NCBI GenBank assembly: GCA_964460325.1 | Contig: CAYWPI010000001.1 | Coordinates: forward strand, 108,551 to 162,320 | DNA from: an uncultured Candidatus Saccharibacteria bacterium | GTDB taxonomy: Bacteria; Patescibacteriota; Minisyncoccia; UBA6257; 1-14-0-10-44-23 | DNA: 53,770 nt | Direction of reading: 5' to 3' | Part shown: one piece after another, positions 1 through 53,770 of the stretch | How positions within the stretch are numbered: the first letter of the stretch is position 1 | How the letters are laid out: every line of letters starts with the position of its first letter | The notes under the pieces: generated by a model | The model's database searches: none | What the model was told of the DNA's origin: nothing | The model's input: only the letters and a program-made list of their open reading frames with translations | Made by a program: the position numbers and the translations under genes

Positions 1-1174
1 CTTGCCCTGAGCCTGCCGAACGGGCCGGTTTTACCTTATAAGCAACTGATGGAAAGCTTGAAAGTGTCGGAATATCAAACTCCCTCTCGATGCGCTCACT
101 GGCAATTTCAAAGTGAAGCCTACCAAGAAAGCCGCCCTTAAAGCCACGGCCAAGCACCTCACTCATATCCGGTTCAAACTTGAGCGCCGAATCTGAAAGA
201 CGCAACTTAGAAAGCGCTTTTTTAAAATCATCGTAATCCTCGGCATTTTCCGGATAAAAACTCACGAACACCACAGGTTTTGGTTCGCGATAGCCTGGCA
301 GCGCAATTTCCAACTTCTCGGTCTGCGTTGATGGTATCTTGTCGGTTATCGTGTCGCCAATTTTAAGCAGGTCGGGATCTTTAATGCCAGTGGCGATATA
401 ACCAGTTTCGCCCGCGGTTATCATTGGAGCAGTCTTCATCCCCGGCTTGAGATGACCAATATCCTTTGTTTTAACCTCAGCGCCAGTGGCTACCATATGA
501 TAGTTTTGGTTGAGCTTGAAGCTGCCTGAAAAAACACGGATATACGCGATGACGCCTTTGTGGTCATCATACTGACTGTCAAACACCAGTCCGCGCGCCG
601 CTTCAACAGTGAAATTCGGTTTTTGGGGCGGCGGGACATGTCTGATGACCGCGGCAAGAATATCTTTCACTCCAGCGCCGGTTTTGCCAGATGCCTTGAT
701 GATCTCCGACGGATGACAGTGCAATAACTCTGCCAGATCATTGACCGCCGATTCAATGAGCTCTTCGGGAGCGATATCAACCTTATTCACCACGCCTATC
801 ATCGTAAGCCCCGCTTTTTTTGCGCCTTCAAAGTTTGAAAGCGTTTGCGCCTGAATGCCCTGTGTTGCATCCACTAGCAAAATAGCCCCCTCAACGGCGG
901 CAAGCGCCCGGCTCACTTCATATGCGAAATCAGAATGTCCAGGAGTGTCGATGAGATTGAGAATATAATTCTTCCCCTCAAACACGTACTCCATGCGCAC
1001 CGGCGCCATTTTGATGGTAATGCCGCGCTCACGCTCCAAATCCATGGAATCCAAATACTGCGCCTGCATGTTGCGGTTTTCAACCGTATGCGTTTCCTCT
1101 AAGAGCCGGTCAGCCAAAGTGGACTTCCCGTGATCTATGTGGGCTGTAATTAAGAAATTTCGGATGTTATCCAT
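1..1174 (-). CDS. lepA: Elongation factor 4 (LepA), N-terminal ~390 aa; the C-terminus lies beyond the window start
   Basis: My own minus-strand translation from the ATG at 1174 reads MDNIRNFLITAHIDHGKSTLADRLLEETHTV...LIDTPGHSDFAYEVSRALAAVEGAILLVDATQGIQAQT...NKVD. These are translational GTPase G-motifs with a LepA-type N-terminus. The frame stays open to position 1. It is absent from the ORF track because it runs off the edge. Confidence 0.88.
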   Translation of the reverse strand, partial: MDNIRNFLITAHIDHGKSTLADRLLEETHTVENRNMQAQYLDSMDLERERGITIKMAPVRMEYVFEGKNYILNLIDTPGHSDFAYEVSRALAAVEGAILLVDATQGIQAQTLSNFEGAKKAGLTMIGVVNKVDIAPEELIESAVNDLAELLHCHPSEIIKASGKTGAGVKDILAAVIRHVPPPQKPNFTVEAARGLVFDSQYDDHKGVIAYIRVFSGSFKLNQNYHMVATGAEVKTKDIGHLKPGMKTAPMITAGETGYIATGIKDPDLLKIGDTITDKIPSTQTEKLEIALPGYREPKPVVFVSFYPENAEDYDDFKKALSKLRLSDSALKFEPDMSEVLGRGFKGGFLGRLHFEIASERIEREFDIPTLSSFPSVAYKVKPARSAGSGQ

Positions 1175-1288
1175 AAAGAAGCTGTATGGCAGATACTATC
1201 AGATTATCAGCGCTTTTGAAACCGCTTTAATAAATCACCACAACGCCGACTGGCGCTTTGCGATTATAAATGAGGGCACCTTTGCGGG

Positions 1289-2194
1289 TTATTTTATTTC
1301 CATGCCCCGCAAAGCAGCTATCCTCTCTTCTATCGGAGGGTGGGTCATAAACAGCTTATGCAGAAACGGAGTTTTCTTTTCGCCATTGAACGGATCATCA
1401 ATCCACAAGTGTGCTGTGCTGTTGTTGGCTGGCGGCATCGGCGTTTTATCTGTCGCAATTTTTTGCAAAGCATTTGCAAGCCCCTCTGGATACCGAGTTA
1501 AAAGCGCGCCGCTCGCATCAGCAAGTGCCTCGCGGCGGCGGGAAATCGCCAAACGCATGAGCGTGGCCGCGATCGGCGCCAAAATGGCAAACACCAGGCC
1601 CACAAGCATCATAATCGCCTGCGCCTGTCCCCCATTGCGATCACTGCCCGACCGACGGAACATAGTAGAACGCAAAAAGATATCTGAAAGAATGGCGATA
1701 AATCCAGCAAGCACCACAATCACCGTTGAAACAAGCATGTCCCGGTTACCGATATGGGAAAGTTCGTGCGCAAGCACACCTTCAAGCTCTGTTCGGTCAA
1801 GCCGCGCCAGAAGCCCAGTGGTTACGGCAATCACCGCGTGCTCGGGATTACGCCCCGTTGCAAACGCGTTAAGTTGGGGCTGATTCACAATATAGATTTT
1901 GGGCATCGGCAGGCCGGCGGTAATGCACAGATTTTCAACCATGCGATACAGCTCTTTATTATTCTCCATGCTCACGGGCTGAGCCCGGTACATTGCAAGC
2001 ACCAACTTATCTGAAAACCAATATGCCCATACGTTCATAAAAACTGCAAACGCAACCGCAAAGTAGAGAATGCTTGGATTCCCATATATCTGAGTGAAGA
2101 TCCAGCCGATACCAATCACGACAACAAAAAATAACGTGAGCATGAACCACGTTTTGCGGATATTACTGTCTCTGTGCGTATAAATTGAAGCCAT
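1289..2194 (-). CDS. htpX: HtpX-like M48 zinc metalloprotease, membrane-bound
   Basis: 301 aa with hydrophobic N-terminal segments, an HELSHI (HExxH) zinc motif and an M48/HtpX layout. It abuts the upstream gene's stop codon. Confidence 0.85.
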   Translation of the reverse strand: MASIYTHRDSNIRKTWFMLTLFFVVVIGIGWIFTQIYGNPSILYFAVAFAVFMNVWAYWFSDKLVLAMYRAQPVSMENNKELYRMVENLCITAGLPMPKIYIVNQPQLNAFATGRNPEHAVIAVTTGLLARLDRTELEGVLAHELSHIGNRDMLVSTVIVVLAGFIAILSDIFLRSTMFRRSGSDRNGGQAQAIMMLVGLVFAILAPIAATLMRLAISRRREALADASGALLTRYPEGLANALQKIATDKTPMPPANNSTAHLWIDDPFNGEKKTPFLHKLFMTHPPIEERIAALRGMEIK

Positions 2195-2449
2195 TTACCC
2201 TGTTAAATACGACTTGAGACGATTTTTGATAAACATTTTGCCATGATATGTCTTGAGATATTTTTCACGATGAGTAGCGTCCGCCTGACTGAGACATGCT
2301 TCAAAATAGATTAGCCTAAGAGGCCGCCTATCCTTCGTAGACTCTACAAACCCACACTGATGCGTCTCAAGTCGTTTCTTAATGTCCTTCGTATAGCCAA
2401 CATACTTTTGACCATCCTTGATACTTAGTAGCACGTATACATAGTGCAA
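2195..2449 (-). CDS. GIY-YIG (URI) nuclease-domain protein, stand-alone 84 aa
   Basis: N-terminus YVYVLLS..GQKYVGYT..RL..H fits the GIY-YIG motif. No additional DNA-binding domain is present. Confidence 0.72.
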   Translation of the reverse strand: MHYVYVLLSIKDGQKYVGYTKDIKKRLETHQCGFVESTKDRRPLRLIYFEACLSQADATHREKYLKTYHGKMFIKNRLKSYLTG

Positions 2450-2481
2450 TATAGCAACATTAAGAAATTTAACAGGGTGAA

Positions 2482-3039
2482 TTAGAACTGCACCTTCACC
2501 GGCTGCTTTTCAGCCTCACTGCCAACCGCAAAGAATACGTCTTTCTTGAAACCGAACATGCCGGCGATAAGGTTTGATGGGAAGGATTCGATTTTCGTGT
2601 TGAGATCCATGACCGTTGCGTTAAAGAACCGGCGGCTGGCCATCATCTTATTCTCTGTGTCAGACAGTTCACGCTGAAGCTCCAAAAAGTTCGTGTTGGA
2701 CTTGAGATCCGGATAGGCCTCTGAAACCGCAAACAAAGACTTGAGCGCGCCCGTGAGCATATCCTCACTCTTGGCTTTTTCCACCTGACTTCCACCCATA
2801 TTCATCGCTGCAGTGCGCGCCTTAGTTACGCTCTCCAGCACGCCACTCTCCTGTTTTGCATAGCCCTTCACCGTCTCGATAAGATTCGGGATAAGGTCGT
2901 ATCGGCGCTTAGACTGCACATCAATATCTGAAAGCGCCTCTTGCTTTCGATTGCGCAAGCGAATAAGGGCGTTAAAGGTAAAGATGACCCACAAAGCCAA
3001 AACACCGACAACAATGAGAACAATAGTTAATGTATTCAT
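2482..3039 (-). CDS. lemA: LemA family protein
   Basis: 185 aa with a single N-terminal TM helix and a LemA-type core (NALIRLRN...DVQSKRRYDLIPNL...). Confidence 0.85.
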   Translation of the reverse strand: MNTLTIVLIVVGVLALWVIFTFNALIRLRNRKQEALSDIDVQSKRRYDLIPNLIETVKGYAKQESGVLESVTKARTAAMNMGGSQVEKAKSEDMLTGALKSLFAVSEAYPDLKSNTNFLELQRELSDTENKMMASRRFFNATVMDLNTKIESFPSNLIAGMFGFKKDVFFAVGSEAEKQPVKVQF

Positions 3040-3193
3040 AGAAATTAGCTTTAAGCTGTTAGCTGCAAGCTTCTAGCTTTTAAGGCAAAAAAGTTGCAGA
3101 TGATTAATTTTTAATAGTATACCACCAAGGGGTTGCGAGTTCAATAAAAGAGAACCAAAATGTTGACAAACTGTATTCGTATGTTATTTTAAT

Positions 3194-3556
3194 GAAAGTC
3201 CCGTTGGCCGGCTCAACAATAGGACTGCTCTGGCACGACAACTGCCAGGGGCCATTGAGTCAGAAACGTGCTATACTCGTTCTTCCGCCTAGCTCCACTG
3301 CGAGAGCGGTGGAGCTAGGCACCCACCTTGGGGGATGGCGCACATTACCAGCACCTTGGTCTTCACAGACCCTTGCCGCTCAAACCGGCTCGAATAAGGC
3401 GCACGCGCTCAACCCCCACCATTTTGTTGTGAGTATGGCGCATCCCGCCTTGCCCACAACTCGCTTTGACGTCGTCGTTGTCGTCGCCGTCGCCGTCACG
3501 CGGAGGACCCTCCTCCGCATCTGGCCAGCTTTCCCTCGGGATTGCTGGCCTTTTTT
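3194..3556 (+). ncRNA. GC-rich structured RNA, family unresolved. RNase P RNA-like motifs are present, but the 5' end is uncertain and could lie at 3129.
   Basis: There is no credible ORF; the 154-aa track ORF runs through a terminator into groEL. GC is clearly above the flanks. TTGACA (3163-3168) with a 16-nt spacer and TATTTT lies upstream, and a hairpin plus T6 terminator lies at 3523-3556. An exact GAAAGUCC occurs at 3194-3201. A 15-bp hairpin with a GAGA tetraloop sits at 3288-3321. Three helices contain G-U wobbles on the plus strand that would be A-C mismatches on the minus strand, which favours the plus strand. Confidence 0.45.
3523..3556 (+). terminator. Intrinsic terminator of the plus-strand RNA locus
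   Basis: GGCCAGC...GCTGGCC stem with an inner UCC/GGA extension, followed by TTTTTT. Confidence 0.6.
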
Positions 3557-3568
3557 ATTTCTTCAATA

Positions 3569-3593
3569 CCAAAAACTCGCCTTTCGGCGAGTC
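3569..3593 (-). terminator. Intrinsic terminator downstream of groEL
   Basis: The minus strand reads ACTCGCC-GAAA-GGCGAGT followed by TTTTT, 10 nt after the groEL stop. Confidence 0.7.
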
Positions 3594-3602
3594 TTTGAAT
3601 AC

Positions 3603-5569
<1,967 letters not shown>

Positions 5570-5610
5570 AATGAATAATAAATATAAGTTGAATGACCTT
5601 TTGTGCAGGT

Positions 5611-5640
5611 AGTATACGGCGGGCGGGCGCCTTCAGTCAA
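5611..5640 (-). promoter_or_regulatory. Sigma70-like promoter of groES-groEL
   Basis: The minus strand reads TTGACT, an 18-nt spacer, then TATACT, about 40 nt upstream of the groES ATG. No CIRCE inverted repeat was seen. Confidence 0.5.
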
Positions 5641-5674
5641 CAAAAAAACCGCTTACGCGATTTCTTTGAAAAAG

Positions 5675-6628
5675 CTACTTATGCGCGCCAAACGCATCGT
5701 TCCTGTGAAGATATTCATAGATGTTAAGGATCGCCTTTACTGCATCGCCAGCAGAAATATTATTCTGTTTATACAGCACATCTGAAACATCGCCAGCAGA
5801 CCAAATGCCAACCTGACTACTCTGTTGGGTTTTGGGATCAGTCACAATCTCGCCAATGGGATTAAGCTCCACGATATCTTTGACAAACTCTGCATTGGGC
5901 AATGAGCCAATCTCCACAAACACGCCATCAACCTTAATCTCTTGCTCCTGACCCGTCTTGGCATCTTTATACTTCAGCCCTGTCACCATCTTGCCATCTC
6001 CAACCACCTCAGATGAAACGGCGTTATAAAGCATGGTAATTTTTGGATGATTTTTTACCTTTTCTTGCGTAACCGCATCACCTTTTAATACCTCACTGCG
6101 AATAATCATATAAATCTTTGTCGCATACGGAATAGAGTCCACAGCCGCCTCAAGACCGGCATTGCCCCCACCGACGATCGCCACAATCTTTCCTTTGAAC
6201 AGCGGCGCGTCGCACGTTGAGCAAAACACAACGCCCTTGCCGTCATATTTATCTTCGCCTGGAATACCAAGCCGACGACGCCGACTGCCACTGGCAACAA
6301 GAACTGTTTTTGCTTCGAACTCCTTTCCTGATTTTGTTGAAACCTTGAAATGCCCCTTCGGCGGATTGCCAACCTTTTCAATCTTATTCACCAGCTCGCC
6401 GTCAACAATCTCAATTCCTTCTTGCGCCCGCACATGACCCTCAAGATTCTGCGCGAGCTCAAGACCGGAGATGTTCTTAGTGCCAATCCAGTTTTGAATG
6501 TCATTTGAAACTAAAGACTGCCCGCCAAATGTTTCAGTCACAAGCAAGGTTTTGATTTGCTTTCGCGCGGCATAAACACCCGCGGCCACCGCCGCTGGCC
6601 CACCGCCCACAATAATCAATTCATACAT
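5675..6628 (-). CDS. trxB: Thioredoxin-disulfide reductase
   Basis: GGGPAA FAD fold at the N-terminus, a CSTC (CxxC) redox motif and a second GGGNAG fold. I placed the start at MYELIIVGGG (6628) rather than at the longer track ORF start (6682). Confidence 0.85.
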   Translation of the reverse strand: MYELIIVGGGPAAVAAGVYAARKQIKTLLVTETFGGQSLVSNDIQNWIGTKNISGLELAQNLEGHVRAQEGIEIVDGELVNKIEKVGNPPKGHFKVSTKSGKEFEAKTVLVASGSRRRRLGIPGEDKYDGKGVVFCSTCDAPLFKGKIVAIVGGGNAGLEAAVDSIPYATKIYMIIRSEVLKGDAVTQEKVKNHPKITMLYNAVSSEVVGDGKMVTGLKYKDAKTGQEQEIKVDGVFVEIGSLPNAEFVKDIVELNPIGEIVTDPKTQQSSQVGIWSAGDVSDVLYKQNNISAGDAVKAILNIYEYLHRNDAFGAHK

Positions 6629-6727
6629 AAGATATGATGAGTAGTCGATTAGACGAGTAGTTAATTGGACAAGATACCGCAACTTCTCTGGATCATTAAC
6701 AACTAGACTAATTAACCATTAGACTAG

Positions 6728-6961
6728 CTAACCGAGAACGGCTTTTTCTATTTCCGACTTATTAAACCCAACATAAATCTCGCCGTCGATGTCGATGACT
6801 GGAACCCCCAACTGGCCGGACTTGGTCACCATCTCCTCTCGTGCGGCATCATCTGCCGCCACGTTAAACTCTTGATACGGAATGTTTTTGGACTTCAAAA
6901 ACTCTTTGGCCATCTTGCAATACACACACGTCGGAGTCGAATAAATTTTGATTGATTTCAT
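6728..6961 (-). CDS. Glutaredoxin/NrdH-like small redoxin
   Basis: 77 aa with CVYC near the N-terminus, thioredoxin-fold size, and a GVPVI motif. Confidence 0.8.
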   Translation of the reverse strand: MKSIKIYSTPTCVYCKMAKEFLKSKNIPYQEFNVAADDAAREEMVTKSGQLGVPVIDIDGEIYVGFNKSEIEKAVLG

Positions 6962-6999
6962 ATTGCCTAATTTATTATCTTTAATTCGTATTTCGTAAG

Positions 7000-7662
7000 T
7001 TATTGTGCTAGTGCCGCTTCTATCGCCGCCTTAAATGTAGCATAAGGAACGGCGCCGGAAATGAGCTGACCATTCACAAATGATGCTGGCGTGCCATCCA
7101 CCCCTGCCGCCGTGCCATCTGCCATATCTTTAGCAACTTCATCCGCAAACTTACGCGTTTCCACGCACACCTTAAACGCCGCTTTGTCTAAACCAAGCTC
7201 ACCCGCAAGCTCGGTGTAATCCAAAGAGGCCAAGGTGCTCTGCCGCTCAAAGAGCGCGTCATGATACTGCCAGTAAGCCCCCTGATCACCAGCGCACTCT
7301 GCCGCCTCGGCAGCTGGCTGGGCCGATGGATGAAAAGAAAGCGGATAATCACGATACACCATTTTCACCTTTCCGGTTTTCACATAATCTTCTCGCATGG
7401 CTTTTTCGGTTTCTTGATACAAACGCTCACAAAACGGGCACTCGTAGTCGCCAAAGATAATCACAGTCACCGGCGCATCAGCTTGTCCCAGCACCACATC
7501 ATCATCAATCGTCGGCTCTTCATAGGTTGGCTCCGGTTCATAAACATCCTGCCCTGCTCTGCCATTAAAAGGCTGGCTATTCGGCTGATATACAATCGCT
7601 CCGGCAATAATCACGCCGGCAATAATAATACTGATCGGAATGAATAGTTTGTTGTTTTCCAC
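7000..7662 (-). CDS. DsbA-family thiol:disulfide oxidoreductase, membrane-anchored
   Basis: 220 aa with an N-terminal TM helix, a CPFC active site and a DsbA-like C-terminal part. Confidence 0.8.
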   Translation of the reverse strand: MENNKLFIPISIIIAGVIIAGAIVYQPNSQPFNGRAGQDVYEPEPTYEEPTIDDDVVLGQADAPVTVIIFGDYECPFCERLYQETEKAMREDYVKTGKVKMVYRDYPLSFHPSAQPAAEAAECAGDQGAYWQYHDALFERQSTLASLDYTELAGELGLDKAAFKVCVETRKFADEVAKDMADGTAAGVDGTPASFVNGQLISGAVPYATFKAAIEAALAQ

Positions 7663-7731
7663 GCTTTTTGAAAGAGATTAATGATTATTAAGTGTTTGGA
7701 CACACTATGCTTAATGATTGTATCATAGTCA

Positions 7732-7847
7732 TATGCGATTTCTAGTCAATTCTTCGGCTTCGCTCAGAACGAGAACCGCCCAAGCAACAAAGGTCTACTC
7801 ATTAGCCACTTGTAGTGAGCTTGCCGAACTATGCGATTTCTAGTCAA
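7732..7847 (+). repeat. 18-nt direct duplication (TATGCGATTTCTAGTCAA) of the start of the sugar-transferase gene, copies 98 nt apart
   Basis: Copy 1 at 7732-7749 and copy 2 at 7830-7847 are identical. Copy 2 contains the ATG of the 447-aa ORF. Confidence 0.9.
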
Positions 7848-9174
7848 AACTCGTGCGCCGCTTCTTATCCTTGGCGATCTGGTGCTTTTTTACGGAGCAC
7901 TCATATTAACGCTTTTAATCCGCTACCAAGAGGTTGATACAAACACGCTCAGCTTGCACCTTCCACCCTTTACTATTTCAGCAGTTTTCTGGATCGCCAT
8001 CTTTTTTATTGGGGGCCTATATGAAATAAAAGCATTGCGCACGAACGACTATTTTTATAATCACTTCTTGGCGCTTATCGCCGTATGTGCCGCGCTTACC
8101 GCCGTTATGTTTTATCTGATTCCCGCATTTGGCATTACCCCAAAACTCAACTTGGCAATTTTTGTCGGCACCTTTACCATCTTGGATTACTTCTGGCGCA
8201 TTCTTTTTAACGGCATCGTAAGTGTCAGCGCGCCCAAGACAAAAATGCTTATTATCGGCAGCAACCAAAGCGTAGAAGAACTCATCGCCCATCTTAAAGA
8301 GAATCCGCACCTTGGTTATGAAGTAAGTTTTTGGATGCGTGACGGGCTGCAGCATAAAACTGCCGCCGACATTAAAGAACTTATCAAAGGCAGCCACATC
8401 AATGTACTGGTTATTCCGGCCCATATTAAAAAAGACAGTCGATCGGCGCACGTCATTTATCAAAGCCTTCCCGTGGGTGTTGAAATTATCAACTTGGCTG
8501 ATTTATACGAAACCATTTTCCAAAAAGTTTCTCTTTCAGAACTTGAAGAAGCGTGGTTTTTGGAGCACTTGCCGCCCCCAAGTCAACGCAACAACAAGGC
8601 GCGCAACATTATCGAAGCATTGATGGCTTTTGCGATCGCCGCCATCACCCTGCCGCTCACCATTCTTGCCGCTCTCCTCATTAAACTCACCTCTCCTGGA
8701 CCTGTTTTTTATACGCAAAAACGCGTTGGCCAGCATCGTACTATTTTCAATCTCTATAAGTTTCGTAGTATGCATCATTCCAAAGCGCTTAATCCGGATG
8801 CGGATAGCACTCAACCCGCCTGGACAAGCCCCAATGACGCCCGCATCACACCGGTCGGAAAAATATTGCGCGCAACTCATATTGATGAGCTGCCGCAGCT
8901 GCTTAATATCATGCGGGGCGAAATGTCTTTCATCGGCCCGCGGCCCGAACGGCCCGAGTTTACCAAAGACCTGGAAAAGCAAATCCCTTTTTATGAACTG
9001 CGTTATCTGATACGCCCCGGCATCACCGGTTGGGCGCAAATTAATTTCCGGTATGCCGCCTCGGTTGATGAAGCATACGAAAAGCTGCAATATGATATCT
9101 ATTACCTTAAAAACCACTCGTTCTTCCGTGACGTGGTGATTATTCTTAAAACAATCAAAAAAATATTTCTATGA
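7831..9174 (+). CDS. Polyprenyl-phosphate glycosyl-1-phosphate transferase (WbaP/EpsL-type initiating sugar transferase)
   Basis: 447 aa with multiple N-terminal TM helices. The C-terminal bacterial sugar-transferase domain reads PGPVFYTQKRVG...MSFIGPRPERP...RPGITGWAQ. Confidence 0.85.
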   Translation: MRFLVKTRAPLLILGDLVLFYGALILTLLIRYQEVDTNTLSLHLPPFTISAVFWIAIFFIGGLYEIKALRTNDYFYNHFLALIAVCAALTAVMFYLIPAFGITPKLNLAIFVGTFTILDYFWRILFNGIVSVSAPKTKMLIIGSNQSVEELIAHLKENPHLGYEVSFWMRDGLQHKTAADIKELIKGSHINVLVIPAHIKKDSRSAHVIYQSLPVGVEIINLADLYETIFQKVSLSELEEAWFLEHLPPPSQRNNKARNIIEALMAFAIAAITLPLTILAALLIKLTSPGPVFYTQKRVGQHRTIFNLYKFRSMHHSKALNPDADSTQPAWTSPNDARITPVGKILRATHIDELPQLLNIMRGEMSFIGPRPERPEFTKDLEKQIPFYELRYLIRPGITGWAQINFRYAASVDEAYEKLQYDIYYLKNHSFFRDVVIILKTIKKIFL

Positions 9175-10076
9175 AAATTCTTGTCACGGGCGGAGCGGGG
9201 TTCATCGGAAGCCACGTAGTAGACGACTATATCGCCGCGGGCCACCACGTGCTTATTATTGATAATCTTTCAACGGGCAACCGCGCCAACATCAACTCAA
9301 AGGCAGTCTTTTATGAAATGGATATCAGAGACCGGGAGGCGGTGAAAGCTTTTATCGAACGGGAAAAGCCCGACATCATCAATCATCACGCGGCTCAGGC
9401 GGCAGTAACGGTTTCTGGGGCCAACCCAGCAGAAACATACGATATTAATGTAACCGGTACGCTCAATCTTCTCCTTGCATCAAAAGGTATAACAAAATTC
9501 ATTTTTATCTCCACCGGTGGAGCGCTCTATGGCGACCTTACCGATCATCTCTTTACCGAGCAAGACGCCCCTAAGCCCCTTTCAGCCTACGGCCTTTCAA
9601 AGTTAATCGGCGAACAGCTGGTGGCGTTCTATGCTCGCGAATACGGCTTCGCCTATACCATCCTCCGACTGGCTAACGCTTATGGACCGCGACAAAACCC
9701 CAAGGGCGAAGCGGGTATCTGCGCTATTTTCAGTCAGCTTCTGGCTCAAGGCGCGCAACCAACCATTTATAATAAAGACGCGACCCGCGACTATGTGTTT
9801 GTATCCGACATCGCCGCCGCAAACCTGCGCGCGCTTATAAAGGGAGAAAATCAAACTATGAATATCGGCACCGGCACTGAAACGAGCAATCAAACCGTAT
9901 TTGAAACCATCGCTGCCGAATATAAGTACACGGGCACTCCCCTCTACCAGCCAGCGCGAGCTGGCGAAGTGTATCGCACCGCGGTAAACGCAACACTCGC
10001 CAAGCACACATTAGATTGGGCTCCCACTGTTACCCTTGCGGAAGGAATCAAGAAAATCCATGACTGGAAGAATTAG
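9171..10076 (+). CDS. NAD-dependent sugar epimerase (UDP-glucose 4-epimerase family)
   Basis: VTGGAGFIGSH Rossmann motif and a YGLSK (YxxxK) catalytic motif. It has an ATGA overlap with the upstream gene. Confidence 0.85.
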   Translation: MKILVTGGAGFIGSHVVDDYIAAGHHVLIIDNLSTGNRANINSKAVFYEMDIRDREAVKAFIEREKPDIINHHAAQAAVTVSGANPAETYDINVTGTLNLLLASKGITKFIFISTGGALYGDLTDHLFTEQDAPKPLSAYGLSKLIGEQLVAFYAREYGFAYTILRLANAYGPRQNPKGEAGICAIFSQLLAQGAQPTIYNKDATRDYVFVSDIAAANLRALIKGENQTMNIGTGTETSNQTVFETIAAEYKYTGTPLYQPARAGEVYRTAVNATLAKHTLDWAPTVTLAEGIKKIHDWKN

Positions 10077-11517
10077 AAAACTGCTGTTTCGCAACACATC
10101 CCAAAATCAAACGATCGCCAAGAACACCTTTTGGCTTTTTAGCGGCGAAATAACTGCCCGCATTATCCGCGCGGTTATTGTTATTTACGGAGCTAACCTG
10201 CTGGGCGCTGCGAACTACGGCGCATTTTCATACGCGATGGCAATCGCCGGTTTCGTGACTATTTTTTCCGATATCGGATTAAGCCAAATCCTTACCCGCG
10301 AAGTTGCTAAGGATCCGGCCAGTCGCGGGCAATATCTTTCCACGGCGCTCTTTTTGAAAGCGATTCTTATTCTTATTAATATCTCGCTCGTGATTTTTAT
10401 CGCGCCCCTTTTCACCAAAATGGAAGCGGCGCGGGCGCTCTTGCCGCTTGTCGCCTTTATCCTCGTATTTGATACGTTGCGTGACTTTGCCGCCGGCCTC
10501 TTTCGCGCGATGGAAAAAATGGAACTTGAAGCTCTTGCAAAAATCTGCACCAATGCCGCAGTGGCGACAGCCGGATTTGTCCTGCTGCTCAAAGCAGCGA
10601 CCGCCTATTCATTCGCGTTTGCTTATGTTCTTGGCACTGGCACCGGATTTATTATCACGCTCATTCTTATTTGGCCGTATGTGCGCGGCGCGTTCGCCCA
10701 CTTTAATCGTTCGCTGATTAAAACAATCGTGGTGGCCGCCTGGCCCATCGGCCTGCTTTCGCTTCTGGGCACCATTATGCTGAACACGGATATGGTAATG
10801 CTTGGCTGGATGCGCAGCCCGGCTGAGGTTGGTTTTTACGCCGCCGCCCAAAAACCCATCCTGCTTTTATATATCCTACCAACCCTTATCGCCTCGGCAA
10901 TTTTCCCCATCATGGCGCGGCTTGCCCACCAGGATGACACTCGCTTTCGGGCTATTCTTGAACGCGGCATCGCCGCCACGCTGCTGCTTGCGCTCCCGCT
11001 AGTCGTTGGCGGCGTCGTATTGCGAGCCGAAATATTCCAACTCTTCTTCCGTTCCGAATATATTCCTGCCATCCCCGTGTTTGGCATCTTACTATTTACG
11101 CTTCTTCTTGTTTTTCCGACCGCAATTCTAAACAACTCTATCTTGGCTTATAACCGACAAAAGCTATTTCTGCGATTTTTCGCGGTTGGCGCTGCCAGCA
11201 ATATCGCGCTTAACGCCTTGTTGATTCCCCCATACGGAGTTATTGGCGCGGCATTTGCCACCGTGGGCTCGCAAATTTTTTCAACCTGGCTTATGTTCCG
11301 TTCAATGAAAAAAATAAACCCGTTCCGGGTTTTTTCGCAAACGACTCGCTTTCTGATTGCCAGTATACTCATGGGCGGGCTCGTCTATCTCCTTCGCCTG
11401 TGGGGAGTCCCCTTCCTCGCCAACCTTGCCGCAGGAGTTATTGCTTATTTCTCACTGCTCTTTTTATTGAAAGAACCGCTCATTAATGAAATGAAACGGT
11501 TTCTCAAAGGGGCTTAA
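10060..11517 (+). CDS. Polysaccharide flippase (Wzx / MOP superfamily)
   Basis: About 485 aa of polytopic membrane protein with a Wzx-like pattern. The start could also be 10036. Confidence 0.75.
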   Translation: MTGRIRKLLFRNTSQNQTIAKNTFWLFSGEITARIIRAVIVIYGANLLGAANYGAFSYAMAIAGFVTIFSDIGLSQILTREVAKDPASRGQYLSTALFLKAILILINISLVIFIAPLFTKMEAARALLPLVAFILVFDTLRDFAAGLFRAMEKMELEALAKICTNAAVATAGFVLLLKAATAYSFAFAYVLGTGTGFIITLILIWPYVRGAFAHFNRSLIKTIVVAAWPIGLLSLLGTIMLNTDMVMLGWMRSPAEVGFYAAAQKPILLLYILPTLIASAIFPIMARLAHQDDTRFRAILERGIAATLLLALPLVVGGVVLRAEIFQLFFRSEYIPAIPVFGILLFTLLLVFPTAILNNSILAYNRQKLFLRFFAVGAASNIALNALLIPPYGVIGAAFATVGSQIFSTWLMFRSMKKINPFRVFSQTTRFLIASILMGGLVYLLRLWGVPFLANLAAGVIAYFSLLFLLKEPLINEMKRFLKGA

Positions 11518-12359
11518 AATTGCTTATATCGCCGCAGCAGTGCGTGCCGCAGGCGTTTCGGCAAAAGCGTATATACGTGATACAAGTAATAACGGGCGCG
11601 AGCGAGTATCGCTCCCTGATAATAACGCGGATATTTTTTCCGATATCGCGCGATAAGAGCAATCGTTCGCTTAAACTGCGCCAGCCGGTTGCGCGCTGAA
11701 ACTGTGGTGGGAAGACTAGTGAAAAAAATATCATAAGAAGCAAGGTTCGCCAGCTCGCCGACCGTTCCCAGTTTCAGCCACAAGTCATAATCTTCAATAT
11801 GCAACACCGCTTCAGTCTGCTCATATCCGCCCACTGAAAGCGCCGCGTCTTTTTTAAAAAGCACGCTTGAGTGCATAAAACAATTTTTTAAAAGAAGGCG
11901 ATGGCGAATCTCCGCGTCGCTCGTTGGCGGAATAAAACGAAGCAACTCTCGTTCATCGTCGCTCACAATAATCGCGCCAGTGCCCACCAAGACGCACGTG
12001 GGGTTCTGCGTTAAAAAATCCACCTGTCGCTCCAGTTTATCTGGAGAACACCACAAGTCATCAGCATCAATACGGGCGACATAATCGCCCTCAGCCGCTT
12101 GCAGCCCCCGCGCAAGCGTATATTGCACGCCCTTATTACCGGGATTGGTAATCACCTTTACGCGGGGCTGCGTGGCTGCATAGCTTTCAGCAACGGCTCC
12201 CGTGCCGTCGGTTGAACCATCGTCAATAATCAAAAGTTCCCAATCATGAAACGATTGAGCCAGCACGCTTTCAATCGCGCGCGCAATAAGGTGCGCACTA
12301 TTATATGCGGGCAAGATAATGCTGACAAGCGGCTTCATGGTGGCCATTATAGTATTCAT
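11514..12359 (-). CDS. Family 2 glycosyltransferase
   Basis: SIILPAYNSA...LIIDDGSTDGT...IDADD motifs. Confidence 0.85.
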   Translation of the reverse strand: MNTIMATMKPLVSIILPAYNSAHLIARAIESVLAQSFHDWELLIIDDGSTDGTGAVAESYAATQPRVKVITNPGNKGVQYTLARGLQAAEGDYVARIDADDLWCSPDKLERQVDFLTQNPTCVLVGTGAIIVSDDERELLRFIPPTSDAEIRHRLLLKNCFMHSSVLFKKDAALSVGGYEQTEAVLHIEDYDLWLKLGTVGELANLASYDIFFTSLPTTVSARNRLAQFKRTIALIARYRKKYPRYYQGAILARARYYLYHVYTLLPKRLRHALLRRYKQF

Positions 12360-13639
12360 ACATGCTCAAATCGTTTTCGGGCCGACTCTAACCGCTCGGG
12401 CGTGCCAATATCGCGGATAAACCAGTGCTGCGGCGCCATAAAACCATAGATATCTTTATCGCCAATCAATTTGAAAATAACGTCTTTTTCAAGACTGCAT
12501 TTGCCCTCTGGAATATAATCCAAAAGCGCTGGCGTGATAATAAACAAACCTGAATTGGAAATCCTCTGCTCGCTCTGTCCACGGCCGATAAACTGAATCA
12601 CTTTTGCGTTCTTGTCTAACACAATAATATCAGAGTCTAACGGATGATCAGTCTCGCGCACTAAAATGGTGCAAAATCCGTTTTTCTGCGCATCAAATTT
12701 AACAATATCAAAAAAGTTGAATTCTGGCCCAATCATCTTGTCGCCATTGACGATCACAATCTTTTTTGCGTTTTTTAAAAACGACGCCGCATTTTTAATA
12801 GTTCCGCCAGTGCCCAGCTGATCAGGCTCCGCCGGATACTCAATGCGCACGCCAAACTTCTCCCCCGTTCCAAAATACTCCTTAATCTTTTCAATCAGAT
12901 AACTGCCGCAGATGACAACATCAACGATGCCGCTCTGCTTTAACGCATTAATCTGATGCTCCAAAACAGGCTTGCCGGCGATAGGAACCATCGGCTTGGG
13001 CATTGTATCGGTAAACGGCCGCAGCCGCTCCCCACGGCCACCGGCAAGAATGAGCGCCTTTACCCCGCGCATGGCGATCATCTTTGCCGCCATCTCAAGG
13101 TTTTCAGCCTCATAATCGGCCTTTACGGGATACTTACCATCTCTACCCGCGCTGCCAGTTTTGACTAGCATTGTTGTACAGCCGGCCGTTTTACCAGCTA
13201 AAAGATCGCTCGTTGTGTCGCCAATCATAAACGACTGCGTTAAAGCAATACCAAGCTTTTGTGCCGCCTCTTTCAGCATTCCCGCTTTCGGCTTCCGGCA
13301 TTCACAATCAATCCGATACTTCATGGCTGAAGGCGGGATATCAGGATGGTTTTTTTCTGGATGATGTGGGCAAAAATAAACTGCGTCAACACGCGCGCCC
13401 TTTTGCGCAAGCAACTCTTCCATCTTGCGATGTATTCTTTCAATATCAGATTCAGTACACATGCCCCTGGCCACTTGTGGCTGATTCGTAACCACCACAA
13501 CCGTAAAACCAAGATCATTGAGAATGCTAATCCCTTCCGCGGCGCCGGGCTCTAACTCAAGCTGACTCTCGTCAGTAATAAAATCTTTATGCTTCGTGAT
13601 AGTCCCGTCCCTATCTAAAAAAACCGCTTTCTTATTCAT
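12356..13639 (-). CDS. Fusion protein: D,D-heptose 1,7-bisphosphate phosphatase (GmhB-like HAD) plus sugar-1-phosphate nucleotidyltransferase (HddC-like)
   Basis: The N-terminus has FLDRDGTI, VVVTNQPQVARG, a CPHHP...CECRKP zinc site and GDTTSDLLAG. The C-terminal half has LILAGGRGERLRPFTDTMPKPMVPIAGKP (NTP-transferase G-rich loop). Confidence 0.78.
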   Translation of the reverse strand: MNKKAVFLDRDGTITKHKDFITDESQLELEPGAAEGISILNDLGFTVVVVTNQPQVARGMCTESDIERIHRKMEELLAQKGARVDAVYFCPHHPEKNHPDIPPSAMKYRIDCECRKPKAGMLKEAAQKLGIALTQSFMIGDTTSDLLAGKTAGCTTMLVKTGSAGRDGKYPVKADYEAENLEMAAKMIAMRGVKALILAGGRGERLRPFTDTMPKPMVPIAGKPVLEHQINALKQSGIVDVVICGSYLIEKIKEYFGTGEKFGVRIEYPAEPDQLGTGGTIKNAASFLKNAKKIVIVNGDKMIGPEFNFFDIVKFDAQKNGFCTILVRETDHPLDSDIIVLDKNAKVIQFIGRGQSEQRISNSGLFIITPALLDYIPEGKCSLEKDVIFKLIGDKDIYGFMAPQHWFIRDIGTPERLESARKRFEHV

Positions 13640-13690
13640 ATGAAATGCATAGCGCTACATCGTAATAACGTTATAGCGATTAGACCATTC

Positions 13691-14683
13691 TTACACTGCC
13701 CCGTTTTGCGAATAGATAATCTGACTTCCGGTTGTTTCAAATTGAAATGGCACAATAATAAAATCTTTAAGCGCCCGCTCTACTGCCGCCCGATTTTCTG
13801 GCGCAACAAACAGCAGCATAAAGCCGCCACTGCCGGCGCCAAGCAGTTTGCCGCCAATCGCCCCCGCATGACGGGCCGTTTCATACATCGTGTCCACCTG
13901 CGAATTCGTTACCTTTGTTGTCAGGCCCCGCTTCAGCAACCACGTCTCATGAAGCAGTTTCCCAAACTCCTTGATGTCAGCTTCAGATTTTAAAATACCA
14001 ACCGCCTGATCAACCAGCGCATGCATGCGATGAAACTCGCCTTCTTTTTGAGGAATATTCTTAATCTTCTCCGCCTCAATTTCTGGCGCCAGACGAGCCA
14101 TACCCGTAAATACAAGCAATAAGTGATCTTGCAACTCTTTATTGCGAGCCGGTGAAAGCGTTACCGGGTCAACAGACAACGAACGATCTTTATGAAAGGT
14201 AAACTTATTCAATCCACCAAACGCCGCGGCCATCTGATCTTGCGAACCAACACTCTCTTTAATAAGATTCTGCTCTACATGGATTGCTTCATGGGCCAGC
14301 TCCATTTTGGTCCGCTGCCTGCCGTGCAGCGCGTGCAAAGCATTTAAAAGCCCAACCGTAAACGCCGAACTAGAACCAAGGCCGGAGCGAGCCGGCAAAT
14401 CCGCGGCATTGTGAATTTCAACTCCATCAGTAATGCGAAGGTGCTTAAACGTTTCTCTGACTGAAGGATGCTCGATCTCATCATGTCCATTAATCATCTC
14501 CACCCGCGAATAGACAATGCGGTGCTTGTGCGGGAAAAAGGGCGGCAAGCGGCGAGCCGTAATATATGAATACTTATTAATAGTCGTTGAAAGCGTCGCC
14601 CCGCCATGCTTCTCATACCAAGCTGGAAGATCGGTGCCACCGCCAAAGAACGAAATACGTAAGGGAGTTCGCGAAATAATCAT
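13691..14683 (-). CDS. hddA: D-glycero-alpha-D-manno-heptose 7-phosphate kinase (GHMP kinase, HddA-type)
   Basis: MIISRTPLRISFFGGGTDLPAWY N-terminus and a GHMP motif PARSGLGSSSA. I placed the start at 14683 rather than the track start at 14731. Confidence 0.75.
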   Translation of the reverse strand: MIISRTPLRISFFGGGTDLPAWYEKHGGATLSTTINKYSYITARRLPPFFPHKHRIVYSRVEMINGHDEIEHPSVRETFKHLRITDGVEIHNAADLPARSGLGSSSAFTVGLLNALHALHGRQRTKMELAHEAIHVEQNLIKESVGSQDQMAAAFGGLNKFTFHKDRSLSVDPVTLSPARNKELQDHLLLVFTGMARLAPEIEAEKIKNIPQKEGEFHRMHALVDQAVGILKSEADIKEFGKLLHETWLLKRGLTTKVTNSQVDTMYETARHAGAIGGKLLGAGSGGFMLLFVAPENRAAVERALKDFIIVPFQFETTGSQIIYSQNGAV

Positions 14684-14863
14684 GGGATAACAATAAATCA
14701 AAAGGCTAGTTCTGGCAATTAAGGTGGCCAAGCATTCACCAGATCGCTGGACAAAATATCAAAATGGTGTTATTTAATTACATGTTTCGTTGCTCTTTGA
14801 CATTACGAGATAGTAATTCGCCAGCGAACGGTTCGCTGGACCCCCCTTTTTCTGGAGAGATCC

Positions 14864-15703
14864 ATGCACGGATTGCGAACCTTACACCCGCTACTGCAGC
14901 ACATCGAGACGTGGCTGCTCGGCCCCGTCATGGCGCTCTACCGAGCTGCGTTCCGTAACTCCCTGGGCGAGATGGTAAAAAAGACTGACGGCACCTACGC
15001 CGGCAAACTCGACAACGCCATCGCCCAGAGCTGCCGCAACGCCTTTCAAAATCACTGCGAGGTAGTTACCGAAGAAGATGCGGTAATCGGCTGGCCACCC
15101 CAAAGCGGCAAGCGAACACTACTTCTTGATCCGCTCGATGGAACCCACAACGAAGGAATGGGCTGGCTCTCCTTTGGAACCCAGTTCATCCTCGTCGAAG
15201 ACGGCATTCCCACGCTCTCCGTCATCCTGCGGCCGGGCTGGGAAGGGCTTACTCACACCGGCATCAACGTGGCTATCAAGGGCACGGGCGCGTACCGCTA
15301 CAACAGCTCCGCTGCCGTGTTGCACCGCCTTCAAATCTCCTCTGAGGCCAATCTCGAGCGGGCGTGCGTCCTCTTCGAGGGTCCGCCCCGAACGCAAAAG
15401 GCTCACCCAGGGGTTGAGCGCGTTAAGCAGCTCAGCTGCCGACACCGCGTCACCCCTTCGTGCGCCGAAAGCGGCGTGCTCATAGCTCACGGCAATCTGG
15501 TTCCCCTACCCGCGCACGCGCTGGTGGCGGTAGCCAACAAGCCGTGGGACAACCTGCCACCGGCACTCCTCATCGAAGAAGCAGGTGGTAAGGTTACGGA
15601 TTTCCAGGGAAACCCCTGGGGACTTCAAGCCCGCGACGTTGTCGCGGCAAACCCAATTCTGCACGCGGCCATCCTGGCTGCGATGCGCAACGAAAAGGAG
15701 TAA
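14864..15703 (+). CDS. Inositol monophosphatase / CysQ-family phosphatase (high-GC island gene 1)
   Basis: 279 aa with VVTEED, LLLDPLDGTHN and KPWDNLPPALLIEEAGG motifs. A GGAGAG RBS lies 4 nt upstream of the ATG. Confidence 0.72.
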   Translation: MHGLRTLHPLLQHIETWLLGPVMALYRAAFRNSLGEMVKKTDGTYAGKLDNAIAQSCRNAFQNHCEVVTEEDAVIGWPPQSGKRTLLLDPLDGTHNEGMGWLSFGTQFILVEDGIPTLSVILRPGWEGLTHTGINVAIKGTGAYRYNSSAAVLHRLQISSEANLERACVLFEGPPRTQKAHPGVERVKQLSCRHRVTPSCAESGVLIAHGNLVPLPAHALVAVANKPWDNLPPALLIEEAGGKVTDFQGNPWGLQARDVVAANPILHAAILAAMRNEKE

Positions 15704-15707
15704 CACC

Positions 15708-16877
15708 TTGCCGTATCAAGACATCACTGAGAAGTTCCTTCTTCCCGAAAGCGTTGACCTGTTCGGCCGACGTTTCCTCATCAACCCGAAGAACGGACAC
15801 TTCCGCATGGGAGTGCCCAACGGCGTCCAGGTCGTGGGATTCACCCCCGACATGAAAATCGTTGCCATCACCGAAGAGAAGGATGACGGCTCGATCTACA
15901 CCCACCTGCCGAGCGGGATGACCGACCTGACGGAGCGGTCAATTGAACAGACCGCCGCAGACGAGTTCGCCGAGGAAACCGGTTACAGCTTCAAGAAGCT
16001 CATCCTGCTCTCCTTGGCCGAACAGGCACCTGCTCACGTCATCGGCTTTGACGCGATCTACGTCGCGCTCGGCTGCGTGTTAGACATCAACCGGACACGA
16101 CAGCCAGACCTGACGGAGAAGATCCTGAAGGTCGAGGAGCTCACACCTGCCGAACTCGAGCGACGAATGTATGCTTACCTGACTGCCGACTCTCCGCCCT
16201 ACAAAAAAGGGCGTAACTCATTCGCCAGCCTCCGGATGGCGATGATCTGGGCAGAGAAACAGGGGCTGTTCAACAAGCCGGTGACCGATGCGAGTCCACG
16301 ACTGATTGTACTCGCAGGTCTTCCGACAACGGGCAAGACGACCCTTGGCGACTTGCTCGAGCAGAGACTCAACATCCACTTCGCCGACATCGACCGAGTG
16401 AAGAAAGTGCTCTACGGGCTTCCCACGCGTGCCGAATACCAATGGCGACAGGCCAACCCGGAAGCGGGTGACGCCAAGAGTGCCGCCGAAATGCGCCGAG
16501 CTTACACCTCGTTGCACGACGGGCTCAACGTCGCGCTGGATGACGGGCTCAACACCATCGTCGCCGCCACGTATTCGAAAAAAGGCAGTCAGGAGTTCCT
16601 TTCTGCCATCGCGAAGCGTCATGGAGCACGCGTGAAAGTTGTCCTGCTGACGCTCAGAGACGACAGCGAAGAGGTCATCAACCAACGCATCAGGCGCGAC
16701 GCGAAGAGCACCGAGATCCATGGCTGCGCGAGCTATGAACACTACCTGCGCGACAAGGCTCGTTACCAGGCGGTCACCACGACAGGCGTTTTCCCGCCCG
16801 AGTCCATCCTCGAGATCGACTCGAGCCAGCCCGTCGACGCGTACATCGACCGCGTCATCGAGTTCGTCCAGAAGTAA
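15708..16877 (+). CDS. Nudix-like hydrolase domain fused to a P-loop kinase/ATPase domain (high-GC island gene 2)
   Basis: The start is TTG at 15708, 7 nt after AAGGAG and 5 nt after the IMPase-like gene's stop. A Nudix-box-like segment reads IEQTAADEFAEETGYS. A Walker A motif reads LAGLPTTGKTTLGDL. Confidence 0.6.
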   Translation: MPYQDITEKFLLPESVDLFGRRFLINPKNGHFRMGVPNGVQVVGFTPDMKIVAITEEKDDGSIYTHLPSGMTDLTERSIEQTAADEFAEETGYSFKKLILLSLAEQAPAHVIGFDAIYVALGCVLDINRTRQPDLTEKILKVEELTPAELERRMYAYLTADSPPYKKGRNSFASLRMAMIWAEKQGLFNKPVTDASPRLIVLAGLPTTGKTTLGDLLEQRLNIHFADIDRVKKVLYGLPTRAEYQWRQANPEAGDAKSAAEMRRAYTSLHDGLNVALDDGLNTIVAATYSKKGSQEFLSAIAKRHGARVKVVLLTLRDDSEEVINQRIRRDAKSTEIHGCASYEHYLRDKARYQAVTTTGVFPPESILEIDSSQPVDAYIDRVIEFVQK

Positions 16878-16903
16878 AAATCTGGCCGAACAGCGACCCC
16901 AGA

Positions 16904-16951
16904 GGTCGCCACCAACTCCCTCACTAGGGATGCGGTGGCGGCCTCTTTTTT
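16904..16951 (+). terminator. GC-rich intrinsic terminator after island gene 2
   Basis: A 10-bp stem GGTCGCCACC / GGTGGCGGCC with an inner stem, followed by TCTTTTTT. Confidence 0.65.
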
Positions 16952-17053
16952 ATTGACAAAAATAAAAAAATCTGCTATTTAATAATACACGCTGCCTTTG
17001 GGCAGATAGACCTTTAAAAACCAGCGGGCTCAAGCCCAGGAAGGCAGGATTGG

Positions 17054-17749
17054 ATGCTCAGCGCTTGCGAGCTTTTTCCGAAGATGGCCAAGGCCATCAA
17101 GGAGTCCCACGACGAGGTGGGCATGGCGGGAACCGGGCATGACTTCGACCACGCGCTCCAAGTGGCGCAAGTCGCCCTGCTCATCGCCGAAGACGAGAGG
17201 ACCCGGCGATTGGCGGGAGCAGCAGGGCTGTGCCACAACGCCGATCGCATCCTCCAGAAGAAGCTCGGCGTGGGCAAGAAGGATGTGCCCAACCAGCTCG
17301 TCCTCGCGATGCTGGCGGCATGGCTTGCGCTGGAGCACTTCACGCCCGACGACATCGACAGCATCACAAACGCAGTGCTGAGGCACAGCGGGCTCAACGA
17401 CCCCAGTGACAGCGCGGTGCAAATCGCGCTGATGGACGCAGACCGCATCGTCTGCTCCAACGCCGAAAACGTCATGTCGGCGGCGGCTTTCTGGAGGGAG
17501 CTCCCAACGATCGACCCGAAATGGCTGACGGGCGACCCGACAGCACATAGCTACCAGAACCCCAAGTCCATCCTCAAGAACCTGGAGTGCCGGTTCGACT
17601 GGGTGGACCCGCATTCCAAGACGTGCGTGCGTCTGCCCCGAGCCAAGCAAATGATGGAAAGTCGAGTCGCCTCCATCCGCAACTACATCAAGCGGATCGA
17701 GGCCGAGCGAACGGAGATGGGCCTCTGGCCCAACTATCCGGAAATCTGA
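17054..17749 (+). CDS. HD-domain phosphohydrolase (high-GC island gene 3)
   Basis: 231 aa with GHDFDHALQVAQ (H..HD) and later H/D residues (LCHNADRI, LMDADRI). An AT-rich TTGACA-containing promoter-like stretch lies at about 16953-16990. Confidence 0.62.
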   Translation: MLSACELFPKMAKAIKESHDEVGMAGTGHDFDHALQVAQVALLIAEDERTRRLAGAAGLCHNADRILQKKLGVGKKDVPNQLVLAMLAAWLALEHFTPDDIDSITNAVLRHSGLNDPSDSAVQIALMDADRIVCSNAENVMSAAAFWRELPTIDPKWLTGDPTAHSYQNPKSILKNLECRFDWVDPHSKTCVRLPRAKQMMESRVASIRNYIKRIEAERTEMGLWPNYPEI

Positions 17750-17766
17750 CCGCGAGCGCACCCCGG

Positions 17767-17812
17767 GGCCGCGGCGATGGGAACCAACCCACCGCCGCGG
17801 CCTCTTTTATTT
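17767..17812 (+). terminator. GC-rich intrinsic terminator closing the island
   Basis: GGCCGCGGCG...CGCCGCGGCC 10-bp stem followed by TCTTTTATTT. Confidence 0.65.
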
Positions 17813-17821
17813 ATTACGTAA

Positions 17822-18790
17822 TTATTTACGTACCTCCCTGTTTGAAACCACTTTTCCTGCCGGATCAATAAACGTAATCGTTTTTTGATTCACTAACTGT
17901 TTTTTAAAATCTTCAATTCGCTTTTTATACGCTGCAACCAAAACGGCATCAAACTGGCGTAAGTCTTGCCCCACCGCGTGCGAACGGCCAAAGCTGGCCG
18001 CAAGCGGCAAGCCATAAGAAAGATATCCTTTTGCGTTAAAATCAAAGCAAAAATCAAGCAGCGCCGCATTCGTTTTTGTCTCAGCTGGAAAGCGCCGCGT
18101 GTTAGCCACATATACGCTTTTGCGCATTACCATATTCCCTTCTGGAAACGCCCGGCTGGTTTTCAGCCAATAAAAGAACCAATCTTCTTTTTGTGGTATT
18201 GGTTGTTTGGTAAAGCTTTTCAGCACCATCAGTGCCCTCTTTGGCGTTAGCTTGCGAGCAAAATACCACAGACGCTTGAATGAAGCCGGCCGACGCCAAT
18301 CTATCTTGGCAACCAACGTTCCCATCGGCTGCGTTTTTGCTGGATAAAGCGGATCACTCAAAAAACTGCCATATGCATAATGCGGGCCAAGCAACTTGCC
18401 ATCTTCACTCATATTAAACGGAATACCCCAGACCAGCGAAACCTCTGGCCTGGCATCAAGCACTTCGGCGCAACGAGCAAACCAATTTTGGTTCAGATAA
18501 CCATCTTGACCACAGAGCATGGTAATATACTCGCCCTTTGCAAGCGCCAACGCCTTATCAAGCGCGTCCCACTGCCCCTTATCGGGTTCCGAACGATAGA
18601 TAATATTGGGATGCTTTGCCGCAAACTCTTTAATAATATCAAGTGTCTTATCCGTCGAAGCGCCATCCATAATGATAAGCTCCCAAGCAGGGTAATTTTG
18701 CGCAACCACACTTTCAAGCGTTTCCCGAATGAAACGCTCATCGTTACGCACCGCGCAGATTATTGAAATCAGAGATTTTTGTGTTGCCAT
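17822..18790 (-). CDS. Family 2 glycosyltransferase
   Basis: SIICAVRNDERFI...LIIMDGASTDKT motifs; 322 aa. Confidence 0.82.
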   Translation of the reverse strand: MATQKSLISIICAVRNDERFIRETLESVVAQNYPAWELIIMDGASTDKTLDIIKEFAAKHPNIIYRSEPDKGQWDALDKALALAKGEYITMLCGQDGYLNQNWFARCAEVLDARPEVSLVWGIPFNMSEDGKLLGPHYAYGSFLSDPLYPAKTQPMGTLVAKIDWRRPASFKRLWYFARKLTPKRALMVLKSFTKQPIPQKEDWFFYWLKTSRAFPEGNMVMRKSVYVANTRRFPAETKTNAALLDFCFDFNAKGYLSYGLPLAASFGRSHAVGQDLRQFDAVLVAAYKKRIEDFKKQLVNQKTITFIDPAGKVVSNREVRK

Positions 18791-18888
18791 ATCATTATTA
18801 TTGTTAGTAAGCTTTTGCGTCGCGCCACATTACCGCCTCAATTGTATATCATTATCTATCTCTACTATACAATCACCACAATCAGAAC

Positions 18889-19794
18889 CTAAGAGGGCTC
18901 AGCCATACTGGCCCGTACAATCCGGCGCAACCCCGCCCGAATCGTAGTCTTGGGCCGCCATGTGATTCCCTTGCGCGTATTCCTTAATTCAGCATAAGGC
19001 GCCGGCAGCGGTTTGCCCTTGGCTGTGCGCGCAAACGCGTTCCAATACGCCTTATCCACTCCCATCTCCTCACAGATTATTTTGGCGATATCCCGAACCG
19101 CCGTCAGCTTTCCTGAACCAACATTATACGTCACCTGCCCCTTCCCCTTCTCAACCGCATCCGCAATCGCTGCAGCAACATCATCCACATAAACCCAATC
19201 CGCTTGAACTAAAGGAGCGCGCAACACAAGGGGTTTTTTTTCTGTAATGGAACGTATGATTGATGGAATAAGCGATGCTGGCCGTTGCCCAATGCCATAC
19301 AAGGTAAAAGGCCGCAACCAAATAAAATCAGTGCCCTTTTCATTTGCTAACTTTGCCCCCAATAAGTGTTGCGCTTGCTTTACTGCCACCAAACCGGAAG
19401 TGGCAAGCGATGTAGGAATAACACCAATCTCCTCACCCACCTTGCCAACCTGCCCGCCCAGCTCAAACCCAGTCCCAAGAGCAACAATTTTAGAACAGCC
19501 AATCTCGGCCAGAACCGAAAAAAGAGAAAGTCCTTGATAAAGATTGTCCACGCATAACTGATAGGCAAAATCATGCATCCCTTCCCAGGCAAGATGCACT
19601 GCCGCTTCAGGTTTAAACTTTTTGAGTTGCCCCCTCCACTTCGCGCTATTCGAAAGATCACCCCGCACAAAACGCACCCCGGAAATTGCATGAGGAGTCC
19701 GCGACAGCACAAGCAACTCGTGTCCTCGCTTTTTAAGCTCCTCAACGGCTGGCTTTCCAATAAATCCTGTACCTCCAGTAACAAAAATACGCAT
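18889..19794 (-). CDS. NAD-dependent epimerase/dehydratase family protein
   Basis: MRIFVTGGTGFIG at the start I chose (19794). SDR extended-family length. Confidence 0.78.
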   Translation of the reverse strand: MRIFVTGGTGFIGKPAVEELKKRGHELLVLSRTPHAISGVRFVRGDLSNSAKWRGQLKKFKPEAAVHLAWEGMHDFAYQLCVDNLYQGLSLFSVLAEIGCSKIVALGTGFELGGQVGKVGEEIGVIPTSLATSGLVAVKQAQHLLGAKLANEKGTDFIWLRPFTLYGIGQRPASLIPSIIRSITEKKPLVLRAPLVQADWVYVDDVAAAIADAVEKGKGQVTYNVGSGKLTAVRDIAKIICEEMGVDKAYWNAFARTAKGKPLPAPYAELRNTRKGITWRPKTTIRAGLRRIVRASMAEPS

Positions 19795-19804
19795 AACTTT
19801 AATA

Positions 19805-20584
19805 TTATGCCAAATCAAGAATCATTGGTAGGTGGTCTGAAACACCCACATCAGGCACGGTAAAGCTGTTCACCTTGATATCAGGCGATACAAACGCATA
19901 GTCAGCAAAATGTTGCGCGTCTGGCTTGCCGAAAAACTTATGCAGCCTGCCGCGCGTTTCTTTGATATCAAACTTTTTAATAAGATTGGTCATCCCCTCC
20001 TCTAGCAAAGTAATACTTCTCGTTTGTGGCATCAGATTAAAATCCCCGCACAGGATTTTTACGCCTTGTTCATTGTCAAAAAATGCTTTGATTTTTTCAG
20101 ACTGATCTATTCGTTCTGGCGTATCAAGCTTGTCACCCGGAAACACAATGCCGTGCACATTACCAACCATATAGCGCCTGCCACCCCAAAGGAAACGGAC
20201 ATAGTGGAAATTGGTTGGAATATTCACCCGCACGGTATCTGCGCTCCGCTCTTGTCCTTGATACAGGGCAACCACGCCTTGGCTTGCAACCGAAATTGTC
20301 TTACGAACAAAAGTCGCCTTGCCCAGTAGCATCGTAACGTGTGCAAGCGCGGAAAGATCAAGCTCCTCCTTAGCGGGGGTAAAATACCACGTGTGATCAG
20401 GCAGCACCTTGGCAATCTCCTCCAAAATATCTTTGCGCCACCCAGCATCACCTAACCCCCCCGAAACGGGATGCACCACTTCTTGAAAACAAAAAATATC
20501 CGTATCAGCGGCATGAGCACTTATAAAATCAATAAGCGGCTCAAAAAAAGTGCCGCCGACAATATTCAAAGAAATAATCTTCAT
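19805..20584 (-). CDS. Endonuclease/exonuclease/phosphatase (EEP) family protein
   Basis: 259 aa with N-terminal IISLNI..., FCFQEV, GDFN and a C-terminal SDHLP motif typical of the EEP fold. Confidence 0.68.
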   Translation of the reverse strand: MKIISLNIVGGTFFEPLIDFISAHAADTDIFCFQEVVHPVSGGLGDAGWRKDILEEIAKVLPDHTWYFTPAKEELDLSALAHVTMLLGKATFVRKTISVASQGVVALYQGQERSADTVRVNIPTNFHYVRFLWGGRRYMVGNVHGIVFPGDKLDTPERIDQSEKIKAFFDNEQGVKILCGDFNLMPQTRSITLLEEGMTNLIKKFDIKETRGRLHKFFGKPDAQHFADYAFVSPDIKVNSFTVPDVGVSDHLPMILDLA

Positions 20585-20596
20585 ACCAAGCCAAAC

Positions 20597-21535
20597 TTAT
20601 ATATTCGCAAAGTCATTCCGTTTCACAACTTGATATCCCTTGATAAGTTCAGCAATCGCGTCTTGGATTGAAACGCTTGTCTGATAGCCAGTTTTTTCAA
20701 TCTTTTCGTTACTAATAACATAATTGCGCTTATCCGGGTCTTCACCAATGGCAGACTCAACATAGACAAACTTTGGCAATTGCTTTTGAATCTCAATACA
20801 CAGCTCTTTCTTACTCAAGTTTGCATCTGAAAGCCCCACATTGTATGACTGATTTTTCATCGTCTCAAAATGTTCTATGGCGTGCATAAATGCGCGCACC
20901 ACATCACGCACGTGAATATAGTTTCGTTTAAAATTCGCTTCAAAGAGCACAACCGCCCGGTCATTAAGCGCCCGATACACAAAATCATTCACAAGCAAAT
21001 CAAGCCGCATGCGCGGACTAATACCACACACGGTTGCCAAGCGCAACGTAATCGCGTTGCCAGCAGCAAGAAGCGCTTTTTCTGTTTCAACCTTAAGCGT
21101 GCCATACAGCGAAACGGGCTCAAGGGGGCTATTCTCATCGCAATAAGCCACGCCTTCAGCCATTCGGCCATAACCGCTATTGGTGTTTGGAAAGATAATT
21201 TTTTGCTCTGGCGTGCGCAATTTCAACAGCATGAGCACCGCATCGCGATTAATGGTGGTTGCCGCAATCGGATCTTTATCACACAGCGGAGCGCCAACCA
21301 AACACGCCAACGGGAAAATAAAATCCTTGCCCGCAATATGCTTTTTAATCAGCTCTTCATTGCGCACATCTCCGCGCACAATCGTCAGCGTCTTATAATG
21401 GCACACATCAAGCAGTGAAGACTGCCCATACATGAAATTATCAATCACCGTCACCTCGTGCCCGGCGCGCAAAAGCTCCGGTACGAGAACTGAACCAATA
21501 TATCCCGCTCCACCCGTAACTAAGATTTTTAACAT
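20597..21535 (-). CDS. NAD-dependent sugar epimerase/dehydratase/reductase
   Basis: ILVTGGAGYIGS Rossmann motif and YGTLK (YxxxK). An AAAGGAGGG RBS lies upstream. Confidence 0.82.
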   Translation of the reverse strand: MLKILVTGGAGYIGSVLVPELLRAGHEVTVIDNFMYGQSSLLDVCHYKTLTIVRGDVRNEELIKKHIAGKDFIFPLACLVGAPLCDKDPIAATTINRDAVLMLLKLRTPEQKIIFPNTNSGYGRMAEGVAYCDENSPLEPVSLYGTLKVETEKALLAAGNAITLRLATVCGISPRMRLDLLVNDFVYRALNDRAVVLFEANFKRNYIHVRDVVRAFMHAIEHFETMKNQSYNVGLSDANLSKKELCIEIQKQLPKFVYVESAIGEDPDKRNYVISNEKIEKTGYQTSVSIQDAIAELIKGYQVVKRNDFANI

Positions 21536-21581
21536 ATTATTATTTTATTCCAAAATCACCCTCCTTTCAACCACCCATTAC

Positions 21582-21615
21582 AACATTCCAACATTCGCAA
21601 GAATGTCGGAATGTT
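21582..21615. repeat. 34-nt palindromic element, copy 1 (AACATTCCAACATTC-GCAA-GAATGTCGGAATGTT)
   Basis: Identical to 21907-21940. It has 15-nt arms with one G-U/mismatch position and a 4-nt centre. It lies between the ArsR-like stop codon and the downstream epimerase gene. Confidence 0.9.
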
Positions 21616-21622
21616 GTGAGAA

Positions 21623-21889
21623 CTAAAACGATTTTGCAAATGCGAGAAACTTTTTTCCATACGGAGAGAGTGTATGAACCACCTCCCTTCCTCGATATGT
21701 TTTATTTAACAAGCCTGCTTTTACTAATCGACTCGTGTGTTCAGAAAGCGTTTTTACGTTCCCTTCGAGCTCCTCAGCAATTTCTTCCAAGGTAAATCCT
21801 TTTCCGCTCCCGATCAGGACGAGAATTGCCAAACGCCAATGATTGGCGGCGCCCTTGAAATATCGTTCAAGTTGTTCCGCGGTTTTCAT
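21623..21889 (-). CDS. ArsR/SmtB-family winged-helix transcriptional regulator
   Basis: About 88 aa reading ...ANHWRLAILVLIG...TLEEIAEELEGNVKTLSEHTSRLVKAGLL.... I placed the start at MKTAEQ (21889), because the longer track ORF would begin inside the palindrome. Confidence 0.75.
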   Translation of the reverse strand: MKTAEQLERYFKGAANHWRLAILVLIGSGKGFTLEEIAEELEGNVKTLSEHTSRLVKAGLLNKTYRGREVVHTLSPYGKKFLAFAKSF

Positions 21890-21906
21890 GTCTTTATTAT
21901 ACGAAA

Positions 21907-21940
21907 AACATTCCAACATTCGCAAGAATGTCGGAATGTT
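21907..21940 (-). promoter_or_regulatory. 34-nt palindromic element, copy 2. Candidate terminator of the methyltransferase gene and operator/promoter of the ArsR-like gene.
   Basis: It starts 2 nt after the stop at 21943 and is followed on the minus strand by a U-run. TTGCGA (the palindrome centre), an 18-nt spacer and TATAAT (21896-21901) end 6 nt before the ATG at 21889, which would give a leaderless-type arrangement. Confidence 0.55.
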
Positions 21941-21942
21941 TG

Positions 21943-23205
21943 TTACATGTCTTTGGGGTTGACGGGGAAGTAGAACTCAATGCCTTTGGCGATAAGCGCC
22001 TGATTGTTGGCCAAAATTTCTTTTTTAAAGTTCCACGCCAGCACATAATACACATCGGGCAGCTGAGTAAGTTCTTTTTCGATGAGAATTTCTAAGTGTG
22101 AACCGGGAGAGTAAAGCCCTTTGCGGCTTTCATTTTTTTCCACCAGAAAATCCAAATAATTTTTGCCAATGCCGAAATAGTTAAGCAAGGTGTTCCCTTT
22201 TACCGGCGCGCCCATACCATAAATACGCTTTCCTTGTTTCTTGGCTTCACTTAAAAAGCGGACGTTTTCTTCTTTCATTTTTTGAAGCTTTTTCGCAAAA
22301 GCCACATACGTCTCAAACTCATTACTCCGGTCGCGCTCTTCTGCCGAGATATAAGCCTTGAGCTGTTCTGACTGTGGCTTGGCGCCTTGATGGGTCACAT
22401 AGGCCACCATCGAGCCGCCGTGGGCAGGTGTAAGATATGCATCAAAGGTTGAAAGACCATGCCGATTCAGTAACGTTTCGACATTCTTGAGGTTGTAATA
22501 AAGCAAGTGTTCATGATAAATCTGATCAAACGCCAAGTTCTCTACAATCCGCTTCATATACAGAAACTGAATAACAAACACGCCACCAGCCGCAAGCACC
22601 TCTTTAATCCCCTCGCACACCGAGTGTAATTCTTCAAGGTGAAAAAAGAATCCGGCGGCATTAATCACATCGAACTTTCTCTCTAACTTTTTCGCCGTTT
22701 CCAAATTAAAGAACGCGTGAACGGTCGGAACACCGGCATCGTTGGCGATTTTTGCCGGCACCGTCGCGGATTCAACGCCCAGCACATCATAGCCAAGATT
22801 TTTAAAGTGCTTTAACTGAGTTCCATCATTCGATCCCAAATCCAATACAGACTTTTGTTTTTGATCAGCAAAAAACCGCTTATCAACCTCCTCGGCCACC
22901 TGCCGGAAGTGCTCACTTAATGACTTTGTAATACCCGAAAGATAGGTATGCTCGGCAAACATCGTCTCTTTCGGAACGGTATAATCAAGCTGAGGCGTCT
23001 TGCAATCCATACAAAACACCACCCGAAGCGGATAAAAAGGCTCCTTCCCCACATCTTCTCTCCTTAAAAAGTGATTTCCCCATGGCTGAAACCCAAGATC
23101 AATCGCAAGCTCAAGCTTGGTGGAGTCGCACACGCGGCAGTTTTTGATAAGCCGCTCCGGATCACAGACCATATTCGGCGAAGTCGCCGACCATTGATTA
23201 TGCAT
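21943..23205 (-). CDS. SAM-dependent sugar C-methyltransferase-type enzyme (zinc ribbon + class I MT + C-terminal MT-associated domain)
   Basis: 420 aa with CRVCDS...CMDCKTP 4-Cys, VLDLGSNDG SAM motif and a long C-terminal domain. Paralogous to 26250-27518. Confidence 0.78.
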   Translation of the reverse strand: MHNQWSATSPNMVCDPERLIKNCRVCDSTKLELAIDLGFQPWGNHFLRREDVGKEPFYPLRVVFCMDCKTPQLDYTVPKETMFAEHTYLSGITKSLSEHFRQVAEEVDKRFFADQKQKSVLDLGSNDGTQLKHFKNLGYDVLGVESATVPAKIANDAGVPTVHAFFNLETAKKLERKFDVINAAGFFFHLEELHSVCEGIKEVLAAGGVFVIQFLYMKRIVENLAFDQIYHEHLLYYNLKNVETLLNRHGLSTFDAYLTPAHGGSMVAYVTHQGAKPQSEQLKAYISAEERDRSNEFETYVAFAKKLQKMKEENVRFLSEAKKQGKRIYGMGAPVKGNTLLNYFGIGKNYLDFLVEKNESRKGLYSPGSHLEILIEKELTQLPDVYYVLAWNFKKEILANNQALIAKGIEFYFPVNPKDM

Positions 23206-23220
23206 TATAGTATGACTTTA

Positions 23221-24309
23221 TTATAACGGCTTGCCGATCATTTGAAAGATATCCTTAAACCGCTGTTGTGTTGAGTGCTCTTTGATGGTGCGCTCATAGC
23301 CCCGCCTGGCTATCTCTTCTCGCTCGTTATCGTGCGAAAGATAATATTGTATCTTCTTCACCAAATCGGCGTTATCCTCATACACCACGATCTCTTCACC
23401 TAACTTATAATAATTTTTCATGTCATCCGCGTCTTGAGTCATCTCCATTGTTCCGCAAGCGGGCACCTCAAAATGCCGCGCCTTCACCTGCCGATTTCGT
23501 TTCATAAGCCACATGCGGATATTGTCGAAAAAGTTCCACAGATCAAGCTTTATAGAAGCCCCACCCTCGCCGAAATAAGCGCGCCGGAAAAATAAACGCG
23601 CAATCGAACGCCAGCTCACATAAAACGCCGGCGTATTTAATGAAAGGGCAATTTTGCTGCGATTAAAAATATCAATCATCTCATCCTGACTGACCGGCCC
23701 ACCTGGCCAACCAATGCCGCGAACAAATATATTAATACCGGCTGATTTCAAATCATCGACAAGCTGCTGGCGAGGCTGCGTCCAGCCGCCGATAAAAGCA
23801 ACATCGATATCTTTTTGTCTACTCTCCAATTTTTTATACACCGAAAGGTCAACCCCCGGCTGATGGTGAATAACATTACTATGCCCAATGCTTTTATATT
23901 TCGGGATTGCCCGCGAATCATATGTTAAAATCCACGTGAAGCAATGTGCAAAATGCCGACTCACCCGCTCCCAGCGCCAGGTATCATCATCGCCAATATA
24001 CACCAGTGTCGTCTTAGTCTCATTCTTTACCTTGCACAGCAGTTCTTTGCCAAGATCATATTCATTAAAACCAACAAAACAAACGTCTGGTTTTTCTTTT
24101 TGAATGTATTCCCAAAACTGCTTGCGCGCGCCCTCGCGCCCATGTTCCAAAATTGCCTGATCAATAAAAAAAACATCAACGGAGTGCCCGTGAGCTTCAG
24201 CAACCGACTTGAGCGGTAAATACTCAAGATAATAACTAGCCGCCCGGCGACCCAGCGGCTTCCAGGTGCGATCATATGAGTCTTTATAATTCACAAGAAG
24301 AATTTTCAT
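23221..24309 (-). CDS. CgeB-like glycosyltransferase
   Basis: 362 aa. The C-terminal segment reads KARHFEVPACGTMEMTQDADDMKNYYKLGEEIVVYEDNADLVKKIQYYLSHDNEREEIARRGYE. Paralogous to 28096-29148. Confidence 0.68.
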   Translation of the reverse strand: MKILLVNYKDSYDRTWKPLGRRAASYYLEYLPLKSVAEAHGHSVDVFFIDQAILEHGREGARKQFWEYIQKEKPDVCFVGFNEYDLGKELLCKVKNETKTTLVYIGDDDTWRWERVSRHFAHCFTWILTYDSRAIPKYKSIGHSNVIHHQPGVDLSVYKKLESRQKDIDVAFIGGWTQPRQQLVDDLKSAGINIFVRGIGWPGGPVSQDEMIDIFNRSKIALSLNTPAFYVSWRSIARLFFRRAYFGEGGASIKLDLWNFFDNIRMWLMKRNRQVKARHFEVPACGTMEMTQDADDMKNYYKLGEEIVVYEDNADLVKKIQYYLSHDNEREEIARRGYERTIKEHSTQQRFKDIFQMIGKPL

Positions 24310-25694
24310 ATTAGTGGCGCAATTTCCTTATCATGCCCAAGTGCGACCGCAAACGCAACCACCACCCAAAACCAGCGTAGGGTAAGCGTATCAACCGAAA
24401 GTGACATTACTACCATCGCCACAAACGATCCAAACACGGCAGCAACACGCCAATCGGCGTTTCTGAGCGCACGCACCATGCCGCGAGCAACCAAAAAAAG
24501 AATAATCAAAAGACAGGTCAGCCCCGCCCAGCCGGCCCGCAGCGCTGTTTCGAGAAAAATCTCATGCGCAGGAAGTTGACTTCCCATCGCAGTAAATGCA
24601 ACCGGTCTCCAGTTGTTATAAAGCGGACCAAATCCAAGCGGCGAACGAATCGATAATCGAGTTGCGCCCGTCAAGAGTTGTAGTCGATCGCTACCCCCCG
24701 TGTCAGAAAGAGACGTCACGGGAATCAGCGAAGTTTTCTCAATACCAACCAAGGGCACCTTAGGAGCAGGCACTAACGGCGTGCTGGAGACAGTCGTGAT
24801 CTCAAATATTTTCGGATGGAAATATGGCCGCACAAAACGAAACACGATGGTTTGATCTAAAACCGGCGGCGCGGCGATAAAAGCAAGTGCTGTGCCGGCG
24901 ACAAAAGCAAACAACAAAAGACACGCTTTTTTTACCTTCACCGCGATTGCACGATTTGTCATTAAATAATAAATACCAAGCATCATGCAGCTGAAAAAAG
25001 CAGCAACCGCGGCGCCTCGCGATCCAGTCCATAACAAAAAAGGAAACGTACCAACGATGGTCAGTCCGGCCCAAAGCCCTTTTTTATCCGAACGAAACAG
25101 AAAAGCGGCGGCTGAAACCAAAAGCGCCACTGCAATCCAACTGCCTAGATAGTTTGGATCTCCGCCTGGCCCGCGTAATCGCTCATCTCCCTGAAAAAAC
25201 GCATCGTGTAATGCGGGTATGCGTGAAATCCAAAGAGGGATTGGAGAAATAATAATCGCCACCAGCGCGACGCGAACAAAATCCCCGCTACGCAAGCTCA
25301 AATAGAAAAGAAGCCAAAAAAGGCCAAACGTGAAAGCCATACGCGCGTATTCCATGAGGATTGGGGCAAGATACAGTGGCCAAACGGAATAAAAAATAAT
25401 ACTCCAGACACTGCCAACCAGCGAACCAATGAGAATACCGGCCATCAAAAGCACCAGTAGCCGAGCTATGACGCGTTTCGCCCCCCAGCCTATTATACTT
25501 TGCCTGTAAGCGAGCAGCGACCACACGAGAAAAAAAGCGGAAGCAAAAAAAAGAATGTCGCATATCTTAAGATTGAACAAAAGACCAAACCGCCACGGGA
25601 ATGAAAATATCCCCGCAAGAGAGAGCCATGCACTTACCCGAAATTGCCAGTTTTCTCCTGAAAAAATCATAAATACTCTTTTGTCAAAATACAC
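24306..25694 (-). CDS. O-antigen ligase/polymerase-like (Wzy-type) polytopic membrane protein
   Basis: 462 aa with about 10-12 TM helices and a larger loop. The call rests on context within the glycan locus. Confidence 0.55.
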   Translation of the reverse strand: MYFDKRVFMIFSGENWQFRVSAWLSLAGIFSFPWRFGLLFNLKICDILFFASAFFLVWSLLAYRQSIIGWGAKRVIARLLVLLMAGILIGSLVGSVWSIIFYSVWPLYLAPILMEYARMAFTFGLFWLLFYLSLRSGDFVRVALVAIIISPIPLWISRIPALHDAFFQGDERLRGPGGDPNYLGSWIAVALLVSAAAFLFRSDKKGLWAGLTIVGTFPFLLWTGSRGAAVAAFFSCMMLGIYYLMTNRAIAVKVKKACLLLFAFVAGTALAFIAAPPVLDQTIVFRFVRPYFHPKIFEITTVSSTPLVPAPKVPLVGIEKTSLIPVTSLSDTGGSDRLQLLTGATRLSIRSPLGFGPLYNNWRPVAFTAMGSQLPAHEIFLETALRAGWAGLTCLLIILFLVARGMVRALRNADWRVAAVFGSFVAMVVMSLSVDTLTLRWFWVVVAFAVALGHDKEIAPLI

Positions 25695-25696
25695 TG

Positions 25697-26242
25697 TTAT
25701 GAAGTGCCGACAAAAGGCGCCGATCCGTCGCGAGCGCTGACAATCGGATTGTTAACTGGCCACGGAATGCCAAATGCTGGATCATTCCACTTGAGCGTAA
25801 ACTGGCCTCCAGGCCGAAAATACTCTGACTGTTTATAGCTGACAATAATTTTATCAGTAAGCGCCAAATAACCACTGGCATACTTCGGCGGGACCAATAA
25901 CCGCCACTTATTTTCCTCGCTTAATTCAAACGATTCCCATTTCCCAAATAAAGACGATGTTTTATCGCCATTAATCGCTACAAAAAAGATCTTCCCATGC
26001 AGACACGATAAGAGTTTCCAGGTGCGGTCATCTCCATGCATGCCCCGCAACACGTTTTTCTTGGAAACTGAAATATCGTCTTCAACAAAATCAATCACAA
26101 TACCCGCATCACAATATTTTTTTTTTTGATAACTCTCAGTAAATTCACCGCGCTCATCGCGAAAAATTTCACCTACACCGGATTGTGTCGGCTCTGGCTT
26201 GATAAGCAGCACGCCTTCGAGACTGGTTTTTTCTATTTTCAT
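25697..26242 (-). CDS. RmlC-like cupin sugar-nucleotide 3,5-epimerase
   Basis: 181 aa from MKIEKTSLEGVLLIKP...RGMHGD...GYL..., the dTDP-4-dehydrorhamnose 3,5-epimerase pattern. The track ORF's extra 105 aa overlap the upstream methyltransferase and were discarded. Confidence 0.78.
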   Translation of the reverse strand: MKIEKTSLEGVLLIKPEPTQSGVGEIFRDERGEFTESYQKKKYCDAGIVIDFVEDDISVSKKNVLRGMHGDDRTWKLLSCLHGKIFFVAINGDKTSSLFGKWESFELSEENKWRLLVPPKYASGYLALTDKIIVSYKQSEYFRPGGQFTLKWNDPAFGIPWPVNNPIVSARDGSAPFVGTS

Positions 26243-26249
26243 ATTATTT

Positions 26250-27518
26250 TCAGGCCTTAATAATCCGTACGTTGGGAATAGCCACAATAAACTGACCACC
26301 ATGCGCCAGATATGCCTTCTCTCGAGCAAGGATCGCGTCAAGATAATTCCAAATGAGTAAGAGATAGTAATCCGGAGGACCGTCTTTCTTAATGATCTCA
26401 TCAGAGACAACTGGAATATGCATACCGGGAGTAAACTTACCGAATTTAAATGGTGTTTTTTCGATACAGTAATCGATAATGTCTGGGCCAATGCCGCAAA
26501 AATTAAGCAACGTGTTTCCTTTCGCGGGGGCGCCATACCCCACCACTCTCTTGCCATCTTGCTTTACTTGTTGCAACACCTCACGCAACTTTGTTTTGAT
26601 AGCAAGCGCGCGCTTTCCAAACGCATCATAGGTATCCAGATTATCCATCTGACATGCGATCTCCTCGGCAATGATCTGCGCTGGCATCGCCGTTACTGGA
26701 TACGCATTATTTTCAACATGCGTCGCATAACACCGAAGAGACCCGCCCTGAGTTGCAACTAATTTTACGTCAAAAATCTTCATACCGCACTTTTCCATTA
26801 ACACCATGAGTGGACGCAGGGCAAAAAATGAAAGGTGCTCATGATAAATATTGTCGAACTCGGTGTGCCGAATGAGCTCAAGGCCATGCTGGACCTCAAA
26901 CACAAAAACGCCTTTTTCATCCAGAATATTTTTCACGCCGCACACGAAATCCGCCGGTTCGTCAACATGCGCCAGCACGTTGTTCGCAGAAACAATGCCG
27001 GCTTTCCCATGGGAAGCGACTACTGAACGCGAAAGACTTTCCGAAAAAAACTCAGTGATCACCTCAATCCCTCGCGAACGGGCGACTGCCGCTGTATTCA
27101 GCGTTGGCTCAATGCCGAGCGTGACAAATCCGCGCTCTTTCAAGGGGGCAAGCAGTGCGCCGTCATTACTCGCAATTTCAATCACCAACTTATTGCGCAT
27201 GCTCCCAAACTTCGCATGAATATCCTGCGCATACTCATTAAAATGCTTCACAAGTGCGGGACCAGTTGAAGAAAAAAGCGCATATTCTTCGGGGAACAGC
27301 AAGCGCGCGTCCACCACATCCAATAACTGCATGTGATTGCAAGTTTTGCACACATGAATTGATAGCGGAAAATAAAGTTCTTTTTTGTTTTTTATCTGAT
27401 CAGCAGAAACAAACGCATCGGACAACGGATGCTTGCCAAGATCAAGAAACTGATGAAGCTCAGTGCCGCCACAAACGCGACACGCGGATCGTCGAGAACA
27501 ATGTTCAGTCATAATCAT
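26250..27518 (-). CDS. SAM-dependent sugar C-methyltransferase-type enzyme, paralog 2
   Basis: 422 aa with CRVCGG...CKTCNHMQL 4-Cys and IEIASNDG. It has the same architecture as 21943-23205. Its start overlaps the gmhA stop as TAATG. Confidence 0.78.
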   Translation of the reverse strand: MIMTEHCSRRSACRVCGGTELHQFLDLGKHPLSDAFVSADQIKNKKELYFPLSIHVCKTCNHMQLLDVVDARLLFPEEYALFSSTGPALVKHFNEYAQDIHAKFGSMRNKLVIEIASNDGALLAPLKERGFVTLGIEPTLNTAAVARSRGIEVITEFFSESLSRSVVASHGKAGIVSANNVLAHVDEPADFVCGVKNILDEKGVFVFEVQHGLELIRHTEFDNIYHEHLSFFALRPLMVLMEKCGMKIFDVKLVATQGGSLRCYATHVENNAYPVTAMPAQIIAEEIACQMDNLDTYDAFGKRALAIKTKLREVLQQVKQDGKRVVGYGAPAKGNTLLNFCGIGPDIIDYCIEKTPFKFGKFTPGMHIPVVSDEIIKKDGPPDYYLLLIWNYLDAILAREKAYLAHGGQFIVAIPNVRIIKA

Positions 27519-28096
27519 TATGCGTCTTTTAAAATTCTTTCCACCTCTTCGGCAATACTATGAAGCAACAACGTATGCACTTCTTGAATTCGAGGAGTGT
27601 TTGCCGACGGCACTATGATTTCAATATCCGCGGTTCCCTTCATTGCTCCACCCGTGCCGCCAAGCCAGGCAACAGTCGTTAAACCACACTTCTTAGCCTG
27701 TGCAAACGCAGCAATTACGTTTTTGGAATTGCCGCTCGTTGAAAGACCAATGAACATATCACCCTTTTTGCCATACGCCTCCACTTGCCGCGCGAACGCA
27801 TCTTCAAAACTACGATCGTTGCTCCAGGCGGTTAAAATTGACGTATCTGTTGAAAGAGCAATAACAGGATAGCCACGGCGATAGTGATTCTTAAAATAGC
27901 CAACAAGCTCTCCGGCAAAGTGCTGACTATCGGCGGCACTACCCCCATTGCCGGCAATCAAGATTTTCCCGCCAGCGCGAAACACTTCGGCAACCTTCTG
28001 TGCAACCGACTGAGCCACCGCGATAAACTGCTCGTCACCAGCAATATGCGAGTGAAGATCTAAAGCCTCTTTGAAATTATCTTTAATCATACTCAC
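27518..28096 (-). CDS. gmhA: Phosphoheptose isomerase (SIS domain)
   Basis: 192 aa with GNGGSAADSQHFAGEL and GLSTSGNSKNV motifs. Confidence 0.85.
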   Translation of the reverse strand: MSMIKDNFKEALDLHSHIAGDEQFIAVAQSVAQKVAEVFRAGGKILIAGNGGSAADSQHFAGELVGYFKNHYRRGYPVIALSTDTSILTAWSNDRSFEDAFARQVEAYGKKGDMFIGLSTSGNSKNVIAAFAQAKKCGLTTVAWLGGTGGAMKGTADIEIIVPSANTPRIQEVHTLLLHSIAEEVERILKDA

Positions 28097-29148
28097 TATT
28101 TTACAAGATTGAGCTCTTTAAAAACACCTTCAAGGCGCGCCTTATACGTGTGCTGACGTATCGCTCGCTCATAACCGGCCTTGGCAATCTGCTTACGTTC
28201 GCTGTCGTGCGCAAGATAATAACGAATCTTGGCAATCAAATCGGCGGTGTCAGTATAGGTAACAATCTCTTTGCCGAGTTTAAAATATGAATCCATATCG
28301 TCGGCATCGCCCGTGATACAAAATCCCCCACTGCCAGTTATCTCAAATGGACGCGCCTTGATTTGTGGAATCCGCTTTTGAAAATACGAGCGAAGATTGC
28401 GCGGAAAGTTCCAAAAATCAGGCACAATCATATTGCGCCGGCGGCGGAAAAATATCTGCGCCAGAGGCTTAATAGCAAGCGCCGCCATGGGCGGATTCAA
28501 ATTAAGATTTATTTTGCTGCGTGAAAATATCTCAAGCATCTGCGGAAAGCTTGCCCGCCCCTCTTCCCAGCCAAATCCCCGCACGAACACATGTATGCCG
28601 GCCGCGCGAAGCGCGTTAATCAGTTTTTCCCTGTGCGGCGTCTTCATGCCAACAAATGAAACATCAATCGGTTCCATGGTGCCATCAATCACAATCGGCT
28701 GGTATAAGTCACTATTAAATCCCCACTGTGAACGAATCACATTGGTTATACCATACTGCGCATAACGCTCCTTTGCCTTGCTCCAGGTGGTGATAACGCG
28801 CGTAAAATGCGACGCATAAAAACGAGAGTAATTATCAAGACGCCAGTGATCGTCAGAAAACCAGGCAATACTCGTGGTGAGCTTTTTTACCTCGTCCAGC
28901 GTTTCATGCTCCAGTTCATCGGTGTACATAAACGCGAAAAACAAGTCGGGCTTCTCACGACGCACCACGTCAAGAATCTCCTGATTATAACCCTTTTTGC
29001 CAACGGTCAACACGCGATCAAAAGGAATGTAAAAAACCTGGTTGTTCGGATCAGCCTTCAGAAGCAAATAAAAATTGTTATGCTCGTTTGTTTTGCCAAG
29101 CTCCGGCCGATACCGCTCATTTTCTAGCCCCGTGAATACAATTTTCAT
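28096..29148 (-). CDS. CgeB-like glycosyltransferase, paralog 2
   Basis: I placed the start at MKIVFTG (29148), which gives an ATGA overlap with the upstream stop. The C-terminal segment reads KARPFEITGSGGFCITGDADDMDSYFKLGKEIVTYTDTADLIAKIRYYLAHDSERKQIAKAGYE. Confidence 0.68.
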   Translation of the reverse strand: MKIVFTGLENERYRPELGKTNEHNNFYLLLKADPNNQVFYIPFDRVLTVGKKGYNQEILDVVRREKPDLFFAFMYTDELEHETLDEVKKLTTSIAWFSDDHWRLDNYSRFYASHFTRVITTWSKAKERYAQYGITNVIRSQWGFNSDLYQPIVIDGTMEPIDVSFVGMKTPHREKLINALRAAGIHVFVRGFGWEEGRASFPQMLEIFSRSKINLNLNPPMAALAIKPLAQIFFRRRRNMIVPDFWNFPRNLRSYFQKRIPQIKARPFEITGSGGFCITGDADDMDSYFKLGKEIVTYTDTADLIAKIRYYLAHDSERKQIAKAGYERAIRQHTYKARLEGVFKELNLVK

Positions 29149-30137
29149 TGTAGTTGCTCTCTGCTTTTCGCTCTTTGTTTTTGCACCTGGCTTTCCACCC
29201 ACGCATACGTCTTAGCCATACCCTCAGCCAGCGGCCGACTGGGCGCCCAATTCAGATGCTGGCGAATGAGATCGTTCTGCGAGTTGCGCCCGCGCACGCC
29301 CAACGGACCGTCGATGTGCTTTATTTTTATTTTTTTCCCTGCCGCCTTGCTCGTGATTGCCACCAGCTCATTTATACTCACCATCTCCTCTGAACCGATA
29401 TTAACCGGTCCGCGGAAATTAGGATGATTCATGAGCCGCCGCACTCCCTCCAAACACTCATCAATATATAAAAAGGAACGGGTTTGCTTGCCATCGCCCC
29501 AAATTTCAATCTCGCCACCATCAGCCGCTTCTGCCACCTTACGACAAATGGCCGCCGGCGCTTTATCACGCCCGCCGGTCCACGCCGTTTCAGGTCCGAA
29601 AATATTATGAAAACGCGCAATACGCACATCAAGTCCGTGATTACGATTGAACGCCAAATACATCCGCTCAGAAAAAAGTTTTTCCCAACCATATTCGCTG
29701 TCGGGGTTTGCCGGATACGCAGTGTGCTCGGCGCAATTGGGATTTTCTGGATCAAGTTGATTGTGTTTGGGATAAATGCACGCGGAAGAAGAATAAAATA
29801 TCTTCCCCACCTTACGCTCTATCGCAAGCGTCAGCAGGTTGAGATTAATAAGCGCTGAATTGTGCATAATATGCGCATCATGGTCGCCGGTAAAAATATA
29901 ACCAGCGCCACCCATGTCTGCCGCCAACTGATATACTTCGTCAAACGGCTGGTCTAAAACCGCATCCCATACTTTTGGGTCACGCAAATCACCTAATACA
30001 AAGTCATCAGCCGCAGTCGGGCTAAATTCGCAATGCTTAATATCAACGCCGCGCACCCAATACCCCTCTGACTTGAGGCGTTTGACCAAATGCGACCCGA
30101 TAAATCCCCCCGCTCCGCAAACCAATGCTTTTTTCAT
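29145..30137 (-). CDS. GDP-mannose 3,5-epimerase-like SDR
   Basis: 330 aa with GAGGFIGSH, SSACIYP, YGWEKL, RFHNIFGP, GGRDKAPAAICRK, WGDGKQTRSFLYIDEC and GVRGRNS. This run of motifs matches what I recall of GDP-mannose 3,5-epimerases. Confidence 0.75.
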   Translation of the reverse strand: MKKALVCGAGGFIGSHLVKRLKSEGYWVRGVDIKHCEFSPTAADDFVLGDLRDPKVWDAVLDQPFDEVYQLAADMGGAGYIFTGDHDAHIMHNSALINLNLLTLAIERKVGKIFYSSSACIYPKHNQLDPENPNCAEHTAYPANPDSEYGWEKLFSERMYLAFNRNHGLDVRIARFHNIFGPETAWTGGRDKAPAAICRKVAEAADGGEIEIWGDGKQTRSFLYIDECLEGVRRLMNHPNFRGPVNIGSEEMVSINELVAITSKAAGKKIKIKHIDGPLGVRGRNSQNDLIRQHLNWAPSRPLAEGMAKTYAWVESQVQKQRAKSREQLQ

Positions 30138-30142
30138 GTCAA

Positions 30143-31177
30143 TTATTTCTTTTTTTGTAACTCATGAACAGCTTTCTTAACATCCAATACGCCAAACTTT
30201 TGAAGGTCGTAATCCATCATCACTTTCACCAAACCTTTAAAATCGGTCTTGGGCTCCCATTTGAGTATTTTTTTCATTTTGCGCGCATCTGCAACAAGCG
30301 TATCAACTTCTGTTGGTCTAAAATAACTTGGATCAATTTCGATATATTTTTTCCAATTCGTAATACCAACATACCTAAAAGCTTCTTCTAAGAAATCTTT
30401 CACTGAATGTGCCTTACCAGTCCCAATTACAAAATCCTGTGGCACCTTTAGCTGCATCATACGCCACATCGCCTCAACATATTCCGGCGTATAGCCCCAA
30501 TCCCGCTTGGCACTTAAATTGCCCAAATAAATCTTTTTATCGTGTCCCGCAAGAAGCCGCGCGATACCACGCGTGATTTTCCGCGTCACAAACGTTTCGC
30601 CGCGTCGTGGACTTTCATGATTGAATAAAATACCACAAATGGCATACATCCCATACGCTTCGCGATAATTGATGGTCGTATAATGAGCGAACACTTTTGC
30701 CACCGCATAGGGCGAACGCGGAGCGAATCTCGTATCTTCATTTTGCGGCCCCGGCGCGTTGCCAAACATCTCGGAACTCGAGGCTTGATAAAACTTCACC
30801 TTCTTTCCCGTAGAAGTCTGATAATCCTTGATAGCTTCTAATAAGCGCAAAGTGCCTAACCCGGTGATATTCGCGGTATATTCCGGAATATCAAATGAAA
30901 CCCGAACATGAGACTGAGCGCCAAGATTATACACTTCATCCGGCTCAATTTTATAAATCAACCGGTATACTGTTGTTGCGTCTGACAAATCGCCAAAATG
31001 CAGAACAAGTTTTTTAATCGGTTCGTGCTTTTCTTGAAAAATATGGTCGATCCGTGACGTATTAAATGTCGAAGCGCGACGCATGATGCCGTGCACTTGA
31101 TATCCTTTTTTTATTAAAAACTCCGCGAGATATGAACCGTCTTGCCCGGTGATGCCCGTTATCAGCGCTTTTTTCAT
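30143..31177 (-). CDS. gmd: GDP-mannose 4,6-dehydratase
   Basis: [34 protein letters not shown] and [14 protein letters not shown] motifs. The start is at 31177. Confidence 0.9.
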
Positions 31178-31270
31178 ATACCCTATCATAATCCACGCCC
31201 GCAGTTAGGTCAAAACAAAAAACATTCGATCGGCTAACGTTTTTGAACCAGGAAGTCCTCCTGACTCAAT

Positions 31271-31300
31271 AAAAAAACACCTGAGTTCAGGTGTTTTTTT
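31271..31300. terminator. Bidirectional intrinsic terminator hairpin
   Basis: AAAAAAA-CACCTGA-GT-TCAGGTG-TTTTTTT. Confidence 0.7.
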
Positions 31301-31302
31301 AT

Positions 31303-31423
31303 AATCCCGCCCTCGGAGATCCTAGCATGCACTAGGTGGGTTGGCTCAGAACTACAACCAAGGTTGCAGACGATATCGCCATCCCGTATTAAAAGGTTTG
31401 ATAGGAAACCTATGGGTGGGATT
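31303..31423. ncRNA. Candidate ~120-nt structured RNA element (unclassified)
   Basis: A 10-bp closing helix AAUCCCGCCC / GGGUGGGAUU has one G-U wobble on the plus strand that would be an A-C mismatch on the minus strand. It encloses three hairpins (CCUAG..CUAGG, GGUUG..CAACC, AUAGG-AAA-CCUAU). There is no ORF. It abuts the terminator hairpin. Confidence 0.35.
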
Positions 31424-31459
31424 ACATATAGTATAACGCATCAGTAGCAAAAACATTAC

Positions 31460-31571
31460 AGAGTATTCGCGAAAAATGCGAAAAAATCAGGTAATAACGC
31501 GAAAAGACTCCAGGAATCAGAATCCCTTTCGCATTTTTAATACCCCTGTTCGCATTGTTCGCGAATACTCT
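31460..31571 (-). repeat. 23-nt inverted repeats (22/23 complementary) forming a long hairpin directly after the ndk stop
   Basis: AGAGTATTCGCGAAAAATGCGAA (31460-31482) pairs with TTCGCATTGTTCGCGAATACTCT (31549-31571). A U-run follows on the minus strand. Confidence 0.8.
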
Positions 31572-32051
31572 CTAGGCCTTTTCGTCGTCGCTATAAATCA
31601 AGTCTGAATCAAGTTTTTTGTAAGAGAATATCTCGTCTTTCTTAAAGAAACGCGCCACTTCCGCTTTGGCGGTCTCAAGTGAATCAGAAGCATGTGCGAT
31701 ATTTGCTTGCGTACTCAATGAAAAGTCCCCGCGAATAGTCCCCGGCATTGCCTCGTAGCCTTTTGTTGGCCCCAGCATCGTCCTCACAACGTTCACCGCC
31801 TTCACGCCAGAAAGCACCATGCCAACCACGGGGTATGAAGACATAAATGCTTTATTGCCCGGGAAAAATGGCTTGTCTTTGATATGCGCATAGTGCTCGT
31901 CAAGCTGAGCATCAGAAAGATGGATCATCTTCATGCCGACAATCTTAAGCCCCCGCACTTCAAAGCGGTGAATAATTTCGCCAAGCAGGTTGCGCTGTAA
32001 TGCGTCTGGTTTAAGCAACACCAACGTCTGTTCTTCTTTGGGATGATTCAT
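31572..32051 (-). CDS. ndk: Nucleoside diphosphate kinase
   Basis: 159 aa with TLVLLKPDALQRNLLGEII and the active-site region NIAHASDS. Confidence 0.9.
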   Translation of the reverse strand: MNHPKEEQTLVLLKPDALQRNLLGEIIHRFEVRGLKIVGMKMIHLSDAQLDEHYAHIKDKPFFPGNKAFMSSYPVVGMVLSGVKAVNVVRTMLGPTKGYEAMPGTIRGDFSLSTQANIAHASDSLETAKAEVARFFKKDEIFSYKKLDSDLIYSDDEKA

Positions 32052-32118
32052 AGGTCTTATTGGGGAGTATTATACTCCTTTTCGGGCAGGCGGTCAATCT
32101 ATTTCTCCCTACCATCCG

Positions 32119-33423
32119 TTAAGGGCTGATGCGCTTCACGTCACGCGGGAACAGAATCGCCTCTTTAATGCTTTCAAGGCCTAAAAGCTGCTGAACAAGC
32201 CGTTCACTGCCAAGCCCCCAACCGCCATGCGGCGGCATACCGAACTTGAAGATATTCACATAAAACTCCATACCCTTCTGACTAATGCCTTTTTTCTTCA
32301 TATTCTCCACAAGCATATCGTAATCGTGAATACGTTGGCCACCAGAGGCCATTTCAAGCCCCTTATAGAACAAGTCAAAGCCGTAAGTCTCTTCCGGATT
32401 CTCTTTACTTGGCATGGTGTAAAACGCCCGATACTTCCACGGATAATGTGTGATAAAGACAAAATCGGAGTTAAACTTTTCCTTCGCATGCCGGCCGGCC
32501 AACCGTTCTCCCTCAGGATCTATATCAGTATCTTCGGGCACTGCATGCCCATACTCTTTTTTAATAATCTCTTTAATTTCAGAAAGCTTAAAGTGCGGGA
32601 TCTCGTCTGGCACTGTTGGCACCACGGCGTTTGGATACAACGCCAATGCATCTTTGCCATGCTCGCCAACATACGCAAACGTACCCTTGAGCGCTTTCGT
32701 GAGCATTGCGGTGACATCTTTATAATCAGTGATAAATCCAAGCTCCGCATCCATGCCGATATACTCGCTTACATGACGCGTTGTAAAATGCGGCTCGGCG
32801 CGATAGACCGAACCAATCTCAAATACCCGCTCCAATGCGCCAACTAAAATCTGTTTATAAAATTGCGGACTTTGCGCGAGCACGGCCGTTTTATCGTAAT
32901 AACTTACCTTAAAAAAATTCGCGCCGCCCTCAGAGGCTGCTTCAAGCAGCTTTGGCGTTTTAATCTCCGTAAACGAAAGCGAGCGCATCGCCTGCTCATA
33001 ACCGGCCAAAAACAAATCATAAACGCGGAAGATTGCCTGCACTTTCGGATGACGAATTGAAAGCGTGCGCTGATCAAAGAGCGTATCGGTATTCAAATTA
33101 AGCTCGTTCTTGGAAATATCGAACGGAATATCTTCGTAAATCTTATACCGTTCCACCACTTTTGTTTCACCGAGTTCAACGCCGGTCTTTGCGCGAGCAT
33201 CCGCCTTGACCAAGCCGGAAAGCACCGCCGCCTCACCGATTTTGAGCTCTGGCTGAGCCGTGAACACGGCCTGGACAGTACCCGTGTAGTCCTGAAGCAC
33301 GACAAAAGTCTTGCCGCTTAATATGCGCATATTAAAAACACGCCCACTCACTGAAACTTCTTTCCCAACCACCTCTTTCAAATCCTTAATAAGAGTTCGT
33401 TCCATATGAAGCGATTCTATCAT
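32119..33423 (-). CDS. aspS: Aspartate--tRNA ligase, archaeal/eukaryotic-type class IIb (could be non-discriminating)
   Basis: 434 aa with an OB-fold N-terminus, FRAEPHFTTRHVSEYIGMDAE and GGWGLGSERL...LFPRDVKRISP. Confidence 0.82.
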   Translation of the reverse strand: MIESLHMERTLIKDLKEVVGKEVSVSGRVFNMRILSGKTFVVLQDYTGTVQAVFTAQPELKIGEAAVLSGLVKADARAKTGVELGETKVVERYKIYEDIPFDISKNELNLNTDTLFDQRTLSIRHPKVQAIFRVYDLFLAGYEQAMRSLSFTEIKTPKLLEAASEGGANFFKVSYYDKTAVLAQSPQFYKQILVGALERVFEIGSVYRAEPHFTTRHVSEYIGMDAELGFITDYKDVTAMLTKALKGTFAYVGEHGKDALALYPNAVVPTVPDEIPHFKLSEIKEIIKKEYGHAVPEDTDIDPEGERLAGRHAKEKFNSDFVFITHYPWKYRAFYTMPSKENPEETYGFDLFYKGLEMASGGQRIHDYDMLVENMKKKGISQKGMEFYVNIFKFGMPPHGGWGLGSERLVQQLLGLESIKEAILFPRDVKRISP

Positions 33424-33487
33424 GACAATTGACTTGTTTCCAGCAAAGGATTTAAGGTGAGTAGGTCCACATCTCAGGAGGGAACCA

Positions 33488-34078
33488 GTGGAATATCAGC
33501 CGCTCGAGAGACTCATTCTAATGATTGATGAGCCGAACAGGTCCGCCTGCCTGCGCATCATCTCTGACCACCTGCCGCTTTTTGAGCGAGTCCAGGGATC
33601 AACCCACAATCATCAGGCGTGGCCGGGCGGCTATCGCGACCACGTCACCGAGGTGATGAACATCGCATACCTGCTCTACTCCACCATGGGCGAACTGCGA
33701 GCCCTCCCATTCTCGCGGTCTGACGCCCTACTCGTTCTCTTCTTGCATGACCTGGAAAAGCCGTGGAAGTATCAACTCAACACCAAGGGCCAACTTGAAG
33801 AGAAACCCGAGTTCAAGGGCAACAAGCGGGCACAGCATGAGTTCCGAATGCGCCAACTTGCGCATTACGGGATTACACTTACCTCCGCTCAGCTCAACGG
33901 CCTCAAGTATGTCGAAGGCGAGCTTGATGACTACAAGAGCACTGAACGGGTGATGAACGAGCTTGCCGGCTTCTGCCACATGTGCGACGTTGCAAGCGCA
34001 CGGCTCTGGCCCACTCATCCGTACGAAGAATTCGACTCATGGCCGTTTGCAAGGCGACATCGAACCACCACACCCTAG
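33488..34078 (+). CDS. HD-domain-like phosphohydrolase (second high-GC islet)
   Basis: GTG start 6 nt after AGGAGG. 196 aa with HNHQAWPGGYRDHV and LFLHDLEKPW (HD motif). It is GC-rich, on the opposite strand to its neighbours, and followed by a GC palindrome. Confidence 0.58.
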   Translation: MEYQPLERLILMIDEPNRSACLRIISDHLPLFERVQGSTHNHQAWPGGYRDHVTEVMNIAYLLYSTMGELRALPFSRSDALLVLFLHDLEKPWKYQLNTKGQLEEKPEFKGNKRAQHEFRMRQLAHYGITLTSAQLNGLKYVEGELDDYKSTERVMNELAGFCHMCDVASARLWPTHPYEEFDSWPFARRHRTTTP

Positions 34079-34098
34079 CCCGCAAGGGCTCGCGCCAA

Positions 34099-34126
34099 GG
34101 CGCCCCGACCAGCTGGTCGGGGCGCC
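34099..34126 (+). terminator. Perfect 28-nt GC-rich palindrome after the islet gene
   Basis: GGCGCCCCGACCAG/CTGGTCGGGGCGCC. Only a weak T-run follows it. Confidence 0.45.
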
Positions 34127-34206
34127 GAAGCATTTTATCCTCCAAAAACCCTACACACTCATATACTAGTACGCTAGTATGTGGAGAATAAAAATGACTA
34201 TCTTTT

Positions 34207-35091
34207 TTACTTCCCTCCAAACACCTGGAACTCTCCGTTTTCAAAAACCACCTTTATCATCCCTTGCTCGTCTGTTCGAAAAATCTGACTGCCATATTTC
34301 AATAATCTATCAAGGACTGTTTTTGTCGGGTGGCCATACGTGTTTTTGCCAACCTCAATCACTGAAACCGCGGGCGAAACTTCTTTCAAAAATCCTTCGC
34401 TCGAAGAAAAACGCGAGCCGTGATGCCCAACTTTCAGCACGTCTACATTCACATCATGCTCACGCGCCAAACGCTCTTCCACGTTTGCGCCAATATCTCC
34501 CGTATAGAGCGCCTTAAAGTCTGGCGTGGTTAAAAGCGCAACCACTGAAGTGTCATTCAGTTCCCCGCTTAAGACTTCTTGCTCGCTGGGCGAAAGAATA
34601 TCCAATCGCGCGTCGCCAATCACAAGCGCATCTCCCTCTTCAACCTGCAGATAAGGAACACCATGAGCGACAAGCGTCTCGCGAAGCTCCGCATATGCTT
34701 CAACATCTGCTTTGCGTCCACTGCCTAAAAAAACGCCCACTTCATAGGTCTGTAATACATCGATCAGCCCGCCGAAATGATCCAGCTGAGGATGCGTCAT
34801 GATGAGCACGTCTATCCTCCTGTCAACCGGCGAAAAAATCTTCGCAAGATTATCTAACACCGCTCCGGTTGGTCCGCCATCGATTAAAATCTTCACTGCT
34901 CGCCTCGAACCGGCTGAAGCGGGCAAAACAATCAATTGACTATCCCCCTGCCCAATATCCAAAAAATAAAGTTCTGCTTTGGTCGCGCCAACTTGATTAC
35001 CAAACGCGATGCTCCATAGCACAACATCAGCAATGCACAAACCAAGCACGATAGCAAAAACAATCTTGTGTTTTGCGATGATTTGCCACAT
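34207..35091 (-). CDS. ComEC C-terminal-type metallo-beta-lactamase domain protein (separate ORF)
   Basis: 294 aa with an N-terminal TM helix, LDIGQGDS and MTHPQLDH (HxHxDH-like). Confidence 0.78.
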   Translation of the reverse strand: MWQIIAKHKIVFAIVLGLCIADVVLWSIAFGNQVGATKAELYFLDIGQGDSQLIVLPASAGSRRAVKILIDGGPTGAVLDNLAKIFSPVDRRIDVLIMTHPQLDHFGGLIDVLQTYEVGVFLGSGRKADVEAYAELRETLVAHGVPYLQVEEGDALVIGDARLDILSPSEQEVLSGELNDTSVVALLTTPDFKALYTGDIGANVEERLAREHDVNVDVLKVGHHGSRFSSSEGFLKEVSPAVSVIEVGKNTYGHPTKTVLDRLLKYGSQIFRTDEQGMIKVVFENGEFQVFGGK

Positions 35092-35094
35092 ATA

Positions 35095-36525
35095 TTATGA
35101 CTCTATCACGATATGCTCCCGCTTGGTGATGCGAAGCATCAATGCAAGCAATATTGCGTAATAGAGTATCGCCAGAGAAAGAGGAAATGACTCGCTCGTA
35201 ACACCCACCTGAAAGCGCGAGAAAAAATGAATAACACCCAGCTCATAGGCAAGCAAAAAGCGCGCCGGCAAAGCAACAAGAAGCGCCAGATAACTTGAAA
35301 CAAGACTCGCAAGAAAAATAAACAGTCCGCCAAGCATCGTATAGGGAATGAGCAGTAAAATAAGTAGGTTGGGCATAAGAGAAATGACTGAGGCAAACCC
35401 GAAATACATGAGCGAGATAGGGAAAACGGCCACCTGCGCCGCCAGCGTCGCGCACAACGTTTTAACTATGAGAATAAGAAACTTGTTTTCAAGTTGCTTA
35501 ACCCGAACATAATGTTCAAAAATCGGCTGAAGATACACAATACCAAGCAAAGCAAAAAATGAGAGTTGAAACCCAATATCGAATACAAGCACTGCAGGAT
35601 TTATCACGGTCATGATAAAAGCAGCAACAGCAATCGCCGTATGGGTCACGTGCACCCTGCCGGTGCGCTCTGCGAGCAACACAATACCAGCCATAATTGC
35701 CGCTCTCACCACTGAAGCCTCGGCGCCAGTCATCAGCACAAAAAGCGTGATAGCAACCACCGTCAAAGGGAAGAGTGTTCGCCGAGCAAACCAGAATCCA
35801 AATAACAAGATAACGCCTTTAACGATAATAGTAACGTTCGTCCCGGAAAGCGCTACCATGTGCGTGGTACCCGTGATCTTCATTTGCTCTTGCAGCTGTT
35901 GCGAAAAAGCGGCGCTTTTGCCCAGAGTCAAACCTGTCATAAACGTTGCCGATTCTGGAGGCAAGGTTTTTTGAAAACTTTCCGCGATGCGATCTCGCAA
36001 CGAAAAGAGTAATGCCTTAAACCCATTACCCTCCCCAACCGCAAGGTGATGCACAACGGGAAACCGAAGCACGCCAACAACGCGATCACGCAAAAATCGA
36101 GCATCATCATTTGCAAGCTGAGTAAGAACGCCGATTGCTTCTATCTTGTCCCCATACGTAAAGGAAGGATATCGCTGAGTGTATATCTGCACAATGAACG
36201 ATTCAGGCTCGCTCATCGCGACCGTAAGCGTTTGCCGATCGGCATATAACTTTACCTTTTCAACTACGCCAACGTATCGCACCTCAGAAGACAAAAGGAG
36301 TTCAGGAGCTAGGGGCGTTCGCACCTGATAATAAAAAGAACCAACTAAAAGCATGAGTGAACAGAATGCCAATTGATAACGCCCCACAAGCGCAATCGCA
36401 AGCGCCACCAGGCCGCCGATCAATAAAGGAAACGCCATACTTACGCCAAGCGGCACAACGCTGGCGATCGCCACCCCAACCAAAAAGAACACTATCCCCC
36501 AGAATACTTTTTGATAATGCTCCAT
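35095..36525 (-). CDS. comEC: ComEC/Rec2 competence channel (DUF4131 + competence domains), lacking the MBL domain
   Basis: 476 aa polytopic membrane protein. Its stop lies 3 nt before the next ORF's ATG. Confidence 0.78.
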   Translation of the reverse strand: MEHYQKVFWGIVFFLVGVAIASVVPLGVSMAFPLLIGGLVALAIALVGRYQLAFCSLMLLVGSFYYQVRTPLAPELLLSSEVRYVGVVEKVKLYADRQTLTVAMSEPESFIVQIYTQRYPSFTYGDKIEAIGVLTQLANDDARFLRDRVVGVLRFPVVHHLAVGEGNGFKALLFSLRDRIAESFQKTLPPESATFMTGLTLGKSAAFSQQLQEQMKITGTTHMVALSGTNVTIIVKGVILLFGFWFARRTLFPLTVVAITLFVLMTGAEASVVRAAIMAGIVLLAERTGRVHVTHTAIAVAAFIMTVINPAVLVFDIGFQLSFFALLGIVYLQPIFEHYVRVKQLENKFLILIVKTLCATLAAQVAVFPISLMYFGFASVISLMPNLLILLLIPYTMLGGLFIFLASLVSSYLALLVALPARFLLAYELGVIHFFSRFQVGVTSESFPLSLAILYYAILLALMLRITKREHIVIES

Positions 36526-36579
36526 ATGTTATCTTGTTCGGTTGAATATGAGCATCGGTAATATGTCCGCTACGAACAG

Positions 36580-37716
36580 TTACCCTGCGGTTTTGATGAT
36601 ACCACCGCCGAGCATACGCCCCTGAGCATCATAGAAAACGGCTGATTGGCCCGGAGCAACAAATTTCTGCTTTTGCGCAAAGCGCAGTATACAAGCGGAA
36701 GCGGACTTTGAAGAACGCACCCGCCCGCTGGCAGACAGGGACTGGCGCGGACGGACGAAAGATAATGTCGCCCTGCATAACGGCTGACGATATCGGACGC
36801 GGGCGTATACGGAAATTCCTGATTTTACTTTTTTGCTTTCCAATGACGAATCAATAAAGTTAACATCACTTAAGCTCACCTTACTTTGGTAAAGTGAGCT
36901 GTCTCCCTCTGGAGCGAGGGTAATGGTATTGTTCTTAATATTTTTATCGGCAACATACAGCGGCACCGGACTGCCACCAACACCCAAACCTCGCCGCTGT
37001 CCAATGGTGTAATAATAAGCGCCCTGATGCTCCCCCACCTTTTCTCCAGCGCTATTGACGATTACTCCTTTACGACGCGGGATAAAATCGCTCAAAAATT
37101 CCGGCAAGCTGACTTGCCCCAAAAAGCAAATTCCTTGTGAATCTTTTTTCTCCGCGTTGGGAAGCTTGTATTTTTTCGCCAAACGACGCACCTCTGTTTT
37201 TTTAATGAGATCGCCAAGCGGAAATAAGCAGTGCGCAAGTTGTTTTTGCGTTAACGTCCACAGAAAGTATGATTGATCTTTGTCCTTATCCTTCGCAGTA
37301 TACAGAGCAAAACTTTTAACTTTTAACTTTCCATTTTTAACTGCGCGTAATCGCACATAATGCCCGGTGGCGACATAATCGGCGCCAAGTTCCATCGCCC
37401 GCTCATAAAATAGACCGAACTTTATTTCTTGATTACACATGACATCGGGATTGGGCGTAATGCCCTTTTGATAGCCATCAACCATATACTGCACCACTCG
37501 GTCGCGATACTCCTTTTCAAAATCAAATACATAGAAAGGAATCCCAAGCGTTTCAGCCGCCCGGCGGGCATCCTCCGCATCTTGCGCGGCACAACCGTCG
37601 ATGTTCCAACACTTGAGGTGTACGCCGACAACGTTAAAACCCCGCTCTTTCAACAGAGCGGCAGCAACGCTGGAATCGACACCTCCCGACATGCCCACAA
37701 ATACTGTTTTTTTCAT
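36580..37716 (-). CDS. mnmA: tRNA 2-thiouridine(34) synthase
   Basis: VFVGMSGGVDSS PP-loop and an MnmA-like core. I placed the start at MKKTVF. Confidence 0.88.
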   Translation of the reverse strand: MKKTVFVGMSGGVDSSVAAALLKERGFNVVGVHLKCWNIDGCAAQDAEDARRAAETLGIPFYVFDFEKEYRDRVVQYMVDGYQKGITPNPDVMCNQEIKFGLFYERAMELGADYVATGHYVRLRAVKNGKLKVKSFALYTAKDKDKDQSYFLWTLTQKQLAHCLFPLGDLIKKTEVRRLAKKYKLPNAEKKDSQGICFLGQVSLPEFLSDFIPRRKGVIVNSAGEKVGEHQGAYYYTIGQRRGLGVGGSPVPLYVADKNIKNNTITLAPEGDSSLYQSKVSLSDVNFIDSSLESKKVKSGISVYARVRYRQPLCRATLSFVRPRQSLSASGRVRSSKSASACILRFAQKQKFVAPGQSAVFYDAQGRMLGGGIIKTAG

Positions 37717-37731
37717 ACCTCTCAATATTAC

Positions 37732-37764
37732 TATCCTTATATCCTTAAGTTTATGAGTATATTA
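37732..37764. repeat. 33-nt repeat, copy A (TATCCTTATATCCTTAAGTTTATGAGTATATTA)
   Basis: About 27/33 identical (my hand alignment) to copy B at 38068-38100. It lies upstream of mnmA and overlaps the ArsR-like stop. Confidence 0.8.
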
Positions 37765-38049
37765 TTGGGTGAGCTGAAAGGACTTCAGGAAACGAAGAAA
37801 TGTTTTTCCGTAGGGTGAAAGCGTGTGCTCCACAAAGGTGCCTCGATATTTTTTATTAATAAGCCCGGCAAGATGAAGCCGCCTCGTGTGCTCCCCGATT
37901 GTTTTTTCATTTGCTCCAATAGTTTTAACAATATTCTCAAGAGTGACGCGCTCGTGATCAGCAATAACAAATAATATCTCGATACGCCGATGATTCGCCA
38001 CACCCTTCAGATGTCGCTCCATTTGCTTTGCCGTCTTTATCTTTTCCAT
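37762..38049 (-). CDS. ArsR/SmtB-family transcriptional regulator, paralog 2
   Basis: 95 aa reading ANHRRIEILFVIADHERVTLENIVKTIGANEKTIGEHTRRLHLAGLI. It aligns along its length with 21623-21889. Confidence 0.75.
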   Translation of the reverse strand: MEKIKTAKQMERHLKGVANHRRIEILFVIADHERVTLENIVKTIGANEKTIGEHTRRLHLAGLINKKYRGTFVEHTLSPYGKTFLRFLKSFQLTQ

Positions 38050-38067
38050 AATGGTATCCTATACTGA

Positions 38068-38100
38068 TATCCTTATATTCTCAAGTATATGAGTATATAT
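38068..38100. repeat. 33-nt repeat, copy B (TATCCTTATATTCTCAAGTATATGAGTATATAT)
   Basis: It lies 19 nt upstream of the ArsR-like ATG at 38049. Confidence 0.8.
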
Positions 38101-38232
38101 GTGTGTGGAGAGAAAATCAGAAATCATTTACGCACCATACACGGATAAGATTCTGATCATATGTTGCGGGCTGTGAAAAATCCAAGCGAGCAGTGATCGA
38201 TCCTTCGCGGAATCCGCCCGCCTCAGGTGAGC

Positions 38233-39636
38233 TTAAGATGCGGATGAATGAGTTTTTGAGAAAAAATCACGCGTATTCCTCAATTGATCTGCATTATTGG
38301 CTGTCACCCAATACTCACCCGTGTGACGGTGAGCAACAAGCGTACCTGCTGCTGCTAATTTCGGAAAGACATCACGCTCAATCGAAAAAGCCTTGGGCAT
38401 GCCGCTAAAAACATCTGCCTGAAGATAATAATGCCCAATATTAACCATCCCCCGCTTTGCATTCGGATCTTTTTCTCTAAACGTGCAGATTTTTTTCTGC
38501 TCATCGCAATCGATAAGACCAAAAGTGCTCGCGTCGTCAATTTCCATAATCGAAAGAACGTTGAACATATCGCCGCCACTGTGCCGAATAAGGGCATGAA
38601 GGTTTACATCAGCTAAATCGTCGCAGTTAATGGCAATAAATGGTTCCTTAGTATCTCCCAGGGCAAGCTTGATACCGCCGCCAGTTCCCAGCGGCTCTGT
38701 TTCGATCGCGTATTTAATATCAGCATGCCCGTTTTGCGCAAGCCACTCAACCACCTGCTCCGCCTTATGCCCAAGTGAAAGCGTGATATTAAAAAATCCC
38801 TGAGCATGCAGATACTCAATCTGCCGTTCAAGCATCGGCTTGCCAGCAATACTCACTAAACATTTTGGCAAGTGCTTTTCGTTTTCCGGCATACGCGTTC
38901 CCTTACCACCGGCAATGAGAATAACTGGAGTGGTATTTTTAGTAACAATCGGCTTGCCCCGGTGCAGCAACTTCTCTGCCGCATCAATATCATGCGGGTA
39001 ACCAATTGGATGCCAAAATTCGGTTTTCTCAATAACAAACTTGTGCTCTTTGATGAGCTGCGCGACTTGATCGGTCATGTAATATTCACCGCTTTCGTGT
39101 AAGCGCGCCTCATAATCAAAAATACGCGTATCAAGAACATACACGCCCACTGCCACCAAATGAGTCTTTGGCTGCTTTGGTTTTTCTTCGATAGAAATGA
39201 CATGGCCACTTGCATCCACTTCCACAACTCCAAAACGAGTTGGGTCGCTGTGTTGCTGAACCAACATGCCGATATCTTTTTTGATGAGTCTCTTGATTGC
39301 CTCTGCACTATGCAAATCATCAGCAAACATAAACAAAAATCGCTCACCTGGCTTTAAGAGGTATTTACACAAGGCAAGCGCATGGGCGTTACCAAGCTGC
39401 TTCTCTTGCAACACATAGGTCACCGGCCGTCCCTGAAATTGATCACCAAAGTAACGCCTAATAACGTCACCCTTATAGCCAATGACAATAATGAGCTCGG
39501 TTATTTCATCGGGTAAACTTTCAATAATATGATGCAGTAGTGGTTTACCAAGCACCTCCACCATCGGCTTTGGCTTCACAAGCGTTAAGGGCCGCATACG
39601 CTTTCCTTCGCCAGCAGCAAGTATAATCGCCTTCAT
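38233..39636 (-). CDS. Tandem (two-domain) sugar-1-phosphate nucleotidyltransferase
   Basis: 467 aa with two NTP-transferase G-loops: IILAAGEGKRMRPLTLVKPKPMV at the N-terminus and VILIAGGKGTRMPENEKHLPKCLV at about aa 228. Confidence 0.78.
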   Translation of the reverse strand: MKAIILAAGEGKRMRPLTLVKPKPMVEVLGKPLLHHIIESLPDEITELIIVIGYKGDVIRRYFGDQFQGRPVTYVLQEKQLGNAHALALCKYLLKPGERFLFMFADDLHSAEAIKRLIKKDIGMLVQQHSDPTRFGVVEVDASGHVISIEEKPKQPKTHLVAVGVYVLDTRIFDYEARLHESGEYYMTDQVAQLIKEHKFVIEKTEFWHPIGYPHDIDAAEKLLHRGKPIVTKNTTPVILIAGGKGTRMPENEKHLPKCLVSIAGKPMLERQIEYLHAQGFFNITLSLGHKAEQVVEWLAQNGHADIKYAIETEPLGTGGGIKLALGDTKEPFIAINCDDLADVNLHALIRHSGGDMFNVLSIMEIDDASTFGLIDCDEQKKICTFREKDPNAKRGMVNIGHYYLQADVFSGMPKAFSIERDVFPKLAAAGTLVAHRHTGEYWVTANNADQLRNTRDFFSKTHSSAS

Positions 39637-39744
39637 ATCATTGATTATAGATGACAGATTATAGATTACAAAGTTGACTTTTGAGCTTATTTTCGTTATC
39701 CTGCTCCCATCTATAATATATAATTTGAAATCGGTAATCTCATT

Positions 39745-40320
39745 ATGCTTTCTTACAATGATCTTAAAGAAGGAGCGATGTTCGTTTATGAAGGCGCGCC
39801 ATACGAGGTGATTAAATTCGCTTTTCTACGCATGCAACAGCGCAAGCCCGTTGCTCAAACTTCTATTAAAAACCTTATCACGGGTAAGATTTTGGAACGC
39901 AATTTCCACATGAACGAAAGCTTCGAAGAAGTGGAAATTGAAAAAATTCCCGTTAAATATCTCTATAACAGCCGAGGTGATTATTGGTTCTGTCATGCCA
40001 AGGATCCAAGTAAGCGCTTTTCGTTGAAAGAAGATATCGCCGGCACCGCCGCTCATTTTACCAAACAGAACACCGAGGTGATTGCCCTCAAGTGGAACGA
40101 TCAAATTATTAACGTCATTTGGCCCATTAAAGCCGATCTTAAAATAACCGAAACACCTCCTGGCGAAAAAGGAAATTCTGCGAGCAATACCACTAAAGCG
40201 GCGACCCTTGAAACGGGCGCCGTCGTACAAGTTCCCATGTTCGTTAATCAAGGCGACATCATCCGGCTGAACACAACAACGGGACAGTATGTGGAGCGAG
40301 TCGAGAAGGGCAAAGAATAA
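39745..40320 (+). CDS. efp: Elongation factor P
   Basis: 191 aa with three-domain EF-P-like sequence (...VIKFAFLRMQQRKPVAQTSIKNLITGK...VQVPMFVNQGDIIRLNT...). Confidence 0.9.
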   Translation: MLSYNDLKEGAMFVYEGAPYEVIKFAFLRMQQRKPVAQTSIKNLITGKILERNFHMNESFEEVEIEKIPVKYLYNSRGDYWFCHAKDPSKRFSLKEDIAGTAAHFTKQNTEVIALKWNDQIINVIWPIKADLKITETPPGEKGNSASNTTKAATLETGAVVQVPMFVNQGDIIRLNTTTGQYVERVEKGKE

Positions 40321-40427
40321 CAGAAAGTGAGTAGTAGGCAGTATGTAGAAGGTAGTAGAGATACAGAAAGGAATCCTTTGCCTGTTTTGAATCTACTACG
40401 ACCAACTATATACTATCTTCTTCGCTT

Positions 40428-42497
40428 CTATCTTTCCCCCTCCAGCTTCTCCAGCTCCCAGATTTCCTGCCCCACCTTGCCCTCAATCACCTCCAGGTCT
40501 TGCATAATCTGCTGTTCGCGACGCTGTTCCTCTGTTGAAAGCTTGCGTTCCATTTTAATTTTTTTAATGAGCGCAAACTCCATTTCCATGTCATGACGCA
40601 ACAGAGCAAACCCACGACGGATAGACTCTTCTCCTTTACGCACCTCCTCCAAAAACTTACGATGCTCCCGTTTAATAACGCTCCAGTGGCGAATCACTAA
40701 AAATCCAAGCGTAAACACAATCGCCACCAAAACGCCAATAATGAGCAAATAGGCTAACTCATAACTGACACGGGCTGGTCCAAGCTTAAGCGCACCTGTG
40801 CGCACAACCATAGTCAGCTGCGAACTGGGCGGACTCATGGTCTCGCCTATTCTGCTCTGCGACCAAAGCACATAATTTCCCTTTGTAAGCGCCGCGGGGT
40901 GGTGATAAAACCACTCACCACTTTCATTCGAAACCGTTGCCGCCGAAAGCGTTTCACCAGTGGTAAGATTACTCCAATACACCACCACATCGGTTTGCGG
41001 CGTCACCGTTTCTCCACCCACATAAAACGTTTCCTCGGTGGTGAGATCGCGTGAAATTGTTGTTACGTGAGGCGGAGTCAACACCGATGTTGTGGTATTT
41101 GATTCATGAGCGGTCTGCGCCACTGTCACACTGCCGCCAATTCCCAACGAAAGAACAAAAAGCACAATGACGGCTATTTTGCCGTATTTTTTGCGATATA
41201 CTTTAAGCTCCTCAAGCTGCTTGCGAACCGTCTCGGGGACATTATTCTTCCGCTCATGCAAGCCAAGTCGCTTTGGCCAATGTTTAAGCCGCCAACCGGC
41301 AAATCCGAAAAAGAGCAACACAAGAAGTGCGACAAGCCAAAACCACATCCAGCTTATGGTAAACGCGCTGGTTATCCGCAACCCCTCGTTTTGCACTATC
41401 CCCAACAATGGACTCACAATCGCAAGTCGCCTGGTTACTTCACGATAGTTATATGCTTTATCATATGCCCGCAAAAGAACATCATAACTGCCCGGCTCAA
41501 GCGGGAAAAGGATATGCGGGCTTTGCACATCACTGAATAATTCTAAATCAGCTTCAGCTTCTGTAGTTCGCTGGGCAAGCGATATAACCTTCATCTCATA
41601 GTGATCAATGCCCGACTGCGCGTCAGTAGTAAAAAACTTTAGGACGGGCTGATCAACCGAGGTGCGCGCCGAAGGCAGAACTTCTATCTCAAACTCGGCG
41701 GGCGGTGTTTTATCTATATTAATTTGAAAATGAGTAACGCCGCCCCATACGCCATCTTGCAGGGAACGCACATGAAAGAAATACGTGCCGCTTTCAAGTT
41801 GAGTATAGGAAATTGTAGTTTGGGACCCTTCAGAAATGGTATCCGGCTTGAACAATGCGTCGTTATTCAAAATAAAACTATACCCTTCCGCGCCGGGCTC
41901 TCCAACCCATTCAATAACAGCATCCGTGTTTGAAAACCAGCGGGACTGATCGGGGTGCGTTGGCGAACTCACCGCCGGCCCAGCTGCTCTGGGCAACGTG
42001 GCGGCATATATCGCACCAGGAGTCCGCACAAGCACGTTCGTGCCCTGCCCATCGTTTGCTAACACTTTCGTGTCTGGCGTAAATTGCAAGAAAGAGCTCC
42101 CACTCGCTTTCACTCGAAAACGAATGGTAGTGATAAGACCGTTGGTGATGGTAATCCCTCCGGGAAAGCCACCCCGCATCTCTACCAAACCGTCTTTATT
42201 GTTAAACTTTGGCTGACCTGCCCAGATTTCAATGATAGATTTACCAGTGTTGGGCGAAACCACCTGAAGCTTATCTGCGGGGAATTCAAGCCCAAGCTCA
42301 ACGGCATTGATTTCTTGTCCCTGTGTATCTAATAAAATGGAAACATCAAATGTTTCACCAACTTCAAATGTTTGCGAGGCTGAAGAAAGAGAAAAAGTGG
42401 CAGCATGGGCAGAAGTAGGTAGTAAGTAGAGAGTAGTAAGTAGTAGGAAAGCAAAAACTAACCACCACTTTTTAATTTTTTGCATTTGGTTTTTCAT
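40428..42497 (-). CDS. Cohesin-domain polytopic membrane protein with a cytoplasmic coiled-coil tail
   Basis: 689 aa. Signal peptide ...LLLTTLYLLPTSAHAATF. Cohesin-like module (FEVGETFDVSILLDTQGQEINAVELGLEFPADKLQVV...). Ig/Fn3-like modules (THPDQSRWFSN...). Three internal TM helices. The C-terminus is charged and heptad-like. Confidence 0.62.
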   Translation of the reverse strand: MKNQMQKIKKWWLVFAFLLLTTLYLLPTSAHAATFSLSSASQTFEVGETFDVSILLDTQGQEINAVELGLEFPADKLQVVSPNTGKSIIEIWAGQPKFNNKDGLVEMRGGFPGGITITNGLITTIRFRVKASGSSFLQFTPDTKVLANDGQGTNVLVRTPGAIYAATLPRAAGPAVSSPTHPDQSRWFSNTDAVIEWVGEPGAEGYSFILNNDALFKPDTISEGSQTTISYTQLESGTYFFHVRSLQDGVWGGVTHFQINIDKTPPAEFEIEVLPSARTSVDQPVLKFFTTDAQSGIDHYEMKVISLAQRTTEAEADLELFSDVQSPHILFPLEPGSYDVLLRAYDKAYNYREVTRRLAIVSPLLGIVQNEGLRITSAFTISWMWFWLVALLVLLFFGFAGWRLKHWPKRLGLHERKNNVPETVRKQLEELKVYRKKYGKIAVIVLFVLSLGIGGSVTVAQTAHESNTTTSVLTPPHVTTISRDLTTEETFYVGGETVTPQTDVVVYWSNLTTGETLSAATVSNESGEWFYHHPAALTKGNYVLWSQSRIGETMSPPSSQLTMVVRTGALKLGPARVSYELAYLLIIGVLVAIVFTLGFLVIRHWSVIKREHRKFLEEVRKGEESIRRGFALLRHDMEMEFALIKKIKMERKLSTEEQRREQQIMQDLEVIEGKVGQEIWELEKLEGER

Positions 42498-42527
42498 ACT
42501 ACATACTACTGACTACATGCTTGGTTC

Positions 42528-43655
42528 TCACTTCTTCCCTATTATACCAGACGCCCAAACAAGCAACACAAAGAGAATTGCCATCCACACCCAGGCAGAA
42601 TAATTTTTCTGCGGACCAGGAATAAACTTTTCAATATAATTGCCCGCTTGATCATAAGCGCGCAAAGCAATAATCGAATACTCATCGGGCAGCGGTTGAG
42701 GAGAAAGAGCGGTAAACGGCTCCTCACTATCAATATGCACTTCATAATATTCAATTCCCGAAATCTGATCATCTGCCAAAAAAGTCAAAAACGACCGCCC
42801 TTCTGTTTCTGATATGCCTGCATTCTTTTTTACTTCCAGCCATACTGGATCTGAAACATCATTCATCAGTCGATAGCGCGAAACTACGTTGCTACCAACT
42901 TTTTTAACCGCAAAATACGTAATACCCTCCGGCACGTCATCTAACTTCAAATCCCCTTGCCACTGCGCCGATCCCCCTGGCCTGTCTGCAACATCATCAG
43001 GAACTTCAAGTGGATCCCTTGTTATGACATAACTATAGGAAGCCCCTGGCTCAAGCTCAAAATGAATCTGCGCCTTTGTGGCGGCATACCATTGCGTCTC
43101 GTCAGGGTGAGTCAGCGAAGTAATAGCCACATAATCTTTTGACGGCGGCAACACGCTCACCGCCGAACTCATCACATCAACGGAAACGCTCTTGCCGGTT
43201 CCATCAGCTAACAAAACTTTAACGGCCGATGGGACAAACGCAAGAGTCGCCCTACCCGGCAGCTCGCCGCGCAACGCAACGCGTGCCAATAAATGCTCTC
43301 CCGAAAGACCAGCGGGAATGCCACCAACCAATCGAAAACTTGATTTTCCTTTTATATTCGGTTGCTCAATAAAGACATCAATGGCCGAGCCAGCATTGTC
43401 AATTCCTCGTAAAGTTGCCGCCACGCCCGACAGAGATCCTTCAAGTTCAACCGCGTTAATACTTTCTCCTTCGGTATCGATGCGCACATCCACCAACGCT
43501 TCCTCACCGGGCATCAGCGAAATCTGTTGAGGGTAAAAATAGAGGGTGGCTGCTTGAGCAAAAGTAGGTAGTATGTAGAATGTAGTAAGCAGTAGCAGAT
43601 AAAATCCAAATCGCCCACTTCGCCCGATATGATTTTGTACATTCATGTGACGCAT
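42528..43655 (-). CDS. Cohesin-domain surface protein with a C-terminal TM anchor
   Basis: 375 aa. Signal peptide LLLLTTFYILPTFAQAATLYF. Cohesin-like module (ISLMPGEEALVDVRIDTEGESINAVELEGSL...). A THPDETQWY module. C-terminal TM helix. Confidence 0.62.
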   Translation of the reverse strand: MRHMNVQNHIGRSGRFGFYLLLLTTFYILPTFAQAATLYFYPQQISLMPGEEALVDVRIDTEGESINAVELEGSLSGVAATLRGIDNAGSAIDVFIEQPNIKGKSSFRLVGGIPAGLSGEHLLARVALRGELPGRATLAFVPSAVKVLLADGTGKSVSVDVMSSAVSVLPPSKDYVAITSLTHPDETQWYAATKAQIHFELEPGASYSYVITRDPLEVPDDVADRPGGSAQWQGDLKLDDVPEGITYFAVKKVGSNVVSRYRLMNDVSDPVWLEVKKNAGISETEGRSFLTFLADDQISGIEYYEVHIDSEEPFTALSPQPLPDEYSIIALRAYDQAGNYIEKFIPGPQKNYSAWVWMAILFVLLVWASGIIGKK

Positions 43656-43688
43656 ATATTTATTGTACTCCGACCTTGCTTTTTCCCC

Positions 43689-43722
43689 CTACTACGCACT
43701 ACATACTACCCTCTACCTACTT
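43689..43722. repeat. CTAC-rich intergenic element, copy 1 (CTACTACGCACTACATACTACCCTCTACCTACTT)
   Basis: Its first 28 nt are about 25/28 identical (hand alignment) to 48734-48761. It is also an inverted, imperfect copy of the signal-peptide-coding block at 43564-43597. Confidence 0.85.
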
Positions 43723-43725
43723 GCC

Positions 43726-44616
43726 TTAACTCTGCTGATACTTGACTGTCCACTCATACATCAAAATCGAAAAATCGACCAAGTTGACCGTTTGATCGCC
43801 ATTACGATCAACGCATCCGTTTGCAAGACCACTTTTGGGCAATGGCCGACCCCAGTAATACAACAAAATAGAAAGATCGGTGAGATTTATCGCGCCGTCA
43901 TTATTAAAATCGGAATTGGAACATGTGACCAGGTGCAATGCCAGATCGCTTGAAAACGGAGAAAGAATGCTTTGGGGTTCATATTGATAATTTGCTTTAT
44001 ACGAAAAATTGCCTGGATTAAACTCTTCGCGCGCCAACTTATACTCCCATCGCCCATTCGCACCCGCGACAGTCGTCAGCGGCGCGGTAAACGTATTGAT
44101 ATTATTAAAGACCCTTACCACGCTTGCCGGAAAAGCACTACCATACATAGTTAACGCTCCGCCTTCGGTGATGTGTTCATGCCCAATAGTCGGCGGGAGC
44201 GAAACCAAATCTATCTCCGCGACCGAACCTTCAGTCAACGTAAAAGAAATATTTACGGTCGGCGAAATCAAACCATAACGATCTCGGGCCCATAAACCAA
44301 AAGTTGCGCTGCCCGGATCAACCAAAAATAATCGTTCAAATCGACCAGAAGCCTCCGCCACCTCGGTGCCGATAACCGCTCCATCGCGCAAAAACGTTAC
44401 AATCGCCCCCGGATACGCAAACCCAGAAATACGCACATTGCCAACAGGCTGTGGGGCTCCCCCGCTACCACCCGACACTGGAGTCGAGGATCCGGGGATG
44501 GTAAGCATGATCGTTAAATCGGTCGCCCGGATGGAACCGATAAAAAGAATTTGAGCAAGAAGGGCAAGAAGAAGAAAAAAAGAAAAATAAATTATCCTGC
44601 TTTTTCTATATACCAT
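43726..44616 (-). CDS. Secreted Ig-like-domain protein with a C-terminal dockerin module
   Basis: 296 aa with a signal peptide and two EF-hand-like dockerin repeats, DFNNDGAINLTDLSILLYYW and DRNGDQTVNLVDFSILMYEW. Confidence 0.72.
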   Translation of the reverse strand: MVYRKSRIIYFSFFLLLALLAQILFIGSIRATDLTIMLTIPGSSTPVSGGSGGAPQPVGNVRISGFAYPGAIVTFLRDGAVIGTEVAEASGRFERLFLVDPGSATFGLWARDRYGLISPTVNISFTLTEGSVAEIDLVSLPPTIGHEHITEGGALTMYGSAFPASVVRVFNNINTFTAPLTTVAGANGRWEYKLAREEFNPGNFSYKANYQYEPQSILSPFSSDLALHLVTCSNSDFNNDGAINLTDLSILLYYWGRPLPKSGLANGCVDRNGDQTVNLVDFSILMYEWTVKYQQS

Positions 44617-44653
44617 GTAAGCATAAAGCCAAATAATCCGTCACAGCAGGGCA

Positions 44654-45601
44654 CTACTCAACAATACTGCCCCCGCGAAGCACCCTAAAGGCAAGAGCGA
44701 TGCGCCGACGCCCCCGAATAAGAAGTAATATCACAATAAGCAGCACAATGACGGCAATCGCAAGCATCTTCCATGGGATAACCCAAAACGTGGCAACTGC
44801 AGTCAGAGATTCGTTGGCAGAACCATAAATCGCCGTCATGGTCGCGGTGTATTTACCGTACATATACTTTACACCCCATGGAAAATCGAACTTACGCACG
44901 CTTTGCGGCAAAATATTACTTTGCGGAATATTGATTGTTCCCGCCTCTTTGCCAAACATATTAGTGATCGTAATATATCCGCGCGGTTTAAGATGCACAG
45001 AGCCGTCGTTTTTAAAACGAAGTGTTAAATCAACAGGACCAAATTCTGAAAATGAGGGCGCGCCAAATTCCGCCACATACATTTTTTCAGTTATTTCACC
45101 GCTTACATCCAACAAGAGAAGAGCGCCGATGCGCTGAGCAATACCCACTCCACCTCCGGCGGCACCAGGAGCAACCGAGGCCAGGATCGAGCCGTAATGA
45201 CCGCCTGGTTCTGCATTTTCAGGAACCGCAATAGTAAACTCGACCGTTCGCGAAGTGCGCGGCTCAAGTGTAAACGTATTCGTATCAAGCGTCACCCAAG
45301 ATTTCAGAGAAAAACCAGTATCCGGCGCCTCTTCGTCGATCACCACCTGCCCCGCTTCACCCGTCGGTGAAAAATTCTCAACATTGACCACGATATTCAC
45401 TGTCTCGGCGCTGTCATTGTAAATACGAATGACATTTTTAAGCTCATCGCCAGGATTGGCAGAAAGCTCAAATTTGACTGGCGAAACCGAAACCGCATGA
45501 GCAACCAGCGAAAAGGCAAAGAAACCAACTAACCCAAGAGCAAGAAGCCCGATTCTGAAGCCAATTCCCTTAGAAATACTCATATAGTGTAAGAGGAGCA
45601 C
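44654..45601 (-). CDS. CscA-like (DUF916/DUF3324-type architecture) surface protein with a C-terminal TM anchor and basic tail
   Basis: 315 aa with a signal peptide, VSPVKFELSANPGDELKNVIRIYNDSAETV, beta-sandwich-like halves, and a C-terminal TM helix plus RGRRR. Confidence 0.55.
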   Translation of the reverse strand: MLLLHYMSISKGIGFRIGLLALGLVGFFAFSLVAHAVSVSPVKFELSANPGDELKNVIRIYNDSAETVNIVVNVENFSPTGEAGQVVIDEEAPDTGFSLKSWVTLDTNTFTLEPRTSRTVEFTIAVPENAEPGGHYGSILASVAPGAAGGGVGIAQRIGALLLLDVSGEITEKMYVAEFGAPSFSEFGPVDLTLRFKNDGSVHLKPRGYITITNMFGKEAGTINIPQSNILPQSVRKFDFPWGVKYMYGKYTATMTAIYGSANESLTAVATFWVIPWKMLAIAVIVLLIVILLLIRGRRRIALAFRVLRGGSIVE

Positions 45602-45651
45602 CGTAAGCTATGTCATTATTGCCGCTTAACAGACGCTCGTATAAGTGAGTT

Positions 45652-46893
45652 TTAGAAGGTTGGCGTGGCAATATAGGTAATGGTATTGCTATAATCACCT
45701 GCCGCTTGAACGGCGTCAAAGGACATCTTATACACAATGCGATTGGTTTGCGCAGAGACTGGCGAACTTGTACTTATTGGCTGAGCGGCAACATCTGCTC
45801 CGTTACCCGGATCGCACACCGCATCTGCGCCTGTACACGGGAAACTATTAAACTCCGTCGCAGTCGCAAAAGCCGAGTTGCATTGACTGCCCGAGCAGGT
45901 ATAGCCAAAACCGTTGACCGTTGCCGTATCCCATGCGGTTGTCGTGCCCGCGGCGATCACCTCGGTACAATCACCACCATCACACGTGGTGTCGTCAAGT
46001 GTACTGGTACCAGAAAGCAAACTGGTATTTTCTTGAACTGAAATCGTATATCCACCCGCAGCATTTGTGCCCACCGTTAAATCATGGCAACCTTTATAGA
46101 ACGTTTCGGCCGACAAGCCAGATGAACCAAATGGCACCGTACTTGTGGTAGTTGTAATTGCCGTTGCCGTCCCGCCCTGCGAACAACTGCTTGAGGCGAC
46201 CCCGGCAATGCTAAAAGTCAAACTCTCATCAACTGAAACCGAAACCGTGACTCCTTCAATGACTGCAACAAGCGCAGAACCAGCATCGGCCGCCGCATTA
46301 CCCGTAAACGAAATCGCAACGTCATAGATATCGGCAGTTCCAGCCGCAGCCACCTTGGCCGGGTTGGTAATAAACGAATCACCAGTAGAGCTTGCGGTTG
46401 CGATTGAGCCAATTTCAATAATAACGCAAGCACTTGCGCCAACATATGTTGCTGCGCCCGTCGGCGTTGAAATAGTCAGCGTGTCGGTAGAAGTTGCAAA
46501 CGCGACACCCCATACCGAGGCTGTTGCGGTTGCAGCCAAACCCGCGTCCACGGCACCCGAACAATCACTGTTGGCATCAACTGCTACGTCTACGTCCTCA
46601 AATGTGATAGTCGGATCAATCGTAAACTGGTCCAGCGATCCCAATGTGTCAAAGTTAAGCACAATCGTATCGCTCTCATTAATAAGCGTTGGCACCACAA
46701 ATTGGATGGTCCAACTTGATGTCGCCGAAGGAGCAGAGTTAGTCAAGGTTGCTCGCACCGAAGAAAGCGAGGCAGCCTCAACTTGCCTGGTGGCGACATA
46801 AAAACCACCCGCCACCACTACCAGCGAGATAGAAAGAATAGTTACCAGAGTCACGCGGCCTTTTTGCGCTACATTTTTTATTAATTGTTTCAT
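45652..46893 (-). CDS. Thr/Ala/Ser-rich secreted protein with a WxL-like C-terminal domain (candidate major surface or fibre subunit)
   Basis: 413 aa with an N-terminal TM/signal segment and a low-complexity T/A/S/G body. The Cys-rich C-terminal domain ends in AVQAAGDYSNTITYIATPTF and is homologous to the C-terminus of the giant ORF. Confidence 0.55.
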   Translation of the reverse strand: MKQLIKNVAQKGRVTLVTILSISLVVVAGGFYVATRQVEAASLSSVRATLTNSAPSATSSWTIQFVVPTLINESDTIVLNFDTLGSLDQFTIDPTITFEDVDVAVDANSDCSGAVDAGLAATATASVWGVAFATSTDTLTISTPTGAATYVGASACVIIEIGSIATASSTGDSFITNPAKVAAAGTADIYDVAISFTGNAAADAGSALVAVIEGVTVSVSVDESLTFSIAGVASSSCSQGGTATAITTTTSTVPFGSSGLSAETFYKGCHDLTVGTNAAGGYTISVQENTSLLSGTSTLDDTTCDGGDCTEVIAAGTTTAWDTATVNGFGYTCSGSQCNSAFATATEFNSFPCTGADAVCDPGNGADVAAQPISTSSPVSAQTNRIVYKMSFDAVQAAGDYSNTITYIATPTF

Positions 46894-46989
46894 AAATCAA
46901 CAACTCAAATGAGTTTAACTAATATTTTATAATCCCCCAGAAATTGCGCGAATGTGTTTACGCACATTCACTCCTTGTCTATTGAATAC

Positions 46990-46998
46990 ATTATACCA
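46990..46998 (-). promoter_or_regulatory. Extended -10 promoter element (TGGTATAAT) upstream of the 413-aa gene
   Basis: The minus strand reads ...TTTACTGTGGTATAATG..., about 95 nt upstream of the ATG at 46893. A GAATGTG/CACATTC hairpin lies in the leader. Confidence 0.5.
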
Positions 46999-47089
46999 CA
47001 GTAAAAAAACGTAAAAATGAGAGGGAGGCGGGGGTGTGGATAACTAATCAGCATGAGGATCCTACGATGTGCCAAATATCAGCTCATCA

Positions 47090-48295
47090 TTACTTCTTTC
47101 TGCGGCGACGAGAACGCATCTTGCGATAAGTTTTGCGCGAGAAAACAACCATAATCGCAGCAAGGATGCGGCGACTAAACTGCTTAATAAAGATGGTAAT
47201 AAGAGCCACAATACCAGCGACAATCAGCATGAGCTTCCATGGCATCACCCAAAAACCAACCGTTTCAGAAATAGTCGCCCCACCTGCGAATCCTGCGCCG
47301 GCCGCACTGTTTATATCTGGATACTCTAAAATAAGGGTTGCCGTATATTTACCAAGATATGCGTTGTCTTTGAAATAATTAACTACACCCCTTAAAAATC
47401 CCCCTTCTTTTTCGTTTGTGCCCAGCGGGATATCAAGCGAACGAATGCGACCGGGTAATAAATAGCGACCAGGTAATGCGATATGCTTCACTACCTCGCC
47501 CTGCCAGTTACGAATCTCTAGTCGTCCCATTGCCTTAAAATAAAACATGCCCGTGTTGCGCACCTTGGCGACCAATGTTTTGGCGACATCCTCCAAAATG
47601 CCCGCCTCAGCAACCGGCACAATACTACCCTGCGCAGAGGTGCGTTCATCCGTGAGTCCTAGTGAAATAATCTCGGCTGCATATCCGCTTTTTAGATCAT
47701 CGACTGAAAAAAATGGTACGCGGAAAAAGAACAATAAATTCATCTCCGGCACAAAGCGCGGACCAGTGCCTTCAAAATAATGCCCAGGCAAAATAGCTTG
47801 CAAACGCATCGTCACCAAATACGTTCCCGCCGGCACGTCTTTGGGCGGCACCACGCGAAACACTAACTCTTGCTCATCGGCTGGATTGAGAATGAAATCA
47901 TAGCCTGTTGTAAGCGGTTCAAGAATGGTTCTCTTTGCATTATCCGGGTCTGGCAATTCAAGATAAAACCACTTGGTTGCATCAATCTCATCATCCTCTG
48001 CGCTGATATATTCAATATCTTCTTCGGTGTTTTCTTTTAAGTTCCATAACGAAAGCTGCAGATGCATAGGCAACGGCAATTCGTTTGAGTTATTAAATAT
48101 CACCAACCGGTCTTGATACGTAGTACCAGGTAAGATTTCCGCCTCGAAAAGGCTTTTGTTGGTAGAAAAACCCAGCCCAGCTGCGTGGGCTTGGGGAATA
48201 GGTAGTAAGTAGTATGTAGAAAGTAGTATAGAAACAAAAAATACAGTGCGTAGTAAGTAGTGGGTAGTATGTAGCAAAAGACGGAACATAATCAT
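47090..48295 (-). CDS. CscA-like surface protein, paralogous architecture to 44654-45601
   Basis: 401 aa with signal peptide ...ILLSTYYLLPIPQAHAAGL, FEAEILPGTTYQDRLVIFNNSNELP, and a C-terminal TM helix plus RSRRRRKK. Confidence 0.55.
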   Translation of the reverse strand: MIMFRLLLHTTHYLLRTVFFVSILLSTYYLLPIPQAHAAGLGFSTNKSLFEAEILPGTTYQDRLVIFNNSNELPLPMHLQLSLWNLKENTEEDIEYISAEDDEIDATKWFYLELPDPDNAKRTILEPLTTGYDFILNPADEQELVFRVVPPKDVPAGTYLVTMRLQAILPGHYFEGTGPRFVPEMNLLFFFRVPFFSVDDLKSGYAAEIISLGLTDERTSAQGSIVPVAEAGILEDVAKTLVAKVRNTGMFYFKAMGRLEIRNWQGEVVKHIALPGRYLLPGRIRSLDIPLGTNEKEGGFLRGVVNYFKDNAYLGKYTATLILEYPDINSAAGAGFAGGATISETVGFWVMPWKLMLIVAGIVALITIFIKQFSRRILAAIMVVFSRKTYRKMRSRRRRKK

Positions 48296-48666
48296 GATCT
48301 TTTTTCAAAATTCGCAATAATTTTATTCAGCATGCTCATAACTTCATGTAGGAGATTGTCAACCCGTACAAGATCGTCTTTCTCAAGAAAGCCAAGATCA
48401 GTTGATAAGATAAGTTGCGTTTCTAATTCAGAACCCGAACCATAAGCGATCCTGAGAAATTGGATCTTTTCTTTAACCGACTTACGCCTAAATCCTTCTG
48501 CAACGTTAGAAGGAATAGATATTACCGCGCGACGTATCTGACTAGTTAGCCCAAATAACTCAGCCCCTGGGAAAGCATCGGTTAATCGATACACCAAAAC
48601 AACGAGCTCACGAGATCTCTGCCACACAATCAAATCCTGATATGTTTTTATTTTTTCCTTTTCCAT
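48292..48666 (-). CDS. Four-helix-bundle protein (23S rRNA intervening-sequence protein family)
   Basis: 124 aa reading YQDLIVWQRSRELVVLVYRLT..FP..E.FGLTSQIRRAVISIPSNVAEGF.R.S.KE...FL.IAYGS..ELETQL.... It has an ATGA overlap with the downstream gene. Confidence 0.85.
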   Translation of the reverse strand: MEKEKIKTYQDLIVWQRSRELVVLVYRLTDAFPGAELFGLTSQIRRAVISIPSNVAEGFRRKSVKEKIQFLRIAYGSGSELETQLILSTDLGFLEKDDLVRVDNLLHEVMSMLNKIIANFEKRS

Positions 48667-48733
48667 ATATTTGCACCTCTACTATATTCTACTCACTGCA
48701 TACTACTCACTTTCTCCCACCCCCTTCCCGCTC

Positions 48734-48768
48734 CCTACTACTCACTACCTACTACCCTCTACATACTT
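48734..48768. repeat. CTAC-rich intergenic element, copy 2 (CTACTACTCACTACCTACTACCCTCTACATACTTC)
   Basis: It lies immediately 3' of the giant ORF's stop (48771), the same position as copy 1 relative to the dockerin gene's stop. Confidence 0.85.
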
Positions 48769-48770
48769 CT

Positions 48771-51700
48771 TTAGAATTTCGGCGCAACAATGAAACGAAT
48801 AGTCGTCTGATAATCCCCCGCCGCCTGAGCGCGATCGACTGAAACCCTATAAGTCATAGTGGTCGCCTCACCCGTTACCCGACCGGCAGATGCGGCCACC
48901 TCATCGCCCGGCGTGCTAGTTGAAAAGGCGGCAAACTCATTTGTGGTAAATTGCGTAATATCCGCGTCATCCGTGTTATATCCAAAACCACAATCACTAT
49001 TATTGATGCAATTAGTAGTCCACACGGTTGGCGAGGCGTTAGTTCCCGTCCAGTTGGCGATTGTCGTGGTCGCGCCAACACGCGTAAGCAGGTCAGTTGC
49101 ATAACCCGTAAGACTATATCCAAACTCACCATTAGTAGTAACCGTCAGCGTATTAGTCGCGCTTGCAGTAAAGGTGTTTGTGTCGCCCAGAGACAAGTCA
49201 ATGGAAAGCGGGCTGATACTAAACGACAAACTCGGGAATGCCCAACAGAAGGCGTTGTTCCCCCGGTCTACGGAGTTGGCATAACTCACACTGATATAGG
49301 TGCTAGTTGAAACACAGCCGGAATCTTTCACCGTTACATATCGCACGTCTTCAGTGCCTTGGTGATTAATAAGCCACTGAGTGCCAGATGAGTTGGAATC
49401 AATCGTGATAAGGTTGCCCGCAGTGCCGGTAAGAGTCAGTAAACCATTTACGCGAAACGCTTGCGTACTTGTGGCAAACACAAACGGCTTATTCCCGGTT
49501 TGCGAGGTAAAGTTCCAGAATGTCAGTTCACTGGAGGTGGCGCCACTGATGGTTGAGGTGGCCGTGGTATCAAAGGTCACCGTACTGCTCCCTAAGGTAA
49601 CCGTGCCGCTGCTGTTAAAGTCTTTGGCAAACGTAAGGCCAGTGGTAGACGCCGTGAGCGCGCCAGCAGAGGCGATGGCCACGTTGCCGTCAACATCGAG
49701 TGAGTAATTGGTCACGCTCAAGGTGCCGGCAGTAAGTGTCAAATCATTAGTACTGGTGGTGTTGCCTTCAAGCACAAAGGTTTCGGTACTGGTGGCAATT
49801 TGAAGGTTCCAATAGTTTTCTGCCTGCATAGTGGTGTTGCCACCGGCGTTGTTACCACTATACACAAAGGTTGAGCTTGCAGAAGCAAGATCGGCGCTTG
49901 CCGAATTGGCAACCAATTTAAACGGATCACCAGTAGTGCCCGACAGTGTCCAAGTGCGATTGCCAGCATTGAGCACAGCATTGGCGCCAGCTCCTAAGCC
50001 GCCGTTAACCGTCAACTCCCCCGCGATAGCAAGATTGCCAGTGCCTGACGTTTGAGTCGTGAAGGTATAAGTGCCTGCGGTGGAAGTGGCAACAGTAAAG
50101 ACAAGATCGTTAAACGTCCAATCCCCGCTTGTTGAGCCAAAGCCTTGCGACGAAGTGGCGGCCAGGGTGACAGTGAAGCTTGCGTTAGTGAGCGAGATAA
50201 CACCTCCTGCGCCCGTCACGTCACCGTTATACACCTGGATTGAAGAGGTGCCATTACTGTTGTTGAGTGTGCCAGCAGTCATCGTAAGGTTACCGTCAAC
50301 CGCGCTTGAATCAAGCCCAACAACCATATCCGAGCTGCTCGGCGACCAACTCCCACCGACGCCATTGAAGGTTACATTGCGGAATGCTCGACTCCCTGGG
50401 TTAATCGAAAATCCAGTCGTAGTTGCAGTGAACGTAGTCACTTGACCAGAATCCGTGGTGAATGAACCATTCGCAGCATTATGCCAGTCACCGCCAATAA
50501 AAACCCAATTGGACCCAACCTCTAATGTAGAGGTTGATGATCCCCAAACAATATCTCCCCCAGGCTCGCTTGGTAAGGCGCCATTTTCAAGAGTAAGATC
50601 CGACTGGCTACCTAAGGTGGTAAACGTATCTCCTGGCCAAATATAAAGACCCCAGTCAGCGTCTATGGAAACCAATTGGGCACCAGTACCGAAATGAAGA
50701 TCATTATCACCGCACGCAAGACCAATTGTGTAGTTACATAATTCGAGATGAGCATCTGTAAGAGGCCCGGTATTTTCATGCCGCACAATTAGATAATTCT
50801 TGTAGATATTTAGCCCAGCGAGATTCCCCGAGCTTGAAGCAAGAGTTACTACAGCTCCGGTTCCATTTCCTCCTCCGTTATTATTCATCCAAACTGTTAG
50901 AAGCGTCCCCGAGGAAACTCCAGCTACTGAAGTAAAGGTGAAGTTTCCGCTTGCGTCCGTACTCGTTGTGTATCCTGTCGTTCCATTAACTGCTAATTTT
51001 ACGCTCGAGGTTGTAGTGGTTATCCCCTGATCAGAATAAACCGTTCCAGAAACAGTAATGCCGGTAGCCGGCGTGCCATACGTTGTAATCTCGGGCACAT
51101 AAAGCGGCGTTGAAGTCGCACCATTAGCATCAACAATACGGAAGCAATAGGCAACGCCGGGATTAGTGCCTGTATCCCGAAGCGCAAACTGCCACACACC
51201 ATCAGAACCAGAAGTCAAAGCACTGCCAAGATCTGGATATCTGCCTCCCCCACGGGTGAAGTTGCCAAAGGTAGTACCGCTGGCGGAAAAGTTATTCTGT
51301 TCAACATGGGTTAAGCCCCTAAGAAGATCAGTGGTGTGCGTGGCGTCATCAAGACCGCCGTGGATGAGCGAGTCATGAGCTCGACCAGAGAGGTCGGTGA
51401 ATCGAATGACTCCTGTTGAAGTGGCCACATCAGTATACGTCTCACCAGAGTAGGCCACGTCACACGTGCCTGATTTTTCAGCCACTTGGAGCTTAAATGT
51501 TTCCGTGGAGGCGATACTGCGGGAAGCGTGGACAGTAGAACGGAGGATGAAGGGGGTGGAGGTGACTGATGGAGTGGTGGTGGCGGTATTAAGCGCCGAC
51601 GAGGTGGCGATATCAGTCTGATACGCGCGAATACTCCAATCCGAATCCGCATTATCAACAGTTGACAGATAAATAATACGCGACCCATCCGCAGCTATCC

Positions 51701-53770
51701 CATTATTTTGAGAAGCAGCGGCTGAACCATTTGAGCTTGTAGCATACACAAGACTCAAATCGGAAAGATTCCTCTTCTCCAAACGATTATTACTTGTACC
51801 CGATATCCCAACCACATACATATAAGAACCGTCAATTGCTATGTTATAAGCTTCGTCCGTAGCACCAGGATTACTGGTTGTTGAGGTGACAAGCGCCAAA
51901 TCGGATAAATTACGCTTTTCAATGCGCCAATTAACATCATCTTGCTCACCGACAACATACATATATTGGTTATCAATCGCAATCGAATACGCCCGGTCAG
52001 TAGTGCCCGGATTACTAGTTGTCGAAGCAACAGAGCTTAGATCCGACAATAATCTCTTTTCGATACGCCAATTAACATCATCTTGAAAGCCGACTACATA
52101 CATATAAGTACTGTCAATCGCTATTCCTCTCGCAACATCAGTCGTCCCAGCATTTATAGTGACACGGCTCCCAACTAAATCTAAGGTTGATTTATCACGT
52201 TTTTGAATGCTCCAATTTACTTCGCCTGCAGTGGATCCAACAGCGTAAAGATAGGTAACATCCTGAGCGAGGCTGTGAAAATACTCTAATCCACTTACAT
52301 CTTCCGTGAATGAGTCAACAAGAGCACCGTCAGATAGGTTGCGTTTTTCGATCCTAAAATCATTATTTGACGGCTGTGCCATGCCCGCAACATATATATA
52401 CGCATCATCGACAACAACAGCTCTTGCACGATCATTCCCACCAGGGTCACTTGAGGTTGACCAAATAATACTTCCATCTGAGAGCGATCTCTTTTCAAAG
52501 TACCAATTATTTTCTCCGCTTATTGCAGCAGAACCAGCAAGATACACATAACCTTGATCTATAGCCACTGTAAGTCCAAGATCTGCCACGCCAGGGTTGC
52601 TTGATGTTGAAAAGACCACACTTGGTTCACTACTCGTCGCAAACCATCGATAACCAGAAACATAAGGGCTACCCATATTGAGCGTTGGATATCTAGTGTA
52701 AGTTCCCAACTCAGTTCCATCATCTTCCACCATGCGGAAGTAGTAGTTGGAAACGGTGGTAGTGGCGATATCAAGGGAGAAGTCCCACTCCATGTCTTGG
52801 CCCACCGTTGCGGCTGTTGGGTTGGCATCTGTTGGATTATCCTCTTGATAACTCTGTTTAGCATCAGAGCTTGTGAGAAGGTTAGAAGTGATAGCCGCGT
52901 CGTCTGCGGGGGTGGTGTTGTTATAGAAGCGAATATCGCCAGTTGAGGTGGCGACGTCGGTCCAGCCATAACCGGTGTAGTAGACGGTAATTTTAATATG
53001 ATCAACTTGCAATTGAGCCGGACAACTTCCACCAGCGCATGTGCCGCTAAGCGCGACTCCAAAATCACTTGAGTTGATATCACTCGCAGTCCAGGTTAAC
53101 CCCCATAATTCCGTCGAAGAACCATACGAATCCTCACTCTCTCCTCCCCAAAATAAACTCGTTGAAGCCATCTCTGTCCCCGAAATTGATCCACCCTTTA
53201 CTATCTTTACAGAATTATCAGACGTCGCCGCACCTCCTGCCCTCTCAAAAGTCACCACGATACCGTCAATGGTCGCATCTGACGGAATACTAAATCCGAA
53301 ATTGGTTGCCTTTAAATAATTTGAAATTACCGTGCTTCCGACAGTCGCAGTTGCGTTAAGATTATCGCTCGTAGTCGCATTCCCTGGATTGGTCCATGCA
53401 ACAGTCCCTGTACTAGTATCATTCACCACCGTTGCAGTTGAAGTCGGTCCCACAGTAACGCTCGATACCGAGCTCGTTGCAAACTGGAGCTTAAAGGCCT
53501 GTGTGCTTGTTGAAAGTGTACTCCCGCCGACTGTCACGTTCATACGCAACCGAGCTTGGCCAAGAGTAGTGGTTGTATAGCTACTGTTTTCAGATGCTAA
53601 CGAGCTCCCTGGCTGAACGCCATCGGCAGCCGCATACCAACGGTACTCGTTTTGAGTGAAACTAACTGGCGGACTATAGGTCGTAATCTCGGGCACATAC
53701 AGCGGCGTTGAAGTGGCACCATCGGTGCGCACCACACGGAAACAATAACTCGCCGCCGGAGCTGCTGAAT
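48771..53770 (-). CDS. Giant secreted surface protein (>1654 aa; N-terminus beyond the window end). It contains repeated beta-sandwich modules, a ~7-blade beta-propeller, a beta-helix-like region and a WxL-like C-terminal domain.
   Basis: The frame remains open from 53735 to the window edge, and the upstream residues continue a repeated module (..CFRVVRTDGATSTPLYVPEITTY). 47-aa repeats read NWRIEKR.LSDL..V.S.TSNPG..D.A..IAID..YMYVVG. The C-terminus is ...RAQAAGDYQTTIRFIVAPKF. Confidence 0.85.
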   Translation of the reverse strand, partial: SAAPAASYCFRVVRTDGATSTPLYVPEITTYSPPVSFTQNEYRWYAAADGVQPGSSLASENSSYTTTTLGQARLRMNVTVGGSTLSTSTQAFKLQFATSSVSSVTVGPTSTATVVNDTSTGTVAWTNPGNATTSDNLNATATVGSTVISNYLKATNFGFSIPSDATIDGIVVTFERAGGAATSDNSVKIVKGGSISGTEMASTSLFWGGESEDSYGSSTELWGLTWTASDINSSDFGVALSGTCAGGSCPAQLQVDHIKITVYYTGYGWTDVATSTGDIRFYNNTTPADDAAITSNLLTSSDAKQSYQEDNPTDANPTAATVGQDMEWDFSLDIATTTVSNYYFRMVEDDGTELGTYTRYPTLNMGSPYVSGYRWFATSSEPSVVFSTSSNPGVADLGLTVAIDQGYVYLAGSAAISGENNWYFEKRSLSDGSIIWSTSSDPGGNDRARAVVVDDAYIYVAGMAQPSNNDFRIEKRNLSDGALVDSFTEDVSGLEYFHSLAQDVTYLYAVGSTAGEVNWSIQKRDKSTLDLVGSRVTINAGTTDVARGIAIDSTYMYVVGFQDDVNWRIEKRLLSDLSSVASTTSNPGTTDRAYSIAIDNQYMYVVGEQDDVNWRIEKRNLSDLALVTSTTSNPGATDEAYNIAIDGSYMYVVGISGTSNNRLEKRNLSDLSLVYATSSNGSAAASQNNGIAADGSRIIYLSTVDNADSDWSIRAYQTDIATSSALNTATTTPSVTSTPFILRSTVHASRSIASTETFKLQVAEKSGTCDVAYSGETYTDVATSTGVIRFTDLSGRAHDSLIHGGLDDATHTTDLLRGLTHVEQNNFSASGTTFGNFTRGGGRYPDLGSALTSGSDGVWQFALRDTGTNPGVAYCFRIVDANGATSTPLYVPEITTYGTPATGITVSGTVYSDQGITTTTSSVKLAVNGTTGYTTSTDASGNFTFTSVAGVSSGTLLTVWMNNNGGGNGTGAVVTLASSSGNLAGLNIYKNYLIVRHENTGPLTDAHLELCNYTIGLACGDNDLHFGTGAQLVSIDADWGLYIWPGDTFTTLGSQSDLTLENGALPSEPGGDIVWGSSTSTLEVGSNWVFIGGDWHNAANGSFTTDSGQVTTFTATTTGFSINPGSRAFRNVTFNGVGGSWSPSSSDMVVGLDSSAVDGNLTMTAGTLNNSNGTSSIQVYNGDVTGAGGVISLTNASFTVTLAATSSQGFGSTSGDWTFNDLVFTVATSTAGTYTFTTQTSGTGNLAIAGELTVNGGLGAGANAVLNAGNRTWTLSGTTGDPFKLVANSASADLASASSTFVYSGNNAGGNTTMQAENYWNLQIATSTETFVLEGNTTSTNDLTLTAGTLSVTNYSLDVDGNVAIASAGALTASTTGLTFAKDFNSSGTVTLGSSTVTFDTTATSTISGATSSELTFWNFTSQTGNKPFVFATSTQAFRVNGLLTLTGTAGNLITIDSNSSGTQWLINHQGTEDVRYVTVKDSGCVSTSTYISVSYANSVDRGNNAFCWAFPSLSFSISPLSIDLSLGDTNTFTASATNTLTVTTNGEFGYSLTGYATDLLTRVGATTTIANWTGTNASPTVWTTNCINNSDCGFGYNTDDADITQFTTNEFAAFSTSTPGDEVAASAGRVTGEATTMTYRVSVDRAQAAGDYQTTIRFIVAPKF

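Follow-up and report, generated by a model that had tools for sequence, protein, structure and literature searches.

Eight genes of an uncultured Candidatus Saccharibacteria bacterium probably constitute a Pam-like pilus operon; we infer that its subunits polymerise, and that the base subunit is tethered through binding within a cohesin-dockerin pair. The most likely product of the cluster is a thin filament on the cell surface with a giant adhesin at its tip, and the base of this filament seems to be tied to the membrane by cohesin-dockerin contacts, a binding suggested by genomic co-occurrence. Surface attachment or host contact is the most reasonable function for such a locus. CPR bacteria represent a large share of bacterial diversity, and the cultivated ones live attached to other cells. 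Cohesin-dockerin attachment is otherwise known from cellulose-degrading machines. The Pam pilus, a donor-strand pilus of CPR that combines two-domain pilins with PapD/FimC-like chaperones anchored in the membrane, was reported in a preprint of 2026 (bioRxiv 10.64898/2026.03.03.709456).

Organisation of the locus

The window, i.e. the whole stretch of DNA that was analysed, is 53,770 nt long (assembly GCA_964460325.1, contig CAYWPI010000001.1, positions 108,551-162,320, forward strand). From position 40428 to its end it contains eight co-directional ORFs, all on the minus strand, as the initial annotation had reported. They are separated, from the lowest coordinate upwards, by 30, 70, 37, 50, 196, -4 and 104 nt, and are listed below under the names of their proposed roles.

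40428-42497, minus strand: cohesin anchor 2, 689 aa
42528-43655, minus strand: cohesin anchor 1, 375 aa
43726-44616, minus strand: dockerin adaptor, 296 aa
44654-45601, minus strand: chaperone B, 315 aa
45652-46893, minus strand: pilin, 413 aa
47090-48295, minus strand: chaperone A, 401 aa
48292-48666, minus strand: four-helix-bundle protein, 124 aa
48771-53770 (window end), minus strand: giant tip-adhesin candidate, at least 1665 aa, N-terminus beyond the window

Profile searches upheld the cohesin, dockerin and CscA/WxLIP-like assignments made earlier for these ORFs, as well as the absence of any glycoside hydrolase from the locus. Searches for promoters and terminators gave results at chance level, uninformative as to co-transcription, and in the window neither the Rfam scan nor the tRNA scan returned a match.

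The pilin and the giant protein

The features relevant to these two proteins are the following.

46261-46773, minus strand: pilin N-terminal beta-sandwich, after the signal peptide
46222-46260, minus strand: pilin linker, conserved, with the candidate donor strand VTVSVSV
45655-46221, minus strand: pilin C-terminal domain, putative acceptor, matching NF058581
48774-49313, minus strand: pilin-type C-terminal domain of the giant protein, found by BLASTP and iterated HMM

The 413-aa and giant proteins had been proposed to share a C-terminal domain resembling the WxL domain. The sharing was recovered (BLASTP, 32% identity over 99 aa, E 3e-7), with envelopes by iterated HMM of 197 aa in the pilin and 180 aa in the giant protein. 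The WxL identity was rejected by sequence: the motif has Y or F at the position expected as W, and no match to PF13731, the family with dual W-x-L motifs, was found in the window proteins, nor in 33 relatives at E<=1. What matched instead was NF058581 ('CPR_Pam_pilin_C'). A profile of the shared domain, built from 90 sequences, retrieved nothing from the PDB at E<=10, the WxL chain of 9i25 being assumed to be included there.

The alignment of the pilin itself to NF058581 ('Pam pilus system pilin subunit') spans the whole model (positions 2-148 of 148), with 23.6 bits and E 4e-5; as the curated cut-off is 55 bits, it counts as a relative of Pam pilins and as a non-member by the NCBI criterion. 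The same family was matched by 22 of 33 close pilin relatives and by 50 of the 77 representatives of the pilin family at 50% identity (best E 1.3e-11), and it was the sole family matched consistently. Judged by sequence, the domain common to both proteins is distantly related to the C-terminal domain of Pam pilins. The pilin family is large, with 4430 clusters at 50% identity, 2861 of which were found at E<=1e-10.

An AF2 model of the pilin (pLDDT 85.5) showed two beta domains joined by a linker. This linker and the C-terminal motifs are the most conserved parts of the protein, in agreement with the donor strand and binding site of the Pam preprint (bioRxiv 10.64898/2026.03.03.709456). A Foldseek search with the model returned generic two-Ig adhesins (ClfA/B, SdrG, RbmA) and neither Pam nor WxL proteins among the 50 matches listed, and PDB sequence searches with the pilin, the chaperone and their family profiles gave nothing usable; none of these searches turned up a Pam structure in the PDB copy.

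The frame of the giant protein is open up to base 53768, so that its N-terminus is truncated in the window. The protein is rich in T, S and G, and carries about seven repeats of ~45 aa (residues ~370-720) plus an internal duplication. It had no match in Pfam, NCBIfam or PHROGs, and four other proteins were likewise without PHROG match. PHROGs thus gave no link to the 'tail fibre-like' protein that the Pam preprint mentions (bioRxiv 10.64898/2026.03.03.709456). In related loci, the orthologous first gene encodes from ~370 to more than 4500 aa, always with the same C-terminal domain at its end. No donor-like strand precedes this domain in the giant protein, where the preceding residues read NAFCWAF/PSLSFSI, versus VTVSVSVD/ESLTFSI in the pilin. 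Having an acceptor domain and no donor strand, the giant protein would be placed at the tip of a filament.

Two membrane-anchored putative chaperones

The 315-aa and 401-aa proteins are paralogues (E 9e-13). Both show the CscA-like layout attributed to them, with a signal peptide at the start, and a TM helix and basic tail at the C-terminus.

47177-47233, minus strand: chaperone A TM helix (TM scan), with a poly-basic tail
45104-45493, minus strand: chaperone B domain 1, DUF916/WxLIP_PGBD (Pfam)
44780-45082, minus strand: chaperone B domain 2 (AF2 model)
44717-44773, minus strand: chaperone B TM helix (TM scan), with a basic tail

The accompanying claim of a DUF916 relationship stood for the 315-aa protein, which passed the Pfam WxLIP_PGBD/DUF916 threshold (32.6 bits versus 27.3), and reaches the 401-aa protein through this paralogy only. 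Among relatives of chaperone B, 35 of 39 matched PF06030 (DUF916). For PF11797 (DUF3324), no sequence match was found in the window or in the 39 chaperone relatives; one faint precomputed match concerned the giant protein of a relative.

The AF2 model of chaperone B (pLDDT 88.6, pTM 0.72) consists of two beta-sandwich domains and a helix. Its best Foldseek matches were the WxLIP structures 9i1y and 9i25 (E 1e-12), followed by CfaA, CsuC, FimC, Caf1M and PapD, and the PDB matches include an Enterococcus faecium WxLIP bound to a WxL protein. The alignment to WxLIP extends over ~260 columns and covers both domains, with a TM-score of 0.58-0.60. No match to the PapD Pfam families PF00345 and PF02753 was obtained in the locus, so that the similarity to PapD is one of fold alone. 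Chaperone A has, behind its signal peptide, a WxLIP/PapD-like two-domain body with insertions. It is presumed to be the partner of the giant protein, and the pairing of the giant and chaperone genes is conserved.

A dockerin adaptor with a pilin-type strand

Two segments of the 296-aa adaptor are of particular relevance.

44497-44517, minus strand: adaptor N-terminal strand LTIMLTI, after the signal peptide
43759-43914 (residues 235-286), minus strand: adaptor type I dockerin (Dockerin_1, PF00404)

The dockerin, which had been recognised by its two Ca-binding repeats, scored 30.7 bits against a cut-off of 22.9, and 64 of 75 adaptor orthologues also matched Dockerin_1; the family consensus is DLNxDGxVNLxDFSILLYxW ... 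DINxDGxVDLxDFSIMMYxW. Between strand and dockerin lie a linker rich in P and G and two Ig domains (Big_6-like).

The mature N-terminus of the adaptors has the consensus [IV][ST]-V-S-A-T-[IV], to be compared with V-T-V-S-A-T-V in the pilin linker. This comparison was made by column statistics and a reciprocal scan of profile windows. The two segments were reciprocal best matches over 7 columns, with a score of 13.0 versus 5.3 for the next best (z 5.5 forward, z 4.5 in reverse). Conservation of the adaptor strand is only moderate across the family, and the strand of the window adaptor, LTIMLTI, fits the pattern and departs from the consensus letters. A strict regular expression for the donor strand matched 5 of 89 adaptors, being too strict, and a 12-residue HMM of the linker gave no significant match to adaptors.

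The recurrence of this strand bears on a non-filamentous alternative, in which the locus would encode a complex of the WxL/Csc type, each client being held 1:1 on the membrane by a WxLIP-like partner through an inserted beta-strand, as proposed for Firmicute WxL clusters. No polymer would form, and dockerin and cohesins would provide extra display sites. The chaperone data lend themselves to such a scheme, since among solved structures the E. faecium WxLIP, including a WxLIP-WxL complex, comes closest to the 315-aa protein, and DUF916 is above the Pfam threshold. So does the gene content: a small client, a large client with the domain at its C-terminus and a DUF916-TM protein mirror the typical WxL cluster (PMC10599100), and downstream of every client gene lies a partner gene of its own. 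We nevertheless consider the scheme unlikely. By sequence the client domain is not a WxL domain, and it is related to the domain of Pam pilins, whose filaments have been solved by cryo-EM. Moreover, the most conserved element of the pilin is an inter-domain strand, and its recurrence at the N-terminus of the adaptor is difficult to account for if subunits do not donate strands to one another.

Some adaptor homologues lack the dockerin and have a C-terminal TM helix in its place. Six loci with such a TM-type adaptor had at least 4 kb of sequence downstream: five of them (L005, L006, L007, L037 and L074) had no cohesin gene and one (L086) had a single one. The association between anchor type and cohesin presence (2x2 table 63/3/1/5) gave a Fisher p of 2e-5, to be read with the relatedness of the loci in mind, as they are not independent samples.

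Cohesin anchors and conservation of the gene order

Both anchors begin with a signal peptide, and they are paralogues (E 9e-30).

43140-43559, minus strand: cohesin anchor 1, cohesin module (paralogy and family-level support)
42606-43139, minus strand: cohesin anchor 1, middle beta domain
42540-42596, minus strand: cohesin anchor 1, C-terminal TM helix (TM scan)
41982-42410, minus strand: cohesin anchor 2, cohesin module (PF00963)
41403-41981, minus strand: cohesin anchor 2, middle domain
41301-41357, 41121-41177 and 40692-40748, minus strand: cohesin anchor 2, TM helices (TM scan)
40764-41120, minus strand: cohesin anchor 2, second extracellular Ig domain
40431-40676, minus strand: cohesin anchor 2, charged tail, tentatively a coiled coil by sequence

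The presence of cohesin modules in two membrane proteins was thus sustained, directly for the 689-aa protein (PF00963, 24.6 bits versus 24.1) and via paralogy for the 375-aa protein, which has no Pfam match of its own. For individual proteins this sequence support is marginal. In the family, PF00963 was matched by 34 of 103 members (best E 7e-9), and the family profile retrieved solved cohesins from the PDB at E 2e-3 to 8e-3, the best sequence matches being anchoring-type cohesins (5m0y, 2bm3, 3kcp and 2b59). Anchor 2 further matched Y_Y_Y and Big_13 in Pfam, and its Ig domain and the adaptor's Ig domains are related.

A search for the gene order in related genomes recovered it in dozens of CPR species. 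The conserved series starts with the tip protein and continues with a chaperone, the pilin, a second chaperone, the dockerin protein and one to five cohesin proteins. It recurs in the locus L001 and in the Uhrbacteria locus L003 with different flanking genes, and was seen across 80 species-representative genomes. Since the 80 loci are those matching chaperone B best, and are related by phylogeny, the counts below do not represent independent samples. In 71 of 75 informative loci the dockerin ORF comes directly after the chaperone, at a median distance of 63 bp; 65 of 70 loci have cohesin ORFs, and 46 of 63 an upstream ORF with the pilin domain. Up to five cohesin paralogues were found per locus, versus one dockerin gene within 10 kb. 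Dockerin and cohesin labels of the related loci were checked against Pfam and the PDB. Altogether, 533 chaperone-encoding stretches were found among species-representative genomes. This conservation excludes a chance neighbourhood and supports the earlier view of the cluster as one unit.

The excess of cohesins over dockerins leaves room for dockerin proteins encoded elsewhere in the genome, and cohesins and dockerins are common outside cellulosomes. In principle, those of the locus could form an independent, cellulosome-like display scaffold for such cargo, merely adjoining a pilus operon. Several observations make this quite improbable: the dockerin gene keeps its place after chaperone B in 71 of 75 loci despite varied flanking genes, dockerin and cohesin co-occur or are absent together, the adaptors alternate between dockerin and TM helix and carry a pilin-type strand, and the locus contains neither glycoside hydrolase nor CBM. 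Finally, that all these similarities are convergent or spurious, among generic Ig-like or beta-sandwich secreted proteins sharing no common machine, is very improbable: some key scores are near or below threshold (cohesin 24.6 versus 24.1, NF058581 23.6 versus 55) and beta-sandwich folds yield many Foldseek matches, but this reading is largely refuted by synteny kept in dozens of species and by family-level statistics, with consistent matches and 2861 pilin-family clusters at E<=1e-10.

A probably inserted IVP gene and heptad repeats

The 124-aa four-helix-bundle protein belongs to the 23S_rRNA_IVP family (PF05635, E 6e-37; TIGR02436). Members of this family were present in 16 of the 88 sequences scanned (87 loci and the window), at varying positions, and the gene is absent at the corresponding site of the closest locus, L001. 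It is probably an inserted cassette that lies outside the machine. Heptad repeats surround it and two other sites.

48202-48762, minus strand: heptad inverted repeats around the whole IVP gene, the 3' arms lying in the signal-peptide codons of chaperone A
42419-42516, minus strand: hairpin of a heptad (GTAGNNN)n arm in the 5' UTR of cohesin anchor 2 and its complement (z -2.7)
43568-43716, minus strand: heptad hairpin over the start codon of cohesin anchor 1 (-57 kcal/mol, z -5.2)

The inverted-repeat arrangement of the IVP gene was also found in locus L014. At cohesin anchor 2, the (GTAGNNN)n arm pairs with its complement in the signal-peptide codons. As a general trait of related loci, pairing between 5' UTR and signal-peptide codons was not found (mean z about -0.4). 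A diversity-generating retroelement was considered, IVP resembling Avd, and rejected: the Avd matches were weak (E 0.003 and 0.024), no reverse transcriptase was present among the ORFs scanned, and a repeat search of 40000-53770 detected no template/variable repeat pair.

A model for filament assembly and anchoring

In the pilus that we favour, all components would be exported by Sec, their signal peptides being seen directly in the sequences. The WxLIP/PapD-like 401-aa and 315-aa proteins would hold the acceptor domains of the giant adhesin and of the pilin, by insertion of a beta-strand or hairpin. The giant protein would occupy the filament tip, and pilins would join below it, each donating the strand of its linker, VTVSVSV, to the preceding subunit's acceptor domain. 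The 296-aa adaptor, which lacks an acceptor domain and whose mature N-terminus carries a strand of the same type, would cap the last pilin and stop growth. Its dockerin, with Ca2+, would bind the cohesins of the 375-aa and 689-aa anchors and so fix the filament to the membrane. The single membrane-anchored terminator published as PamR would here be replaced by two kinds of protein, a dockerin adaptor and distinct cohesin anchors. The filament would likely serve to contact a host cell or surface, or to adhere to one.

More tentatively, the locus may exemplify a large, CPR-wide class of donor-strand pili with hypervariable giant tip adhesins, in which a dockerin terminator is seated in membrane cohesins, with no membrane helix, sortase or usher.

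Comparison with known systems

The Pam pilus of Candidatus Mycosynbacter amalyticus comprises the pilins PamA and PamB, the chaperones PamC and PamD, the tip PamT and the anchor PamR. PamC and PamD are FimC/PapD-like with a C-terminal TM helix, and PamR has an N-terminal strand, two FnIII-like domains and a C-terminal TM helix (bioRxiv 10.64898/2026.03.03.709456). Shared with the present locus are the occurrence in CPR bacteria, a pair of chaperone paralogues that differ in size and both have a TM helix at the C-terminus, the absence of an usher, and a terminal subunit with an N-terminal strand and two Ig/FnIII-type domains, PamR being compared by its description. In contrast, the pilin domain of the locus is below the NCBIfam cut-off, a single pilin gene takes the place of PamA, PamB and PamE, the candidate for the tip is a giant multi-domain protein of more than 1665 aa whereas PamT has a single domain, the terminal subunit ends in a dockerin and not in a TM helix, and this type of locus adds one to five cohesin-TM proteins. 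Its relatives are labelled Uhr-, Veblen-, Specht- and Terrybacteria, WWE3, CPR2 and Paceibacterota (names as in the records, taxonomy unchecked), whereas the Pam preprint emphasises Saccharimonadia and Microgenomatia and does not mention WxL, DUF916, cohesin or dockerin (bioRxiv 10.64898/2026.03.03.709456). The initial annotation had suggested an undescribed attachment apparatus. This applies to the coupling of a pilus with cohesin-dockerin, of which the searched literature holds no description, and not to the core of pilins and chaperones, described for the Pam pilus.

For WxL clusters, AF2 predicts insertion of a DUF916 hairpin into the WxL protein (PMC10599100). The WxL/Csc clusters of Lactobacillales and Listeria share with the locus a partner with a homologous first domain (PF06030), this partner being the best structural match overall, and the set of a small client, a large client with a C-terminal domain and a TM-anchored DUF916 partner, with predicted strand insertion. 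They differ in that the client domain of the locus lacks the WxL signature and PF13731, no PF11797 sequence match was obtained, and no LPXTG protein was seen. For WxL proteins, moreover, non-covalent binding to peptidoglycan is assumed and polymerisation is not known, and cohesin or dockerin has not been reported for their clusters.

With chaperone-usher pili (Pap, Fim, CFA/I, Csu, Caf1), the locus has in common the chaperone fold (Foldseek E 1e-10 to 1e-8) and an apparent logic: an adhesin at the tip that ends in a pilin domain (FimH/PapG-like), a donor-strand polymerising subunit, and a terminator that donates a strand and cannot accept one (PapH/FimI-like). Unlike these systems, it has no outer membrane or usher-like gene, its chaperones are membrane-anchored, its pilins have two domains, and the candidate donor strand is an internal linker instead of an N-terminal extension. 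With cellulosome anchoring (type II cohesins of SdbA, OlpB or anchoring scaffoldins, which bind the dockerin of a scaffoldin) it shares a duplicated Ca-binding dockerin, cohesin modules and the proposed role of tethering a large extracellular assembly to the cell. Here, however, the anchors sit in the membrane as integral proteins, with neither SLH nor sortase attachment, and carry a single cohesin each, and the cargo would be a pilus base subunit; neither cellulosome enzymes nor a CBM scaffoldin were found in the locus or the scanned neighbouring genes of the window.

Implications

Structural description of the Pam pilus so far concerns one Saccharimonadia species only. The related system reported here is widespread (4430 pilin clusters, 533 chaperone stretches), and most examined loci have the cohesin-dockerin module. 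It provides a hypothesis for how a pilus is anchored in cells having neither outer membrane nor sortase and, if true, would give non-cellulosomal cohesin-dockerin pairs a concrete function. The DUF916 chaperone would then link three systems that have been treated apart until now, namely the WxL/WxLIP clusters of Firmicutes, the Pam pili of CPR and the chaperone-usher pili of Gram-negative bacteria, and WxL clusters may likewise use strand complementation or polymerisation. This structural link between chaperone and WxLIP opens a new angle on the WxL proteins of enterococci, listeriae and lactobacilli. In the CPR bacteria themselves, the variable giant tip proteins are candidate determinants of host specificity.

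Results

A minus-strand gene cluster encoding a distant relative of the Pam pilin

Eight ORFs, all on the minus strand, occupy positions 40428-53770 of the window and are separated by spacers of 30, 70, 37, 50, 196, -4 and 104 nt. They are called here, after the roles proposed below, the pilin (413 aa), the giant protein, chaperones A (401 aa) and B (315 aa), the adaptor (a 296-aa dockerin protein), the two cohesin anchors (375 and 689 aa) and the IVP protein (124 aa). The first ORF is open up to the window edge, so that the giant protein is N-terminally truncated and at least 1665 aa long; among relatives, the product of the first gene ranges from ~370 to >4500 aa. Promoter and terminator scans were uninformative. 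The pairwise relationships first noted among these proteins were all real: the pilin and the giant protein have a C-terminal domain in common (BLASTP E 3e-7 over 99 aa; HMM envelopes of 197 and 180 aa, respectively), the chaperones are full-length paralogues (E 9e-13), and the cohesin anchors are paralogous over ~340 N-terminal residues (E 9e-30). None of the pilin, the giant protein, the 375-aa anchor and chaperone A matched a Pfam family on its own.

The only family consistently matched by pilin relatives was NF058581 (NCBIfam "CPR_Pam_pilin_C, Pam pilus system pilin subunit"), found in 22/33 close relatives and in 50/77 representatives (best E 1.3e-11). The pilin itself matched the entire model at a significant E of 4e-5, scoring 23.6 bits, well below the curated cut-off of 55 bits. 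We conclude that its C-terminal domain is distantly homologous to the Pam pilin domain, without being a member by the NCBI threshold. The initial annotation had read this domain as WxL-like, which did not hold by sequence: no PF13731 match was present in 33 relatives even at E<=1, and a profile of the domain alone (90 sequences) retrieved no PDB chain at E<=10.

The AlphaFold2 model of the pilin (pLDDT 85.5) has two beta domains, at residues 41-211 and 225-413, with a linker of low confidence between them. Among the 50 matches listed, Foldseek gave generic two-Ig adhesins only, and a Pam structure did not turn up in the PDB set searched. Conservation among 78 family members was highest in the linker (VAxIxGVxVSATVxExLxF), in two core strands of the C-terminal domain and at the C terminus (QxAGxYxNTxTYIATPTF). 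The same conservation pattern is described for the Pam donor strand and its groove in a 2026 preprint (bioRxiv 10.64898/2026.03.03.709456) in which two filaments of the CPR parasite Ca. Mycosynbacter amalyticus were solved, and where the Pam pilin domain takes up the linker donated by the subunit that comes next.

In the giant protein, no pilin-type strand lies ahead of its acceptor domain. The protein contains an internal duplication (51065-51149 versus 53663-53747, 78% nucleotide identity, peptide ...CFRxV..GATSTPLYVPEITTY) and about seven ~45-aa repeats (NWRIEKRNLSDLxLV...YMYVVG, 51600-52660), which may form a beta-propeller. In three related loci that are devoid of cohesin genes, ORFs adjoining or fused with the giant protein gave Phage_int_SAM_1-type matches (L005:14993-15514, L006:13886-14356, L007:3534-8021), a phage-integrase N-terminal domain that is unexpected in a surface adhesin.

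Chaperones of the WxLIP group

The "CscA-like" call for the chaperones was right, because WxLIP, a DUF916-type partner protein, gave the best structural matches and PF06030 was matched by 35/39 relatives of chaperone B. Chaperone B scored 32.6 bits against WxLIP_PGBD/DUF916 (Pfam cut-off 27.3). Its model (pLDDT 88.6, pTM 0.72) shows two beta-sandwich domains followed by a C-terminal helix, and its best PDB matches by Foldseek were "WxLIP from Enterococcus faecium" (9i1y, E 1.4e-12) and "WxLIP bound to long WxL" (9i25, E 1.9e-12), with TM 0.58-0.60. Next came the chaperone-usher chaperones CfaA, CsuC, FimC, Caf1M and PapD (E 1e-10 to 1e-8). This identity is compatible with the description of PamC and PamD as FimC/PapD-like chaperones retaining a C-terminal membrane helix (bioRxiv 10.64898/2026.03.03.709456). 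AF2 had earlier been reported to predict that a DUF916 hairpin inserts into the WxL domain (Hassan et al., PMC10599100), the same strand-complementation logic. The most conserved strands of the chaperone family include GALLLLxVxGE, which follows a Gly-rich loop and is a candidate G1-like donor hairpin.

Cohesin and dockerin modules

Independent Pfam and PDB checks upheld the cohesin and dockerin assignments. The adaptor carries Dockerin_1 (30.7 bits, cut-off 22.9) plus a Big_6 Ig domain, and these were matched by 64/75 and 52/75 adaptors of related loci. The 689-aa anchor passed the Cohesin cut-off marginally (24.6 versus 24.1), PF00963 was matched by 34 of 103 cohesin ORFs in related loci (best E 7e-9), and the family profile matched the solved anchoring-type cohesins 5m0y, 2bm3, 3kcp and 2b59 at E 2e-3 to 8e-3. 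The modules are genuine, without any cellulosomal content. The 689-aa anchor also carries three additional TM segments, another extracellular Ig domain, which is related to the Ig domains of the adaptor, and a charged C-terminal tail that one might guess to be a coiled coil.

Conservation of the gene order

A chaperone-profile scan of species-representative genomes gave 533 encoding stretches, of which the best 80 were analysed with 10-kb flanks each; ORFs were labelled with HMMs that took the window proteins as seeds and were iterated over the ORFs of the loci. Related loci are designated L001-L087.

Gene order in related loci (loci with sufficient flanking sequence)
Two-Ig adaptor ORF next after the chaperone: 75/75 loci with at least 1.2 kb downstream
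Dockerin on that adaptor ORF: 71/75 loci (median gap 63 bp)
One to five cohesin ORFs: 65/70 loci with at least 4 kb downstream
Pilin-domain ORF upstream: 46/63 loci with at least 1.5 kb upstream
Giant (at least 550 aa) domain-bearing protein upstream: 24/46 loci with at least 6 kb upstream

Around pilin homologues, the order also recurs in L001, a 68%-identical relative, and in the Uhrbacteria locus L003, with quite different flanking genes. The initial annotation had named an order unique to this contig as grounds for refutation; the order is clearly not unique to it. The more distant L005-L007 keep the pilin, chaperone and giant protein, without cohesin and dockerin. Names carried by the closest relatives include Uhrbacteria, Veblenbacteria, Spechtbacterales, Terrybacteria, WWE3, CPR2 and Paceibacterota. 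Some contigs with this CPR-type operon (L022, L023, L029, L031, L043, L047, L073, L086 and others) are titled, for example, Gammaproteobacteria, Pseudomonadales, Aminicenantia, Dehalococcoidia or Clostridia; they are probably mis-binned or mislabelled MAGs.

A second layout was seen in L062, L064, L065, L067, L070, L072, L077, L079, L083, L085 and L087, where the chaperone is followed by a ~410-aa adaptor (pilin-NTD-like domain plus dockerin), a ~570-aa protein of unknown function, a small cohesin protein (~180 aa) and then a larger one of ~400 aa. No separate upstream pilin-domain gene was detected in these loci.

Flanking genes are housekeeping (EF-P, double NTP-transferase, MnmA, ComEC, an MBL-fold protein, class II aminoacyl-tRNA synthetase). 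ComEC and a metallo-beta-lactamase-fold gene lie within a few kb of the operon in the window (34207-36525) and in L001:20842-21248, L005:173-2857 and L006:4439-6710, and in the latter two, which are distant loci, ComEA is also nearby; synteny with DNA-uptake genes may be conserved. Elsewhere in the window, a G+C-rich island (14000-18000, 0.54-0.58 versus ~0.47) codes for an inositol-monophosphatase-family protein and an AAA_33 kinase-like protein, and may have been acquired horizontally.

IVP genes and heptad repeats

The IVP protein matched 23S_rRNA_IVP (Pfam), as did genes in 16 of the 88 sequences scanned (87 loci plus the window). Its gene lies within a long stem of (GTAGNNN)n heptad runs (48185-48775, minus strand; likewise L014:9490-9965), with one arm upstream and the complementary arm within the codons for the signal peptide encoded by the following gene (chaperone A in the window, a cohesin gene in L014). 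In L014 the stem spans ~35 bp (z -5.2), and the outer stem in the window is present in both the MFE and the centroid fold (z -1.9). Stem-loops of 23S rRNA intervening sequences have a similar layout; here it lies inside a protein-coding operon. IVP-family genes occupy differing intergenic positions by lineage (e.g. L003:7904-9340, L003:13502-15040, L018:11975-13483), and in some loci share one called ORF with a chaperone or cohesin protein, which suggests a mobile cassette or read-through gene calls.

Heptad arms at 42419-42516 and 43568-43716 also pair the 5' UTR with signal-peptide codons, enclosing the start codons of both cohesin genes (375-aa gene, -57 kcal/mol, z -5.2; 689-aa gene, z -2.7). 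They may serve translational control, or may be left over from IVP cassettes. The pairing is not general across the operon family. The rest of the 53.8-kb window has no run of at least three heptads, and in 1.37 Mb of related loci such runs are confined to L014. Both cohesin anchors and chaperone A, three unrelated proteins, share the signal-peptide motif LL(L/S)T(T)x-Y-(L/I)-L-P-x-x-A-(H/Q)-A (42408-42464, 43565-43609, 48199-48291). Because this motif is encoded by the heptad DNA repeat, the repeat appears to double as signal-peptide codons.

Proposed coupling of the adaptor to the pilus

Directly behind the signal peptide and ahead of a Pro/Gly-rich spacer, adaptors have an alternating strand of consensus [IV][ST]-V-S-A-T-[IV], and the pilin linker has the consensus V-T-V-S-A-T-V. 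When a 7-column profile of the adaptor strand was scanned over 407 pilin windows, the best match was the linker (13.0 versus 5.3 for the next best, z 5.5); the reverse scan, linker against adaptor, gave z 4.5. The longer adaptors of the second layout have the pilin-NTD-like domain ahead of this strand.

Dockerin on the adaptor was associated with cohesin in the locus (63/3/1/5, Fisher p 2e-5, not corrected for phylogeny). Six loci without a dockerin had at least 4 kb of downstream sequence; cohesin genes were absent from five of them (L005, L006, L007, L037 and L074), and L086 had one. In adaptor homologues that have no dockerin (L005, L006, L037, L074, L086), the C-terminal element is a membrane helix, and some have a basic tail after it. 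This layout is similar to that of PamR, the proposed pilus terminator/anchor, in which an N-terminal strand and two FnIII-like domains are combined with a membrane helix (bioRxiv 10.64898/2026.03.03.709456).

Discussion

We infer that the system works like a chaperone-assisted donor-strand pilus, with polymerisation and docking as presumed steps. In the simplest reading, the giant adhesin would form the tip, the pilin the shaft, and the dockerin adaptor a terminator and anchor subunit, donating a strand while unable to accept one, as do PapH/FimI of chaperone-usher pili. The cohesin proteins would be the membrane anchors, so that PamR would in effect be split in two, its halves joined by cohesin-dockerin.

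The core pilus idea is already published in the Pam preprint, where PamT is a tip subunit of one domain and WxL, DUF916, cohesin and dockerin are unmentioned (bioRxiv 10.64898/2026.03.03.709456). The locus is related to the Pam system, but its NF058581 score falls short of NCBI membership; it differs in lacking a membrane anchor of the PamR type, and its chaperones group with DUF916/WxLIP. In our literature search, no paper connected cohesin-dockerin with a pilus or with surface structures of CPR bacteria, and none connected Pam chaperones with WxLIP. A word-indexed protein search returned 61 pilin relatives, and an exhaustive profile search 4430, 2861 and 926 clusters at 50% identity (E<=1e-3, 1e-10 and 1e-30, respectively). 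The system is widely distributed.

Follow-up and report, generated by a model that had tools for sequence, protein, structure and literature searches.

The stretch of DNA analysed here, hereafter referred to as the window, comprises 53,770 nucleotides from an uncultured Candidatus Saccharibacteria bacterium. Its minus strand encodes a 296-aa dockerin-domain protein (43726..44616), a 375-aa secreted cohesin-like protein that has a transmembrane segment at its C-terminus (42528..43655), a secreted protein of 689 aa that combines a cohesin domain (PF00963) at the N-terminus with a Y_Y_Y domain (40428..42497) and, further upstream, a 401-aa secreted protein (47090..48295). The surface-protein genes found here belong to a hypervariable cassette. 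The term cohesin, applied in the original prediction to both the 689-aa and the 375-aa proteins, stands for the former through a PF00963 match (E = 3e-5) that is just above the cut-off, and for the latter through distant homologues only.

Four heptamer stem-loops were identified in the window: one each at the starts of the 375-aa and 689-aa genes, a third around a four-helix-bundle gene together with the 401-aa start, and a fourth 3' of the 689-aa gene. Every arm is a tandem array with a period of 7 nt, GTAGTNN in the leader and its complement in the signal-peptide codons. The original prediction had described inverted repeats bracketing the start codons of the two cohesin genes; it mentioned neither the period of 7 nt nor the association with the four-helix-bundle gene, and it lacked the fourth hairpin.

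Stem-loops at gene starts

At the 375-aa gene, the left arm lies in the leader (43689..43722, minus strand; units AAGUAG, GUAGAGG, GUAGUAU, GUAGUGC and GUAGUAG) and adjoins the upstream cistron, beginning 3 nt past the stop codon of the 296-aa dockerin gene. The loop (43598..43688, minus strand) comprises a purine-rich ribosome-binding region, the ATG at 43655-43653 and the n-region codons; orthologues conserve the ATG at 43646-43644 as the start of this gene. The right arm (43562..43597, minus strand) is an array of the 7-nt units CUUACUA, CAUUCUA, CAUACUA and CCUACUU located within the coding sequence, where it encodes the hydrophobic signal-peptide core, LLLLTTFYILPT. The inverted repeat reported earlier has the sequences quoted, with the copy at 43689-43722 and its reverse complement exactly as written, and the roughly 90 nt placed between the arms are 91 nt containing the ATG at 43655 and codons 1-19. 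The coding block starts at 43562 rather than 43564, and the 7-nt indel previously placed between the arms is unnecessary, as they align in register. An alignment offset by 7 nt works too, since each arm repeats with a period of 7 nt. In an inverted-repeat search, 43562-43613 and 43671-43722 were 71% complementary over 52 nt, with a core (43567-43587 and 43690-43710) that was 86% complementary.

The 689-aa gene has the same arrangement, as originally claimed. Its left arm (42495..42521, minus strand; GCAU, GUAGUCA, GUAGUAU and GUAGUAUG) begins 6 nt past the stop codon of the 375-aa gene and ends in the annotated AUG, which is part of GUAGUAUG. The loop (42451..42494, minus strand) consists of n-region codons, and the right arm (42411..42450, minus strand) is a 7-nt array within the coding sequence encoding LLLTTLYLLPTS. 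The same search detected arms of 30 nt, 41 nt apart, at 42421-42450 and 42492-42521, with 80% complementarity.

A third gene with leader and coding arrays does exist, as had been stated, and it is the 401-aa gene, not the adjacent 296-aa gene. Two leader arrays of GUAGUNN units (48735-48769 and 48681-48712, minus strand) begin 1 nt past the stop codon of a 1654-aa gene and precede a 124-aa four-helix-bundle gene (48292..48666, minus strand; PF05635 23S_rRNA_IVP, TIGR02436), a homologue of PDB 2gsc that occupies the loop and ends in a stop codon overlapping the 401-aa start codon (ATGA). Two coding arrays on the minus strand, at 48250-48277 (encoding LLLHTTHYLLR) and 48202-48229 (encoding ILLSTYYLLP), lie in the N-terminal part of the 401-aa protein; RNA folding predicts them to pair, nested, with the two leader arrays around the four-helix-bundle gene. 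The fourth hairpin (40331..40416, no strand assigned; GTAGTNN unit) lies between the convergent 689-aa gene and efp, with arms at 40331-40358 and 40391-40416 and a loop without an ORF.

Array content and predicted folding

Allowing at most 2 mismatches, GTAGTATGTAGT occurs 26 times in the window against 1.6 occurrences expected, and chains of at least three GTAG at 7-nt spacing number 8 against 0.03 in shuffled sequences; the arrays are imperfect, with 3-5 units and 66-83% matches. RNA folding yielded z-scores of -3.68 for the 375-aa 5' region, -2.59 for the 689-aa 5' region and -4.03 for the hairpin 3' of the 689-aa gene. The leader/coding duplexes of the first two are thus thermodynamically favoured over shuffled controls, and the assertion that the arrangement is not expected by chance is borne out by the GTAGTATGTAGT counts, the GTAG chains and the folding z-scores. 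Folded as an arm-only duplex, the 375-aa arms reached -39.1 kcal/mol (z = -3.4); arm-only z-scores were just -0.6 to -1.5 for the 401-aa and 3' hairpins. In arm-only duplex folding, arms taken from different genes paired as strongly as cognate ones, and much of the duplex energy persisted after shuffling, because the arms are complementary in composition.

Indeed, since signal peptides are encoded by pyrimidine-rich and leaders by purine-rich sequence, some complementarity is expected from composition, and shuffled arms still pair at about -28 kcal/mol. The notion that chance and a TAC/CTA-rich codon composition produced the blocks nevertheless has, in our estimation, next to no probability. 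CTA makes up 3% of Leu codons overall against 9 of 20 in the arms, and TAC 17% of Tyr codons against 5 of 6; codon bias offers no explanation for arms that use the rarest codons of this genome. The number of heptamer chains far exceeds expectation, and other genomes show the arrangement with units of their own. Scores of cognate leader/coding pairs were 26.1 and 30.2, versus 16.5 and 15.9, respectively, for non-cognate pairs. The heptamer chains, the rare codons and the cognate scores refute the codon-composition and chance reading.

The possibility of an invertible segment

Inverted repeats flanking a segment with the start codon had also suggested a DNA inverton, in which a recombinase would flip the segment between the arms and detach the start codon from its gene. 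The two 375-aa arms do have a perfect 10-nt core in common, and an inverted 375-aa allele would lack an in-frame start codon and hence be OFF; the inverted 689-aa segment, however, keeps an in-frame ATG and an open frame, and its inversion would therefore be no switch. The arms are 71-86% complementary, short of near-perfect conserved repeats, and their sequence differs in every genome, at times between genes of one genome, which is a poor fit to a site-specific recombinase. Moreover, each of the 27 related coding arrays is oriented ON in the assemblies, which represent consensus sequence only, and the same arms flank four-helix-bundle genes, as in the RNA-processed intervening sequences (IVS) of rRNA. 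No tyrosine or serine recombinase was present among the 30 ORFs of at least 140 aa scanned at 1-37 kb of the window or among seven proteins of the cluster, at 40.4-48.7 kb, that were also scanned. Considering the imperfect and variable arms, the uniform orientation, the lack of a recombinase in the scanned ORFs and the IVS-like architecture, we consider the inverton very improbable. The evidence points to control at the RNA level rather than to a DNA flip-switch.

Occurrence in related genomes

The arrangement recurs in related Patescibacteria, where leader and signal-peptide codons are likewise complementary and each genome has a different 7-nt unit. Orthologues in L006, L007 and L002 achieve this complementarity through TACGAAA, GTAGCTA/AGTAGAG and AATAGTG, respectively. 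A score of at least 26 was reached by 6.3% of the 316 family genes scored, compared with 0.3% of shuffled sequences and 0.7-1.8% of other genes. Most of the distant members of this family lack strong complementarity and the close allele L004 has no arrays whatever, which indicates that the module is dispensable. Across 160 related loci (1.64 Mb), 96 tandem arrays have a period of 7, versus 0-13 for each of periods 5, 6 and 8-11. Loop sizes fall into two classes, 2-115 nt and 365-430 nt, most of the long loops containing a four-helix-bundle gene; conversely, inverted arrays flank 9 of the 11 four-helix-bundle genes in these loci and 6 of the 8 sampled on cyanobacterial and Riemerella plasmids. 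The left arm starts 1-9 nt past the stop codon of the same-strand upstream gene (median 6 nt), and no excess of promoters or terminators was detected between the cistrons.

Alleles that are 94% identical exchange whole 5' modules, and the breakpoint lies where the coding array ends. Small genes of selfish type (four-helix-bundle, GxxExxY and GIY-YIG) occupy the same junctions, and four-helix-bundle genes with such arms are found in the unrelated contexts of gatA, secF, CRISPR-cas loci and plasmids.

The units have a length not divisible by 3 and lie in an array within the 5' coding sequence of surface-protein genes from a hypervariable cassette, which calls to mind a slipped-strand contingency locus. 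Were the signal-peptide array to gain or lose a single unit of 7 nt, the surface protein would move out of or into frame and so be switched OFF or ON, while the leader array would tune expression. Several relatives have 4-5 perfect units (TTTTCTA x5, CTTTCTA x4, GTTATCT x4), and heptamer copy number is variable between Coxiella strains and in hmw genes. The arrays of the window, however, are imperfect enough that they should slip rarely. All 27 coding arrays are in frame in the consensus assemblies, and the 8 members of a cluster with at least 90% identity have identical N-termini and lengths, with no length variants. Slippage alone also leaves the complementary leader array unexplained, and we judge this reading improbable.

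The units are wholly different between close relatives, even within one genome (L007, L117), and despite such differences no regulator is encoded in the swapped segment. Both observations argue against the arrays being operators recognised by a protein that reads repeats of 7 nt or 7 bp, as does the fact that a protein site needs no complementarity between arms. Candidates for such a protein would be a ribbon-helix-helix repressor (the omega protein of pSM19035 is a heptad-binding one), an RNA binder of the HutP type, which reads (UAGNNNN)n, or the four-helix-bundle protein itself. The period is nearly always 7 whatever the unit, the window unit has UAG at 7-nt spacing, and the association with four-helix-bundle genes is regular; even so, we rate operator sites as very unlikely.

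The comparison of mismatches bears on whether the arms evolved as RNA. On the sense strand of 44 arm pairs, G:U and A:C mismatches numbered 63 and 76, and a separate count gave 21 and 16; there is no G:U excess and hence no sign that RNA pairing itself was under selection, which leaves room for a DNA-level or selfish origin. Heptamer arrays born by polymerase slippage might owe their lasting complementarity to gene conversion or template switching, or might be the ends of a mobile, IVS-like cassette in which a four-helix-bundle gene is sometimes present. The ORF-less 375-aa and 689-aa hairpins would then be remnants with an incidental RNA effect, and the right arm would be tolerated for the hydrophobic segment that it encodes by chance. 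The fast turnover of units between close relatives, the swapping of whole 5' modules between 94%-identical alleles, the existence of an allele without the module (L004), the lodging of three kinds of selfish-type genes in the same junctions and the spread of arm-bearing four-helix-bundle genes over gatA, secF, CRISPR-cas and plasmid contexts all accord with such an origin, and a mutational reason has been proposed for the over-representation of heptameric repeats in bacteria (PMC4692102). Yet the right arm is consistently in frame in the signal-peptide core, in one protein family and in many Patescibacteria classes, and the left arm adjoins the upstream stop codon. In addition, a co-transcribed 30-bp stem around a start codon would hardly be without effect, and neither a transposase nor target-site duplications were seen around the hairpins of the window. 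We consider a purely selfish or neutral module unlikely, if not negligibly so.

A probable stem-loop module in operon mRNA

The reading that we consider most likely, with moderate confidence, is that of a heptamer-repeat stem-loop module of rRNA-IVS build residing in operon mRNA, with a co-transcribed stem and post-transcriptional control. The module would consist, in order, of a purine-rich GUAGUNN array, a loop and a complementary NNACUAC array. Since both arms would lie on one transcript, they could form an imperfect mRNA stem of 30-35 bp; the loop would hold the start codon with its ribosome-binding region and the n-region or, in the case of the 401-aa gene, the entire four-helix-bundle gene. 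By analogy with IVS stems and with the Haemophilus hmw hairpin, the stem probably acts after transcription as a double-stranded substrate for RNase III, and cuts in both arms would detach the coding sequence from its start codon. Ribosomes that terminate on the upstream cistron would open the stem at its base, and for this reason expression of the cohesin-like gene may be tied to translation of the dockerin gene. Slippage of 7-nt units, together with template switching between the arms, would allow fast evolution while self-complementarity is kept. Pairing of the leader with the signal-peptide codons, as originally proposed, is supported as a structure by the folding, the rare codons, the recurrence and the cognate scores. 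The accompanying idea that pairing occludes the initiation region is only partly apt, because the 375-aa start codon lies in the 91-nt loop and not in the stem, whereas the 689-aa AUG is within the left arm.

More tentatively, and as something we think possible rather than probable, the heptamer stem-loops may constitute a 5' module that is mobile and exchangeable, whether or not it carries a four-helix-bundle gene, and that corresponds in mRNA to the intervening sequences of rRNA. Such a module would enter a cistron junction and provide the downstream surface-protein gene with its start codon and signal peptide, the latter because the 3' arm encodes a working hydrophobic core. If this were true, PF05635 genes of Patescibacteria, Cyanobacteria and Bacteroidota should generally sit inside heptamer-array hairpins, and three old puzzles would be linked: the function of the IVS protein, heptamer repeats of the cyanobacterial STRR type and the over-representation of heptameric repeats.

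Comparison with known systems

The Correia (nemis) elements of Neisseria are short palindromic elements co-transcribed in 5' regions, where they form hairpins that are cut by RNase III and modulate expression. Unlike the modules of the window, they are transposon-derived and non-coding, with conserved terminal inverted repeats and TA target duplications in place of heptamer arrays. Invertons such as fimS, hin, the promoter switches of Bacteroides and intragenic examples have near-perfect conserved repeats, a dedicated recombinase and both orientations observed. The window shares with them inverted repeats flanking a short segment needed for expression, but neither near-perfect conserved repeats nor, in the scanned ORFs, a recombinase.

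Cyanobacterial STRR are intergenic heptamer repeats. Comparable intergenic arrays have been described for TAACTGA in Beggiatoaceae (PMC4679880) and GGGAATC in Xanthomonas and Nostoc (PMC4692102); a word search of both papers returned no mention of four-helix-bundle or S23 genes. Like the arrays of the window, these three are 7-nt arrays directly 5' of start codons, sometimes in inverted pairs and with lineage-specific units. They differ in being mainly direct and non-coding, and pairing with a coding sequence has not been reported for them.

In the opa genes of Neisseria, coding CTCTT repeats specify the hydrophobic signal-peptide core of a surface protein. The likeness lies in tandem units that are not a multiple of 3 and encode a signal-peptide core; in opa, unlike the window, the pentamers are perfect, frameshift switching has been demonstrated and the leader has no complementary array.

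Upstream of the surface adhesin genes hmw1A and hmw2A of H. influenzae, a heptamer repeat, (AUCUUUC)n in the 5'-UTR of hmw1A, is transcribed and pairs downstream to give a long imperfect hairpin, which RNase III processes and which controls adhesin expression (PMC12721329). The hmw hairpin lies wholly in the 5' UTR, and its pyrimidine-rich repeat arm, of at least 11 perfect, phase-varying units, pairs with a non-repetitive G-rich arm. In the window, by contrast, both arms are short imperfect arrays and the 3' arm is coding. Long perfect tracts of variable copy number are absent from the window, whose arrays have 3-5 imperfect units and no length variants in the close cluster.

The intervening sequences of 23S rRNA, with an S23p or four-helix-bundle ORF, are known from Leptospira and Xanthomonas as well as from Coxiella. 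In Coxiella burnetii, tandem GACAGAT heptamers (2-3 copies) precede the S23p ORF within an inverted-repeat stem cut by RNase III (PMC4990558). The modules of the window resemble this IVS in their terminal inverted repeats, with a stem of about 28 bp or more, and in a 5' arm of purine-rich tandem heptamers just before the ORF. A PF05635 ORF in the loop, optional in IVS, is present in the element at 48202-48769. Heptamer copy number is variable in IVS, ORF-less versions exist, and the stem is an RNase III substrate; in the window RNase III cleavage is predicted, and 2 of the 4 copies enclose a start codon instead of an ORF. No rRNA is encoded in the window. The module differs from IVS by its location in mRNA, between and inside protein-coding genes rather than in an rRNA helix, and by a 3' arm that doubles as code for the hydrophobic core of a signal peptide.

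Results

Inverted heptamer arrays in the surface-protein operon

The window genes concerned lie on the minus strand and encode proteins of 1654 aa (48771-53735), 124 aa (48292-48666; four-helix-bundle family, PF05635 with E = 6e-37, TIGR02436) and 401 aa (47090-48295), two proteins of 413 aa and 315 aa, a 296-aa dockerin protein (43726-44616), a 375-aa protein (42528-43655) and a 689-aa cohesin protein (40428-42497); efp, on the plus strand, is convergent with the group. Upstream of this surface-protein operon lies a large polysaccharide and nucleotide-sugar biosynthesis cluster (7800-31200) with glycosyltransferase, epimerase, C-methyltransferase, Wzy-like and flippase genes.

A repeat search placed the inverted arms of the 375-aa gene at 43562-43613 and 43671-43722 (52 nt, 71% complementary, with a 21-nt core at 86%) and those of the 689-aa gene at 42421-42450 and 42492-42521 (30 nt, 80% complementary). 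The repeat blocks of the original prediction are present, at most 2 nt from where it had put them, but the 7-nt indel that it introduced between the arms is unnecessary: it appeared to align them because both are 7-nt periodic arrays, which align equally without it. All arms share this tandem periodicity, which the original prediction had overlooked, reading GUAGUNN in the leader and NNACUAC in the coding sequence in mRNA sense. The same type of array occurs twice in the leader of the 124-aa gene (48681-48712 and 48735-48769), twice in the 401-aa gene, no further than 30 codons from its start (48202-48229 and 48250-48277), and as a pair forming a 3' hairpin between the 689-aa gene and efp (40331-40358 and 40391-40416).

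Heptamer arrays of other types were also seen. The divergent intergenic region between efp and a 467-aa nucleotidyltransferase gene carries GATTATA x3.7 (39643-39670) and, in two related loci, a different array, TTTATCG/TTTATAG (L002 14013-14050, L004 14017-14054); no clear inverted partner was seen for these arrays in the window, L002 or L004. An AACTTTT x4.6 array (37311-37342), which may be due to chance, lies inside a 381-aa ORF (36580-37725) whose L002 and L004 orthologues have a tRNA_Me_trans domain.

Chance, codon usage and predicted folding

With up to two mismatches allowed, GTAGTATGTAGT occurs 26 times against 1.6 expected, and chains of at least three GTAG at 7-nt spacing number 8, as opposed to 0.03 in shuffled sequence. 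Codon usage in the arms departs from that of the surroundings: CTA, the rarest leucine codon (3% outside the arms), accounts for 9 of 20 leucines inside them, TAC rises from 17% to 5 of 6 tyrosine codons, and ACT from 23% to 6 of 9 threonine codons. The null explanation named in the original prediction, a general TAC/CTA codon bias, therefore fails in the opposite direction, CTA and TAC being scarce outside the arms, and chance or codon bias as the origin of the arms is refuted. Since the arm codons are disfavoured elsewhere, it is the nucleotide sequence of the arm that has been imposed on the signal peptide and not the reverse.

The proposed pairing of leader with signal-peptide codons gained support from folding: against dinucleotide shuffles, the predicted mRNA-sense 5' regions gave z = -3.68 (375-aa gene) and -2.59 (689-aa gene), the 3' hairpin gave -4.03, and in a 591-nt region at the 124-aa gene both leader arrays were predicted to pair, in nested fashion, with both coding arrays. 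Shuffles confined to the arms preserve their complementary purine/pyrimidine make-up and still pair well; scored in this way, the 375-aa gene has z = -3.4 and the 689-aa gene -2.4, whereas z for the other copies is just -0.6 to -1.5. The notion of a cognate stem within this genome was rejected, as a leader arm pairs no worse with the other coding arms than with its own. RNAduplex, applied to the flanks (136 x 144 nt) of every ORF, returned energies (median about -50 kcal/mol) that scaled with length and GC content; because it did not discriminate, we adopted local alignment of each leader with the reverse complement of the coding sequence. Scans for promoter-like and terminator-like sites between the cistrons of the window stayed at chance level, and no Rfam family matched, either at the gathering threshold or with the cut-off relaxed to E <= 1.

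The original prediction had offered, as its second option, a DNA inverton in which the repeats flank an invertible segment holding the start codon. We consider this highly implausible: the arms are imperfect and genome-specific, no recombinase or reverse transcriptase was found among the 30 ORFs scanned in the first 37 kb of the window, and each of 27 related arrays has the ON orientation, with no OFF-phase or inverted allele among the related assemblies. Inverting the segment at the 689-aa gene would, moreover, leave an in-frame start in place.

Recurrence in Patescibacteria with genome-specific units

About 13 orthologues of the 375-aa protein (58-68% identity) were found in Patescibacteria genome bins, with gene order kept among these genomes. 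In orthologues of three window genes the leader is again complementary to the signal-peptide codons, while the unit differs from genome to genome: TACGAAA/TTTCGTA at all three genes of L006, GTAGCTA/ACTAGNT and AGTAGAG/TCTACTC in L007, and AATAGTGAATAG/CTATTCACTATT in L002, the L004 allele being without an array. Leader/coding scores averaged 26.1 and 30.2 for cognate pairs versus 16.5 and 15.9 for non-cognate pairs. The arrangement first noticed at the cohesin genes hence recurs at homologous loci in different sequence. A protein that reads the heptads is very improbable, given how freely the unit changes; recognition of (UAGNNNN)n in the manner of HutP was set aside, the units of most other genomes having no UAG.

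Among the matches listed in the metagenome scan most were distant homologues, spread over many patescibacterial classes, and close relatives of the window's arrays were few. In the 160 loci fetched (1.64 Mb; gene starts called mechanically), an inverted leader/coding score of at least 26 was reached by 6.3% of 316 genes of the surface-protein family; the corresponding figures were 1.8% for other signal-peptide genes, 0.7% for the rest of the genes and 0.3% for shuffled sequence. Tandem arrays of period 7 numbered 96, against 0, 5, 8, 13, 5 and 3 at periods 5, 6, 8, 9, 10 and 11, and 6% of family genes had a period-7 array within their first 150 nt, where no array of any other period up to 9 was found. 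Examples include GTTATCT x4 with an AGATAAC leader, CTTGTTG x3 with AACAAGA, AAATTCC with GAATATA, and CTTTCTA x4, whose leader array of TAGAAAA units is 109 nt long; LSTFYFL, the translation of (CTTTCTA)3, is the commonest hydrophobic-core motif among these signal peptides. The module reaches from the stop codon of the preceding gene into the signal-peptide core, the left arm starting a median of 6 nt after this same-strand stop (within 15 nt in 16 of 25 cases).

Some relatives carry repeats of other kinds. AATTTCC-type arrays lie 440-510 nt inside genes of ~300 aa, far from the start codon (L073 799-845, L084 4656-4693, L107 2940-2988, L125 3195-3238). Non-periodic perfect palindromes (TGGATTCCCGCTTTCGCGGGAATGACAG) straddle start codons at L028 1000-1090, L034 1200-1340 and L083 4570-4690, those of L034 and L083 sharing the core CCCGTTAGAAGT; they look like REP-type elements.

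Perfect units in some relatives would permit a slipped-strand ON/OFF switch of the Neisseria opa kind. We regard such a switch as improbable, and unlikely for the imperfect arrays of the window: no frame or length variants were seen in relatives and no copy-number variants within 90%-identity clusters, where one allele with a swapped 5' module turned up.

Exchange of 5' modules

That allele belongs to a cluster of at least 90% identity in which eight proteins (P0014, P0022-P0028) have one common signal peptide and the ninth (P0029) has a wholly different one, with two CTTTCTA arrays. The 5' modules (leader, start codon and signal peptide) of the two alleles, compared at L168 1-260 and L169 4380-4540, are unrelated, and DNA homology (94%) starts exactly where the coding heptamer array ends, at the signal-peptidase site. 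Between the co-occurring strains represented by L002 and L004, the flanks are 99-100% identical whereas a 3.1-kb block (9700-12850) is only 37-81% identical; it takes in the dockerin end of a 299-aa gene, all of a 371-aa gene and the initial 1.7 kb of a 684-aa gene, with minima at the two leader/signal-peptide regions, and has the appearance of a dockerin/cohesin cassette that undergoes swapping or diversification as one piece.

In 44 arm pairs, sense-strand mismatches showed no excess of G:U over A:C (63 versus 76), and two scoring schemes gave no asymmetry indicative of strand-specific RNA selection. The complementarity therefore looks like a product of DNA-level events (slippage combined with template switching or conversion) and not of filtering at the RNA level. 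Because of this, and because the module is dispensable (the array-free L004 allele) and fast-evolving (the replaced 5' module), a neutral or selfish DNA element is the main rival explanation, one we hold possible though clearly not the likeliest.

Four-helix-bundle genes within heptamer stems

The loops that separate paired arrays are of two sizes, either 2-115 nt or 365-430 nt, and most of the long ones hold an ORF of 113-125 aa of the 23S_rRNA_IVP/four-helix-bundle family, which in the window is the 124-aa homologue of Xanthomonas XCC0516 (PDB 2gsc). In the fetched loci, 9 of 11 four-helix-bundle genes are bracketed by inverted heptamer arrays. Five of the nine resemble the window copy in that their stop codon shares bases with the ATG of a following secreted-protein gene, whose signal-peptide core is encoded by the right arm; in some others the right arm is non-coding, for instance before gatA or secF. 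At L066 6572-7072, arrays 406 nt apart surround an apparent four-helix-bundle C-terminus whose reading frame continues into the secreted gene downstream; a fusion or the loss of a stop codon may account for this.

The pattern also extends beyond Patescibacteria. In a small plasmid sample (n = 8; Nostoc, Geminocystis, Stanieria, Anabaena, Calothrix, Pseudanabaena and Riemerella; L170-L177), six four-helix-bundle genes had complementary flanks, five of them with clear 7-nt arrays (AGTCAGG; GGGAAAA; CAGAGGG; ACAGGTG/CTGTCAC x4; GGTTYAA/CCTTGAA), and one had direct flanking arrays (TAAAAGC x14 and CCAAAAG x10). Two of the plasmid genes lie between cas6 and cas4. Other small selfish-type genes occupy the same junction between cistrons as the module (L169 3993-4376, L006 4395-4985): a GIY-YIG gene with a duplicated dockerin-gene end on its flanks (TGGACSGGGTAGTGAAA) and a GxxExxY (TIGR04256) gene with TACGAAA arrays on both sides.

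The matching precedent is the IVS (intervening sequence) within Coxiella burnetii 23S rRNA, in which an S23p ORF sits in a loop closed by a 28-bp inverted-repeat stem, tandem GACAGAT heptamers (two or three, depending on the strain) precede the ORF, and the RNase III cleavage site is where the first repeat begins (PMC4990558). Loop ORF, stem and heptamers all match, and element 48202-48769 accordingly has the IVS build; unlike the Coxiella element, it lies within an operon mRNA. As the defining location in rRNA is lacking, we call it IVS-like. The hairpins at the 375-aa gene, the 689-aa gene and the 3' site are the same module minus the loop ORF.

Discussion

Identification of these structures as IVS-type heptamer-array stem-loops is much firmer than any function assigned to them. 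For the latter we favour, at somewhat better than even confidence, control at the RNA level. Because both arms would share one polycistronic transcript, an imperfect stem of 30-35 bp could form, closing a loop with the ribosome-binding region and start codon. By analogy with the IVS and the hmw1A hairpin, this stem is a candidate RNase III substrate. A ribosome terminating 1-9 nt 5' of the stem would open its base, and opening could make expression of the cohesin-like gene depend on the dockerin gene upstream being translated.

To our knowledge, the function of the rRNA IVS and its four-helix-bundle protein has gone unexplained for more than 30 years, and we know of no culturable member of the Patescibacteria superphylum. 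Should the stems prove to be sites of RNase III action or of translational coupling, they would offer a simple, sequence-agnostic means of setting the expression of dockerin/cohesin surface proteins, and a testable role for the IVS-protein family beyond ribosomes. Nucleic-acid constraints shape signal peptides here, which bears on gene calling and signal-peptide prediction in Patescibacteria. In the literature we found no description of stems around protein-gene starts whose 3' arm is translated as the signal-peptide core, of their recurrence in one surface-protein family across Patescibacteria, or of regular heptamer bracketing of non-rRNA four-helix-bundle genes in three phyla.

Several components are already known, namely IVS stems with heptamers, the hmw hairpin and heptamer arrays adjoining start codons. 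The last are represented by the cyanobacterial STRR; we are aware of no accepted reason why heptameric repeats should be over-represented in bacteria. That over-representation is general, and further arrays adjoining start codons are GGGAATC in Xanthomonas and Nostoc (PMC4692102) and TAACTGA in Beggiatoaceae (PMC4679880). In the Haemophilus hmw1A 5' UTR, an (AUCUUUC)n array forms one arm of a long hairpin that is an RNase III substrate and whose processing raises adhesin expression (PMC12721329). In the operon described here, the heptamer-stem architecture of the IVS is found in messenger RNA, with one arm read as signal peptide.

Follow-up and report, generated by a model that had tools for sequence, protein, structure and literature searches.

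The window, meaning the whole 53,770-nucleotide stretch of DNA that was analysed, comes from the 708-kb genome of an uncultured Candidatus Saccharibacteria bacterium. In this window, a minus-strand operon carries a small gene, hereafter the cargo gene, between a giant adhesin gene and the gene for a 401-aa protein. In the sense direction, two GTAG blocks are followed by the cargo gene and then by two CTAC blocks (Table 1). The sequence-only reading had described the cargo gene as bracketed by these blocks, and every feature it listed there is present.

Table 1 Features of the cassette and of related hairpins in the window
Feature	Position	Strand	Remarks
Giant adhesin gene, 3' part (continues beyond the window)	48771..53768	-	TAA stop 48773-48771, separated by 4 nt from the outer 5' arm
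Outer 5' arm, 4-5 GTAG-heptamer units	48730..48768	-	Sense GTAGAGGGTAGTAGGTAGTGAGTAGTAGGGAGC; pairs with 48191-48232 in the minimum-energy fold
Spacer between 5' blocks, purine-rich	48711..48729	-	GGGAAGGGGGTGGGAGAAA; internal loop in the arms-only fold
Inner 5' arm, GTAG heptamers	48677..48710	-	GTGAGTAGTATGCAGTGAGTAGAATATAGTAGAGG
PF05635/TIGR02436 four-helix-bundle gene (cargo)	48292..48666	-	124 aa; RxxxSxxxNxxE motif intact
401-aa secreted or membrane-anchored protein gene	47090..48295	-	ATG overlaps cargo stop (ATGA)
Inner 3' arm, 4 CTAC-heptamer units	48249..48280	-	In frame: LHTTHYLLR of the 401-aa protein
Outer 3' arm, 4 CTAC-heptamer units	48191..48232	-	Translated ILLSTYYLLPIP, hydrophobic core of the signal peptide
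Gene-less hairpin, same heptamer family	43563..43721	-	GTAG arm 43721-43690 after the stop of the 296-aa gene
Gene-less hairpin, same heptamer family	42414..42516	-	GTAG arm 42516-42498 adjoins the ATG (42497) of the 689-aa gene
GTAG block 40331-40359 with weak CTAC partner (~40392-40400)	40331..40402	+	Between convergent efp and the end of the 689-aa gene

Profile searches match the 124-aa ORF to PF05635 (E 6.4e-37, 126.4 bits; cut-off 33.8) and TIGR02436 (E 7.3e-36, 122.7 bits; cut-off 24). With both curated cut-offs exceeded, the cargo protein is a member of this family, and its earlier assignment to the four-helix-bundle proteins of 23S rRNA intervening sequences (IVS) holds. Residues 8-113 also match PDB 2GSC (XCC0516; E 3.5e-24), a relative with a solved pentameric four-helix-bundle structure. 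To our knowledge, PF05635 proteins have been found in rRNA intervening sequences since the 1990s with no function established, and we know of no transposase-like activity on record for them. The RxxxSxxxNxxE motif, which is conserved in PF05635-type proteins (PMC3936711), reads RAVISIPSNVAE in the cargo protein (P0001). The genome encodes four PF05635 proteins, with 48-58% mutual identity.

One possible role for such a protein is that of Avd, the accessory protein of a diversity-generating retroelement, which would here act on the neighbouring adhesin. The cargo protein comes from the same fold family and gives a weak NF033474 match. However, this match scores 17.8 bits, far under the cut-off of 80, no reverse transcriptase (RVT_1) was found in a search of the genome, and a template/variable repeat pair was not seen. 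Barring a reverse transcriptase in sequence missing from the assembly, the Avd reading is refuted for this genome, and we give it next to no credence.

The arms of the cassette are mutually complementary, as had been noted from the letters alone, with 73-81% complementarity across 27-37 nt. The ungapped inverted-repeat score at the cargo gene is 16, compared with 8.1 (max 10) for shuffled sequences (z = 8), which puts it in the top 1% among 620 genes of the genome. In a minus-strand fold of 48150-48800, the region proposed for folding by the sequence-only reading, the arms did pair in the minimum-energy structure, but the overall z reached just -1.4, owing to the dominant 375-nt coding loop. 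For duplex stability, this fold was replaced by an arms-only construct. Joined by GAAA, the arms form a nested stem in two segments with an energy of -75.4 kcal/mol, compared with -53.4 +/- 4.5 kcal/mol for 200 dinucleotide shuffles (z = -4.9), none of which was as good. Arms that form no stable duplex relative to shuffled sequence were one part of what the same reading had named as refuting its claim; the duplex proved stable. A duplex-energy calculation on 130-nt flanks was discarded as too permissive, and its sense and antisense energies were inconsistent among loci. A promoter and terminator scan of the cassette gave nothing above chance.

Such arms could in principle constitute an invertible DNA switch, in which recombination between them would flip both the cassette and the first part of the 401-aa gene and cause phase variation of the surface operon. 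The presence of inverted arms beside surface-protein genes is the sole point in favour of this idea. However, the operon contains no recombinase gene, the arms are merely ~30 nt long and ~80% alike, and a flip would detach the 401-aa gene from its start codon. Moreover, the orientation is the same in 3/3 orthologous filled loci, and the layout also turns up in housekeeping operons and in T4SS-like operons. DNA-level inversion, which had been put forward as an option, is therefore very improbable.

The cassette is closely tied to the translation signals of its neighbours. A Shine-Dalgarno-like GAGGTG (48679-48674) lies 7 nt ahead of the cargo ATG and overlaps the 3' end of the inner 5' arm. The cargo TGA stop and the ATG of the 401-aa ORF overlap as ATGA, as previously described, and this overlap is kept in the orthologous loci L111 and L112. 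Codons 1-38 of the 401-aa protein (48295-48182) form a predicted signal peptide ending AHA/AG, a site that coincides with the start of the mature N-terminus in all homologues. The CTAC blocks lie in frame within codons 6-35, which bears out the earlier proposal that they encode this signal peptide. The 3' arm is open in all frames, with no stop codon, and specifies a Leu/Thr/Tyr-rich peptide. In every filled locus, the 3' arm codes for the signal peptide of the 401-aa orthologue. The downstream array is thus predicted to have been co-opted to encode the signal peptide of this protein. Because the signal peptide sits inside the arm, the codons that first specified it must have been either replaced or converted, an unexplained step that complicates a simple-insertion history. 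The possibility that the 5' arm is a translational insulator with stops in three frames was also considered; it is true for the GTAG family (3 frames vs 0) but not general, since frames with stops average 2.2 in 5' arms against 1.8 in 3' arms.

Comparison with relatives defines the insertion. Adhesin orthologues (1467-1788 aa) lie directly upstream of the 401-aa orthologue, and the junction is empty in six relatives (G004, G008 and L114-L117), where 4-27 nt separate the adhesin stop from the ATG. The same junction holds a PF05635 cassette in the present genome (G000) and in two relatives, L111 and L112, and a GxxExxY (PF13366) cassette with TACGAAA arms in L113. The earlier proposal of a cassette with insertion boundaries is thus upheld, as is its description of an intervening-sequence-like context, with an ORF-bearing cassette between inverted arms inside a protein operon. 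Among the orthologous cassettes, complementarity within a locus exceeds that across loci (16 vs 11.5 and 7.5; 12.5 vs 8; 26.5 vs 7.5 and 9; 15 vs 8; 13 vs 6). Since complementarity persists while arm sequence turns over, either the pairing itself or one factor recognising both arms is under constraint. These comparisons suggest that the arms are a property of the cassette rather than of the insertion site. The identity of the cargo proteins is close to that of their neighbours (55.6% vs 54%; 62.7% vs 61%). We infer that the cassette has probably resided in part of the lineage for a long time and been inherited vertically, an aspect that the sequence-only reading had missed. There is no sign of movement: no near-identical cassette copies were found in the genome and no target-site duplication could be defined at the junction. 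The filled loci are not one resolved clade in the tree, which is compatible with either a single gain followed by loss or repeated gains.

The layout extends well beyond this junction. All four PF05635 genes of the genome (4/4), whose contexts were catalogued as the earlier reading had suggested, have inverted tandem-repeat arms, and the arms differ among the four copies. With bracketing defined as an inverted-repeat score of at least 14, 20 of 32 PF05635 loci sampled in the order (25 genera) are bracketed, compared with 6/620 control genes of this genome (Fisher p = 8e-25). The arm period is 7 at 14 loci, 8 at seven, 9 at two and 10 at one. Flanks of PF05635 genes contain TAG 83 times upstream and 27 times downstream, and CTA 30 and 71 times. 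PF13366 genes show a different motif: in the order, ACGAA occurs 20 times upstream and 3 times downstream, and TTCGT 0 and 36 times. In a set of 78 PF13366 loci that spans Bacteroidota, CPR and others, the corresponding counts are 191 and 14 for ACGAA and 10 and 215 for TTCGT, and scoring arms are present at 61 of the 78. All 12 PF13366 genomes (12/12) also carry PF05635; one GxxExxY protein is encoded at C11:14399-14719. Two patterns absent from the earlier reading emerge from these sequences: the gene-in-hairpin layout is general for PF05635 and PF13366 genes, and the arm motif follows the cargo, with TAG/CTA for the former and ACGAA/TTCGT for the latter. A simple protein-to-arm code within PF05635 was rejected: L008 and L009 also have GTAG arms, yet other proteins are closer to P0001 than theirs. 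We also rejected the idea, prompted by weak Pfam hints, that cassette copy 2 splits a VirB4/TraC-like gene; the 235-aa ORF concerned is a separate gene (212-252 aa) in 28/30 relatives, and its orthologues stand as a separate gene also in relatives without cassettes.

The operon also holds three gene-less hairpins of the GTAG/CTAC family (Table 1). In the hairpin at 43563..43721, the loop contains the start codon of the 375-aa gene (ATG at 43655) and the CTAC arm (43597-43563) codes for YLLLLTTFYILPT of the signal peptide of the 375-aa protein. In that at 42414..42516, the CTAC arm (42447-42414) codes for LLLTTLYLLPT of the signal peptide of the 689-aa protein. Across the genome, we counted ~28 GTAG blocks and 98 period-7 blocks, compared with 0 after shuffling, and 16 inverted pairs, compared with 0 in the null. 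The median copy number of the 98 period-7 blocks is 4.7, with 4-5 units in 83 of them; 91/142 period-7/8 blocks lie outside ORFs. Matching of arm 15-mers across genomes showed the G000 arms to be modestly enriched in their own genome, with noisy results for AT-rich arms. The density of period-7 blocks per 100 kb is 4-26 in eight genomes with PF05635/PF13366 genes and 0-4 in seven without, so that block density follows gene presence over the 15 genomes (Mann-Whitney p = 0.0006; Spearman 0.84). The arms of the cassette are part of a family of heptamer blocks found throughout the genome, gene-less hairpins among them, which had gone unnoticed in the earlier reading. Separately, three contig ends of the genome stop inside heptamer blocks.

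With so many blocks, the bracketing might be a coincidence: slippage-made STRR-like heptamer repeats would fill intergenic gaps, and a small accessory gene would sit between two of them by chance. The 98 period-7 blocks are mostly outside ORFs, ordinary genes are sometimes bracketed (rplN, rplB and an MBL-fold gene), and four-unit heptamer repeats and inverted pairs have been described without a gene link (PMC4692102). However, the difference in bracketing frequency between PF05635 and control genes, the specificity of the motifs for cargo and strand, the change of arms with the cargo at one junction and the near absence of blocks from genomes without these genes all argue against chance. The coincidence reading is thereby disfavoured, and we consider it improbable.

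We then propose a model for the locus. On balance, we think it likely, though by no means certain, that the locus is an old, vertically inherited IVS-type gene-in-hairpin cassette that is now wired into translation of the operon. It would consist of a 5' array of ~4 TAG heptamers, a small PF05635 cargo gene and a complementary CTA-bearing 3' array. The cassette would have entered the tight junction of the giant adhesin and 401-aa genes in an ancestor of the lineage and been inherited vertically since; mobility of the cassette is presumed. As judged from the sequence, it would be transcribed within the operon, translation of the cargo would start from its own GAGGTG site where the 5' arm ends on the inner side, translation of the 401-aa gene would be coupled to it via the ATGA overlap, and the 3' arm would double as signal-peptide coding sequence for the 401-aa protein. 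Any factor recognising both arms would most likely be the cargo protein itself. By analogy with rRNA IVS, the RNA stem would be a substrate of RNase III, which is encoded in the genome, and the cassette may be looped out and processed at the RNA level; translating ribosomes would melt the stem.

Alternatively, the stem may serve the host as an RNA element, with the cargo gene as a mere passenger in its loop. Here, RNase III would cut the mRNA stem as in rRNA IVS, parting the adhesin mRNA from the downstream mRNA or tuning translation of the secreted proteins. The stable nested stem, the encoded RNase III, the equivalent 23S rRNA layout cut by this enzyme in Coxiella (PMC4990558), the Shine-Dalgarno-like site of the cargo within the inner stem and the three further same-family hairpins at gene junctions of the operon, two of which have a start codon in the loop, are consistent with this. 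However, cutting the stems would sever signal-peptide codons from the starts of the 401-, 375- and 689-aa genes, and orthologous operons function without any hairpin. The arm motif tracks the cargo family across phyla and is not predicted by operon function. Among the arm mismatches, 21 are sense G.U, 32 antisense and 95 other, so that the sense-strand G.U excess expected of selection at the RNA level is absent. Taken together, we regard a host-serving element as rather unlikely.

Returning to the inherited cassette, it is tempting to speculate further that the cargo proteins are trans-acting partners of their own arms, which seed and maintain the four-unit heptamer hairpins across the genome. 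In this scheme, the ring-shaped PF05635 pentamer would bind 4-5 TAG-bearing heptamers, one unit per subunit, and arrays of TACGAAT would be the binding or cleavage target of the GxxExxY nuclease. We put this forward as a tentative possibility.

We know of no explanation for heptamer tandem repeats, which have been known as long as PF05635, since the 1990s. The locus ties the PF05635 family to such repeats in a 0.7-Mb genome, and the link is testable. If cargo proteins do act on their arms in this way, the IVS protein family would gain a function, and the excess of heptamer repeats long noted in bacteria, for instance in Xanthomonas, Nostoc and CPR, would be accounted for. The cassette also illustrates how an element may settle in a compact operon at no cost, with a hydrophobic 3' arm that is open in all frames and apparently reused as a signal peptide. 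Such arms are likely to confuse start-codon calling, repeat finders and assemblers.

Among known systems, the 23S rRNA IVS of Leptospira and Coxiella burnetii (S23p IVS, PMC4990558) carry the same cargo family, with the gene in the loop of a terminal-inverted-repeat stem of ~28 bp (4 x 7), inserted sporadically in a transcribed unit with both filled and empty sites. In contrast, the copy reported here lies between protein genes in an mRNA operon, outside any rRNA helix; the only 23S gene in the genome (C1:7485-10517) contains no cargo insert, and no Rfam matches were found at the four PF05635 loci. The 3' arm here appears to be translated as a signal peptide and the downstream gene coupled to the cargo, and any RNase III excision would damage that next gene. 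A PF05635 gene also lies between two operon genes, with tiny gaps, in the cas operons with 23S_rRNA_IVP genes, which were read as possibly Cas-associated with no description of flanking arms (PMC3936711).

REP/REPIN-RAYT systems, and MITEs with their parent element, likewise have a gene with inverted copies of a short repeat on its two sides, doublets (hairpins) and singlets of that repeat that lack the gene and are dispersed in intergenic gaps, several gene copies each with its own repeat family, and co-presence or co-absence of repeats and gene across genomes. Unlike these, the cargo here is a four-helix bundle with no known catalysis, and neither a Y1/RAYT transposase (PF01797) nor a reverse transcriptase was found in the genome. 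The repeats here are tandem 7-8-nt units rather than a single palindrome, with no near-identical copies or signs of recent movement.

Cyanobacterial STRR are comparable heptamer simple-sequence repeats. The heptamer repeats of Xanthomonas and Nostoc (PMC4692102) share the 7-nt unit, the preference for ~4 units and the intergenic location between co-oriented genes near stops and starts, with frequent convergent inverted pairs. A G-quadruplex explanation was proposed for the four-unit preference of those repeats (PMC4692102); it cannot apply here, because G-tracts are absent from the units (GTAGNNN, AGCTNNN and ACGAANN). The blocks reported here differ further in being linked to two cargo families.

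The GxxExxY/PDDEXK_3 (PF13366, TIGR04256) cassettes have an identical architecture and share genomes with the PF05635 cassettes. The copy in L113 occupies the very same junction, and its 3' arm also encodes the signal peptide. Their cargo has a PD-(D/E)XK nuclease fold, and across phyla their arms keep the unit (T)ACGAA(T), whereas PF05635 arms vary and have TAG alone as the common element.

The window spans C1:108551-162320 of a 708-kb genome (19 contigs, 48% G+C, estimated 97% complete); at its end, the minus strand carries an operon coding for secreted or surface proteins. The 124-aa product of its second gene, the cargo, matches PF05635 (E 6.4e-37) and TIGR02436 (E 7.3e-36) in profile searches, as well as XCC0516, a solved pentameric structure (PDB 2GSC; E 3.5e-24). 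A sequence-only reading had assigned it to the four-helix-bundle family of rRNA intervening sequences (IVSs), and these matches bear this out. As that reading also had it, the gene is wedged between the giant adhesin gene and a 401-aa gene, its stop codon overlaps the ATG of the latter (ATGA), and GTAG and CTAC blocks bracket it, partly coding the 401-aa signal peptide.

Features of the surface operon, in operon order (window positions)
Feature	Position	Strand	Remark
Giant adhesin gene	48771 to window end	-	First in operon order
Outer 5' GTAG-heptamer block	48768-48730	- (sense)	Starts 4 nt past adhesin stop
Purine-rich spacer		- (sense)	Separates the two 5' GTAG blocks
Inner 5' GTAG block	48710-48677	- (sense)	GAGGTG site at its end, 7 nt ahead of cargo ATG
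124-aa cargo gene	48292-48666	-	Second, after giant adhesin
Two 3' CTAC blocks	48280-48249 and 48232-48191	-	Codons 6-35 of 401-aa ORF
Genes of 401, 413, 315, 296, 375 and 689 aa		-	In this order after cargo gene

The arms are mutually complementary, as had been claimed. The inverted-repeat score across the cargo gene is 16, against 8.1 (max 10) with shuffled flanks, and lies in the top 1% among 620 genes of the genome. Joined by a tetraloop, the arms give a nested stem in two parts, with a folding energy of -75.4 kcal/mol (shuffles -53.4 +/- 4.5; z = -4.9; 0/200 as good). In the proposed fold of the whole 651-nt region the same arms pair, but the overall fold is not significant (z = -1.4). 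Directly past the outer 3' arm (48174-48191, minus strand) lies a terminator-like stem with a T-run (AGCCCACGCAGCTGGGCT GGGTTTTTCT). It falls at the signal-peptidase site inside the coding sequence of the 401-aa gene; such stems are no more numerous than expected by chance.

The gene-in-inverted-arms layout is a property of the PF05635 gene family. The remaining three PF05635 genes of the genome (two on contig C4, one on C3) all have inverted tandem-repeat arms, each with a different unit (GTAGGAAA-type 8-mers, AGCTNNN heptamers and an A/T-rich unit), and no PF05635 gene of this genome lies within rRNA. The family occurs in 24 of 31 genomes of the order. Inverted-repeat scores of at least 14 were found at 20 of 32 PF05635 loci (25 genera) versus 6 of 620 control genes (p = 8e-25), with arm periods of 7 (14 loci), 8 (7), 9 (2) and 10 (1).

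Cassettes recur beside a conserved 235-aa TraC-N-like gene of a T4SS-like locus, both here (C4:15738-17200, locus L002) and in six relatives (G002, G003, G005, G009, G014 and G028). PF05635 genes stand at both flanks of this gene in the source genome, G009 has PF13366 upstream and PF05635 downstream, and in G004, G008 and G011 nothing occupies these junctions. L002 and L031 encode orthologous cargo proteins with 70% identity, yet have unrelated arm units. At L007 (G030:C2), L029 (G030:C17) and L011 (G012:C8), the PF05635 frame is open into ORFs of 429, 618 and 263 aa, which may represent fusions to the gene downstream. At L008 (G001:C31), GTAG/CTAC arms enclose a PF05635 gene that is interrupted by an internal stop, and a type IV pilin-like gene has its leader (MHPLQTTHYKLKARKG/FSLIE) encoded by the 3' arm.

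The junction was compared across relatives by reading the contigs that encode homologues of the 401-aa protein. Six junctions (G004, G008 and L114-L117) are empty, with the adhesin stop, 4-27 nt and an ATG, and the 401-aa orthologues there have an ordinary short signal peptide. L111 and L112 carry a PF05635 gene at the identical position with the ATGA overlap kept; L112 has AGTAANN / NNTTACT arms, and L111, truncated by a contig end, has a 3' arm of two ACTAT/CTAT blocks. L113 instead holds a 136-aa GxxExxY / PDDEXK_3 gene (TIGR04256, 7.6e-26) between TACGAAA and TTTCGTA arrays. At every filled locus the 3' arm forms the signal-peptide codons of the 401-aa orthologue (MNFFRTFVQFRTFVWARTFVW... 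in L113), and the mature N-terminus A/S-LGFS-NKSLF-AEILPGTTYQD is conserved among all homologues. A target hairpin older than its cargo would not switch its arm motif with the cargo at this one junction.

In the neighbour-protein tree, the source genome and L111 form one clade, and L112 and L113 lie at the base of its sister clade, whose 8-member inner group has an empty junction wherever looked at. Cargo identity is close to neighbour identity (55.6% vs 54%; 62.7% vs 61%), which fits long vertical residence with later loss; alternatively, the cassette may have been gained repeatedly. The sequence-only reading had set its cassette against a stable, unflanked operon member lacking a stable duplex. 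In part of the lineage the gene is indeed stable within the operon, but it has flanking arms, and these do pair as a stable duplex.

The arm motif is specific to cargo and strand. In the 80 nt on either side of PF05635 genes, the upstream and downstream counts are 83 and 27 for TAG and 30 and 71 for CTA (p = 2e-11). Around PF13366 genes of the order, they are 20 and 3 for ACGAA and 0 and 36 for TTCGT. Scoring arms are present at 61 of 78 further PF13366 loci, which come from Bacteroidota, several CPR groups and other groups; there the counts are 191 and 14 for ACGAA and 10 and 215 for TTCGT. GxxExxY / PDDEXK_3 (PF13366) genes are packaged alike at C11:14399-14719 in the source genome and at loci L118-L140 and L166-L245; the arm unit, (T)ACGAA(T) on the upstream side and (A)TTCGT on the downstream side, is conserved in Bacteroidota as well as in several CPR groups and others. 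Between orthologous cassettes the arm sequences have changed and are still complementary inside each locus (16, 12.5, 26.5, 15 and 13, versus 6 to 11.5 across loci); by this comparison the arms co-evolve, and they appear to belong to the cassette.

Tandem Repeats Finder identified 98 period-7 blocks scoring at least 40 in the source genome versus 0 in the locally shuffled genome, period 7 being far ahead of every other period. Four to five units make up 83 of the 98 (median length 33 nt), and the families are AGCT-type (42 blocks), GTAG/CTAC-type (about 37), ACGAA-type and others. A phase-aware scan gave 28 blocks with at least three in-phase GTAG/CTAC heptamers, mostly of four units, several of which pair as short gene-less GTAG-loop-CTAC hairpins. 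Strict inverted pairs number 16 (0 in the null), 11 with 25-92-nt loops and 5 with a gene in the loop. The same operon has three gene-less GTAG-family members; at the 296/375 and 375/689 junctions, the GTAG arm comes after the stop of the preceding gene, the loop contains the start codon, and the CTAC arm codes the signal-peptide hydrophobic core (YLLLLTTFYILPT and LLLTTLYLLPT).

Elsewhere, the intergenic gaps around rplN, rplB and rplV in a ribosomal-protein operon (C2:8000-12400) contain ACGAA-type 7-8-nt hairpins as well as single arms, immediately ahead of start codons, and an ACGAA-type block (C1:7401-7430) adjoins the 23S gene 3' end. At C8:23538-24269, GTAGGAAA-type 8-mer arms surround ~650 nt with elevated G+C; the 146-aa ORF in this stretch lacks a Pfam match and may be a third kind of cargo. 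The genome's best inverted pair (C3:5118-5830; TTCTTAA heptamers, 93% identity, score 26) encloses an ordinary-looking 212-aa MBL-fold gene (Lactamase_B_3). GTAG/CTAC blocks lie at three contig ends (C3:64979-65003, C7:12-43 and C10:20-44), the C7 start being the reverse complement of the C10 start; the assembly is broken by the repeat family.

Across 15 genomes (samples of 29-708 kb each), period-7 density per 100 kb was 13.8, 11, 18, 4, 26, 23, 8 and 18 in the eight with PF05635 or PF13366 genes and 0.9, 4, 0, 2, 2, 0 and 0 in the seven without (Mann-Whitney p = 0.0006; Spearman 0.84 with gene count; both ignore phylogeny). All 12 genomes carrying PF13366 also have PF05635.

No movement was seen in the source genome, whose four PF05635 proteins are 48-58% identical, and no target duplication is definable for the cassette. 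Y1 transposase and reverse transcriptase are both absent from this genome, so the element was rejected both as a strict REP/RAYT system and as a DGR. Arm mismatches comprise 21 sense-strand G.U, 32 antisense and 95 other; with no sense excess, they give no sign of RNA-level selection. RNase III is encoded, and a stem cut would detach the 401-, 375- and 689-aa coding regions from their start codons. Any mechanism beyond the architecture is inferred, be it recognition of the arms by the cargo, processing by RNase III or mobility.

In all, the element is a hairpin cassette of the IVS type that resides in a protein operon and has three local peculiarities: its arms are double; the 3' arm has been co-opted as a signal peptide, with predicted translational coupling; and in relatives the junction is empty or holds the same cargo or another cargo with other arms. 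Heptamer repeats in Xanthomonas and Nostoc prefer four units and frequently form inverted pairs, ascribed to G-quadruplexes (PMC4692102); in contrast, the units here have no G-tracts, and thus that explanation is not transferable. We found no paper tying the PF05635 family outside rRNA to such arms; cas operons with wedged-in PF05635 genes have been described, arms not being mentioned (PMC3936711). CPR rRNA insertions also carry PF05635 ORFs (PMC11270868), and in the Coxiella 23S rRNA IVS a 28-bp stem, cleaved by RNase III, encloses a member of the same protein family (PMC4990558).
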